Positions 1 through 64,000 of a DNA stretch of 64,000 bases are shown here, one piece after another. Position numbers and translations under genes: made by a program. A model generated the notes under the pieces. That model saw nothing but the letters and a program-made list of their open reading frames with translations. It was not told the DNA's origin and did no database searches. Source of the stretch: Glaucostegus cemiculus. Its lineage: Eukaryota. How positions within the stretch are numbered: position 1 is the stretch's first letter; every line of letters begins with the position of its first letter. The stretch is from the NCBI GenBank assembly GCA_976551045.1, contig CDPCPM010000104.1, positions 6,944,001 to 7,008,000 on the forward strand, given 5' to 3'.

Positions 1-31
1 TGCTGAGTATTTGCAGCCTTCACTGTTTTTT
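1..31 (+). mobile_element. Tail fragment of Penelope-derived small element (cut by window edge)
   Basis: TGCTGAGTATTTGCAGC...CTGTTTTT resembles the CTGCTGAGT..CCAGCA tail at 3515-3545, 7041-7075 and 13259-13290. Confidence 0.4.
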
Positions 32-1373
32 ATAATTGTAATACCAATTCCTAATAAGCCCTTCCAGAAAACAGAGCCAAAGGCATGAATTAAATGATTC
101 CCCCACCCCTCAATAGTAGCATACAGATTGTTTTGAAATAAGAATAAAAAGAACTAGTAAACAGAATTGGGTCCAGATACTTTAAATCAAATTTGTTGCT
201 GTTCTCTGTTTGTATTCTGGGTCTCATTTCATCCTGAATATGGCTTGGCAGCTTAAAATAGGATGGGTTTTTTTGGCATCTCATTGCCTTGAATCAACAT
301 AAAATTCAAATTCAGTAAATAAAGTGACAAGCTGTATTTTGTCAATCAATCAATGATGTCTAGTTCCTTTCTTATTACTGATATTGCTATGATTTATGTA
401 CATTTTAATTATTCAGATGTTTATTATGTACAATGGGATGAAATTTGGAGCCTCATATTTTCTTTCTACACATTCAGTGCATGCTGCAATTATAGCCACA
501 GATATCTGTTTATTTGATGAATTCTGTTTCTTCTACATAGTTTGATAAATAAGGAAATAAGTCAAAACCTACTTCATATACAGTAATTAAAGTGAAAAAT
601 CTAGTCATGATGCAAATCCTTAATTGGACTCCAGGAGAGATATGCGAAATTTCTCTTTAATAATACGAGATGACTGGGGACAGAAAAACAAAGCATGCTA
701 AAATATGGTTTAGAAGTTCAATTAATCATGAACCAGGAATCATCCAATTTAGCATTCCTCATTCAGTAGTCCTCCAGATTCAGGTAATGTTCTTTTAATC
801 ATCTGATTGTATTATTGAGCCGTTTTTGATAGGCAATACAGAATTTGTGTTCTATAAATTGTTTTTTTAAAAAGAAAGGCATCTGAAACCTTTGTATAGT
901 CTGTGTGTATTATGGCAAATCACTTCTTTCCAATGTTTAAGTGAATCATTAGGAAAATATTTCAATGGTGTCCCATTAGTATTCATGTTTAATGTATGTA
1001 TTTTATGGTAACTCATTTAAAAAGTCAAAGGTTTCAGTGTAAAACAAACCTCCCATGTACAGTTTCTTTCCATAATATATAGAAGATTGGGAATATCTCA
1101 GTGAATGTGATGCACTACATTTCAAAGAATTTGGCTCCTCCAATCACATGCATGCAGAATCACATCGACTGTGGGTGCATTTAATTTAATAGGAAGACTC
1201 CACCTTCCCTTTCACTCAAGAACCAGCAAACAGAGTAGGCAGTACTGATCTAAAGTGCAGACACAAACTGGAATTCACAGTCACATTCCCGGAAAACCAG
1301 CTAATATTAATTTTTAAATTACAAGCTTTTGCATGTGTGTATGTAAATCTATCTGATTTTGTCCTTGTACTTC

Positions 1374-2040
1374 AGAGTCATAGAATCATACAGCACGGAA
1401 ACAGGCCCTTCGGCCCAACTGGTCCATGCCAACCAAGATGCCCATCTAGATTAGTTCAATTTGCCCCCAATTGGTCCATATTCCTTTAAACCTTTCCTAT
1501 CCATGTACCTGTCCAAGTGTCTTTGTATGTTGTTCATGTACCAGCCTCAACCACTTCCTCTGGCAGCTCATTCCAAATGCAGGCCACCCTGTGGGTGAAA
1601 AAGTTGCTTCTCGGGTTCCTGTTAAACCTCTCCCGTCCCAATTTAAACCTATGCCTTCTAGTTCTTGATTCCCCAACCCTGGGAAAAAGACTGTGTGTAT
1701 TCACTCTATCTATGCCCCTCATGATATAAATCTATAGGATCACCCCTAATTCTCCTGTGCTCCAGTCAATAAAGTCCTAGCCTGCTTAACCTCTCTCTAT
1801 AAGTCCCTCAAGTCCTGGCAACATCCTCATAAATCTTCTCTGCACTCATTCCAGATTAATGACATCTTTCCCATAGCAGGGCAACCAAAACGACACAACA
1901 TTCCAAATGCGGCCTCACCAGCATCTTGTACAACTGCAACATAATACCCCAACTTCTATACTCAATGCCCTGATTGATGAGGGCCAGCATGAGAAAAACC
2001 TTCTTCACTACCCTGTTTACCTGTGACACCACTTTCAGGG
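1374..2040 (-). mobile_element. CR1-clade LINE 3' fragment (RT C-terminus plus 3' tail)
   Basis: ORFs 1856-2086 (QVNRVVKK..GIEYRSW.IMLQLYKMLVRPHLE) and 1534-1722 (GIDRV..LFPRVGESRTR.HRFKL..FFTHRV..IWNELPEEVVEA) are typical CR1 ORF2 C-terminal motifs. The tail GGGCCGAAGGGCCTGTTTCCGTGCTGTATGATTCTATGACTCT is on the minus strand. Confidence 0.9.
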
Positions 2041-2091
2041 TATTTTGACATCTCCAGATCCACCTCGGTATATTGGGACACTTCAAGCTAC

Positions 2092-2220
2092 TTTTTTCTC
2101 TTCTTAGGCAGTGCCTTGGGGTTGGGGATGACTTGCCACCCCTTCGGTTCTGAGGGTTCTGAGGTTGTTGACGAGGCCCATGCAGGATCAGTAGACACTG
2201 CCACAGGAGAAGTTTGACAG
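2092..2220 (-). mobile_element. Probable RTE-like LINE 3' end fragment
   Basis: TCTTCTTAGGCAGTGCCTTGGGG...GGATGACTTGC resembles an elasmobranch LINE 3' terminus with an (AAG)-type tail. Recognised from memory only. Confidence 0.4.
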
Positions 2221-2230
2221 GGAAAGAACT

Positions 2231-2693
2231 TCAGTAGCAAGGCCAGCAATTACTGCCAATTCCTATCTGCCCTTGGGAAGATGGTGATGAATGGCCTTGT
2301 TGAATCAATTGATACTCCTTCTGGTGAAGGTACTCCCACAGTGCTGTTGAGTAGGGAGTTCCATGGATTTGACTCGGTGATGATGATGGAGCCACAAGAT
2401 ATTTCCGAGTCAGAATGGTGTGTGACTTGGAGGGGAGTCTGCAGGTCGTGGTGTTCCCAAGCATCTGCTTGATGATAGTACTTGTGCGTTTAGAAGGTAC
2501 TGACCATTGACTAAATTCTGTGCATGTTACAGATGACACACACTGTAGCCACAGTGTGACGGTGGTGGAGGGATTGAATATTTAGGATGGATGATTGCTA
2601 GCCAATCAAGTGGCTGCTCAATCCTGGAAGTTGTCAAACTTCTTGAGTGTTGTCAGGGCTGAACTCATTCAAACAAGTGTAAAGTATTCTATC
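2231..2693 (-). mobile_element. CR1/L2-group LINE 3' fragment (second family), interrupted at 2694 and resuming at 3583-3620
   Basis: Decayed minus-strand frames with NIQSLHHRHTVATVC and SNPWNSLLNSTVGVPSPEG (WNSL RT C-terminal motif). Tail AAGGGCAGATAGGAATTGGCAGTAATTGCTGGCCTTGC. Continues across the AGTATTCTATC duplication. Confidence 0.7.
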
Positions 2694-3582
2694 TAATGAA
2701 AAACACAATGATGCTGGAGGAACTCAGCAGGCCAGGCAGTATCCGTGGAGAAAAGCAGGCGGTCAACATTTTGGGTCAGGACCCTTCTTCAGGAATGAAG
2801 GTAGGAAAAGGGGAAACCCAATATATAGGAGGGAAAATCAGAGCAGATTGTTTCTTGGTCCAGGCTCCAGCATCTACAGTCTCTTGAGCCTCCATCTGAG
2901 AGAACATTTGGGAGAATTCAATGTTCATGCCATTAGGCTGCAAGGTTCCAAGATGGAAAATGAGGTGCTGTTCCTCCAGTTTGCACTTTGAATTCTCCTG
3001 TCAGTGGAAGAGGCCGAGGACTGGATGTCCTCTTCAACTCTTACCCCTGCCAGGCCCTGTCTTCCCCCTCTCTGAGGCTGAGCAGTCTGTTCTCAGCAAA
3101 GGCCTCACCTTCATGTCTCTATGCCCCCACCTCAACGGTCAGTCCTCGGCCTCATCCATGGAATTCTCCCATTTTAAGTAAACCCCACCCCCAACAGCCT
3201 CCATGCCTCTTCTTTTCTCCCCTACTAGCTCCATGTTTTCTACTCCCCCCCCCTTTTTTCCCTCCTTACCTTTGACCCATCCCCCAGAGGATCTGCTCGC
3301 CCCTCCTTCCCCACATCTGCCTATCACTGATTCTTACCTGCGTCTACCTATCACTACCTTGTGCCCAACCCACCTCCCCTCTTTTGTCCACCTATCACTG
3401 CTCTGCTCTTCCCTCCCATATATTGGGCTTCCCCTTTTCCTGTCTTCAGTCTTGAAGAAGGGTCCTGACCTGAAACATTGACCGCCTGCTTTTCTCCACA
3501 GATGCTGCCTAGCTTGCTGAGTTCCTCCAGCATCATCGTGTTCTTCATCTAGATTCCAGCATCTGCAGTCCTTTGTTTCTCT
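2694..3582 (+). mobile_element. Internally deleted Penelope-like element with inverted termini, GIY-YIG remnants and hammerhead-like motifs; 11-bp TSD
   Basis: AGTATTCTATC direct repeat at 2683-2693 and 3583-3593. Inverted arms about 2696-2847 and 3397-3548. Minus 3021-2906 translates VLGLFH*QENSKCKLEEQHLIFHLGTLQPNGMNIEFSQ (GIY-YIG C-terminus). Plus 3065-3135 gives PLSEAEQSVLSKGLTF (PLE N-terminal motif), joined to MEFSHFK*. Confidence 0.85.
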
Positions 3583-3916
3583 AGTATTCTATCACATTTC
3601 TGATTTGTGCCTTGCAGACTTTGTTTTCTGAACTTCAAGTTTAACTTTTACAATTTCAAACCTTTCATTCAGCTTTGCTTTACCTCATCTTGTATCATCT
3701 CAAGTTCTATGATATAACCAGCCTGCAGCATAAAAAAGACAAATGACATCCCTGTACCTAACATGCAGATCCACCAATCCTTATAGCAGTCTCCATCATA
3801 CATGTCAGTATGTGTTGATCAGAAGTTGTATTATGCCAGAACTATATGAATTAGTGAACAATTTGAATTAGTGTGCCATCTTAGTGTGCCAATTAGTGCA
3901 GTATCTTTTTGCCAGT

Positions 3917-4122
3917 GTCGAAACGTCCAATACTAGAGGGCATGCATTTAAAGTGAGAGGGGGAAAGTTCAAAAGAGATTCAAGGGAGATGTGCAGGGTA
4001 AGTTCTTTACACAGAGTGTGGTGGGTGACTGGAATGTTTTGCCAGGAGTGATGGTGCAGGCAGATACAATAGATGTGTTTGAGAGGCTCTGAGATAGGTA
4101 CTGTACGGCACTATTCTACGTT
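3917..4122 (+). mobile_element. CR1 LINE 3' fragment
   Basis: ACTAGAGGGCATGCATTTAAAGTGAGAGG...TTCTTTACACAGAGTGTGGTGGGTGACTGGAATGTTTTGCCAGG encodes the TRGH.FKV...FFTQ.VV..WN.LP motif. Confidence 0.85.
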
Positions 4123-4366
4123 ATCATTGAGAACAATATCTTGGGAAGGAACATTGAAGATCTGCATTTCATTTTCCAATATGCTGGGTGACAGGACAAG
4201 TTCCTGGTCACAGTCTTTTCAACTATGAGAAGGCAAAGCTTTTCTCAACAGAAATGGATTAAAAATTCAGGGGGATGGTCATTGGAGGACAATCTCACTC
4301 TCTTCTGGGTAATCACAGTAGCAAATCCTTCAGGAGCCTTGTAAGCTGCTTTTAAACTCCACCCAG

Positions 4367-4670
4367 TTTACAAGATATTTATTTACAAGATATTTATCTT
4401 TTCAGCACATGTATATCAAAACACACAATGAAATGCGTCTTTAACACAGTGTTCTGGGGGCAGCTCACAAGTATCACCACGCTTCCGGCGCCAACATAGC
4501 CCACAACTTCCTAACCCATATGTCTTTGGAATGTGGAAAGAAACCGGAGCACCCAGAGGAAACCCATGCAGACACGGGGAGAACGTACAAACTCCTTACA
4601 GACAGCAGCTGGAATTCAACCCGGGTCGCAGGCACTGTAATAGCGTTACACTAACCACTACACTACCTGC
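4367..4670 (-). mobile_element. tRNA-derived V-SINE with MER6-like 3' tail
   Basis: Minus strand: tRNA-like head (box B GGTTGAATTCC), V-domain GGAGTTTGTACGTTCTCCCCGTGTCTGCATGGGTTTCCTCTGGGTGCTCCGG, then tail CTATGTTGGCGCCGGAAGCGTGG...GACGCATTTCATTGTGTGTTTTGATATACATGTG. Confidence 0.8.
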
Positions 4671-4703
4671 CTGGAAATAGATAGGGTAGACGGTCCGTCT
4701 TTT

Positions 4704-5356
4704 CTATGGAAACATATAAGATTCTAAGGGGTCTTGACAGGGAAAAGATATTTCCTCTTTTGGGAGAATGTAGAAATAGGAGTCGCTGTTAACAAATAAG
4801 GGTCACCATTTAAGATAGAGATGAATCAAATGTTGTCTCAGCTGGAGACACACGAGACTGGAGCAGCAAACAATCTGCTGGAAGAACTCTATGCGTCGAA
4901 CAACATCTGTGGGAGGAAAGCAATTGTCGACGTTTTGGGTTGAAACCCTGCAGATAATGTTCTGAAATGAAATGTCAACTATCCCTCTACCTCTACAAAT
5001 GCTGCCTGACCCACTGATCTCCTCCTCCAGTGGGTTCCTGATGCAGAGCTTTGGCCTGAAACATTGAGAATTCCTTTCTTCCCACAGATGCTGCTCAACC
5101 CACTGAGTTGCTCCAGCAGATTGTTTGTTTCTCTCAGATGGTTTGAGTCTTTGGAACTCATTTCCACAAAGAACAGTAGGGGAAGAGTCTATGAGTATTT
5201 CTAAGGCAGAGTTAATTAGTTCAGAACTTGATGCACAAGGGGTGAAAGGTTACCATGGAAAGAAGGGAATGCAAAATTGAGGTTGCTATCAGATCAGTAA
5301 TGATCATATCAAATTGCAGAGAAGGCATGTGGCCAACTATCCTATTCTGTGTTTAT
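4704..5356 (+). mobile_element. CR1 LINE 3' fragment split by an insertion at 4842-5131
   Basis: GAAACATATAAGATTCTAAGGGGTCTTGACAGGG (ETYKILRGLDR), resuming after the insert with GAGTCTTTGGAACTCA (LWNS) and a CR1-type 3' UTR. Confidence 0.75.
4842..5131. mobile_element. Palindromic Penelope-derived small element
   Basis: Arms about 4867-4952 and 5040-5128 are reverse complements (CAAACAATCTGCTGGA...CATCTGTGGGA vs TCCCACAGATG...TCCAGCAGATTGTTTG). TCTCAG on both flanks (4836-4841, 5132-5137). Confidence 0.75.
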
Positions 5357-5596
5357 AGGAATAGCAACAAAACCCCAGGCACAACATCAAGTGGATTATT
5401 GACAATCTGTCAAAGCTTCTGGAAAAGACTGGAGGATCTTCTGTGCTTTGATTTCAGACGATGCCCTGTAGTCTCAGTGCAGAGCTGTATCAATATTGAC
5501 AGTCCTGGCCTGTGTTATAAATTGGCTAGAAAGATCCAAATTGATCCTAAAATAAAACTGAGTGAAATTTTCTTTTGTGATATTAGTTAAAGTTCT

Positions 5597-5703
5597 GGCT
5601 TTGGAGCAGAAACAAACTGCTGGAGGAAGAGCTCAGTGAATCAGGCAGCATCTGCGGAAGCAGAGGGATAGTCGATATTTCAGTTCAGGACCCTGTATCA
5701 GGT
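5597..5703 (-). mobile_element. Penelope-derived small element fragment
   Basis: CTGCTGGAGGA..CTCAG...GGCAGCATCTG...GTCGATATTTCAGTTCAGGACCCTGTATCAGG is the same family as 13155-13329. Confidence 0.7.
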
Positions 5704-5769
5704 AAAGTTATCACTTTACCTTCATTCAACTTTCATTTCTGTTATAACAAATATTTAATCCAATGAGGA

Positions 5770-6830
5770 GAACTTGTGTAGTCTCTGGAGCTTGGAAGAA
5801 TGAGAGGTGAGGTCATTGAAAGATATAACAGTCTAAAAATGCTTGAGAAGGTGGGCAAAGAGATCTGATCCCATGGATGGATAGACTGGGAATGGAGATG
5901 GCAGGGGAGGCAGAGGGAGGTTAGATAAGATGATCCCATGGATGGATAGACTGGGAATGGAGATGGCAGGGGAGGCAGAGGGAGGTTAGATAAGATGATC
6001 CCATGGATGGATAGACTGGGAATGGAGATGGCAGGGGAGGCAGAGGAAGGTTAGATAAGATGATCTCATGGATGGATAGACTGGGAATGGAGCTGGCAGG
6101 GGAGGCAGAGGGAGGTTAGATAAGATGATCCCATGGATGGATAGACTGGGAATGGAGATGGCAGGGGAGGCAGAGGGAGGTTAGATAAGATGATCCCATG
6201 GATGGATAGACTGGGAATGGAGATGGCAGGGGAGGCAGAGGGAGGTTAGATAAGATGATCCCATGGATGGATAGACTGGGAATGGAGATGGCAGGGGAGG
6301 CAGAGGGAGGTTAGATAAGATGATCCCATGGATGGATAGACTGGGAATGGAGATGGCAGGGGAGGCAGAGGGAGGTTAGATAAGATGATCCCATGGATGG
6401 ATAGACTGGGAATGGAGATGGCAGGGGAGGCAGAGGGAGGTTAGATAAGATGATCCCATGGATGGATAGACTGGGAATGGAGATGGCAGGGGAGGCAGAG
6501 GGAGGTTAGATAAGATGATCCCATGGATGGATAGACTGGGAATGGAGCTGGCAGGGGAGGCAGAGGGAGGTTAGATAAGATGATCCCATGGATGGATAGA
6601 CTGGGAATAGAGATGGCAGGGGAGGCAGAGGGAGGTTAGATAAGATGATCCCATGGATGGATAGACTGGGAATGGAGATGGCAGGGGAGGCAGAGGGAGG
6701 TTAGATAAGATGATCCCATGGATGGATAGACTGGGAATGGAGCTGGCAGGGGAGGCAGAGGGAGGTTAGATAAGATGTTAGAATAGACATGAGGAAAGTG
6801 TTATTTATTCAGATAGTAGTGAACTTTTTG
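5770..6830 (+). mobile_element. Old CR1 fragment hosting the minisatellite
   Basis: 5770-5865 CTGGAGCTTGGAAGAATGAGAGGTGAGGTCATTGAA (SLE..RMRG..IE motif); 6778-6830 GACATGAGGAAAGTGTTATTTATTCAGATAGTAGTGAAC (D.RK..F.Q.VVN motif). Confidence 0.6.
5868..6777 (+). repeat. Minisatellite, 14 x 65 bp, purine/G-rich
   Basis: Unit ATCCCATGGATGGATAGACTGGGAATGGAGATGGCAGGGGAGGCAGAGGGAGGTTAGATAAGATG; 910 bp = 14 units, with only a few single-base variants. Confidence 0.97.
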
Positions 6831-6879
6831 ACGCCTTTAACCCACCATTGTGAACCACACTCTGATTCAAACTACCACA

Positions 6880-7100
6880 TTAACCCACTTAGCCTATCTG
6901 GGATATTCCCTTTATTTAACCTACCTGTGCTCCAACATCCCTGCTACTGAAACTAACTTGTTTTCTTTCTTTCCCAGTTCTGATGAGGGAGTTCAGACCT
7001 GAAACATTAACTGGTTCTCCTCCCACAGATGCCATCTGACCTGCTGAGTCTTCCCAGCATTACCTGCTTTTATTTCAAATTTCCAGCATCTGCCATTTTT
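6880..7100 (+). mobile_element. Penelope-derived 3' tail element with hammerhead-like motif at 6974-7014
   Basis: CCAGTT-CTGATGA-GGGAGTTCAGACCT-GAAAC-ATT-AACTGG followed by the family tail CACAGATGC..CTGACCTGCTGAGT..CCAGCAT...TTCCAGCATCTGC. Confidence 0.75.
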
Positions 7101-7134
7101 TATTTTTATTTTCATTAAAAGGTAAATCATAAAA

Positions 7135-7388
7135 GGGCGGCACGATAGCGTAGCGGTTAGCGCGACGCTGTTACGGCGCCAGCGATCGGGGTTCGATTCC
7201 CGTCGCTGTCTGTAAGGAGTTTGTACGTTCTCCCCGTGTCTGCGTGGGTTTCCTCCGGGTGCTCCGGTTTCCTCCCACATTCGAAAAGACGTACGGGTAG
7301 GTTAATTTGGGGTTTAAAATGGGCGGCGTGGACTCGTTGGGCCGAAAGGGCCTGTTACCACGCTGTAAGTAAAATAATTTTTAAAAAA
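7135..7388 (+). mobile_element. Young V-SINE (HE1-like) with CR1-type tail
   Basis: Box A TAGCGTAGCGG (7146-7156), box B GGTTCGATTCC (7190-7200), V-domain, tail TTGGGCCGAAAGGGCCTGTTACCACGCTGTAA; CpGs intact. Confidence 0.9.
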
Positions 7389-10295
7389 TGGGTTGGGAGT
7401 GAGGCATTGCAGGTAGAGAAACTTGAAGAGAAAGGACAGGGTATCATTTGGAAAGGGAAACAGTACTTCAGGGGCAGATTGGGTCATGGGAACAGGCAAG
7501 TGTCAATCTGGTATTTGTGGGGTTAACTAGAATCAGGCACATGGGGGTGGGATCCACATTGTTGGTTTGGTGGGGGGGGGGTGGTTTGCTAGAGGGTGTC
7601 AATGGACAGTTCCCATGAGGATCTAAATGTAATTTGAAATAAGACACAGCTTGCACATTCTGTAACCTATGCATTTGTGATAAAAAATAGCACACAGGCC
7701 CTCCATACATTATCCCACACAGGAAACTAGAAAGCAAAATTACAGACCACAATCTCTAGTCACTTCTTGATTTACAGTAGAACATTATGTGACAGAACTT
7801 ATAGTCCTCAATAGAAAAACAAAGTGCTAAATACTTCATTGCTGAGAGGACAGCGAAAGTGGAAATATTAAAGTTATATTCTGCACATGTGGTCAGGAAG
7901 ATTATCCAACTCTCCTGCCCACCATCTTCTCAGCTCAGTCATTCAAAAGACTTCCCCTTCATAATACCAAACTGTTCCTCAAAACAGTTTCAGAGGTCCA
8001 GTCCATTTCTCGATCAATCTTTTCACAAGAAAATAGCTTCCAAACATTCATCCTAAATTTACCTTGCATTTGGTTCAGCTGCTGAGCTTCAGTTCAGTCT
8101 GAAGAGTGTTTTGGACTGAAGTGATCCAGACTGCACTGGGTGCAGTCAGTCAGATCACAGCCTGTGTTACAGTTGGCTTCAGCATTAGTAGGATAGGATA
8201 AAGAGAAAATAATTGGATGATAATCTCACTCTTGACTGCTGCTTGTTGACCACTGGTGGAAATATTTGTGCATGTGGCACACATACATATTCATGTGAAC
8301 AGGTTCTGGCCTGACTTTTATACTTCCCATAATCTACCATCACTTCCAGTCCATATGCTATAAAAACAATTTGCATTTGTGCAGTATATTTAATGTGGGA
8401 CAAATTCTAAAGTACTACACAGGTTATCAAATAAAGCTCACATATGAAGGATGACTCTTTGGATTAAGTCTCATCATGTACCAAATCAATACCAGGAAAA
8501 ACAAGGGGTAAAATTAGAAAAGAAAGAATCAAATTATTTCTTTTAAATCAGCATAAGTACCTGCCTTGAGTGAGGTAAACTGTTCAGCTGCACAGCCAGG
8601 AAACAGTGGGTGGAGAGAAAAAAGCATAACAAAGGGAAGGGGCTAGTGTGGCAGAAAGAATTACCAGGGAAAAATGAAAGAAATTGTTAATACATTCATT
8701 TCAGAAGATCCCATAAAGCAAAATGGAAAATCTAACCCCAAATGAGAATTGAAGGCACTGATGTTTTAGAACACAGTCCATAAGGTTTTAATCAAGTTCC
8801 ATCAGAACTTGTAGAAATTCCATCAGTTTCAGGTATATTTTATTTCTCATAATAGGGAGAGGGAAGGAAATATCAGAAAATCAGGTCTTCTGTTTATTTG
8901 CAGAGGATGAAACATGGCCTTTATCTCACAAACTCTGAAGAGCTCATGTTTTTTTTTAAGTAGGTCTCGCTGCACTGCCACAGTTTCCTGCCTGGTGTAC
9001 ATGTTCATCATAACTTTTTTGCATCTGTCTCCCCACGTTCCTTTGAAGAGTCTTTGACCCGGTAAGTTGAACATTCTTGGACTATGCTTCTTGAGCAACA
9101 TATTGACATCTCTGTGTTCTGTGACACAGACATGAGGTTCCTTTTTCTGTTACCCAGATGTTTCTGTTGGTAGGGAACATAGCGACAGCCTCCATGCTGG
9201 GCAATGTTGAAACCAGAGAGCCTTGAAGTCCACAGTTTCTAATCAGTGTTGAAACTCTTTCTAACTTAGGGCCTTTACCATCCCTGACAGATTAAAGGGT
9301 CTGCAGCCAGGATGGCCTTTCCGCAGTCTTCCTTAGACCACCCCAAGATGACCTGGCACCCTAGAGTGCACCTGCCATTAAGCTTAAATGCTATAATGTT
9401 CTTCTTCTTTGATGTGATCTTACAATGAACCCAGTGACCTTTGATGGTACTTTATCTTACATGTGTTCTTGTAGGACACAAAATGAGTTCCTTTAAAACA
9501 AGTAGAGATATCCATTCAACAAGGTTGTTTTAATTGTAGGCAAATACATCTGTGACCTCCATCTCTTACTAATTACCTATTTACTTATGTAACAATAGGC
9601 ATAATATCGATGAACACATTATGACGCATCATGTTAACAAGATTTTTTATAATCACTGGAAAAAGGAGTAAATTTTTTACAGGTCTAATATGTTCTGCAC
9701 AATAGATTGAGAAATGACAAGGATAACAGATTGCTGGATGTGCATTACAAAGACAGGAACACACTAGGACAGGAATACTTCAGTTACAATTTAAATATCT
9801 TTGTAAAGATTCCATTGAATAGAACTATAAATATTTTCTAAAAATACTCCAACATGTATTGAGCTAGATATTTTTGACATGTACAGCAAGAATTTAGGGT
9901 CATTAGCTCCCACTTTTTGTGCTATGCACAGACCACAAAAATAATGCACAGGCAAGCATATGTACATTTGTTGGCATCGTACCTGATGCCATGTTGGCAT
10001 AGATACGTGTGCAATGCAATAAATTGCAGCCATCCGAATGGAGATTAGAAGAATCTTGATGCCGCTCATTGTGAACTACAAAGTTGTCACCAGTGTCACC
10101 ATTTTGGAACTAAACACTCCAGCCAACACCCACTCTTGACCTCATACGGCTGAGCAGGTGCTCAGCAGAAAAAGGACATCCCCTACCATTGCAATTTATT
10201 GTAAACATGAAATACTTCAGGTTAGTAGCTGGCTGTTTTTTCTTCTGCCTGTTGTCAAAAATCTGTAAGGAGTTGATTCTTAAGATACAAGACAG

Positions 10296-10470
10296 AACAT
10301 ATAACATAGAAAACTACAGCACAATTCAGGCCCTTCGGCCCATAAAGCTATGCCAAACATGTCCCTAACCTAGAAATTATTAGGCATACCCATAGCCCTC
10401 TATTCCACTCAGCTCCATGTACCTTCTAACAGTTTCTTGAAAGACCCTATCGTATCTGCCTCCACCACTC
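10296..10470 (-). mobile_element. CR1 LINE 3' end
   Basis: CATAGAAAACTACAGCACAATTCAGGCCCTTCGGCCC is the reverse complement of a CR1 tail; same subfamily as 22540-22650. Confidence 0.8.
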
Positions 10471-10595
10471 AGATACAAGGTATTTATTTATTAGTCACAT
10501 GTATATCGAAACACACAGTGAAGTGTATCTTTTGCGTAGTGTTCTGGGGCAACACAGCATGCCCGCAACTTCCTAAGCCCTACATCTTTGGAATT
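10471..10595 (-). mobile_element. Partial V-SINE, MER6-like tail
   Basis: GTCACATGTATATCGAAACACACAGTGAA...GTGTTCTGGGG...CAACTTCCTAA matches 4400-4530. Confidence 0.7.
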
Positions 10596-10982
10596 GTTCA
10601 ACGTTGTGCAAGTCTATAGGGAGTGACATGGTAGATGCTGGAGGAACTTTATCTGATTACAAAGTTGCTGCACACACCAGTTTCTGCCAGACATCCATTA
10701 GTGCACATTCCAAATGATAATACAATCTGACCAGCAGAATGAGTAGGGCACAGAGAGAGTGCAGCTCAGTCTACTGAAAGAGGGCAGGAGAATGGCTCTG
10801 AGCCTGAGGCCATGTTTCTCCAAGTGGTCAAGGATCAAGTAAGCCACCTAAACCACAATGAGGAACAATATGTGAGATATTTGCACTTCAATAAGGAAAC
10901 CAGGGTGCCCAAAGTTTAACTTGCTTGTAGGTGTCAAGATGATATATCTTTTACTTGTCAGACTGCTTCAAGGTTGGAGACC

Positions 10983-11408
10983 AGAATCAGAATCAGGTTT
11001 ATTATCACTGACATATATCATGAAATTTGTTGTTTTGCGGCAGCAGTACAGTGCAAGGCATAAACATTACTATAAGTTACAAAAATAAATAAATAGTGCA
11101 AAAGAGGAATAACAAGGTAGTGTTCGTGGGTTCATGGACCATTCAGAAATCTGATGGCGGAGGGGAGGAAGCTGTTCCTGAAACATTGAGTGTGGGTCTT
11201 CAGGCTCCTGTACCTCCTCCCCGATGGTAGTAACGTGAAGAGGGCATGTCCCGGATGGTGAGTGTCTTTAATGATGGATGCCGCCTTCTTGAGGCGCTGT
11301 CTCTTGAAGATGTTGGAAAAGGTTGTGCCCATGATGAAGCTGGCTGAGTCTACAACCCTCTGCAACGTCTTTCAATTCTTCGCATCGAAGCCACCATACC
11401 AGGCTGTA
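10983..11408 (-). mobile_element. Rex1/Babar-clade LINE 3' fragment
   Basis: ORF 11132-11365 ...KAASIIKDTHHPGHALFTLLPSGRRYRSLKTHT..FRNSFLPSAIRFLN; (GATTCT)n tail. Confidence 0.88.
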
Positions 11409-11779
11409 GTAGTTTTAACATTCATTTTTGTGTAATAGGTTCTCCAGTCAAAGAAATGTCATTTTCCTTTATCAGAGAAAAGACCCCATTTTCTGATGAT
11501 AGAATGCCATTAGCTATGCTAACATAGCACTATGGACACCACATATCAACTCTGCCATATACTGGAACTGAGAGGGATTATGTTCTCTCACTGTCCAAAT
11601 TAGTGACAGGATATGCTCTGATATCCTGGCTGCAGACAAGATGCCTTCCTTCTGGTGCACCCAGCTGTACTTGAATCATCATGATACACTGAAAGGTAAC
11701 TATCTGCTGAGGACAATGCCAGCACCTGGCTCTGTCGGTAAAACTCCCCCCTCAGAGACAGAAGGGTCTGGGCTCAAGT

Positions 11780-12051
11780 GGGCGGCACGATAGCGTAGCG
11801 GTTAGCGCGACGCTGTTACAGCGCCAGCTATCAGGGTTCAATTCCTATCGCTGACTGTAAGGAGCTTGTACGTTCTCCCGTGTCTGCGTGGGTTTCCTCC
11901 GGGTGCTCTGGTTTCCTCCCACATTCTGAAAGATGTGCGGGTAGGTTAATTTGGGGGTTTAAAAATGGGCGGCGCAGACTCACTCGTTGGGCCGAAAAGG
12001 CCTGTTACCACGCTGTAAATAAAATTTATAATTTAAAAATTTATAAAAAGT
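11780..12051 (+). mobile_element. V-SINE (HE1-like), same subfamily as 7135-7388
   Basis: Near-identical head, V-domain and tail; AAGT on both flanks. Confidence 0.9.
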
Positions 12052-12117
12052 CAAACTCCAGAGCCAATACTGAGGTTGGCACACTGGAGCTGTAGTGAGG
12101 GACTGCTGCACTGTTGG

Positions 12118-12745
12118 GATATTGGTATTGGTATTGGCTTATTATTGTCACTTGTACCAAGGTACAGTGAAAAACTTGTCTTGCATACCATTCATACAGA
12201 TCAATTCAATACACAGTGCATTGAGGTAGTACAGGGTAAAAAGCAATAACAGAATACAGAGTAAGGTGTCACAGCTACAGGGAAGTGCACTGCCAGTTGA
12301 CAATAAGGTGCAAGGTCAAACAAGGTAGATTGTGAGGTCAAGCGTCCATCTCATAGTATAAGGGAACTGTTCAATAGTCTTATCACCGTAGGAAAGGAGC
12401 TGTCCTTGAGCCTGATGGTATGTGCCCTCAGGCTCCTGTATCTTCTACCTGATGGAAGAGGAGAGTAGAGAGAATGACCCGGATGGGTGGGGTCTTTGAT
12501 TATGCTGGCTGCTTCGCCAAGGTAGCAAGAGGTCCATGGAGGGGACCATGGACCATGGACTCCAGGGACCATGGACCATGGACTCCAGAGTCCATAGAGG
12601 GGAAGCTGGTTTCCGTGATGTGCTGGGCTGTGTCTACAACTCTCTACAGTTTCTTGTGGTCCTGGGCAGAGCAGTAGCCATACCAAGCTGTGATGCATCC
12701 AGATAGGATGCTTTCTATGGTGCATTGATAAAAGTTGGTGAGTGA
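12118..12745 (-). mobile_element. Rex1/Babar-clade LINE 3' fragment (second subfamily)
   Basis: ORF 12351-12725 ASIIKDPTHPGHSLYSPLPSGRRYRSLRAHTIRLKDSSFPTVIRLLN; upstream frame FYQCTIESILSGCITAWYG; (CCAATA)n tail at 12121-12137. Confidence 0.88.
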
Positions 12746-13154
12746 TGAGATTGCTGAGGAGATGATGCCTTTCGAGATAAGATGTTAAACCAAACCACTT
12801 CCATTCTCTCAGGATGTCATAGAGGATTCACTTCAGTGACGAGACCACAGGTTATCCCTGAGGATAATCTCAAGCAACTCTTGGTACAGAAGGCCCGACT
12901 GTAGATTTCAGTATCCTGACCTGGGCAGTTTTATTGTGGACTGAATGGTTGAGAGGCAACAGTAAGGGCCTTGGATGAGTGGCTGGGGTCAGCTTTCCTG
13001 AGATGAGATAGAAGTTCATGCTCAGAAAAGCACTGCCTTTCCCCTGGAATAGCTCCTCAGTAATCTGGGTAATCTGTTGGAGTACAGTGACATCATGCAA
13101 GCACCTTTGTACACTGTAATCCACAGCCATGAAAACAGAAGTATAAGTTTGCAT

Positions 13155-13329
13155 TAACACACACAAAGTGCTGGAGGAACTCAGCAGGTCAGGTCATTGA
13201 TGAAGGGTCTCGACCCAAAACATCAACTGTTCATTTCCCTCCATAGATACTGCCTGACCTGCTGAGTTCCACCAGCACTTTATATGTGTTGCTTCAGATG
13301 CCAGCATCTGCAGAATTTCTTGTGTCTCT
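13155..13329 (+). mobile_element. 175-bp Penelope-derived element with 5' inverted arm and 14-bp TSD
   Basis: GTATAAGTTTGCAT at 13141-13154 and 13330-13343. Arms 13156-13193 and 13253-13290 are inverted. TGATGAAGGGTCTCGACCCAAAACATC lies in the loop. Confidence 0.88.
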
Positions 13330-14276
13330 GTATAAGTTTGCATGACAACAGGCTGAGCTTCCTCTGCAACCCTCATGTTAATGTTGCTTGTACTGCAAAG
13401 GAAGTGGCTGGGACTGGAGATATTGCTAAAGGAGTTGGTCACCTCCACCATATGGGACGGAATGATCTCCAAACTCTGTACCATGCTCAATAGCAAATCG
13501 AGGCTTGAGGCTTCCAAATGCATCAAACATTTCTTTAAGCAGTCTTCTTCTGGAGGCTACCTGGTTAAATTCCTCCAGTTAGTCCTCTGCAGGAGATCCT
13601 GAGTGCACCCTCACTCTCAGGTGAACTCCCACCTCGGCACTACCTTTGGCCATAGTCTGGCTGAAGCCCACTTGTGTCAATTATCTCACTGCATGCAGTT
13701 TGTCACTTTAAGTTATCTCTTAAATTCATATTGATATTGATATCTGAGCTGGCAGTTTTATGTATGATGGAGAGTAATGGTGCTGTGGTGCTATTATGTT
13801 TTATTATTGTTATTCTACATTCATACATTTCCATTTTGAGAATGCTATTTGTATTTTCTCTTTAGGACAGTATACAATTCTGAGTATTTTGGGCATGGCA
13901 ATAAAACAGCCCTTTTTAAAACATTATGCTTGGAAGAGAATTTGTATGATTTACTGCAGATACAAGGGCTGAACATTTTCAGTTTCTGCATGTGCTTGTC
14001 TCATCCTTAGCCATAAAGCTCCTGGGCTAGCTGGGTGTCAGAATGGAGAAGGCACCAGTGTTAGATAATGGTGACAGCAGTGGGGGTAATGTAAGAAGGA
14101 TGTGTCAATCAGAAACTGTGAGGTAAGTAAAATTAAGATCAGGGAAAAGGACAATGTATGAGAATACAGTCATCTGCAATTGATTCAGCAATATTACTGG
14201 CTATGATCTGAACTCTTGCTGTCCGGTAATGGCCAGCACAGTCTCCATGGGAGTTAGGACATGCAGGTACAGCTGC

Positions 14277-15530
14277 CACCTTCATATTATTCATTCTACC
14301 CTTTAGATGTGCATCACTTTGTCCTGGGCAAGTGGATCAATGAATGCTGTTCAATCCATTTTGATAACATCAATGTAATGCTTGATTAGCTGGCACTGTG
14401 CAAACTATGAGCAAAGAATATAATGCTCACAGCAGCACCGAGTACGTAAAGGTGCAGTAGAGCATATAAACATTGCAATATTGGCCTCCTGTCAATGTAT
14501 CAGCCAATGAACAGGGAGTTATCACTAATTCAGGAACATAAAGATAGCATGCTGTTTTCTTTGCAATCAACGGGCATGGGTTAATTGCACAATGATCATG
14601 ATGTGCAGTCAGCCCCTGCTGATCGAAAAGCAAAAAAAAACTACAGATGCTGTGAATATGAAATAAAAACAGAAAATGCTAGAAACACTCAGCAGGTCAG
14701 ACAGCATCTGTGGAGAGAGAAACAGAATTAACATTTCAGGTCAATGACCTTGACATCACTGCACATTGAGAACAATTCAGCCCCACTACTACACATACAG
14801 TAACACTGTTTCCTGTCACACTTGCTTTGACCAGATTTAAAATAGAAATAGTCAGGGTTATCACTGGAATGGAAAAACACTTACGTCTCAGGATAAAATT
14901 TACCCATTGATTTGTCCTTTACAATTTTTAATTCATTCACAGTCTTAGCCTATCTAAAATGTTTGAGCTTCAACTCTGGCCTAGAAATTGGATTGCATCC
15001 TGCCACATTTTAGTACATGTGTGACTAAACTTAAAAGAAGAACCACTAGCAAAGTAAGTTGCTTGTAATACTGTAAGTTCCATGCAATTCCTTATTTTCC
15101 TTCCAGGCCTTCCTTTGCCTCACATGCAAGCACATGGCTAAGCCTGGACAAAAACAGTAAAATGCTACATCCATGATTTATATCAGCACGCGTGTCGCAT
15201 TAATCTTGTGAGCCTCTTATATGGATCAGGGTGGCTCAAACTGAGGACTCCAGCACTGGAAACCCACTTTCATATGTTCCTGAATTAGTGATAACTCCCT
15301 GTTCATTGGCTGATACAGGAGGCCAATATTGCAATGTTTATATGCTCTACCTCACCTTTACGTGCTCGGTGCTGCTGTGAGCATTATACTCTTTGCTCAC
15401 AGTTTGCACAGCGCCAGCTAATCAAGCATCACATTGATGTTATCAAAATGGATTGAACAGCATTCACTGATTCACTTGCCCAGGACAAAGTGATGCATAT
15501 CTAAAGGGCAGAATAAATAATATGAAGGTG
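14277..15530. repeat. Long inverted repeat: arms 14277-14540 and 15273-15530, 732-bp spacer
   Basis: Manual alignment gives about 12 substitutions and one 6-bp indel over about 260 bp. Confidence 0.95.
14630..14760 (-). mobile_element. Penelope-derived tail fragment
   Basis: ACAGATGCTG...AAATGCTAGAAACACTCAGCAGGTCAGACAGCATCTGTGGAGAGAGAAACAGAATTAACATTTCAGGTCAATGACCTT. Confidence 0.75.
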
Positions 15531-18500
15531 ATATGAAGTAGATATTTGTGAAATAAAATACTTCAACTTGTTGACTGTCATCCTCAGGAAACCCACCCAC
15601 TAATTCTCACTCTGGTTTTGACTGCTATTCCCCAGGCCCACCTGAACTCCCAATATTCTCCATCCTGACTCTACCCCAAAACACCCATACCTGTCTCCAA
15701 TCCAACTCCATCTGTCTTTTGTGACAAACCTCCCTATCAATGGTATTTGAGGTCCTAATTCTACCCCATCTGGTGCTGAGACACTTCCATATCTGTCTAT
15801 TCTGGGGCATCAGTTGAGTGCATAAGGACCTCAAGGGTCACTGGTGATGGTAGGGGTGTGGATCAGTAGGAATTTTGATCAGCAGTTGGGGGTTGTGGGC
15901 AGATGGCGAAACCAAGAGGAAACTGCAACAAAGCTGAAGTATCCTCCTTAAAGAACCCTTGCCTTGAGCCATTATTTACCAGCAAGCACTTACGTGCTCA
16001 AGTCTCCAGCAGATCACTTGGAAGGCTAATGAAGCAGACCTCACAAGAACCATGAAAGCTTTCTTCTGTGTGAGTGATCTGTCCTGCCTGTGAGTCACGA
16101 GTGTGTGAATCAAACTAGCAGGTGTGGTGCCCATGCAGTTAGACACCACTATCATCCACAGATTATTCCATGAGGTTAGTAGTCAGGCACATGGAACTCT
16201 GGAAGGAAAATCACAAGTTCCCCACACCTGCACCCCATGATCTAGACTTCCTACACCAGAGGATTTTACAGCAGCTGAGCCACAAAGTATTCACTGGCCC
16301 ACTGTGCACTGCAAGTTTTATGCTCTTTTCTACATGCCATATAATGTCCAGGCCTCATCCTATATGATATTTGATGGACTTTTCAATCACACCCATGCAA
16401 TCTGTGTAATCTTTTTTGGGTCTCCCAGTGTGCAATCAGAGCTCCAAGCTCAGAGGGATATGTTCTCTTGTTTACCGAGAATCTTAGAATGTCCTTCCTT
16501 TTTGAAGTGAATGTGAAAGAAAGCATAGATTAAATTCTGCAGGGGGTGAACTTCCCTGATTTTGGCACATTTACAATGGAAGAATCCCACAGGTAAATCT
16601 TCCTGACAGAATTTCTGGTTGAATTCAATTTCAACCAATTCCAAACATTCAAAGCTGCCCCTTCAACCTTGTTGTACTTCTCGACACCCTTTTTGCAATT
16701 TGCCGAGTCCAACTGACTTCACTAATATGTAATACAAATACGTTAGCAACCTAGACTGATAAGTAAAAGGCACCACAATTGACTGTGTCAGCTAATACAT
16801 TTGAATACCATTTTTTATTACCAACTGAAATGCTTTGTTGGCCACTCGCCATTTCATCAAAGATGCAGCTCTGTTACTCATTGCTACACTCTTCTCTCTG
16901 AGAATGTTACTCCACACAACTTTTATGTCACAGGTTTATTTCACAGAAATACAAGGGCAACTATCAGATTCCTTGCTAACTTCCAAGACAGAACAATCAC
17001 CATGGCTTCCATTATCAAGTATCATAGGATACGAATGGTTTGAAGGTGGGAGATATCCCCTTTGGTGGGGAGGGGTGGATGGGGAGGGAGGGGGGAGGGT
17101 CAATCCATATTGGCATTGTGCTGTATTTACCTTGGTAACAGTTAAGTAAGAAGGAGGTCTGCTTTTAAATGTGTAGGTAACATAGGTGAGTTGAACTTTG
17201 GTAATGATGACTTTATTTTGCATTTTAATGGGAAAAAACTTACCTTGTCATAAAGCAAGTCTGCATTCTGTGAACTGAGAGCAGGAACACTCACTCAGTC
17301 TGTTTACATTATAAGCATTGGTAATGTGTGTAAAGCTCATTCTGACTTGAGATAATTCAGATTGGAGATTGGTAACATAAATAAGAAACCTCGTCTAGAA
17401 CAAGTTCAGCACCTACTGGCTTAATGCTTGCTCTAATGAAACCTAAAACAAATTTTAATTAAAAATAACAAACAAGCAGATGCTGTTAATATTTTTTTGC
17501 TGGAAGCAATTCTTGAAACTAAACAAATAGCCTTCAGAACCAATTTAATGGCAAATAATCAGATATATGTCAACTGATTCAGCAACTATGATAAGATTGT
17601 AGCATAACTTTGCTTCATGTGGCATTTGTTAAAAAGTTATCCCACAACATGTGATATAAAGTAAGAGCCTGACTTTAAGAAAATAGTGATTATCTCATAC
17701 AAAATGTCAGAGTCTGAACTAAAACAGGCAATCCTGGAATGAGAAAGAAAATTCTACACAGTCAATTCGGCTACCTCACCTTCTGCAGGAAGTTTTTATG
17801 TAACACACACACATAATATTTTGAGTTACCATTTGTACTCTCCCATTGTGTCATTAGCATTAAGATAATCCCCTGTGCTTCCTCATCACTTTAATAACAT
17901 AACTATTAAAATGCATTGCAGTGGCATCTTACAAGTGACTTTTGTAACTCTTTGTTATTTTGTAATGGAATCAAACTACTTCAGCAATGAAAGTGAAAAG
18001 AAATTATAACATCTCACATTGTTATATATTCCAAGTTCACTGACTAAAATACTTTCTATCCTGTATCACGAAAATGTTAGCTACCTGCAGAGTGCGCCTT
18101 ATCCAGACTTAAAGATTAAATCTACCAATGGCCACATTGTCTGCTTATGTTCCAGAGGATAGGAGCTGTAAGAAAAATAACAGTCTGTATCCTTTCTGCA
18201 AAGATGCGCAAGTTAATGAATGAGCTAAATTTATATTTACCATAAACCAGAGCAAATTGTCAGATTCCAGGGTTTACAAATATTGCAATATTAAAATATT
18301 CTTTAAAACCTGCAAAGGAGACAGTCCTTTATACCAGCTTGAATATTGTAATATTTGAATGTATTTGATATATAAGTAGTAAGAAGAAAAAGAAAATAAC
18401 TGGTTTAAGATAATAAAGTGCATCAAAAGCTTTCATTAATGCTCAGCAGTTACCATGTGACATTAACATTGCAAAGCTTAACCTATTTCAATGAAATTAT

Positions 18501-20864
18501 TTTTCAAACAAAGGAAAAAATAAACAGATTAATGCTACCTTTGAAATGGCAGAGGAAGCAGTTTCTCACAAAGTATATGTACAATAGTACAACATAGTTG
18601 TATTTTCCAGGGATTTATTTCTGAAATATTTAATGAACCTCTGGAAATATTTTCCAGAAATCTAAAATGCACCGTATTTAACATTAGTTAATATTAAGTG
18701 CATACAATGTTTATTATAAATATGGTACAACTCAAAATAAATACTCAAAAAGCTGGACTGGCATCAAAAATTCTGAATTCATGCCTGACAACTTTGTAGA
18801 GATTAGTAAACTGAATAATTTAGATATTTAAATCTAAACACAAATTATCGAGATTTTTTAAAAAACTTTCCCATTCCTCTATTCTGGTAATTTAACACAA
18901 AAATATTCCATCAGAAATCGATGTCTGAGGATTTTCAATATTGTTAACTGGGGATCCTTTTTGTCATGTTAACTAGAATTTTGAGAATCTGTTAATTAGT
19001 ATTTGGGGGAACAATTTAACCTCTCATCAGTGCTTCAGATGTCACTTCTGCAATTAACCAATATTACTCAATATTTTGAGATCCATTCTATCATTAACAA
19101 ATCCCTGCCAATAACCATTGCTTTGATTAATTCCGTTATTAAAAACAGTTTTGATTCATTCTGTCACTAATCAGTGTTATGTTGATACTATCCGTCATCT
19201 TCTCTCTTTTCTGTGCAGAGATAGGTCTGACAATGACTTGGTACAAAATATTCCATTTTGATGCATGGTACTCTACTGCTGTTTTAAGAATTATGTTCTC
19301 TCTTAAGCTTCCTAAGCCAGAATGTGTTACCAATGTTCAGCATTCATCAACATATTTGATTGCCTGATTTATTTATCAAAGTTATTTATCTTTTAATTAG
19401 GTTGCATCATCGTATTTTTCAGCCTTTTGAAAGAGGATAATTAAGCTTTGATTCCACACAATTCCATGGCAAAAGAATTGAAAATGGAAAGGTAGTGGCT
19501 TAAATACAGTCTAACATCTGGTACCACTGTGCTAGAGTATATGTGGCAGCCTCCCTCCCTGTTTTAATTAAAGACTTCTGTCAGAAATGCCCACCTAAAT
19601 GTTTGGAAAATTACATTTTTCTGTACATTATTTATCTGTTTTGATTTGTTGAGAAATGCACGACCAGGGTCTTTCAAAATTTTGAAAAAGATGTTGACAA
19701 CTAACACCTTATATAAATGAACTTGCTTCTACCCTTCATTTTTCCATTATTGACTTTCCTCTTGAGCTACCACACACAACATCAATGAGATGAATCTGCT
19801 AGTCGATAGTTAAGTCTTGGGTTAATTAGCTAAATGAAAATAAAGAAAAGGGCTTTATACTGGATGAATCTGCAGGACAACCTCCCATGCAAATGTTGAT
19901 GGAACTATTTCTGAACTTTCTTCAAAGGTTCTGCTTACAAGTCAGGGTAACCCTTGAATGACAAATAGTTTAATCTGCACAGCCATAGCATTTTAAATTG
20001 CTGTTTGGACCCCCACCCTTTAAATGTTTTCACCCAGCAAAACAATATTGTTTTAATAATTTTTCTCCAGAGATTTCAACTTAATTTCACCTAAAACTGC
20101 ACTTACAAAATTAATGAAAACAACAATTGGACTGACTCACTAATACCTTACTGATAAGAAAATGAAAACTAGCTGTTTCAGCCACCAGGTCAAATATGCA
20201 TTTTAATCAAGTTATTAAGATCTCTTTTCTGCTAAGCATAAGATCATTTGGATTTTCACAACAGGCATTCCTCGGGGTCCCTTCTTCAATGTGCTTAATT
20301 TTCTATTGCACTGGTTGGAAGTCCAAAAATAACCTAATTTTTAACTTGTTCTGAGAGAACAGTAAACTCACAGGAGGCTAACTTCTCTTCTCCAGTCTCC
20401 AAGGTGAAGAGATGACATACTATCCAGTTACTGCTTTTGCTCATGATATTGAATACAATGCATTAATTCATTCAATCACTATTTTACCATACCCAGACTT
20501 CTTAACTGTATGCATGTGTACATAGGAATGTTTTGTCCTAATTGAATGAAAACTTTTGCTATATTTATTATTGCTGCTGAAAACTTACTAAATAAACACA
20601 AAATATTAACTTTTTTTTACTTCCTTGCTGCCTATTTTAGAGGCAACTTTCCAAATTCCGTGGCATTGCCAATATTTCCCCCTAAATATTAGTAGTTGTT
20701 TATTAGATGTGAATTAAGTATATTTTTGTACTAATTAATGTCAAAATACTTGTTATAAATTAGAGTTTTACACCAACGAACTAAGAAAACGAACAATATA
20801 ACTGACAAATTACAGTGGATAACTTTAAAAATTTCTATAATCAAAACTGTTACTCTTCTTACAT

Positions 20865-21235
20865 CTGTGAACAAGGTCATTCGGCCTATCAAGTCTATCT
20901 CAGATCCCAGAGCATCCCCATCAGTCCCATTCCCCCAAGTGTTTCCCTGTAAACTATCCTACTCCTACCTGCAGTGCATGAACACTAGGATTTAGAGTGC
21001 CAAAGTAACCTATCATACAAAGGAAAACAAATAAGACTGCAGATACTGGACCCTTAAACAACAACAGAGAGGCTGGAAGAACTGAGTCAAATAACATCTG
21101 TGGAAAAATAAACCAGTTAATGTCTCAAGTCAAAGAACCTTCATCAGAACCTATTAACCATGATGTCTTTGGGATGAGGGAGGAAACCAATGCAGTCACA
21201 GGGAGGACATGCACATTCCACACATACAGCACACA
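20865..21235 (-). mobile_element. Decayed V-SINE interrupted by a Penelope-derived fragment at about 21016-21150
   Basis: CR1-like tail GGTCATTCGGCCTATCAAGTCT at 20876; V-domain remnant GTCTTTGGGATGAGGGAGGAAACC..GCAGTCACAGGGAGGACATGCACATTCCACACA. The insert has CTTCATCAGAAC, and AACCTAT occurs at both junctions. Confidence 0.65.
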
Positions 21236-21745
21236 GGAGATTTGGTATGTCACCAAAGGCTCTTGCAAATTTCTATAGATGTACGGTGGACAGCATCCTG
21301 ACCGGTTGCATCACAGGCTGGTATGGAGCCTCCAATATATAGGATCAATCACAAGAGCCTGCAGAGGGTTATAGACTACGCCAGCTCCATCACGGGCACA
21401 ACCCTCTCCGCCATCTAGGATATCTTCAGGAGGCGGTGCCTCAAGAAGGTGGCGTCGATCACTAAGGACCCCCATGATCTGGGACACGCAGTCTTCTCGT
21501 TATGACCATCAGGGAGGAGGTACAGGAGCCTGAAGACCCACACTCAATGATTCAGCAACAGCTTCTTCCCCTCCCCATCAGATTTCTGAATGATCCATGA
21601 ATCCATGAACACTACCTCATTTTTCCTTTTTTTTGCAATATAAATATATTTCTGTAATATATAGATTTTATATCTTTGCACTACTTCTGTTGCAAAACAA
21701 CAAATTTCATGTCATTATCAATGGTAATAAATCTGACTCTGATTC
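21236..21745 (+). mobile_element. Rex1/Babar-clade LINE 3' fragment (same subfamily as 10983-11408)
   Basis: Encodes FYRCTVDSILTGCIT...ITKDPHDLGHAVFSL*PSGRRYRSLKTHTQ*FSNSFFP; tail CTGACTCTGATTC. Confidence 0.88.
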
Positions 21746-21915
21746 AGTACAACACAGGGACAGGCCCTTCATCCCACAATGCCCATGCCTCCCATGATGC
21801 CAATTTAAATTAATCACATCCACCTACACATGTTTTATATCTCTCCATTCCCTGCCTGCTCATGTGTCTGTCTAAGTTCCTCTTAAACATTACTATCATA
21901 TCTGCTTCCACCACA
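21746..21915 (-). mobile_element. CR1 LINE 3' end
   Basis: AGTACAACACAGGGACAGGCCCTTC...CTCTTAAAC...TATCTGCTTCCACCAC. Confidence 0.7.
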
Positions 21916-22479
21916 TATGCTTTTATGCTTATCTTTTTATAGCAAAAAGTGGTTCTGTCATAAGTCCTTCAACTAAGATACTAAATTTACTGGCCTTTGC
22001 TCTTCATGGAAGTATGCCATGCAATGTTTGTTGTTGCATTTTCCGACAAAAACAATAGTAAAAATTAGTTCCTTGCTTGCAAAAAATTTTGGAACAATCC
22101 TAAGATGTGAACAGTTCCTAGAAATTGAGGTTTTCCTTTCTGCTATTATGTCTGGATGAAGCAGAGGTTTATTACTGACAGAAACTGAAATGAAACAGTG
22201 TATGATTCTGGAAGAACATTGACCATCTTCAATGTTTTATTTTACAGAATACTTCCCATCTTTTCTTACTGGGGCATGACCAGATTGTCACTTCTGCATC
22301 TGCCATCTCCAAAATGTGTCTAGCATTTTCAGCACACACCAAAGCATACTCAGTCAAGTTGATCTTTTTTTGCTACACTCTAGTTGCTGAAAGGGCATCC
22401 AACCAATAACATGATAATATTGCCAAGCTGAAATTTGTTTGTCTTTGAGTGAAGAATATTTTTGTTTTAATTTATTTTG

Positions 22480-22945
22480 TTGCTGGATGTGGACACTGCT
22501 GACAAAGCCACTTGTTTATCATTTATCTTTGTAAAATAGAGGGTTGTGGGTAAGCCTAGTAATTTCTAGGGTAGGGACATGTTTAGCACAGCTTTGTGGG
22601 CCAAAGGGCCTGAATTGTGCTGTAGTTTTTCCATGTTTCTATGTTTCTATCTCTTATTGCCTTTAAACTAAGTAGTCATTTAGCACTGGATCTGGAGTCA
22701 CAGATCAGGCATGCTATGGATTGCAGATTCCTTTACCAGAAGAACATTAGTGAACCAGATGGCTTTTTATAATCATCTATTTGTTTCATGGTTGCAATCA
22801 CTGGTATTTCTTGTACCAGATTTATTTAATTACCTGAATTTAAACTTCCCAGTTGCCATGGTAAGAATTGAACTTACAGGATGTCTTGGAATTAATAGTC
22901 CAAGCCATTGAATTCTAATCCAGTAATTGAACCACAATGTTATCT
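22480..22945 (-). mobile_element. Old tRNA-derived elasmobranch SINE, interrupted by a CR1 tail
   Basis: Minus strand GTGGTTCAATTACTGGATTAG...AAGTTCAATTCTTACCATGGCAACTGGGAAGTTTAAATTC...CCATCTGGTTCACTAATG...TGTGACTCCAGA; the tail resembles that of the LINE at 2231-2280. Confidence 0.6.
22540..22650 (+). mobile_element. CR1 3' tail fragment
   Basis: GTGGGCCAAAGGGCCTGAATTGTGCTGTAG...(ATGTTTCT)n; reverse complement of 10305-10400. Confidence 0.8.
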
Positions 22946-24752
22946 TACCAATAATATTATAGCAGGATACCAAAGTTTGAAGCCTATAGTGGGCAAGGTA
23001 CATTATGCACAAAAAATATTATAACTGAACTTTTAAGGATGGTAAAAAAAAGAATTATAATACACTTTCTCATTTTCATTTTGTGGTGTCCACAGAATTA
23101 TTTTCAATAAGATGTCGATCTGGTGTCAGCCACCTGGTGATTACACTCAGTAAAGGTTTGTAATAACCAAGGTTGGTTTTTCTATCGATTCTCCCATCAT
23201 TATATAAAAAAAACACCCCTTTCTCCAGATGATCAGCGATGCTGACTTCAAATGATTTTATGACTAGTCTGAAGCACAGGCGAGGCATTCTGATCCTGTA
23301 CTGGTAACTGTTCCTATGTGGAGAGAGGTGTGGAGGAGGATGCCTTCTCCTTTGCAATATGTGAAAGAAAATATGGACATACTTGTTCTTAGGTTTTACA
23401 TATCATAATTTAACTGTGCTCCATAATCATAAGAGAAAAAAGTTTCCATATATGTACTCTTGCCTTGAGACATAACTTACCGCCAAGTTTAATGCATTAG
23501 ACATTTTTACTTTTACTTGTCTTCTATAAAAGGTTCTTTATTTTTCACTCCTAGCTTTTCCAAGCATATTAAATTCCAAACACAAAATCCAATTCAAGCA
23601 TAATTATAAACCAGAGTAAAATTTCAATGCCATTTCTATTTCCTACCATGTACTTAAGTACCTGTTCCATACCTAACAGTTGAACAGAAATTTCTGATCC
23701 AAGAATAAAATGTTTCCTAATTCCTTTGATACTCAAATCAATTCAAACATCCTCTACCAACTTTCATGGTTGGTCATGTTTCATAGAAATAGAAAATTGT
23801 TATGATATAATTTTCTCTGTTGTTTTGTTAAGTTTAATTGCTGAATAAAAATTATTTTAAATGTTTTGGATTGCTTTTGTTGTGACAGTTGTTGTTTGAT
23901 GCTTGTAAGTAGCCTGGGGCAAGGCTTTGCTAACAGATGATTGGTCATTCCAAACTTTAAGCTAACTCTTTCCTGAGAGAATGGATCAAGGTTTATTATG
24001 TGAGTAGATCCATTCTGAATGAATAACACCTTTCTGTCCACTCTCTGATCACGATGTTCAGAGAAAATTTTCAGAAAGGAAAAGTTTGCAACTGTTATTC
24101 AATGAACAACTCCTTGAGGTATTCAAGGTTGGAAAATATTGAATCAACCTGTGGTATTTCCTCCTTCCTCGAGGCTGGCATCCTGTCCTTCTCACCACTC
24201 TCAGAGAACCCAGCTGAGAATGGGTCTCCTAGAGCTTTGTTCATATTGCAGCTGAGATTTAGCCCTGAGTCTAGTTAAAAGTGGCAATCAGCAGCAGGGA
24301 GAAAATTGATGACCAAAAGATTGGCAGCCCCATCCACTAACCAACCCTACCACAGATCATAGTCATATTGCCCAGAGCTCTTTTTCATGCTCTAACTTTG
24401 TCTCCAAGGACAAACCAGCCAAGAGTAACACCACAGTTAACAAGAATTAGTCAGATTTCATGAGAAATCGGAATGACCTGGAGACCCACAGAGATGCATG
24501 TGAAGAACTAGGGTGGGTTGGTAAGGTTGTCATGAAGGAATGGAAATGAAAGCTTTGCAATGAGAATCCCAGAGTATCCATATGGGAGCAGGAGGTAGCT
24601 TTCAAGGAAACATTAATAAGCTAAGTGCACTTGCGTACTTGAACCCCCTGCCTCCTGCTTCCCCCTCCCCCCTCCCCCCATGCACTTTGATCCTGTTTGC
24701 TGCCAGATTTCATTGGTAGGTTTGAGCTTTCATTGGACCTGCAGTTAAAATT

Positions 24753-25003
24753 GGGCGGCATGATAGCATAGCAGTTAGCGTGACGCTGTTACAGCACCAG
24801 CGATAGGGGTTCGATTCCCGTCGCTGTCTGTAAGGAGCTTGTACGTTCTCCCATGTCTGCGTGGGTTTCCTCCAGGTGATCCGGTTTCCTCCCACATTTT
24901 AAAAGACATACGGGTAAGTTAATTTGGGGGTTTAAAATGGGCGGCGAAGACTCATTGGGCCGTAAGAGCCTGTTACCACACTGTAAATAATTTTTTTAAA
25001 AAT
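24753..25003 (+). mobile_element. V-SINE (HE1-like)
   Basis: Same head, box B GGTTCGATTCC, V-domain and tail as 7135-7388, with more CpG decay. Confidence 0.9.
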
Positions 25004-25159
25004 TTAGTATATGATTTTGCCATTTTCATTAAGACTTCATAATTCTGAGATGGGTATCTATATCATTAGGTCTCTTACCAGATTTAAGGCTAATTCAATT
25101 TGTATAACATGGAAATGAGCAGGAGTGTGTCATGAAGTAACATCCCACTACACATACAT

Positions 25160-25880
25160 ATGAATGTATGAGCTAGGAGAAGGAATAGGCCAGTCATTTC
25201 TTTACACCTGTGCTAACATTTAATAACACCATTGCAGATCTGATTGCATTCCATATTCCCATCTACCAAAGGTAACCTTTCACACACTTCCTTATCAAGT
25301 ATCTAAATAGCTCTGACTTAAATAGATTCAGATGCTTAGTCCCACCACTCTTTGAGGAAAAGAGTTCAATGACTCATGATCCTCTGAGATAAATTATTTC
25401 ATTTAATCTCATCTCCATCTTAAATGGCTGACCTCTTATTTTACCCTAGTGACCCCTAGTTTGAGGTATTCCCACAAGAGAAAGCATCTTCTCCCCATCC
25501 ACTCGATCAAGAACCCCCAGGATATATATCAAGTCCCAATCAAGTCAAGTCCCCACTCACTCTTTTGAACTTCACCAGTTATAAGCCTGGCTGGTCCAAC
25601 CTTTACTCATAAGACGACTTGTCCATTCAAAGTATCAGGCTATTGACACTTCTGTGTTTTGCTCTTAATGCATTAACATCCTTCCTTAGAAAGGGAGACC
25701 AACACTATGCACAGAACTCCAGATGTGGTTTCACAAAAGACCTATATAACCAAAGGATAAACTTCTGTATTTAATTTTTCTCACAATAAACAAAACATTT
25801 TATTAGCTTTCCTGATTACTTGCACTACTAATCACTAGTCTTTGCTAAATCATTTGTACCAAGGCATCTAGGTCCCTATA
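25160..25880 (-). mobile_element. Old CR1 LINE 3' fragment; last recognisable TE in the window
   Basis: GGAGACCAACACTATGCACAGAACTCCAGATGTGG (reverse complement PHLEFCA*CWSP), CCCACAAGAGAAAGCATCTT..CATCCAC (VD..KMLSLVG), tail GGAGAAGGAATAGGCC. Confidence 0.75.
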
Positions 25881-28800
25881 TATAAAACAGAAACCACCCC
25901 AAATCATAGTATTCTCATTAAGTAGATTGATTAATATCTAAATAGAATTCTCTCCTAATAGCCTTAGAGTTTAGATAAAGGAGAAAGGGCATTCCTTTTC
26001 TATAGATTTTTACACTGAGGTAGCATAAATATAATAAATGGCATGAAATTACATGGATTATTTGGGCACCATGTATGTTGCCACAGTAGAATTATAATGC
26101 CAAAGCAAATCCAGAGAAGTGTCATTCTGCTCTGGAGTCACATTGATTCGAGACTGACAAGGCAACTTCACAACAATTGCAGAAGTCATTTTGCAGTAAA
26201 ACAAATTTGCATCCTTAAATTCTGTTTCGATTAAATTCATATCTTTGGAACACAGTGACTACTGTCAAAAAGGATGGAGAAACTCTCCATATCATCAGAA
26301 AAAAGAGCTAAATTTTCCATTTTAGATGTCATTTTAATGCCAGTGATTTGTACTTTGAATTAAGTGGGTTTCCATTGCCATTACAATAAGATTGATCAAA
26401 ATAAAATGTAGGCTGCTATATTTTGTTGTATATGCATTGCTTTACAATTGAGAATGTAATATTGGAGCTAATCTTTAGGAGTGTGATAATGGTGAACTTA
26501 TATCAATAAATATACCAGAACCATTAATCTCTGTGTAATTTAGTTATAATGTCATTTGAACAATGATTTCAGCATCTGCATTTTATAAATGCAACTTCTT
26601 AAAGCAAGTTTATCAAAATTAAATTTATTGATAGCTCTGTTAGAATAAAAAACAAGGTCACTTCATGGCTCCAAAGAAGGAATTATATCTTATCACCAAA
26701 TGTAAGTGCCATTGCCAAATAGTTAGATTTCAAATAGGCATTGAAAGGTGTAATTTGAAAACCAGTGTCAATCCATGTAAAGCATCACAAAATAATTCTA
26801 ACAAATATTATTCATGTGTGGCTTTGCTGAGAAACCATTTTTACTCTAAATTCAAAAGGGTGTTTTTTTAACTCAAAAGTAGGAAAAACATATAAAGGAG
26901 TTGACAGATGGATCAGTTGCTGATATTTAGACAAACATAGATTTCCTTCTTCTTGTGCAGGGGTAAAGGGCATTATCTGATATCAGAAAAAAATCAGGGG
27001 ATAGGATCATGGGACCCAAAGGCGTTCTATCTACTTCTCCATTAATGTTTGTAAAATCAAGCAGAGTCCCTAGGAGTATGCTATTCCCCCAGTGGATATG
27101 CTCTGTGTATCCAGGTGATTGAATAAGTGTCAGTTCATGAAAAGGAAAAGTCTATCCTTAATTCTTCATCTTGGAGAATGTGGCAGAAAGTGGTGTACCT
27201 ATTTTTCTTGACTTATTTTGTATTTGTGCCACAGAATCAAGATGGAATAACGATCCTGGGTTCTGGGTCCCCTTTGGTGTTCCACAAACAAGCCATGTTT
27301 GAACTTAGACCGTGAGCACAAGGATGCACCATGACAGTGCTAGCAAAAGTGAAAGAGTAGTCTTCCCTACAGAGCCTCCAAGTGCAAACAACAGAATGTG
27401 TTGTAAAGTTATCGGGGTTCAATCTTGCTTATTTTTTTCCCACCCTTGTTGTGACACATTGACATTAATTGTAGGATTGCTAGTTGCTCTGGCTGCATGA
27501 TGGATTTGAGAAGATTTCAGTACAGATAAAGAATCAACAGTGGGGCTGTTTGCCTATCTGTTCAGTTCTATTTAATTAATGATTCTGGAATACTCATCCA
27601 ATACACTGCAGCGTCACCCAAGACATGTTTTTACTATTATAATCTACTCATGGATTCAGCTGTAAAACTGAAAGGAACTATTGGAGATCATGGTATACCA
27701 ACACTAAGTAGCATTCAGATCTTCACAAACCAGTAAACTATAAAACATGAACCAATTATAATTGTTATTTGTAATTACTCATTGAAAAGAATGTCACTTT
27801 ATTTATATATATTGAGCACCTTCACCTCGTCCACATTATTATATACTTAAATTTAGTTGTGCTAAATTGCTTTGTTGCTTGAACATGTGTAGCATCAGAT
27901 GGAACTCTTTTGGTTGTTTAATATTAGGTTGGATGCCGCTGAGATAATTTCTAAACAATACATTAATGTTATTCTTTACAATTACATTCTTAATAATTAA
28001 TTACTCACAAGATATTGAACAACTGTGGCAAAGCAAATTACTAAATGCACTCAATCAAATGAAAGATTTGATTGGCTGCATCAATGACTTTGAAACCATA
28101 TTAAAAATCTCTATGCTAAAAATTACTGCAATCTACAAAAGGAATTAATGAATTTTCTGTCATGTTTGCTAAAGGAACCAAAGCCCTTCAATGGATGGAA
28201 ATTCTTCATGATGTCTCCTGCTTTATGCCATCTCTTGCCACCTCATAATTAGTAGATTATGATTGTTTTATGGATATGAATTTTTCTAATGCATGCAAAG
28301 CGGTGTTTGAGATTTTTATATCACAATTCAAGTGGGTGGGAAAATTATTATTTCAGCCATCTTTCCAAGCAATATTTGTTGAAGAAAGGGAATAATGTTC
28401 AAATGGCCCAGTAAAATTCACTGTTTTTGATTGGCCACTGAGTATATCAGTCCCTGCTATAATCTATGTATGTTGTTTACATTTTGACAGCAATATTGGT
28501 TGAAAGAACACTCCCCACCGTTCACTCTAGTTACTTACTAACAACTAGATTATGTAATTATTACTCCTGAAAAGGTTATCCAATATAATTAAGATGCTAA
28601 TCATTCACATTTTCCCATTTTTTTCATCTTTCTTTCTATTTAATATAAAATTGGTATTTTTATGGTGATACATGTTGTTCCACCTAGACAAAATTCACCT
28701 CCACTTTAAGGAAACAAGACAAATAATGGCATTTTCTAATAATTTAATGATCATTCTCCAAGCATTATAGCAGCAGCATTTTAAATTGGCTTCTGCTTTT

Positions 28801-31778
28801 TTTTATATAGGAAACAAATTATTACTGCATTTAAGTGTATGTTACACTTAATCCTTTGCAGAAAAATAAACAGACACAAATTATTAGTAGGTTGACATTT
28901 ATGGCATCATTATTATTTCATGCTGTCTAACTTATTTCTAGATTGACAAGGATGGATATAAAATATATAGAATAAATATCCATGAGCGAATGCAAGACAA
29001 TGATGTCATTACTAAATACAGCAGCATAAAGTTTGGGAAGAGTATTTGAATTAATTATAAGAAAAGAAACAGTCAGGCAGAATAAGTTAATTTTTTGAAA
29101 TGTTCAACGATGTTTTTCCGGAATAGTCCGGGTGTTGCGAGAGGAATTTGACTTTGATTATGATTTATTCTTAATCCAGCAAGAATGTTGCGACAGATAA
29201 AACGGAACGGGTTAATCGATGTTATTGAAACCTGGTGATATTATTTATTCTATTGGTAACGTCAGCTAACCAGTGAAGATTTATGGAGTAATGGAAGGTT
29301 GATTACTATGAAGCAACATATTTAAACACATTACAAACTGCAAATACCCAGTCAAACGTCTACACAATCAATTCTACCGAAGTATTACAAATGTTCTCCT
29401 ATTTATATTCTGGAGTATAAATTCTTCCGTGAAATAACTTTCTCATGGATGCTAAATTGTAACATACAAAAATGCTTTCAAAGCAACTGCACTTTTTTTT
29501 AAATTTCTCAAAGATTGTCGAGACTTTTCACATTCCAGGAGCACGTTGGGGAGTAAGATAAAGGGCAAATAGTGTGCACTGTTCGCTGCATTCACCAGAA
29601 CAGAAAAGAGTTCCCCCAGCCAAATGTTTTCAAGGTATACATTACCTTATGGTCAATAACTTTGAATTTAATTGTCAATACGAAAAGTAATTAGAAACGG
29701 TGAACCATAGTTTACACGCCCGAAAGAAGGTTTTGCATTTTGCGACATTCTTCACATACCTCTCCTTTTATATCTGGACCTTGTTTTCCATTCATTTGCT
29801 GCAGGGCACACACCAAAGACCGTGCTAAAAAAATACAAAAAAAAGTATTCCAACGCTGTAACTCAATTCAACCCACTTTTATTTTAAGAATTATTATGCC
29901 ACAAAAGTATTCAAACCCACACTTTCCATTGAAAATTGAATAGGTGAGGAACGTTTTGTTGCTAAAGGCGAACGTTTGCACAGTTCTCTTGACAACGGCA
30001 AAAATTCAAAAGTCTTTCTAGCTTTTTGTTGCTGCCCATATACTTCACAAATCAATTGAATATGACTGAGTGCCAATCACCATGGGTTTATTACCCATTC
30101 TAAGCAGCACAATAGGACCATACTCAGAGAAAACGGAAGTTTTCTACATCTTGGACGCTGAAGAATGGCTTCAGTGGGCCAAAGATGGTCAGAATTTCGG
30201 GGATGGAATGGAAATCGACACCTTATTACTCAAATTTTCATGAGTACAAACAAAATAAAACGGCCAGCAAAGGTATTCAAAATGATTATTACATTCATGT
30301 AACTAATTATAACACTAAAATTTTAAAATCAACCCCCCCCCCAAGCTTCTACTTTGATCCCAACTCAATGTGAAGAGGGGATGTTTAACTAAAACTTTTT
30401 AAATTATTGTGAGACCAATTTAAATTAGGCTTATCATCTAATATTATTTAGATTTGTTTAGACTCCAAATCTTACAAAGAAACATTCGTATTTTGAGGCA
30501 ACTGTTTAGCTTCAGTTACGAGTGTATGCATTAGGCATCAGCTTTAATTTCTTTCTGGAATGTCTAAGCTCTACACGTTCTACAATCCGTTTTAATGTTA
30601 CTGGCAACTTTCTCTTCGTTTTCTTTCGCTTCTCCTTTTCTTTCATCGAATCTTTAAAAAGGCTAGAAAACCGAGGCCCCCTGGTTACAACTGAACAAAA
30701 GCTGCTTTTCTTCACTTTTTTTTTAAACAATCCGACTTTTGGACGCTGTATTCGTTTTATTTTATTCCTAGCTGATAAGTTATATATTAAGGTTCTGAAC
30801 GCTACACAGGAAAATCGCACTCTTTTCTGGTTTGAAATACTGAGTCCGTTTGTGTTTCTACTCACTTTTTTTGTGCATACTTGTGTCTTAAACAATCCAT
30901 CAGACAACAGCTGGGTTGCCGTGTGGTCTTTGCTTATCATTGTCCACTTGTTTTTGTCTCTTTTTAACTAGCTTTTCATTCCTTTTTACTTCATGTTTAC
31001 CATTTATTCAATTTGAGTCAACTCCAGCAGCACAAGTGTTTTTGAAGAGCTGCAATTCAAAGCGTCCCGTGTAACCTTTCAAAGTCATTTAAGCTTCCCT
31101 TAATTTTTCTGTCACCTAAATAAGCCATCAAGGCTTTTAAAAGCTCATGATCCTTGATTGAAATTGGTGTGGGTCCATGCTTGTTTTTTGTGTCATGATA
31201 CTGCTACCAACTTTCACAGAGACAACTTGGGACAAAAAGAACCACTGTTTAACAAGATAATTCTTGCCTCCCCTTTTACTTCTGTCTTTTACTTCCTTTC
31301 CTATTGTCCAAGCCCTCCTTTCTTTTGGGGCTTTTATCAACGTGATTCTTTTCTCACCCTTTTTTTTGCTCAAAATCTATTCTGAGGCAGGCCATGCTTT
31401 TGTGATTGTCAGAAAATGTCTGGAGTGTCATCCCTCCAAAAGGAATGGGGGAAAGGGAGGATTCTGGACCGCAATGTTGCCCATGCATGCAGAACATCCC
31501 AATCTGTTTTTGTGCATTCAGTTGGTAAGGTTCAGCAGGGATCTTCCACTTGGTCTAGTTCAGGACAATGGGAGGCTGGCCAGCTGCACAGGCACCACAA
31601 AGGGTTCAGACTTCTGTGAACCGTGTTTACTTAGGGCTCTCTTTCTGACCTGCAAGTAACACTTGTTTCTTATACATACATTTATCCAATATCGTTAAAA
31701 TAAGATATAGTATCCCTTGTCGGACTATCTGATCTGAACCAGAAATATACCATAAACTGTGTTTACAATGGCAACAAC

Positions 31779-31926
31779 NNNNNNNNNNNNNNNNNNNNNN
31801 NNNNNNNNNNNNNNNNNNNNNNNNNNNNNNNNNNNNNNNNNNNNNNNNNNNNNNNNNNNNNNNNNNNNNNNNNNNNNNNNNNNNNNNNNNNNNNNNNNNN
31901 NNNNNNNNNNNNNNNNNNNNNNNNNN
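31779..31926. other. N run (gap or masked simple repeat)
   Basis: 148 N; right flank CTATCTAT suggests a (CTAT)n repeat. Confidence 0.95.
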
Positions 31927-33549
31927 CTATCTATCTTATATACTGCATTCTATCGACCTATTTATCTAGCTATCTATCTTTTATAAATATATTGAAGCAT
32001 TATCTTATGTCTATATACATAGCTTCTTTGGAAGCTTTCAGTGTTTATTGATCTAAGCGCTAAGCAAAAAACAGAGATATTCAGAAAGCAAATTATAAAC
32101 CATCATGTAAAGAACAGAAATGTGTATTTATGAATCTTTTTAAAAAGAATAAGTACCTATATCTGTACAGATTTGATTTTAAATTAATATCCTTACTGTT
32201 TTATCATTTGTCTCTCCTTGCCGAGCAAAGATGTTCTACGCCATTAAATCGATGATGACATTATTTACAGTGCATTTTACTGTCCATTTTGAAATATTAT
32301 TCGAGTATTTTATCGTCCTTTTGAATGTTATGAAACCTATCATTAGTTGATTTTTTGCCAAAGCTTTAAGTGTGGATGATACCACACAGACTGGAGTCAC
32401 TTTTGGTATTTCTCCGTGCACTTTGAACAATTTTATTTGATAATTGGTTCTTATTTGTTTTCCTCAATCCTTCAGAACTTTTATATTGCGGACATCTTCC
32501 TGCCTTCAAGTTGTTGAAAACCTGAACTTAGCCGAACAATATGCATTAGTCTTTCTTTTTATTTCAGGATTGTTAATAGTCTAAAACGTTTCCTATATCA
32601 TATGAACTTAATTCAGATTGTACTAGAATGTTAAAAAAAATCTACTCATTGATCATGGTGTTCCATATATACCAGCTTCTCATAATATACTGCAATTCTT
32701 TTTCATTCATTTTCATAACATTTTAAAATGCATTTTACGTGGTCACTGGGAGAAGATATCAGCATTGGCCCATACTTTGGTTTGGTTTGGTCTTTGATTT
32801 TTGTAAAGATGCAGCTTTCATTAATAAATGTTAAATGTAGATACCGCAAGATGTCCTACCAAGTGTTTACCCTGTATGCTCTTGTGATTTTTTTTACGAC
32901 TGATAGGGATAAGAATGTTACTTACTCTTTTAAGTTACAGTTCAGTGTATATATATTCTCTAATTGTAGTGGTATCTGGGAATGTGTCGTTGTGTTTGTT
33001 TTCCCCCCTCTTTGTCATTAATATGCATTTGCAGAACAAAGTAGTAATAATGCACGGGCTCTAACACTGTTATTTGAATGTCATGCATGCACATTGGCCA
33101 GACTGATGCGATGTTTATGCCTTCATCAGCACCTGCTGAAGTGTTGGTTTTGACTGATTTGGGGGGGTGAAGTTTCGACAGCACTTCCCTTGAAATTGGG
33201 ATTCAGACTTGAAATGAAGCCAAGCACTTTGGAGTCCACCTCGTACATCTTTGATTCAGAGCCGCATCTAACTCCCAGGAGCGTTCGCTTTGATCTCTTT
33301 GATTTTTCACCAGATCTGTTATGCAGTAAATTCCTAGGTTTTCCATAGAAACATCTTCTTTCCTTTTGCGATATTGATGTTTTCTTCTTCGTAGGGGTTA
33401 TGATATGGTGAATCAGATTTAGAAAAGCTCGGACAATGCCGGTATTCATGGTCTGCGTTTTTTGTAACCCCCGAAATGAATCAAAATACTGTTTATTCTG
33501 TTGCTCTTTACTCTAGTCAGTTCAGCTGCCTTTCAACATTTTAAACTCT

Positions 33550-33750
33550 TTGTAACACCAGCAGGTTGCGTTGCCATGACAATCTACTGTATGGTGAGCC
33601 CGAAAGACAATGACTTTCAAGAGCTTGAAAAGTGAGTTTTCGCTTTCCACGCAGCCACTTCCGATGGAGGAAGGCTTCTCTCGCGGCTTCTCTGAGAGAT
33701 CGTCAGCTTGTCATTCTAACAATGTACATCTTCGGGTCGCCAACTTTTTT
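33550..33750 (-). promoter_or_regulatory. Promoter-like motif cluster (RFX X-box, ETS, TCTCGCG)
   Basis: GTTGCCATGACAAT at 33570-33583 (12/14 match to GTTGCCATGGCAAC), CACTTCCG at 33656-33663, TCTCGCG near 33678-33685; locally CpG-rich. Confidence 0.45.
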
Positions 33751-36700
33751 TTTCTTCCTTTTGATCTGCGATGCTAAAAAGGGGAAAGCAGTCAATGAAA
33801 AATAACCAAGGCGCTAACGAGACTGCCCACCTCCCCCCCCCCCCAACCCCCGCCAACTCTCCTTCCCTTTTATCCTGAAGAAATATTTAATGCCACAGGC
33901 TCACTTGAAGCTCCTCCAGTGAAATAACTTACCAAAACTTTCTGTCAGCATAATTATCAAGACTTCCACCTGGAGTTTGCGAGAGATACTATTGCTTAGA
34001 GAAATCACTACCCTGGCGAAATGCAAATGAGAATGCAATGGTAATTTTTTTTGCATTTATGACATAAAACGAGTGATGGCTTTAGAGGCAGATTTCCCAG
34101 ATATTGCTTCCACCCAACTGGACACCATCAAAGCCCACAGTCCCTTCCTGAAGTACAATATTTGAGTTAGATGTTGATCTTTCACCCCTGGCACCCTGCT
34201 CCCTGCCACCGCCTCTAACTAAGCACGGAGGACGCCAAAATAAACACGACTGGTCGTTTTATTGCCTCCAGTGCTCTCTTAAACTTGACTTTTGATGCAA
34301 CCCACCATGGAACTCTTTACAAATGCATCTTTTTAAAATAAAATAAAAGCAGCGGGCTCGTGCTTCGTCTGCAACACCCTGCTTTGCTTTATCGATTAAC
34401 AGGTTCTTAACATTGTTTATCGCCCGAGGTCAGCGAACACAAAATAAAAGGGGATGGGGTGGGTTGGAGGGGGAGGTGGGAGGGAGATCATTGATAAAGT
34501 TATTGCAATTCCTTGAGGCGCTCAGAGCACTTTCTTCCCCTGTTGCTGGGTGCCCCGGTGACAAGGAGCAGCCTCCGGATCTAGAGTTAAAAAAAGCAAT
34601 CGGTTCTCTGTGCACATGTGCTACCTGGCATGCAGCAATGGCGTCTGCAGCTCGATACAAAATGAAAAGAACCCTTTCATGTAACGGAATCTAATAAATC
34701 TTAACATTTCCTCACTAACTTATTGAACGTACGTCAACCCTACCCCCACCGCCCATATTAAGAGGTCACCACAGACACGCATCATGCTAGAATCTCTTTT
34801 TAAAAGTTCCAATCAATTATTGAAGTCAATTCAATCTTGATCCAAATCACTTGAAGTTTTGTTGGCGAGTGACCTTATTGGGGTCAAGTGTGTCAGTGAT
34901 TTTTAAAGCGAATATTAATCTTTTCAGGACTGTGAATGCGCTATAAATGGAGTCATGATTCATGTGTCCTATACATAACTTAGCCGCTTTGTACTCTGCA
35001 ATGTTTTCTGTGTGCGTGTATACAGAAGGGAAAGTGTGGCAAATTGTTTCATTAAAATAAAACCCTTTTAGGCTTTGAAGAGATAACACGTTTGAGGGAA
35101 CTGTGTGATTTTTGCTAGATTTTTTTTAGAAAAAAAACTTTGTGCTATCGGAGTTTACGACAGAAAAATATTTTACTTTGGTGAAAGTAAGCTCCAGAGG
35201 TGCAGTGTTTAAAAACTGATTACTTTTGCTGCCTAAATCACGTCTGTCCGTTTTACTTGTGAAGTTCATATGACATTTGCACAGGTGATGTTTATAACAC
35301 GCGTTGTTGCTCTAATGTTCTGCGAATCTTTACTCCACTGTAGATATATATGGGAGATATATAATAAATGGCTTGATTGATTAGAGATAGGGATGCTTTA
35401 TTGCCAACACATTCCCTGCTCATTTTATGGCAGCCATTTCTGTTAAGTGTATGGCCCTTCACTCATTATCACTATCCTCACCACTGCAGACGCTAATCTG
35501 TTAACTGCCCATCTCTCAGCTAGAGTCGAACCAGTTATGTGCTCAAGAAGCTCATCAAGAAATCCTAGAGTGCCATTATTGTAAATATCGCCTTTTCCAG
35601 ATTAATTAGATCTCGTACTGTTGCAAACTTTCTATTCACTCCTGCTAAGTGTATAACCCTAGCAAAAGCATAAAGCAGAATGCAAAAAAAAAGTAATTTT
35701 GCACTAAAGCAGAGAGACGCTATGTCGTTAGACTACAACATTCCTTAAGCATTTTTGATTTGGCTTTGGGCAATAACACTTTACTTGGCTTGCGAGGGAT
35801 ATCGCAGATTAGACCTGAAGGCTAGATGATCAGTGTACGAACAGAGAAAATCTTTTGGGGAATGTTTGTAAAGAGGCGGGTGTAAAATCTTACCCAGTTT
35901 GCTCTAAACATTAATTGAAAAAACCTCAAAGATGTTTTCCCGAGGCCCCAAATAATGTGTATAACTTGAACTTGGAGAAGAAGTTCTCAAACGTGTGGAA
36001 AAAGGATGACTTTTGTTTTAGCTGCTCTTTTAACAATTTGAGTTAAGGTGATTGCAAATGGGGTCTGAAGGCAACACGCGGAAATTAGTATTAAATCATT
36101 ATATTTCCTGCAATAACTGAACATCAAGCAACCTCATCATTCATTGTTTTCACCCTTTAGTCCGTTCCAAAAGTTGTAAGAATCAACGCAGAAAAAGATG
36201 TCCGAAAACTAATCGAAGTGTGATATGTTCAGAAAAGAAAATGTCAGTTAGCCAATTGATCTTACGACTACTCATTGATTTGTCCTATTCCTTATAAATA
36301 TTATTTCTGTTACACAAGGGATTCTGCAGATGCTGCAGGTGCAGGTGTTTCTGTTACTCATGATTCATAACTATAGTTCAAGACTTTAAAATGAACATTC
36401 AAATATATCGCACTGAAATTAGAGTCGTTTAATATCACCGCATTAAAAAAAAACTTCTGATCTCAATTGTCGGTGATTAGCTGGAATGCACTAACACCCT
36501 GTTAAAGTGGGATGATACAATTAGAAAGGAGAATGCCTAATTTCAATTTTGATGTAAAAAGGATGATGTTATGCGCTGTAACTGTAATGAAAACATGAGT
36601 ATCCATGTGAATCAGGAATTGTATATGTCAATGTTTTATTGAATTAAATCAAATATTTGAGGTACACTGGACGATTGGCGCACAAAACGGAAAATAATCA

Positions 36701-36796
36701 ATACTAATGATCGGAATCAAGAGTTCATTAACAGAGAGTATATGAAAATCCAGTCCTGGAAGTCCAATACATGTTGACCAAGCAACACTTGCATAT

Positions 36797-36964
36797 NNNN
36801 NNNNNNNNNNNNNNNNNNNNNNNNNNNNNNNNNNNNNNNNNNNNNNNNNNNNNNNNNNNNNNNNNNNNNNNNNNNNNNNNNNNNNNNNNNNNNNNNNNNN
36901 NNNNNNNNNNNNNNNNNNNNNNNNNNNNNNNNNNNNNNNNNNNNNNNNNNNNNNNNNNNNNNNN
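36797..36964. other. N run (gap or masked simple repeat)
   Basis: 168 N. Confidence 0.95.
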
Positions 36965-39900
36965 ACAAAACATTTTTATTCTATTTATAGGGAGAGGGGT
37001 GTGACTTTCAATGAAAAAAACAGGTATCGCTTGAATAGCAGATTCACGATTAAATTAGCGAAAGTGGTTGACTATATCTCATAAATAGTTTTTGTCCATA
37101 ACATAAATGTATATCAGCAAGAATGAAAATACAAATCATGCCTCTGGACAGTCGTTAATTGGGAGGGGTAAAGTTTTTTTTCCAATGTTTGAAAGGAGAA
37201 GGGAAACCAGAGTAGTGCTATTTCTGATTCTCTTTTAAGTATTCTAGTAGCTAGATTGACCACAGTGGTAACTGTATGAATCTGCAACTCTTACATTGTT
37301 TTTTACTTTGTTCCCCCCCCCCTCTCTGTCAATCATCCATCCAACGATTTGCAGCTGCAAAGTTTGTAAGTCTAAATTTACCTTTTTCCTCTGTATTGGC
37401 ATATTTCTTCTCGCTCAATCCCTCTCTCTTCCTCTTTCTACTTATTTATTCATCACTATTGTTATCTAAAACAGTCATTTAGTACTGGGCTATGGATAAT
37501 GGGGTTGTTGAAATCTCTACACCACGCAGCATGGGGGCACTCCTGTCAGGGCTGATTGTATTTTAGGCAAACATTTGTGCAAACAAATCAATAAACTAGG
37601 GTCAACTTCTATTCGGAACAATTGTTTGCTAGTTCAACTATCTAGTCATCTAGTTAGGGTTCAAGGACCTGGAATACACTGTTGTATTGACCTTATCTGA
37701 GGGCCATGTTTGCGTGCATTTTGTATGCTTATTTACATCCTTCATTAACATAGATACCCCTTTCCCTCCCCCGTCCCAAAATACCCCAACGAAAAGAAGT
37801 TCAGAAAGCACGAGTTGGGAAGTGTTTGGAATTACATCACCTACACTCCGGAACCTCAACACAATATCGATTTATTTTCGAGGCTCAGACTATACCAGTC
37901 AGTAGGATATTGGAAACATTTTGACTTCCTCTTTAATAGTACTGAAGGGGGTGGGGCACATTTTCAACTTTAAAGAGAAATTATGATCCTATGTTAAGTT
38001 ACGCATGCAGTTTAATAATTTGGACTGGGATATTTAGAGTAAGGTCGTGAATTTGGCGGTTAAAGTTATATTTTATGGGTTAAAATATTTTTAGTCATGA
38101 ATGAGTTTGGTTAAATACGAATTAAAAAATTTATTCTTGGAGTGTTTAAGCAGAGTGTTACGTTTAAGTAGATTTGGTAAGAAGACTCGCCTTGCGCTGC
38201 ATTTAAGGCATCCACTAAACCTCCTTTGGAAATTCTGAATTATTTTTAATCACGTATTTTCTTTCCTTAACGCGTTTGTTTTAAATAGGTAACTGTAGCA
38301 GTTCACGCATTGCAAAGCTTGGAAACTAATGTGTTGCTAAATTTCAGGCATTTCGGTAATTAGATTTACATTAGAAGTGGTCGTGTCAACGTTCATTGTG
38401 AGATACACCATTATTAATCATAATATCCTTTATTATTAAAGTCTAACTTTCACGCCAAAAAGGGAGTGTCAATTGTCCACAGTGAAGTTGCCTACACCAA
38501 AAGATTTGATTTGGTTTTATTTATGCTATATCAAAGAAATTGATCATCAACCTTGGAGACATTGAACGTATCATAAACTTAATAAATATTACACATTTAT
38601 ATATTTGAAAATTCTTTGTTTTGTTATATAGCAGATACACCCGGTATTTTTATTTAAGCGAAGTAATATTTTTGAGGGATAGATTCCAAAGGTCAACTAT
38701 CTTAGTTGAAAATATTTTTGAAACTATTCTCTGCTGCAAATTCGTACCCTATTCTGTCCTGTTCTATTTGGCTAGTGTGGGGCTGTCCTGCATTCCCTCT
38801 TCATTTACGGTTTCAACGTTTCCTTCTGATTTACAAATCATCAGTGATTTCCATTATATATGAAATCGCGGTATTAACTGGTGTTACACATTACGTAAAG
38901 AAACCGTGCAACCTTTCGTGTTCCGTGTGGTTTTAAGCGATTGAATTATATTCTACTTCAAAACCAGCCACTCAACATTTCCCTTAATACTTAACTCAAA
39001 AGGGGATGAGTTGAGAATGTTTCTGCTAAAGACTTAATAGCGAGTGTAAAATCCTGATAATGATACGGTATATAATCCAAGACTCTATTTATACCATTGC
39101 AGAAGCTAATTAGTTTAACTACTAGTTAGAGGTAGGTTCAGGTGATAAGATTCTCAATCTATAAAGCTGTCCTGGTATTTAAGCGTAAAGCACTTTAATT
39201 TTATGTGCGTGTTAGAGCCATCCTTATACATTAATTGGGAGTCCGCGTCTCGCGGTATTTTAACCTCTGTGTACAATGTTTATCGGCAAAGTAATTTAAA
39301 TAACTGACTTCATGGTTGCTGCGAGTTCCCAAATGTAATATTCTACCACAGAACGACCTTCAAAAGTGTGATGTTGCTCCTGTTGGCCGTTCCTGACAGT
39401 TCTGTGCATTGCCCTTGCATTACTGAGCTTCACCTATTAATTGGCCTTGGTAATTATTAAAGAAGTAATCATATTCAATACACAAGAATGCAATATTTCT
39501 AACAAAAAACATCGATGTTTTAGGATGAAAGTTATGGCCAGTTATTTCAATAGAGAAAGAAAACATTCACTGCAGCTCCTCCCCATCCAATATCATAACC
39601 ACCTCACCAAATTATTTTAACTTTAACTTTCCCTCTTATGGTTGCAGGAAGTGTTTGCATTAGTTCTACGTTTAGAGTAAGCCATTCGTGGCCATCCATT
39701 CCTGGGATTTGCGATTTGTTTTGCCGGGGAACAGTTTCAAGCATGTCATGAATACGGTTTCATCCCCAGTTTTCTCGTTGGGCAAATATTTGGCTTAAAA
39801 TGCAAAGTGCACCTTAAATTGTAACACGGAGAAGGGCTTATGCGTTGCATTAGAATCGCGTAAAGGATGATGGACAAATTGATTCTTTATTTCACCATGA

Positions 39901-41581
39901 AAGTAAACACAATCTTAAATGTATTTACCAAATGTGTCTCTAGTCACTTGACGTGGACAGTTTACCCTCTTTTGAAAATTAGACATTTTAAACAGCTTCT
40001 TTTGTTTTGTATGCCAATGAATAAATGAACTGATTTTCTTCATACAACACAATTATTCCATATCCGCCTCACGCTGCGACGATGTGACGGAGACAGCTTT
40101 ATTATAAACAAGGTTTGTTTGTATTTTTTATTGGTGAACCTTTTGGAAAAGGCTTCCTTTACAACAACACCACGACTTCCAATCTTATCGTTGACTTTTT
40201 TCTTTCAATAAAGTTACACATTCAACTTGAGGACGTCGACACTTTTATTCATTTTGCAGAAGTTCACCTCTAATAAGCGGAACAAATGTGTTGACATTTT
40301 GGATTGAATGGAACCAATAATTTGCTCCTCTTTAAAATCTCTGACTTTGGTGGAATTGAGTTTTCATGACGGGCTGCCCTCTGCCTTCGTGAACACGGAT
40401 CTCCAGAACAATAGACTAAAGTCTTTACTTTTTTTGTTTTAGTTTTTTCATTTTAAGAAAAGCAGTCTCATACGGAGACGTTTAAACAAAGATGAAAGAG
40501 ACCGAAGCGCCACCAACTATTCCCTTTCTTTCCTGTTCACATCTCATTCCCCAAATAGTCTTATGAGAGTCCTCGAGGTCTTTTGCTGAAATTCCCCGCC
40601 GCTTTCACAATAAATTGAATCAGTTAGGAGGTTTATGGGGAAAACGGTCGTGTGCCATCAAAAGGGAAGTTATTAACTTAAGATGGTGAAATATGCCTAT
40701 CAGGACTTTGGGTCATGGAGCAAAAGGAAATTTGCAAGCCTTTGCCCGTATTTTAGAAAATGGCAGATTCCTCTTGCACAAATAGTTCAGTCACCAATTT
40801 CCCCCCGAAACACACCCACTATTTTAATGGGAAATGATAATCAAATAGGTGTTATATTAATTTTGTTTTAAAGGCATGTGCTTCCTGAGACGTTCTGGAT
40901 TTTCGAGGGAGTGGGTGCGAATGCAGAGAAACTGTTCTTTCCTACTTGTGACAAAGATGTGGAATTTCGCCGTGTAGGAGTTGGGTGGGGCTTGTTCGTC
41001 TCCATTAACGATGTGTTACACTAATAGTGCGTAGAATACCGGCTATTTAGTGGAATTGCATTGATAGGATTTAACTACTGGAAATTTAAAAAAAATCCCA
41101 TCCCAGGCAATCCTGCCTAATGGGAAAATGACGAACGCAATGTTTTCTTCGGGATCGAAATCAGAACATTTCCACTACCGATCCGTTTACGCAACGCGTT
41201 ATTATTGCGGTTAGTTATAGATGTAGATTACGTACACGTCGGATGCTACTCAGGCTAACTTCCTTTCAAGTCATTTGTATTGATTTTGTTAGCGAGTGCT
41301 TTAATTAACGCCACTTATTGCAATTTCCTGCTTCACACTTACGCAAGTGCATAAGTTAGAAGGGGGAAGCCACCGCCCGAGACCTCAGAGAAGGTCCATC
41401 AGCGGTAAAGCTAATTACAGCTCAACTGACCGATCCACAGCAGCTCACAAGCTGGCGCGAACCTGCAATTTAATCAAATGTATGTGCCCTGGTTGTGACA
41501 TGCTTAGAGAACCAGAAGTTGCCGCGTGCCCCAACAATCTTAAAAGTAACTCCGGTCCATTATAATCGCATGTTCTTAACC

Positions 41582-41611
41582 GGGGGGGGGGGGGGGGGGG
41601 GAGAGGGGGGG
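41582..41611 (+). repeat. Poly-G tract (G20-AGA-G7)
   Basis: Read directly from the sequence. Confidence 0.9.
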
Positions 41612-44005
41612 ACACACATAAGCATCCATTGATATCACTCCGGAAGAAAGCTTTCATAATACCTGACATGTTGTGAAGAACAGAAAAAAAAGGTGCCTCG
41701 GTAATACAAGGGGTTTTTCCTACCTCATGTTGCTACACCGAGACAATGCAAAGACTTTTTCTAAATATAAAATGATGACATTCTGATCACTCTTATCTAA
41801 CATTGCTTATTCCAGCTATCATATACGTCCATCATTTATATTAATAATTTGTTGTAAAGAAGTAAGTTAGAGGGAAATTTACTTACCTTTAATAATTAGG
41901 TGCAGGTTACTTTGCCAATCATTTTTAGGAGAGTATTTGGGACTAATTCATCCAGGCGGTCACTACCACCTTATCTTTTTTCCAGACTTGAGTCCTCTGT
42001 CTTCCTAGACGATTTAAAAAAAACTTTTTTGTGGGGTGGGGTGGGGGGTAGGAATGATATTCTGTATTAAACTGTTTCCCTGTGAACAGGTCTTTATAAC
42101 TCAGTGACCCTGATCCTCTCAGCGCCACCTGTGTAGTTTCTGTACATGCATTGCGACTTGTTACTGAGGCCAGTGGAAGAAAAAAGTTGTCCTTACAATG
42201 GCTTCAAAGGGAACCAAATCACTATTTTCCCCCATTATTTATCTGAAAGTCAGATACTGTATACCCTCCGTTAACATATGACTATTAAGCATATATGAAA
42301 AACAAGACAGTTCCTAAAGAGATTTCTCGTTATTCATTTGTGAAGTCCCAAAAGCGACACAAAGGGTATCAGCTGCGTTATGAAAAATGGCCTAAGCTGA
42401 GAGAATGTCACAGTGGTCGGCTTATTATTTTGGCCCTTTAAAAATCTCAGGGAAACTTCGCTTCTGATGAATTATTTTTTTAAAGAGACCAGTAAAGATT
42501 TTAAGCTGCAGCCTATAGCATAGGCGAGAGATGAAAAGATGTTGTCAGCCGAAAGAACAACCAGATGGTCATATCTGTGGTAAATCTCTGCCCTTCCAAG
42601 GTAAACAGGCCCGGCAGCTGCTTTGGAATTGGACAATCTGAAAGGACAGAAAATAAGTTTCCAACGTCATATCAAGTCATCTTGGAAACTCATTTTATTT
42701 TAGTTCAGCGGGTCAAGCTTTGATAACATTGCATTTGTTCATTTTCATATTGAAATAATCAAACACGACTTAATCTATTAATTGCGGACGAAGTGTCTTT
42801 TAGTTTGGGGAATTGGAATTAACCTAAAATAATATCGTTTCCTATTCATTCGAAATTTACAAAAATGGTTTATCGAATAGTAACTATTTCAAATATTATT
42901 AACGCCGCCTTCGCAAAATTGTATTTCAGATGTAGGATATTTAATGAAAATTAACCCTAAGCCTCCCATTCGATAAATAACAATCCATCAGAAGTGGTCA
43001 AAGTTTGTTTTGATAGTATTTCCTTATCATTCAAATGACCAACAGTGTGAGTTAAAAAATCCAGATTAATTTTCATAACCTAAAAGAAATGTAATCTGTT
43101 TCAAATTAAACTCTGAAAATGTCATCCACGTATACTGGCAACTAATTTCTGCACCTTTACCCGTTATGCTTGTAGCCCGTTTCCTATCTTTATAATATGG
43201 AGGTTCACTTTGCACCTAAAACTTCGGCGAATCTGTTTCTCCGATACACCGCAGACAAATCCGTACAAAATAATCAACAAATGACAGAAATCGCAAACAC
43301 ACGTGCAAGTGGATGCAAGAAAATACAAGCAAAACTTTCTATAGATCCAACCAATATTCAATACTAATACATAACGATAAGGTTCACATTCATAAGCAAC
43401 GTGAAATTATTCTTGCAAAGGCATAAAATTAAAGATTAGCCTTTGGGTCTTATAACCTTATAGTTGTCTAAGGCTTTTGGGAAACGTGCTACATTTTAAA
43501 GTTGTTATAAATACTGGCATCAGTAATCTGATCTCAACTGGCAGATTTGAGTTATACTGTCAGTTCCCAATGGATGCAGTTTCACTGAGCACTACCCGCC
43601 GCATGTATATGCAGGGACCCAAAGAAGCTGAAAACGAATATTAGATTCGAGTTGACAAAACATCCACCGTAATAATGTTTGAACAACTATAGAAGTTTCA
43701 TAACCCACGTGTTATCCAGCCGGAGTTATACTGCACTCCGCTGGGAAGCCAAAGGCCTCCTACAGGGGTCCTCGTGTTTTCCTGCTCTGGTGCCTTGAAC
43801 ACTGGGATCCAAAGTTCCAACAACACTTTCACCAAGGATGCAAACCTAAAATTGTTCAACGCCGAGGCAGAGTCAATGACATATCTGTATCCTAGAATGG
43901 GAGCAGTTAATTGAAATAAAAATTCTACCCCCATTAGTGGGTCAGTTCCTGCCAAGTGGATCATTTCACCTCACAGCACCAGTTAATTCGATACTGTTTT
44001 ATCCG

Positions 44006-44008
<3 letters not shown>

Positions 44009-44058
<50 letters not shown>
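44009..44058 (+). repeat. (TG)25 microsatellite
   Basis: Read directly from the sequence. Confidence 0.97.
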
Positions 44059-44062
<4 letters not shown>

Positions 44063-47000
44063 CAAGATAAATCGTATACTGTCACCTACTGTATAACAAC
44101 GTTACTTAACTTCTATTACTCAAACCACCGAAATCAATATCTTAAATATTAAAATCTTACAAATAAACAAGCCAAAACCGCGAATCGGGAACCTTATATT
44201 GCGAATTCCTGATTTATGTAACTTGAATAAAAATATAAATGACATATTGCGGAGGTCAACATGAACCCGTTTTATTTCATTTGATTAAAGCATGTTCATA
44301 CTTTTTTCCCTATATTTTGACCTTAAAGACAATAGACTGCTTAGTGTTGGTAGGTCATTGAAAACAATATTTGTGCTTCTTCCTTATTGTGCCTTCAGGA
44401 CAAAAATATAATAATGAAATAGATTCAAATTGAATCTGATGTTTGGACATGAGTATAATATATAAAATTGCGATGTGTTGCACGCATATAGGAAGCGAAG
44501 GTTAAACGTCAGGTGCTTCCGTGAGCAAGTTGTCGATTACCTTGAACTTGAACAGTGGGAGAACAGTTATAATACAAAACGTGTACTGACAAGATCTTGC
44601 TAAGGGTATTTCTCCTTTCCACTGCGCATTCTGATTAAATATATTAGCTCTTTCACACAGTTTCCTCTAAATGCATTGGAAAGTAACAAGTTGTTTCGAA
44701 ATCAATTCAACTATTTGGGGGGAAAAATCCGATGAAAGTCAAGTGCATACAGATGTCATTAAACCGCGAATGCCGCATATTTACCCCTTGTCACCAGCTA
44801 GTTAATGTTAATTTTATAATTTCATATGGGTGGAGTCGTCCGGATTAAATAGCCTGCGAAACCCGGAAAAGCTACTGCAGGAGACTGTGGTGTCACCACT
44901 TTAACCCATCGCACCTGAGGAATATAGTTATTATTCGTTTGAGTTCTGATCGGAAATGGGTTTCGGCTTAATCCTTTCTAATCTATTTGTTTAAAACTAC
45001 ATATTTAAAGTTTAATTAATCATTACGTTAATCAATTGAGTTGTTTCACCCCATCCCTCTCCCCCGCCCCAGAAGAGCGGGAAGAGCACTATGTGTATAC
45101 CTGCTCCGCACATAAGTAATAAAATAACATGGGTATGGTGCATTGTCTAATTGAAATCGGAATACGGGTAATAAAGACGTAGTATTTTTCTCCATATTTG
45201 TACGCGGTTACTACACAACATTGGACGATAATGAACAGCATTAGTTGATTGGGATCAAAGACATGTCGACCCCTGCATAAAGTTACGAAGGATTTTATTC
45301 ATATTATCTTATATGACACAAGTGTCGACAGAGGGAGCCACATCTAGCTCGGATGCTTGAAGATATTTTGCTGTTTTTCATGCAGACTAAAAGTTTCGTA
45401 TTTGACAGAGTGAAAGTAAAATGACATCAAGAAATAAAATGAACAAATTGGCTTTACAATGCAGGTATGGATGTGGCTGCTTTTATACATCCTGACACGA
45501 TTGTCAGCTGTGAACAACTTAGGTCTCCACAGTCAACATTTTCGCCCGCATTCTGTCACGCACATTAATTGCCCCATAAATTAAGATATAGTGTGCATAA
45601 TATAAAGTAACAATATGCTTATATTCCACGTGCATGACTTAATTAAGCTATTTGCAGCCTGATGCTGCAAGTCAACGGGTGTGCAAGTGGATTAACAATA
45701 TACTGTCCTCATATTCTCAGGATGGTGCATAATTACTTTACTGGCGGCACATATCAATTTTTGATGATTACAGAACACATGCTCCCTTTACCAACATGCA
45801 CTTTAACAATTCTCCTCTGTGTATTAAAAGTAATTTCTTGTTTGGGAATAAATAGCAGATTCTAAAAACAAACGGTCAATGCAAATTGAAATTCAAAATG
45901 CAATGCACAAAACTCGTGCGATTTTGCATTCATCAAGAATTTAATTTACATTCCACTTTATGCTACTTGGTACACTTTTATATTAATCTGAAAGAGACAA
46001 GGTCCATACATCTGAGAGATTTAAACTTGCAATTTCACTCCCCATAAACCTTTGGGGCCGTCAAAAATACTCAGGAAGGTTCGGTTGATGCAGGTAACTA
46101 TATTGACATAATGTATATTCTCACATGATATCGTGATTTATTTAGTACAGAAGGAGATTAATAATTTAATGGGGACGCTTACTTTTTCTTCTTTCCAACT
46201 GGATCGCAAGAGGGGGCAATTAAATTAAGAGAATGCCTGGGTTCAAGTAGTCACCAATGATATCCCATGTGGACCTTGCGCATAGAGGTTTGATCAGAGT
46301 CTGTTCGAGTAGTCACATTACAGAGTACTTGTTTTACCACATGTTCATGAAATTTGTAAAATAAGCAATCGAATTATACTACTTGATTGCATTAGCTTCC
46401 AACCCAGTTCTTTATATCTTCGAGTCTTTGTTGCGAGGCAACCCACCAAAACTGGTTACTGAAATTGAATTACTCATAAAAAATGATTGACATTGCCTAG
46501 TATTTAATTTTAATATTCTTAGATTGCAAAGGAAAGCATGATGACTTGTCTTACTCGCAATCAATGCGAAGAAATATTAAAAGATCATATTTCTAAAAAT
46601 GGGGCATTTGAAAAGACGATTTGCAAACCAGTGTTTCAAGACTTCTGGGTGTTTGTACTTTGTTCCTCTGATTAATAGAAGTCTGCTGTATTGCTCTTGT
46701 CTCCATAGATGTCATGCGGGGAAGAGCTCTATATTCCAACTATACAGCATGAATTTTGAGATTAAATTGAGATGAAGGGGGAAATAGTGCATATAGTGCC
46801 GCAGCTGGTATATCAAATGAATTCTAATCTAATGTTTTCTAAGGCATTTGGAGCTCTAGAATTCGCCTTTGTACATTTTAGAGTGGGAAGGCGTGCGTGT
46901 TTTTTGTACCTGTAGCAGGTGACATTGACGCAGAGACATCTGAGTGACAGCGGGAGTGTAGAGAAAATCTAATAAAGCCTAATAAGCCGTGATAGCCTAG

Positions 47001-50000
47001 ATGTCATTAAACCTGCAAATAGACGCTTGAAAATCAGAAAAAGGTAAATGTCTTCATTAGTCGGATCTCCAAAGACCCCACAACATTTCATTAATTTATA
47101 ATTTATGATTGTTTGACAAATATTGGAAAGTATGTAAATATGGGAGGCATAATGTCTTTTCTGCGGGAGACCACACAATGACCCAAATTGTATGATGTCT
47201 CGTAAAGTGCGCAAAGATGAATTTATATATCGGGCACAATAGTTTCACTTTACACAACATTTTGCGTAACTGACGTGTTGAAACAGTGGAGATAAAAGAA
47301 CGAGAAATATTTTATGAAAGGAAAAAGCTGTCCATCTCTGGTCACATCTTGGGTAAGAAGGGGACAAATGTGCTAGTATTATTTCGACCTCTTTACGTCA
47401 CACCTGTCTTCACCATGTACCGCGCATTGCCCCCTTCAATTCTGCTCCATTATCGCTCACTGTATGTCTACGATACTGGAAATCAGTTCTGATGACCAAC
47501 ACTCTATATGCAGAGGCACCAACATATTTCGCATCCTTGTCATTTGGTCTTAAAATCCTACTGAGAAATGATATATATATATTTTTTTTCAAATCATTCT
47601 AAATAATTTTGAACGTGCTGCATTGTGCAAGAAATACTTCAGAGCATATGGTACAATCTTGCTTACCTGCACGCACATGTTTTTCAATCTACTCATATAA
47701 AAGTTTAACAATGAAATATGAATAAACTGCATTAAACCGGAAAAGATTAGTGACAGGAATTACGAAATTAATAATCGTTGGAAAATTAACTTGACATAAT
47801 ACGTCTTTTAAATAAGACATCCCAATGTATTTCGAATATAATATCCAGAAAATTATGGTATTTGGATAATCGATCGTTTAGATAATAAGTTAACACCATT
47901 TTAGTTTATTTCTGATCTTTATCCATAACATTCACTTTTAAAAATTGATAAAAATAACTATTGAAAGCGAGGGTCATTTATAAAATATCCATTAGTGTGA
48001 ATTGCACTAGGCGTATTTTAAGTTTTCTTTTATTTTGATATTTCTCAGTTGCTGTGGATTGAACAAACCGTATTTATTTCAGTAGAAGTCATCCCATCTA
48101 CCAAACCAATATTGTCGTAATACCTTGCCGCCATCACCTGCAGCGGGTTAATTATGTCGTTGAACGAATTAAATGCTTATCGTAGAGGTTATCTGGAGTT
48201 AAGGTCTCAGCAAAACCTATTTACCTGCAAAATTCTGATATAGTATAATTCGGAATTACAAGAGCGAATTGGTGAGCAGAAAGTTTTGATTCAATAACAA
48301 TTTCGCAGCGTCTTTAACGAATATAAACGAATTATTTCGTTACTTTTTTTTCAAATGTTTGTAACAAAACTTTGTCTATATGTTTAAACCTTTATATTTT
48401 TTTCTGAACAAAAGTTTGGAGTTTTTTTAAGCAGAGCTGCGGGAAGCAATTTTCGTCATACGTTGAAAATTCCCATTAGTACATCTAAAGGTGTAGCCCC
48501 TCACCCCTGCCTCTGATAAACACAGTTGAGGAGGAAGTTACCTCATTGAGTAATCTCGTGAATATTTCAATGTTCCTGTTGTTAAAAGTTACACCATGGC
48601 GAACTAAAAGAGAAGACTTCCCACTGGGAGTGTTATAGCCATCCCCCTTGTTCACCAGACATATTAAATTTGATACTTCAAGAAAATACCTACTTGACAC
48701 ACTATTGAAAACCGATTTATGGCACAACAATATGAAACATTTTACTACTGATCCTGAAATTGTCGAATCCGGCCAATGCTTATCATCTGTAACACCTGGT
48801 CTAAAGTGTTGTTATTATAAACGATTCATTAGAAACCAAATGTAACCCTTACTTCTTTCGAATGCATTTTTTGAATTAATCTAGATCACTGTACTTTGTG
48901 GGCGGGGCTCTGAAAGAGACGAGATTATGAGCGGTTAATCCTTTCTCTGAGGTCCACCTTTGTTTGACGAAAGGCTATAATATTCTGAAACAAAAACAGT
49001 TCTTTTAATTATTTATCCCAAAACCATGGCGATGTAACGATTTTGGCCAAAGAAGGAAGAAGGTCAATTCAAGATACAGAAGGAACAGAATCCTCTTGCA
49101 TTTAAACAGCAGGGTGGTGGCCCCTTGGATTGTCCTAGCGTTTGTTAACACATATAGTGTTACACTCAATTCATGACACAGTTTTGTGTGTTGCATTCCT
49201 TATAAAAGTGTAATCCACACTCGTGTATGATGTATAGAGGGAAAGGGCAGCAGAATTAAAATTTAGTCTATCTGAATTTTCAATTAATTTAGTAAGTGAG
49301 TAATTAGCAGAAACATTTTTTTTGCAGTACCTTCTCCACTTTAAGTCAAAGGTGCGAATCATTAAATATTTATTAATGTATTAAATATTTGTTATTAATT
49401 CTGGCAATATAGATTTATTTTTGTATCTTCATTGGATCCCGGGGTTGCGTATTTCTATTCTTCCCCAGAGTATACTTTTAGGCTTATGTGAAACTTGTTG
49501 CAATACTGCCACTTTGGATTGTGCTGTTACATTTATAGTACAAAGTGCAGATTCTCCCTGAGTTCCTCGACATCATAGTCTTCACTGTTTGAATGTAATT
49601 GGTTCAACACCGTTAAGGCAATTCGCCTGTTTCAATCCCCTGTCCATTTTTCATTCGCTTTCTTCGAACTACAGTTTACTTGAGTTCCTCAACTCGGTTA
49701 CATTTTGCTCGGTGAATCTGAAATCATTGAAACAAAATGGAGGTTGAAATAGATTATATTGGATTATGATGCGTCAGTGTATGCTACCAGTCTACTTCTT
49801 AAAAAATCCAATGTATCCAGAATTTATCTGTTACCCGTATTTGTTGTTTTATGTATAAAACAGAGACCTGAATGTTTTCGTCTTAATTACCAAGCAAGTG
49901 TGACATGGAAATTCTTGTATAGCAACATTGTGTTCATAAAACAGAAAAGCCGAGGGACACTTTTGTTTGTGCTGGGACAGAGTGGCACTCGTTTTGTTTT

Positions 50001-52111
50001 TGACGGTAGGGTTTTGATGACTTATAGTATGTACATAAAACAAACTTTCCTGCAGTGTTAGTTTCTTCTCTGATCGTCATGCTTCCTTCGAGACTGCCAG
50101 ATGATTTTAAAAGACAAAAAAAAATGATAAATAGTGTCGAAGAACTAATCGCTGGAGGGCGCGTTTACCAATTCATAATCATTTGTTCTTGGTGATGTAT
50201 GACCCTTTCTCTTAAAACTGAAAAGCTTCCATTTGAAGGTGTAAATAGCTTTTTTCTTCAGTAAACCTTGCTGCATTAGGCGTGATTGATCTGATGTACA
50301 ATTTGTCCCAGAGTGCCATTTTAGAGAGAGAACACAGGTTTAGGAGATTAACAGGCAGCCCTGTTACATATTAATGAAGTCGAGAAATACATTGACGTGA
50401 AGCTAATTTAGTTAGTTGTTTCCACTGCATTCGCCCTTATTTGGGTTGTGATAGACCCCCGCGGTTGTTGCACACAGAACTGAGAAAGTAGGTTGCGATA
50501 TCTTTCCAGAGACTACCGAACACCTGATGCAAAAAAAGAACCCACAAATGTTGACCAGCTCTATAGGGTTATTTCCTTGTTAACATACCAGAGACCCAAA
50601 ATTATTATAGGAGAGTTGAGACCAAATGCAAAATAAATAACCAAAAAAGGCACGTTAGTATGGTAAATTATCAGTCATATATATTTGTACCCTGGTGGTT
50701 CCTTAAAAAAATAAACATTTATAATGTTAGTTGTTTTTCAGTAGATTACATCACAGATTGTTTGCATGATTTAGAATATGACTTCTGTTACATTCCAGTG
50801 GTCTAGAGTCTGACCTCGACGAACCCCGGGTCACTCAGCTTGCTACCTTTGCAGTTTAGTTCCAGGGCACTCCATTAGAGTTTATCCTGCAGGGATTTTC
50901 ACAGCCACCCCTTCAAGAAAAAACAAACTTCCTGAAATACCCTTGGTAGACTACTAGTTAGATTATAAAAAAAAGAATTGCACTGGCGCAAAAAAAAATC
51001 CCCTGTAGATATATTGACATGAAATTGAATCCACTGAAATAGATTGATCATGATCTGTGTTGAAATCAAACATGTAGCAACCCCCTTAGTTTGTTATTTT
51101 GCATCCCCCTCTGTTTAGTGCACAATAAAATGTCAGATCTCGACAATGGTACTGGGAAAATATAATTGCGGGCGGTTTTTGCAAACGGTTTGGTATTTTC
51201 TGAGAAGTTTAAAGAGACGGGAAATTGAGCAAATTTGTTTAATTTATTAATATCTTTTCTTCAGGATTCGGGAAAGCACCCCAAGCCGTTCAATTTTAAA
51301 ATAAACTGTCCAGTACTACTGTGCGAAATCTGTTGTAGACCCTTAATCCTTTGTGTGTACAGTTAAGGATTTCTGTAACCCTCTCCTTTTAATCGGCACG
51401 ATTAATTAAACAGAAGGAGATTGGCCAGATCTGACAAAATCAATGTTTGTGAAAATGTCTGCAACCTATTTGTGGAAAAAGAAGTTCTGCTACTCAAAGC
51501 TGTCCGCCACTGGCACTCCACATTATGTTCGTTTAAACACCATTTTTTAAATCGTAGCATATAAAGACCTTTATTGTATTCTGCAACCTTGAAAAACTAT
51601 GAATAGCTTAAAATATTTCCAAAGAAATATTGTTTTTTTTCTTCTGCTGATTTTTACTCCTTTAAAATGTTTTGGAAAGTGTTTTTTTTAATTTGGAAAC
51701 GTTGTTACAAAGGAAAGGACAAATTAGAAGAAATTTTCGGTGATCAAAGGAAGAACAGAAAAGCAAGTATGGGCATTCAGGACGCTTGACTTATTCAGAC
51801 AACTGCTTTGGAACAGAAGGGCAACAAGCGTGTCTTATATTCAAAAGACCGATCTATTCATAGTGCAGGTGCGAAATAGTGTGGCACATTCTGCCACATT
51901 ATGTAAAGGTTGTTAGAGATTAGTGTTCAGACTTAATAACTAAGGCGCTTGATTTACATTGTAGAAAGCCTCTTCATCCGTGAAAGCAAAATAATTTAAC
52001 GCGTGATCATTTGGAGTGCGGCTGATATCCTAATACATTTATTGTGTTCGAAAACTAGTGGAGTACTTTGCATTGCTTCTTTAGAAACCTATCATTTACA
52101 CCCACTGCACT

Positions 52112-52263
52112 NNNNNNNNNNNNNNNNNNNNNNNNNNNNNNNNNNNNNNNNNNNNNNNNNNNNNNNNNNNNNNNNNNNNNNNNNNNNNNNNNNNNNNNNN
52201 NNNNNNNNNNNNNNNNNNNNNNNNNNNNNNNNNNNNNNNNNNNNNNNNNNNNNNNNNNNNNNN
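52112..52263. other. N run (gap or masked simple repeat)
   Basis: 152 N. Confidence 0.95.
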
Positions 52264-55200
52264 TTTAGTGCGGGTGGGTGGGTGGTTCTCGCGTGTGCGT
52301 GTAAGAGAAGGGGAGAAGGAGGAAGGAAACTGAAGGGAGTGGTCAGACTGGAAAAGAGGTAAGTGGCAAAAAGGAAAAGGGGATGTTGAAACAAATGAGT
52401 GATTGCTAAAGCCAGTCCAGTTTCTTTTTAAAAAATCAAGATAAGTAAGGGGATAAATCCTACTTAGACAGTCACTTGTGTATCGGCTGGTTATATTAGT
52501 TAGCCATTTCCTGCATTTGTTTCCAATATTATTGGGGGAAATATAGATCGGCTCATTCTTATTATTTAGTCACGTGACCATATAGACATCACAGCTTGCT
52601 CACAAGCATTTTTGGGGGCATTGTTACTAATCATTCAAATTGTACGTCAATGTTTTATAATTTAAATTGTTTCTCACACGTGGACATATAACAATATATC
52701 TAAATATTAGATCTATCATAAACACACAAACATACGTGCAAATAAATACAGGCAACTGTAACTAGTTTGAACGGAATATAAGAACGGTATTGTTATTATT
52801 AAATTCAAAACTGTTCCAAACACACAAAAAAAAACAAAGTAACCCAAAGAGTAAACATCCTGAGTATAAAAGGAAAATGTGTCTAGTTCATCGTAATTTT
52901 ATGGATTGAAGTTTACATCGTAACCCATTACTTCTCCCATTTTCATTTATCTCAGGTATATTTTGATGTGTAGCGCAACTGAACTATACCTGGTGGACAC
53001 CTCAAAAAATTCAAGATATGAACAATTCACTGACAGGACGTAATATTTAAAGCCAGTTTCGACAGTGGAGGTTGGTGCTTGCGGAAGTTTGTCATCCATA
53101 TTTTTAGCGAGTGAAAAAAGACAACGTATAACTTTTATTTTGGCAATTACACCGAACTTAGCCTGAGGTGAGCTGCACACAGCAGACTGTAGTTTTCGAC
53201 ATCTAGACTTGCGGTACACCGTAGGGGGTTGTACAGTTTCTATGCATTGACAGTAGACTGTAAGTTTCGTTTGTCATTGGACTAGACACGACTAAGTTAT
53301 GCTGAATCTAGAAGAGATACAATTTACTAAAAAGTAGTCTCCCTAACATATAAGCCGTGAGTTAAATCTTAAAGATTGTTTCCACATAAAAGGTCGTAAG
53401 TCAGTCCATTGCTGTCTGACCCTTGAGTCCCTTGTTAAAAGCATTATTCACACAGCCTCTAACAAAACCTCCTCAGCTTTCACGGAAATGTTTTTATTAT
53501 TCTATTTTCTTACATGATTCGTTAATTAAGAAAGCTGAATGATTAGAATAGCACCTGCGTGTTGTCAGGACGATTTCTGCATACTAATCTGTACATCTTT
53601 ATATCTAGTAATTATAACATAAAATAAGACATTGAATAGAACGCAAAGATTTTTTTCTAAGGCTTCTACTAATCCCCTATTAAAGGAGTCTTGTTAAATA
53701 ATTCAGGACAGTTTCCGGAAGTGGGATTACCGACTCCATTATTTTTCAATGAAATGATATTTCACACTCAAATGAACCTCTGTATTTCTATAACAGCCTC
53801 TGAAAGGTCAGCTTCTATTTTCCAGAAATTAGAAATCTAAAGGGGAGCTTGATTCTTTTATGAACACAGGATGACAATAATCTCCTTACCCACAGCCGTA
53901 ATTAAAAATGCAATGAAGAAACCAGGCTTTTTTTCCCCCTAATGTGGAATTTCACTATTTGACTGCATGTCGCCAAATATAAATGTGAACTTTCTTACCA
54001 GGCCACTGAACATACGACTGTTTTATTTCAGTTTTCCGATCATTTTTTCTTAACATTACTGCATTGATAAGCTTATCTGTGAATATTTTCAGTATCAAAA
54101 TCTCAATAGCATGTTTTATGCAGACAGAAGTGAAAACCTGAATCTCTTGGCAAAAGTATTATTTTTGTCGAGAGAATGCAAGCAAGGGAAAAGTCAAAAC
54201 GGCAATTTAAGTTTCTATGATCTCCACTCCGAAATTATTGGAATTACACTGCATTTGCTTCGTTTTTAACTTCATGTCCATAATATGTTCTGCCAGTTCC
54301 CAAATACGTCATACAATTTGTTTACGTGTAATGTCAGACAGAGTAATACGCCCATATAAGTATGCACCTGAAATATTGGCAAATGTCAACGTTATTGTTC
54401 ATTTCTCCTTATATATTTAAATATGCAATGGCGCTACTGTTGAACCAAAAATCATATTGAGATATATTAATGATTAAGACATGCCTTACAAACACCAGGC
54501 TGGTTGTATTTATCATTTCTGGAAAGCTGATGTTTGCATGCTTGATTGATTTATGTGGAACAGCACCAGATGCATGAGGAATACTGGAGCACTGCATGTT
54601 ATTAATCTAAACTTTGGGAAATGAACATCACCATATGCATATCGCCAAACCCCGCATTACCTGAACGACAGTTGTGGCTCACTACCCCGAATAAGGATTT
54701 CAGGGTTATTTGCCACTTCAGACAGATACCAAGTTTGCCAGAAACTAATATTTGCCAAAAAAAAGCGTTATTACAACCAGAACAACACACCTGACGGCCA
54801 TAATTTTATACCTATTTATTGAAAGCTTACAGAAGATATGCCATAATACAAGTGATGTATGTGTCAGCTATGTGACGTTAAAAATAATTGACTATGTTTT
54901 GATTCTCTACGTTTTAAGGTTAAATGGCACGTTTAAATGCAAAGAGGATTTTCTAAAAAAAACATATTTGTAAGAGCATGTAATTTTCTTAATTAAATGT
55001 GCAAAATTGTTATAAGTTACCAGTGACATTGAATGAACCTTTAAGAAGTCGTCAGTCATCCAAACTTGCATATCTAAGCATCACTTCTGCACAGTTACTG
55101 ATGCTAACGCAAAACAAAACCGCAAAAATATTTGTCTTCGTTTGACTTTATAGGAAAAAAAAGAAATCAATGATGAGGATATTTATCGAGAGTATTTAAA

Positions 55201-58200
55201 CGAAAGCTATCTTTCTTGTGGTTGATTCATTACAATTTATATAATGTCTTCAACAAACTGTGTTTCGCAAGCCAGATGAAAACACGAGCTATCTTAGGTT
55301 ATACGGTGCAAATTCACAATTGCACCTTTGCAATATAAATCCTGGCGAACGTGGTTTCAGGATCCGTTTCGGTATGAATTCAAAAATAAGATTAGAAATA
55401 TAACATTTCATCGGGTGTGATTTTATTTGAGCTGCTAAACGCCAGTAAGATTAGTTATAATAATTATTATCATGTAAATCGAAATTCACGAATACGTATG
55501 CCATAACTGTGTGTGACAGACTGCATAGAATCATTCTTTTTCAACAACATGCATCCTTTATTTGAATTGCTTAGCATTTATAAATATCGTTATAATTACA
55601 TCAACACTACAAACCGTGTTTTACGGCTTGGATATTTTATTGAGGGTATGTACATGTGATTATTTAAGTTCTCAAAGTCAAGATCATAAACTTATAAAGG
55701 TTAAGGCGCATTCTGTTATTAATGTGATATCTTAGAACTTGTTCCACAGAAGGACTAATGGTAGATTGTTCGATATTATTGACAAATGCCCCTTTTCATT
55801 CTTATATAAATAGGTTACACGAATAAAGTTGAACACGGTTCTTGAAATAAAGGTGTTGATTATTCTTTTGGAATGGTAGTAAAATTTTAAAAAAATGTCT
55901 TAAAAGATTTTGAAATGTTTATTGCCTGAATGGGAGAGTAAATAGATTTTAAATATCATTTGGATTCTATGGAGACTCAATTCAATGTTACTAAATCGGT
56001 TAAACAGTGCCTTGCTTCGCCTTTATCCGCCCCTGCGCTTTTACCTCTCGTCTTTAGGAACCGCATTCACCACATCTGATGTTACTACGGTTTATTATGA
56101 ATTGTATAAATCAACATATGGTCCACAGCTTCAAAGGTTGACCGAAGCTGTACGATTTTAATAAGTCATGTGGGTGACATTGACGACGTCAGAATCTCTA
56201 CCAGGGGTGATTGCTTCGGACAAATATTGTTTCTTGGAGCGAACTTCCGTCATTTCTGCTCCTTATTAGTTTCACTATAACCAAGAGTTATTAAGCCACA
56301 TTATTCAAATTACGTTATGGCGGTTTTTTTTAACCAAGTTGTGAATATTCCCTTGTTACACATTGAATGAAAGATATAAATAAGCGGGAGAATGTTGCAG
56401 GATCTAACGGTGTTCGGTTGGTGCAGATTGAACATGTTTTATTTTGAACCAATAATGGATTCGCCTTGCAATCTGATGTCTTTAGACTATCATTGAATAA
56501 TATGACATAGGTGCCTATCATTCCCTGAGAGGCTATACCGCTATTAACATTACTTGCATTTAGTAGAAGTCAGCTTTTCCCAGAGAAATCCATTTTAAAT
56601 CACAGTGGAAGTGTTTTTTTTTGTTTTACTTTAAATCTGCGCTTGATTTATTTGCAAATGCAAAATTACATCTTTTCCCCCCCATTATTCGATTTGCAGA
56701 TCCTCGCTTTAGACTAAATGCTGCAGGGCGATGCTACAAGAAGCTGCTGAAATCTTGAACAAGCCTTAAGAAATTTATCAGGGTGCTGGGTGGAAGGGTG
56801 GGGGGGGGAGGTGGACGTTGAAACCTCTGCTATTTTCAATATTACATTCATAATCGATCACATATCACTTCCATGTAATGTGTATGAATGCTGTGGAAGG
56901 ACAGTGTCCAATATTGCACAGTATGTTTTTAATAAGTGTGTCACTGAATATGCAGTGATTGTGCTTTAGCTGATCTGTTGCTGAAATTCAGTTTTGATTA
57001 TAAATTCTGACGTCAAGTTCTTTGCATAATATAATCATAAAAAAATAAGGTACTGTGTTTTTGATCCACGTGCAAAATCGAAATTTGAATATCAGATTGA
57101 CTACTTACAAGACAAAAATATGGGGCACAAATATTTGAGTTGATTACTTTTTAACCAGTACATTGTTTTGTATCCTGGTCGCCTTGTTGTTTAGGGATAC
57201 TAGTCCTTATACATGCGTTGCTTTGTTGTCAGGACTTATCAGTGAATGGACGTTAATTAATGCTCTCCAGAAGCTTGGATGGGGTGGATGATAGGAAGCA
57301 ACAGGGGATGAATCCCTCCAAAATGGTTTGTCAACGATGAGAAAGAAAAGCCAGTGTCAATAAAAGAACCACTAATGATGGCCACACGTCTCTCAACATG
57401 TTGTCCAACGTGCCTTTCCATCTCTTGTTGACTATAGTCAAGTGTAATAACTGCATATCCTCATTCAAGCATTATAGCTTTTCACCGTGTGGATTAATTA
57501 GTAAGTGTTGTCACCTCTTCACTTTTTCTGACCACCATTTTGGACAAATATCGAAGTAAGCAAGTATGTGAACATAGAGCGATTGTGGGATTAAATTTCG
57601 ATTTTCGCTGTTCCAATCACTTAAAATCCATTTGGTCCTTAAAGGTTCGTAAATTAGAGACGACAGAAAAATTGTTAAGTCACCGGAAAAATTGCTTGCT
57701 CATTTCACCATCAACCATAGCGTAAAAGAGCGCATGCGTATGGTTTTAGATTCCATTGTGTTTTAACCAAGAAATGGGCCGAACTGTGATATCTATGAAT
57801 TCGTTCCAAATAAAATAAGTTTACTTATAGCTCTTGCTGCCACATTTATGTTTTAAAATATGTTCACCAAAATAGAGACATTCGACTGAAATAAAACCAA
57901 CACTAACCAAAATCATGTGGCTGAAACCTTGCCATCGTTATGGTAAGTTGCCATTTACTTCACCATTGTGTGACTGATTCAAGGAAGCACTTCGCCCGAT
58001 GTCATATCATATAACTCAAGAACAAGTTAAGTTAAACGATGTAATCAAACAATATTTTAACCGAGAGCGATCACATTTTGAAGTCGACACCTACAATTTA
58101 AACAAAGATCCTTAATTTTTTGTGTTTTATCTACGAGGGGAAGTATCACCCCTAAACATTTAGGGTCCACATTGAGAGATTTGCTGTTAGCAGGCTCTGA

Positions 58201-61200
58201 GCAACAATTGAAATAAAAACTTGATCACTTTTGAAGACATCAGTTTACAATCAGGGTGGGTGACTATCGATTACAATACATATCTCGCATTTCCAGCAGC
58301 AATTCGATGTGATTTTCTACATCCATTATGATACTGTATTAAGAAACATTATGTACCTAATGCAGTTGCCAATAATTGCCTCAAATGTATTGACAATAGA
58401 TCATTTGCCTGAGATCTATGAGTCTCAATTTAAGGTCCCTGAATGTCCATGCAAAATAAAGCGTTTCGTGGACTTGGGAGACGATTATACTGGGCTAGAT
58501 TTTGCAATCGTGGTAATAAATTCATTAGAAGATTGCTTCCCTGCAAATTGCAACTTGTCTGTCATTTTGAGAGGCAGCTATTTGCGAAACGAATAGACTA
58601 CTAAGTTATTTCATTGTCAATTTACTCAAATTTGGAAACGATTGATTCGTGACACGAAGCTATAATAATCCCATCCGAAAGAATTCCTGATTAAAAGTTA
58701 ATGTCTATTGTTTCCTTGGGCCTAACTTAGCGTGGACTTTAACATGGAAACCAACAGGACGGAATTGTGGCCAGTTTTAAAGGCGACAAGGATAGAGCTA
58801 TGAATAGTTTAATTAAAACTAGCTTATATTGTTAAACACGGTTTTGTGAAAAAAACTGCTGAAAGAATCTGTTTCAGGTTGAATGCTTTTTAACAGATTC
58901 CTTTTTAGTGGTGTCAGGCGCAATGTAATGCCTAGCACTTCTTGTATGGTGCCCATTTGCCGTGTTCTAAAAAAAACCCTACATAATCAAAAAGTGAACA
59001 GCAAACAAAAGATGTAGGCATTACAACCGATTGAAGAGCGAGGGGAAAGTGCATCTATTTACTCAGGAGAACTCGGCCCTAAATCCGTTCAGGGATAGTA
59101 AACAACAAGGGGAAAGAAATCCACATTTATTGTGTTTTTGTTTGTCCTGTGTAAAACATGACTCCGTTAAACAATTGTAATCTAAAAGACTGACATGCAA
59201 TAAGGAACTTTGTTGTACATGCAATACAACCCATATTATCGCGCCGAATATGTTTACTTTTTTTTCTAAGCACTTTGTTCAATGAAGTTTTCCCCATCGT
59301 TAATTTAAAGTTAAATACAATACTTTAAAGGCAATGTTTTATAAGAGTATTTTGTTAATAGAATTTGGACGAGAGAAATTAATTGAAAAAAATAATATGC
59401 TCTTTGAGTAATAGAGATCACTGCAACTAAACCTTACTACAATACTGTAGTAAATTGCATTGAACAAAATGGCGACCGTGTAGTAGTTTGAAATGTAAAC
59501 CCCGAGATTAATGTTTCTCTACATTGATATTATATGACTACTAGAAAATGAAATCGTCGATATTTCATTCAGTTAGTGAATGTATAAATGTAAGAAAAAT
59601 CTTAGGTAAATGTTCCACTCATCACTCAAAGATTGTGATCTTTTAAGCCACCGCTCCATTTCTATAACATTTTTTTATCAGTTGTACACATGTGAAGTTT
59701 CAGGGATGGACTACCATTTTTGAACACGGATTTGAACAGGTACGGCAGTATTACACCCACACACAATTGTCCTTTATTCTAAAATGTATCAACAGTTCTA
59801 ACACTCTCCGGTCTGCTCAAGGTAGTAATACAAGTCCTTCTATCTTTTATCTCTTTAGAAACGGTTTAGAACTAACGGACAGAAAACGCTTGACAGAGAG
59901 GAGAACAAATCGCTGACAAAGAACGCTTTCCGTTTCATCAGCGTCGTTAAGACGACGAGGAAGAATCTCTTAGATAATAACTCCCACTTCAAAGAATTTT
60001 GCCCTGAATAGAGAATGTACCATCCTTTTTATACAGCCACAAGGGTTTTCACTAAAGAGGACTCGACTGTTTGGTTATTTTTCACCGTGTTTATTTTTCG
60101 CCATTCACTGGGTACTTGTATAAAATAAACAACAAGACAATTACTAAAAGACGAATTCCCAACTTATCTGCTCACAGGGCCCAGATCAAACCCGCTGTGC
60201 TCCCTCTCCGAGGAGCCAAACCAGTTCGATTCAGACCATCCCTAATCCGCCTGAGAATTCGTCCCAACCCCAAAATATTAAAGATTATGATGAAGTGAAG
60301 ATTGACTGTACTAACCTAGCATGAAACCAAAGGTCAACGCAAATGTATCTTAATAGAGTGTCTCGAATCGAATGTGCCTCCTTTGAAGGCAGTTTGCTAT
60401 TGCTCCGTTCATTACCATAGCGATCCTAGTGTGCGGTGCTGATGTACCATAAAACTCACACTTTGGAATTCTAAAACCCAGCTCTTTGAACAGCCCGAGT
60501 CTGATTAGAGTCCTTGTGTCTTTTATTTTCTCTCTCGTTCTTTTGGGAAAAAAGAAACTCCTAGTGCTTTTAAAAGTTTATAGAAAGTTGAACTCGCTTC
60601 CTAAGTAACTATATCAAATAGAAATAGGAAAGAAAAAGTTAATTGACACTCTATCTCAAGCCGTCTCTTTCTCTTCGCTGGAGGTTGTGGGGTTATACTT
60701 GATGTTTCATTTATGTTTGTTGTAAGTCATGCTTCGCACGAGGCTTTCTTTGCTCTCTGAAGTAGCAACACCGTAAAACAAATATATGTATACACTCATG
60801 TAAATGCACACACAAACTTGCTTACATATGGCTCTTAAAGAAGTAAACATTCCGTCCTTAATAAAAGACTGGACTAGCTCCAGACTTGGCTTTCAGTATT
60901 TAAGTATGACTTGTCTATTGCCATAGAAATCCTAACTCACCATGAAGATTCACCGTTGCGAAGAAATACTTCTTTGTAGATTTTTCTGCTTTGATGTCTC
61001 CACGAGGATATTCAGGCTTTTGAGTTGAGGCTGCCTGGATTACCTATAGCAACTGGGTGGACATCTGCAACAAGTAAATAAAAAAGGTGAACAGCTATCC
61101 AGCGGAATGATTCCATTTTCTTAAAATCGAAAAAAATGCAACATTTACGACTCCAAAAGGTTGCAAAATTAATCAAAAATTATTTTGATTTGTTTTATCG

Positions 61201-62259
61201 TTTTCAACGAAAGTAACTCACATATTTTTTCCTGAAGTGAATTAAAATAAATGTGTGAAAACTTTCTCTCCTTACTATTACTCAACTTTTATGGAATTCA
61301 GCATTATTCGTCGCTTCTCCAATCTTCTGGGTCTATTACTGGTCAAAAAATAGGTTCCACAGCTCACCATATCTTTCACGTGAATTTGAACATTTTAAAA
61401 CAAGACTACTGCATCTTTCTGAAGATACGTTTCCTCAATTTAAAAATTCGTTTCATGAACACTTTCTCTTTTTTTGTGTGTGTGTCCTGAAATGGTTTCA
61501 GCGCTAGATCTCAAGGAAAACGTAATTAAGGGAAAATAACAAACTAACTTATTTAATAAGCTGTGAAGGAGGTCAGACAGCCTTACAGACTGGCGGTGCA
61601 ACAGAGTAAACTGAGGAAAAGATGATTGGATTATTAATATCTTTTCACAGCTGTCCAGACTTTACTGGAATATATAGTAGATTAGGCTTTCTCTAAGGGA
61701 GAAACGAATATATTAACCCCATATTATTTATCTTGCATAGCAACCTAGTCCCCTTACTGTGCAACACGTTATATCCCCATTCGCTAGGCCCCTTACCAGA
61801 AAACGTGAAGAGAAAACGACCAGGCTGCGATAACTGCTAATGACAATCCCTAAACTCCTGGCCTTTGTGCGTAAGTGTTTGAGGAATAGCGAGGGGGTAG
61901 AGAAAGATGGTCCATATTTCAATCACTAACCGTAATTTGAGTTAAAGTAACAAAGTTTATTTTGCACTTCGTTGGATTCCCGAAGGATTGCTATTTTTGT
62001 CAAATATAGGTTTTGATTCATCAAATGTGTCACAGGGGGACATTTGCACTAAACTGATACAAAATTAATTTGTGCACAGTGGTAATTTATCAATGGTTTC
62101 TTGTGTTGCATTTTCTTCAGCAATATTTTAAACATAAAGAATATAGATATATGTTTGTTTAGGAATCACTTATTACTATCCTTGTGTTTGTCGGCTATCA
62201 TCTGTATAATTGACAACTAAGCGGCTTTGGCTTTCCATTGTAAAGTGCAGCAAACAGTC

Positions 62260-63695
62260 ATTTTTCATCTTATTTTACAAAATTTATTAATTTCCAAGAC
62301 GCATTTATTTATGAGTTTTTGACAATACAATAGGAAACTATGCACAATTCATTCATACACTGGCAAAATACAAAGTGGTTTCAGTACACATTCCAACGAC
62401 TTCTGCTTAAACAGTAGGGTTTCACCGTAACAATACCTCGGTCTTACAACTTCTTTACCAACTATGTTTAGGGTTCCACAAAAAGGAAAACGTGCTTCGC
62501 CGATGTTGCTTATTTTCAAATGGGAAATGCGCTTTGAATAACGTACTTGTGGCGTAAAACGATGTACTAAGAAACGTATTGCTCCTGACTATAAAACATG
62601 ACCAAGTCAATGAGTTAGAGTTTGATCTTTAGAGGTGGTTAATTATATATGTCACAGAGATAGGACAGAACCAATGTTTTACTATACATATTAACAACAA
62701 ATGAGTCAATTCCTAAAATGTTTTTAAACCGTATTCCTATTATTATCAATTTATTACAAACCAGTACCCATGTATATCAAAACAGGATCAAAATACAGAA
62801 AGAAAATTATGCTACATAGTCAAAACCTCCATTTATAAAACACTATAATTTACAGAACGCACGCTAATGATTTAAAATAATCTAAGAAAAAAAATGTACA
62901 CTGTCTAACTGCCCTGTGATGAAACACTTTGGTTCATTTATACAAAATGTGTTTTATTGTAACATTTTAAATAAATTATGTCAAAAAAAACAAGAACGAA
63001 TTGCTCAACACAGACATACGGTGCATATCAATACCAATATTTATATGATTTACAGGCTTATTCTGTAAAATGTCTCATACGAAGACGTTTGTAAAAATGT
63101 TTAAAGATTAGACAGGCTTTTAAACAGACAGTATCCATCTTGTTTTGGCCTACAAAGGCTCGTGTACATTACTATTCACATCAGGTGTATCTTCTAACGC
63201 TTTCCTGTCTTTCAAACAGCAACGTAATATACTCCCTTGACAAAACGATATCGCAGTTTGTTTCTTTTCCCCAATAGGTATAAAAATAGCAAAGAAAAAT
63301 TGAGAAGTAATTGGCCTTGTACAATACTTAATGAAAACAATCCTATAAGGTAGTGGGATGGGCAAGGTGTGAGGTGGGGTGGAGGGGGGGGGGGTAGGGG
63401 CACTTGCAAGTGATCGGAAATACTTTGCAGCTAAAGGTGCGTTATTCCTGACTATTGACTTCAACTTATGCAAGATTTTTATCAAGGATACTTCCTCTTT
63501 AATACATGTCTGCATCGTCTGGTGCATGCCAGTGCATTACATCATTTTCACATTACCTAGGCGCTGGGCCTCCAGAATCTCAAGTACTTCAAGTCAAATG
63601 TTGCGGCAAGTATGGGATTGCAAACATCTAATGAGCAAAGATTTACTTAAGATTTCTTATTGTGAACGCATGTCCAAATAGTCCTGTGGTTCTTG
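62260..63695 (-). other. zic4: Putative zic4 3' UTR with candidate poly(A) signals
   Basis: AT-rich sequence directly after the stop. Minus-strand AATAAA at 62958-62953, 62309-62304 and 62288-62283; the last is followed about 20 nt later by TGACTGTTTGCTG (GU-rich). The true 3' end cannot be fixed from sequence. Confidence 0.6.
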
Positions 63696-64000
63696 TTAGA
63701 GAATAGTTCTGGGATCAGAGTTTCTGTAAGAATGTTCTCCTGGTCCAGGTGATGATGAATTGCTTGGAGGAGTTGGAATACCACTTGCTCCTGTGCTCTG
63801 ACACACATACCATTCGCTCAGGTTAGCTGCGTGGGAAGATGTGATGGGGTCAAGCTGGGAGGCTGGAGCCGGGGGGTCCCGACCTGAGTCCGAAGACGGA
63901 GATACCAGCGAAGGGGTGGAGGATTCGTAGCCCGAGCTTGGAGGTGGAGATTTGCAGTGGACCTTCATGTGCTTACGAAGGGAACTGGGGTGCGTGTACG
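63696..64000 (-). CDS. zic4: Zic family C2H2 zinc-finger transcription factor, Zic4-type; last coding exon, 5'-truncated by window edge
   Basis: Minus frame reads [14 protein letters not shown] (end of Zic zinc finger 5), then [22 protein letters not shown] (Zic4-type tail) and NLSEWYVC (Zic C-terminal EWYV motif). Stop TAA at 63698-63696. Confidence 0.93.

Follow-up and report, generated by a model that had tools for sequence, protein, structure and literature searches.

Decayed minimal hammerhead motifs in terminal repeats of Penelope-like retrotransposons of Glaucostegus cemiculus

Results

Insertions and motif copies

The window, that is, the whole stretch of DNA analysed here, comprises 64,000 nt of Glaucostegus cemiculus (assembly GCA_976551045.1, contig CDPCPM010000104.1, positions 6,944,001 to 7,008,000 of the forward strand). 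It contains seven insertions with sequence of one repeat family and ten copies of a hammerhead-like motif. A first-pass annotation had reported nine such motifs; all nine (9/9) are present at the places and on the strands it gave, and all lie within one homologous unit of about 130 nt. The likeness among them extends past the motif, with about 90 nt of downstream sequence in common and a pairwise identity over the unit of 53-89%. The claim that several subfamilies are present is borne out. A profile made from the nine motifs and searched against the window recovered all of them. It also found, at E 1.6e-11, a tenth and partial copy (4958-5030), at E 1.6e-8 the inverted arm 13135-13193(-) and at E 4e-4 a piece of tail (2842-2887), while the best match in the reversed window, used as control, had an E of 1. 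The features are listed below (PLE, Penelope-like element; pLTR, its terminal repeat; TSD, target-site duplication; C3, first core base).

2694-3582, mixed strands: composite PLE insertion in which inverted pLTR arms enclose coding fragments; 11-bp TSD 2683-2693 / 3583-3593
2760-2797, (-): tail-less left arm with a hammerhead copy; C3 at 2792; cut predicted between 2765 and 2764
2842-2887, (+): tail-only pLTR piece, upstream of the ORF N-terminal fragment
2908-3033, (-): C-terminal end of a PLE GIY-YIG endonuclease with one in-frame stop (tblastn)
3068-3136, (+): motif from the N-terminal part of a PLE ORF, matching residues 89-111 of protein P0114 (48%, 23 aa, E 1e-5)
3447-3484, (+): hammerhead copy, right arm; C3 position 3452; predicted cut 3479/3480; lesions at C3, 11.1 and 16.2
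4846-5131, mixed strands: three-piece insertion with a (-) arm with tail, a (+) partial copy of another subfamily and a (+) arm without tail
4924-4955, (-): hammerhead copy cut off within the core; starts at about +4; predicted cut 4929/4928; 7/13 core matches
4958-5030, (+): tenth, partial copy, unnoticed in the first-pass annotation; starts in stem II
5033-5070, (+): hammerhead copy with a junction lying 2-7 nt ahead of C3 (5038); cut predicted at 5065/5066
5595-5702, (-): solo 108-nt insertion with motif 5668-5702; starts 1 nt before C3; 7-bp duplication 5588-5594 / 5703-5709
6974-7014, (+): best-kept copy; 12/13 core matches; stem I of 6 bp; damaged stem II
13155-13329, mixed strands: fold-back insertion with motif 13197-13229; 14-bp duplication 13141-13154 / 13330-13343
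14617-14776, (-): solo tailed insertion with motif 14722-14760; 6/13 core matches; weak 8-bp duplication 14609-14616 / 14777-14784
21014-21147, (-): solo tailed insertion with motif 21113-21151; starts at C3 (21147); 7-bp duplication 21007-21013 / 21148-21154

An exact scan found TSDs of 7-14 bp at five of the seven insertions, one of them weak, and no clear target duplication around the copy at 6974-7014. The scan missed a probable duplication flanking the three-piece insertion (4836-4845 / 5132-5141), which was seen by eye and matches at 9 of 10 positions. For the duplications at 13155-13329, 2694-3582 and 14617-14776, respectively, at least 12 bp was reached in 0/3000 random draws, at least 10 bp in 9/3000 and at least 8 bp in 209/3000. 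For the 7-bp duplication of 5595-5702, pairs of abutting 14-nt windows had a 7-mer by chance in 125/19,675 cases. At the C3 end of 21014-21147 two further bases can be assigned to either side; a SINE fragment adjoins this insertion.

Three of the seven insertions have head-to-head arms with a tail on one side only, and these are flanked by the 11-bp and 14-bp TSDs and the 9-of-10 match. At 13155-13329 a short tail-less inverted arm (13155-13193) joins the tailed hammerhead arm within 3 nt of C3. The partial copy at 4958-5030 is 82% identical to the copy at 5668 and stands in partial tandem ahead of the one at 5033. A DNA transposon or MITE was rejected as the source of the fold-backs on account of their unequal arms, the pLTR inside them and the lack of terminal inverted ends at the tail side. 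A host-gene function was likewise rejected: of the 49 long ORFs, 24 were compared with Pfam, and only two matches, both below cut-off, came up.

Coding fragments in the composite insertion

The two arms of the composite insertion (2691-2846 versus 3554-3398) are 88% identical over 157 nt. The right one has a pyrimidine-rich 3' UTR upstream and a tail downstream that reaches as far as 3582. Between them, the fragment at 2908-3033 is matched by 127 of the 152 proteins compared by tblastn, among them P0114 (38%, E 5e-6), which carries RVT_1 and GIY-YIG above the Pfam cut-offs. Since the second fragment corresponds to the N-terminal region of the same protein, both ends of a protein with reverse transcriptase (RT) and GIY-YIG domains are represented between the arms of one TSD-flanked insertion. 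The Penelope origin claimed for the motifs is therefore borne out, and the association of the endonuclease end with two hammerhead arms inside one TSD places the hammerhead-bearing terminal repeat downstream of the ORF.

Judged by these fragments, the parent ORF is predicted to be of the EN+ Penelope-like type, with a telomerase-like RT and, at the C-terminus, a GIY-YIG domain. The other six insertions hold no coding sequence; neither an RT domain nor a full-length element is present in the window, where tblastn with the 152 proteins found no RT piece. Pfam matched none (0/4) of the two short fragments, P0001 and P0002, and a PDB search with the fragments gave one match (E 0.71), which was disregarded. 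The Neptune-type Cx3-4CxxC linker is present in the fragment's relatives P0114, P0052 and P0023 and absent from the fragments themselves; as linker and RT are absent and the window holds only stumps, the assignment to the Neptune clade is indirect and tentative.

Core, stems and decay

The annotation had judged no copy intact, which is right: no locus passes a minimal-hammerhead descriptor at 0 or 1 core mismatch. With two mismatches four loci pass, including three family copies, whereas each of six shuffles yields 1-4. As ribozyme patterns the single motifs thus do not exceed chance, and it is homology and the family majority that show them to be real. An Rfam search at E<=5 returned no hammerhead family (only three unrelated matches below gathering scores), and pattern scans of viral contigs and metagenomes found 0 loci.

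Individual copies match 6-12 of the 13 core positions. The CpG decay proposed earlier is plain, nine of the ten copies reading CA, TG or TA at the ACGU CpG; all ten read TG or CA at 11.1/G12, where TG is possibly native to the 6974/14722/21113 group. The copy at 2760-2797 has lesions at stem I position 2795, G12 and 15.2. Whole cores (CUGANGA, GAAA and NUH) occur in the family majority and in a reconstruction from two copies and in no single copy of the window. The minimum-energy fold of the reconstruction has stems I and II (-7.0 kcal/mol), and the 6-bp stem I described at 6974-7014 is confirmed. For the bare 38-mer, the dimeric hammerhead fold (-9.3 kcal/mol) lies far above the best co-fold (-24.1 kcal/mol).

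Stem II is paired at 79.6% over the ten copies, and pairing is specific to the register (64.5% versus 23-51% when slid). Covariation is not significant: the score over ten decayed copies was 0.224 against 0.197 +/- 0.034, with 109/500 shuffles as high, and change on both sides occurred in six of ten pairs, with 86/500 shuffles as high, again over few, decayed copies and counted on an automatic alignment in which gapped copies are misplaced. The compensation between stem arms that had been put forward is thus not significant.

Reads and contigs of related organisms

The DNA runs consulted share 0.22-0.25 of the words of the stretch and the RNA runs were chosen by species label, so they speak for relatives rather than for this locus. 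In these relatives the family is very large, with 60,979 and 74,040 matching contigs, in keeping with the abundance first proposed. C3 and stem I are restored in the family majority: position 2795 in 89-97% and position 3452, as C, in 91-96% of family reads or contig depth. For the 2760/3447 subfamily, the read-support rows listed do not extend to G12 or to the CpG within ACGU. Over these data and the reconstruction, the reading as a minimal hammerhead of type I whose palindrome has no loop is upheld, the family majority showing the core, the bulge, G10.1-C11.1 and the palindrome.

In each run, more than 1000 RNA reads extend beyond the tail to cover an intact 3' arm of stem II, GAAA, CG, UC and the 3' arm of stem I, with an agreement of 0.71-0.72. 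As for read-through of scattered copies, 91-92% of the RNA reads aligned continue into unlike sequence. No pile-up of RNA ends was found at the predicted cut site in the two RNA runs from relatives, weak evidence since their protocol is unknown, nor any circular or unit-length RNA bounded by that site among the 15 joints listed of 543. Summed contig depth, which is not a copy number, is of the same order in run X1 for the endonuclease end (0.32-0.74 million) and the pLTR (0.59-1.3 million) and about 100-fold lower for the ORF N-terminal piece (1.7-4.1 thousand) than for the endonuclease end. This fall toward the N-terminus is as for 5'-truncated copies.

Where copies begin

Twelve pieces were counted for 5' ends. 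Five begin within -7 to +4 nt of C3: at -1 (5668), 0 to -2 (21113), -3 to 0 (13197), -2 to -7 (5033) and about +4 (4924). None of the twelve begins at the cleavage site, and all ten motif copies extend through the predicted cut. Random truncation explains the ends near C3 poorly (P 0.003, before allowing for a bin chosen afterwards). Joints that end at 2794 or begin at 3453 were excluded as boundary evidence because an adjacent mismatch of the window copy would place clipping there. In the five copies with ends near C3, the stem I 5' arm cannot be kept as it was first read: its bases belong to the target duplication in 21113, the element begins 1 nt before the core in 5668, and a junction replaces the arm in 13197, 4924 and 5033.

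Discussion

We identify the motif-bearing unit as the terminal repeat (pLTR) of Penelope-like elements. With high probability, the motifs are decayed minimal hammerheads in the pLTRs of several endonuclease-bearing subfamilies, and the insertions are short, often inverted reverse transcription products placed singly by the parent's protein. The motif is predicted to self-cut in the parent element, while those copies that the window holds are in all likelihood inactive and under neutral decay.

Such minimal hammerheads have been known from the ends of PLEs, both scattered and paired on opposite strands, since 2014 (Cervera and De la Pena 2014, PMC4209133), and the window, otherwise of little consequence, adds one further genome to that class. 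Shared with the metazoan motifs described there are the type I layout, the CUGANGA and GAAA core, one bulged base before stem II, G10.1-C11.1, the loop-less palindromic 15.2-16.2 and a stem I of 4-6 bp. Several families per genome, mostly as single dispersed motifs with some opposite-strand pairs 100-700 bp apart, are also common to both, whereas stem II has 5 bp in the present family. The passages of that work consulted here name no cartilaginous fish and mention no common 5' boundary at the motif. Outside subscription papers, Repbase and Dfam, a search found no paper on the motif in cartilaginous fish or on copies that start at it.

The structure of the insertions also has precedents. Neptune-type EN+ PLEs (Craig 2021, PMC8557442; Arkhipova 2013, PMC3846280) share the C-terminal GIY-YIG end, 5' truncation, solo pLTRs and head-to-head arms with a tail at one end only. 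Published TSDs are 8-10 bp long versus 7-14 bp here, and the published elements have a Cx2-5CxxC linker between RT and endonuclease, unlike the stumps of the window, which lack linker and RT. Poseidon of Anolis (Frangieh 2024, PMC11167929) likewise has a hammerhead upstream of the tail that marks RT start sites. There, RT starts internally at the tail, insertion is independent of hammerhead cleavage and uses uncleaved RNA, and no RNA-seq ends lie at the cut site. It belongs to another clade, and protein-assisted activity was shown for it, whereas the hammerhead of the window is a prediction from sequence.

By analogy with what has been published for other PLEs, an AT-rich target would be nicked by the GIY-YIG endonuclease and RT would start inside the RNA, at tail sites downstream of the hammerhead. 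Copying would then end early or switch template, leaving stumps of 110-175 nt and fold-backs. The template would be uncleaved RNA, because the copies run through the cut site and no piece begins there, in line with in vitro findings of PLE insertion from an uncleaved template. Cleavage would be confined to the parent RNA, with the ribozyme acting either as a dimer through the ACGU palindrome (dimer cleavage is attributed to Lunse et al. in a review) or with help from the element's protein.

Ordinary as the motifs are, there is a sole oddity, in that roughly half of the stumps start right at the opening bases of the motif. A tentative explanation is that the short copies are complete run-off cDNAs of the same elements, the PLE RNA beginning at CAGTY, the stem I 5' arm, either at an initiator-like site or, as with Penelope of Drosophila virilis, whose intron ends at helix I, at a 3' splice site. 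The clustering of five ends near C3 is what such a start would give. Moreover, in eight of the 12 joints listed one arm joins at most 20 letters from the core start, but these are 12 of 417 and biased, because longer arms of other subfamilies cannot align. CAGTY follows a pyrimidine tract in the copies at 2760, 3447 and 6974, the last tract ending in CAG, and fits the initiator pattern YYANWYY. Against this, three copies reach further upstream and one starts in stem II; RNA 5' ends do not pile up at CAGTY, and no splice joint to its AG occurs among the 15 joints listed of 543. RT stalling on the folded motif or on a bound protein predicts the same pattern. Solo copies might also be unable to move again, since the protein of the anole element needs RNA beyond the RT start.

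Somewhat more doubtful still is the fuller proposal that Penelope RNA in these fish starts at the hammerhead. With the stem I 5' arm doubling as start site, RT from the first tail would run off after 110-130 nt, yielding from uncleaved RNA a SINE-like unit of fixed ends, possibly mobile again without arrays or circles. In a milder version, the idea of the first-pass annotation may hold for a short unit whose 5' end is fixed. Should the 5' clustering at the first core base hold genome-wide, tens of thousands of copies would map the stops of PLE reverse transcription, giving a handle on the origin of pLTRs and fold-backs and on the purpose of the hammerhead.

The annotation had favoured a distinct non-autonomous, retrozyme-like family, which would self-cleave, circularise and be mobilised in trans. 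The copies instead are terminal pieces of endonuclease-bearing PLEs, and we consider a dedicated family improbable. It would account for short size, high copy number and several subfamilies, and a preprint (Li et al. 2026) describes pLTR-derived retrozymes from one chondrichthyan genome. Like the copies here, non-LTR retrozymes (Cervera and De la Pena 2020, PMC7229834; Li et al. 2026) are short, type I and pLTR-related, and occur also as dispersed monomers. Nevertheless, they form head-to-tail arrays with at least two complete, mostly canonical hammerheads and circular RNA, none of which was seen here: the only partial tandem of the window (4958-5070) lacks half of its first core. Given that no tandem array is present, the motifs are not retrozymes. 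The PLE coding fragments within one insertion, where a retrozyme would have no coding sequence, the lack of copies that start or end at the cut site and of RNA ends there, and the passage of most RNA reads into unlike sequence point the same way.

Finally, a chance likeness to a hammerhead within a repeat conserved for other reasons would fit the shuffle, covariation and Rfam results, but is very improbable beside the register-specific pairing, a family majority with the whole core, bulge, G10.1-C11.1 and palindrome, features of the 2014 description for which copies were not selected, and a location within the pLTR that matches the published one.

Results

All nine hammerhead-like motifs of the first-pass annotation were found, at 2760(-), 3447(+), 4924(-), 5033(+), 5668(-), 6974(+), 13197(+), 14722(-) and 21113(-); copies are named by their start. 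The same sequence of about 90 nt trails each of them, so the motifs are parts of a larger unit and not lone 38-mers. This unit can be aligned across 9/9 copies (pairwise identity 53-89%). A profile of the nine copies added three further pieces from the window: at 4958-5030(+) a partial copy, the tenth; at 13135-13193(-) an arm in inverted orientation; and at 2842-2887(+) part of a tail. Its best match on the reversed window, used as control, had only E 1.

Taken one by one, the copies make poor ribozyme patterns. A minimal-hammerhead descriptor that tolerates at most 1 core mismatch accepts none of them, and each matches 6-12 of 13 core bases, in agreement with the earlier remark that no copy is fully intact. 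With 2 mismatches the descriptor finds 4 loci in the window versus 1-4 per shuffle (six shuffles), and an Rfam search of the window at E<=5 gave no match to any hammerhead model. CpG decay, also remarked on earlier, is evident in the ACGU palindrome that replaces stem III, whose CpG is gone in 9/10 copies.

Sequence data from related organisms (two contig sets, two RNA runs) were aligned to 2640-3620 at 80% likeness. The family is very large, as had been proposed: the contig sets contributed 74,040 and 60,979 aligned contigs, the RNA runs 11,990 and 16,698 aligned reads. Among the variants listed, which leave CpG positions outside, the majority restores two bases mutated in the window copies: the first core base, C3, at 3452 (91-96%) and a stem I base at 2795 (89-97%). 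In 1,062 and 1,495 reads that depart from the reference at 3494, the continuing sequence (agreement 0.71-0.72) has the motif's second half intact, namely the stem II 3' arm, GAAA, CG, U, C and the stem I 3' arm. Copies 2760 and 3447 are 89% identical, and four of their six differences inside the motif are complementary CpG changes; merged by script, they give a full core whose fold shows stems I and II. Across the ten copies of the window, pairing depends on the register (64.5% versus 23-51% when slid). The claim that the stems of differing subfamilies still pair gains no significant support from covariation, which in these ten copies does not exceed shuffles (109/500 score as high).

Penelope-like insertions and coding pieces in the window (PLE, Penelope-like element)
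2694-3582: arms 2760(-) and 3447(+) around coding pieces; 11-bp target duplication
2908-3033(-): GIY-YIG endonuclease C-terminal end; matched by 127/152 fetched proteins
3068-3136(+): ORF N-terminal motif, between arms 2760(-) and 3447(+)
4846-5131: three pieces, two subfamilies; duplication 9/10, read by eye
5595-5702: 7-bp duplication, flush with both ends
6974(+): copy lacking a clear duplication
13155-13329: short inverted arm and hammerhead arm with tail; 14-bp duplication
14617-14776: 8-bp duplication, weak
21014-21147: 7-bp duplication, flush with both ends

The tail, the part of the terminal repeat (pLTR) downstream of the hammerhead, is confined to one arm in all three inverted insertions. 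Passages of Craig 2021 (PMC8557442) and Arkhipova 2013 (PMC3846280) give inverted pLTRs, a one-sided 30-40-bp tail, short target duplications and solo pLTRs as marks of PLEs. Both coding pieces are similar to a fetched 813-aa protein, P0114, in which RVT_1 and GIY-YIG exceed the Pfam cut-offs. Summed contig depth, which is not a copy number, reaches the same order of magnitude on the pLTR as on the endonuclease end, and the N-terminal piece lies about 100-fold below them. This pattern is expected if an autonomous parent has left 5'-truncated copies. The clade is likely Neptune, because relatives bear the cysteine linker described for it; the linker is seen in relatives only and is absent from the window. 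In 4846-5131 the arms are 80% alike and the middle piece is 82% alike to copy 5668; this mix of two subfamilies suggests template switching between different RNAs. Three fetched proteins (P0031, P0086, P0023) are predicted host proteins (GPCR, NYAP, DUF4518) fused to a PLE endonuclease end, probably gene-prediction artefacts caused by the PLE repeat.

Discussion

The anatomy, abundance and decay of the hammerhead unit are direct observations. By sequence, the motif belongs to the minimal hammerheads that metazoan PLEs carry in their pLTRs, and it is predicted to cleave like them; the class had been correctly named. This class has been known since 2014, and the window adds another member: dispersed singles and opposite-strand arms occur here as in the parts of Cervera and De la Pena 2014 (PMC4209133) describing it. 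The separate non-autonomous family first proposed is not supported, and the unit is not a retrozyme: the window has no tandem array, one insertion contains coding pieces and no ends lie at the cut site. Retrozymes are reported from one chondrichthyan genome, according to a passage of Li 2026.

Passages of Frangieh 2024 (PMC11167929) report that the element's endonuclease nicks AT-rich DNA, that reverse transcription (RT) initiates internally, at the tail that follows the hammerhead in the RNA, and that hammerhead cleavage is dispensable for insertion. By extension, the present element would nick AT-rich DNA and begin RT at the tail inside its RNA, 3' of the hammerhead, inserting without cleavage; early RT stops and template switches would leave stumps and fold-backs. 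Insertion without cleavage fits the window, since 10/10 motif copies span the predicted cut site and 0/12 pieces start there. The parent RNA is predicted to cleave as a dimer via ACGU, or aided by protein, as described in parts of Cervera and De la Pena 2014 (PMC4209133) and of a review. In computed folding, the bare dimeric hammerhead is not the favoured co-fold.

The 5' ends cluster near C3, with 5/12 pieces starting between -7 and +4 nt of it.

Starts near C3
5668(-): -1, fixed by target duplication
21113(-): 0 to -2, fixed by target duplication
13197(+), 5033(+), 4924(-): within -7 to +4, junctions

If truncation were uniform over 130 nt, such clustering would have P 0.003, uncorrected for the bin having been chosen afterwards. 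Among the joints listed with known intervening letters (12 of 417, a biased table), 8/12 place the arm start at most 20 letters from the core. The stem I 5' arm, CAGTY, resembles an initiator, and a pyrimidine tract precedes it. In D. virilis Penelope an intron ends at helix I, according to a passage of Cervera and De la Pena 2014 (PMC4209133). The start site of that element lies some 120 nt upstream. RNA may thus begin at the C3 region, or RT may stall there. Literature searches found no published account of copies starting at the hammerhead. A pyrimidine tract whose final CAG falls inside the stem I 5' arm lies at 6948-6977, 3432-3449 and 2795-2812 (mutated in copy 2760), and in copy 6974 a branch-point-like word is found upstream of it; the tract is possibly a 3' splice site or an initiator. 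The RNA joints listed include no splice joint to the stem I CAG.

RNA reads from the two runs derive from both strands, 91-92% extend into unlike sequence, and their ends on 2640-3620 pile up at no position, including the cut site where 5' ends had been suggested as a check. The RNA is thus mostly read-through of scattered copies. If the libraries are stranded as usual, a sense excess is possible (1.2-1.9-fold on tails, 2-4-fold on the 3' UTR). A fold-back joint from 2784 to 3492 appears in the RNA runs only (24 and 22 reads, one-sided 23 and 18), and is probably one transcribed locus in a related organism.

Other repeats share the first 25 kb. A 65-bp minisatellite at 5866-6777 (14 copies, 98% alike) has a unit without hammerhead. 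A SINE-like family of about 260 bp (81-89% alike) lies at 7130-7389, 11776-12043, 24746-25006 and 4511-4665, with a fragment at 21158-21230; it is putatively one of the tRNA-derived HE1/V-SINEs found in sharks and rays, which would fit an elasmobranch host, and ARAGORN found no tRNA. An inverted pair, 14277-14540 and 15273-15530 (264 bp, 93% alike, about 730 bp apart), has copy 14722 between its halves. Other retroelement fragments, presumably LINE-like, are at 10984-11364 / 21360-21745, 12596-12763 and 1856-2230; a CTGATG...GAAAC match at 11151 lies inside such a fragment (profile E 0.17) and was rejected as a family copy. Self-BLAST shows no dispersed repeat in 25,500-64,000, and past 21.2 kb the profile search found no further hammerhead copy. 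Pfam, run on 24 of the 49 long ORFs, gave nothing above cut-off. The assembly has three gaps, each of 148-168 N (31779-31926, 36797-36964, 52112-52263). The repeat-rich 25 kb is thus adjoined by a repeat-poor, AT-rich stretch of about 38 kb; such stretches resemble the surroundings of developmental genes.
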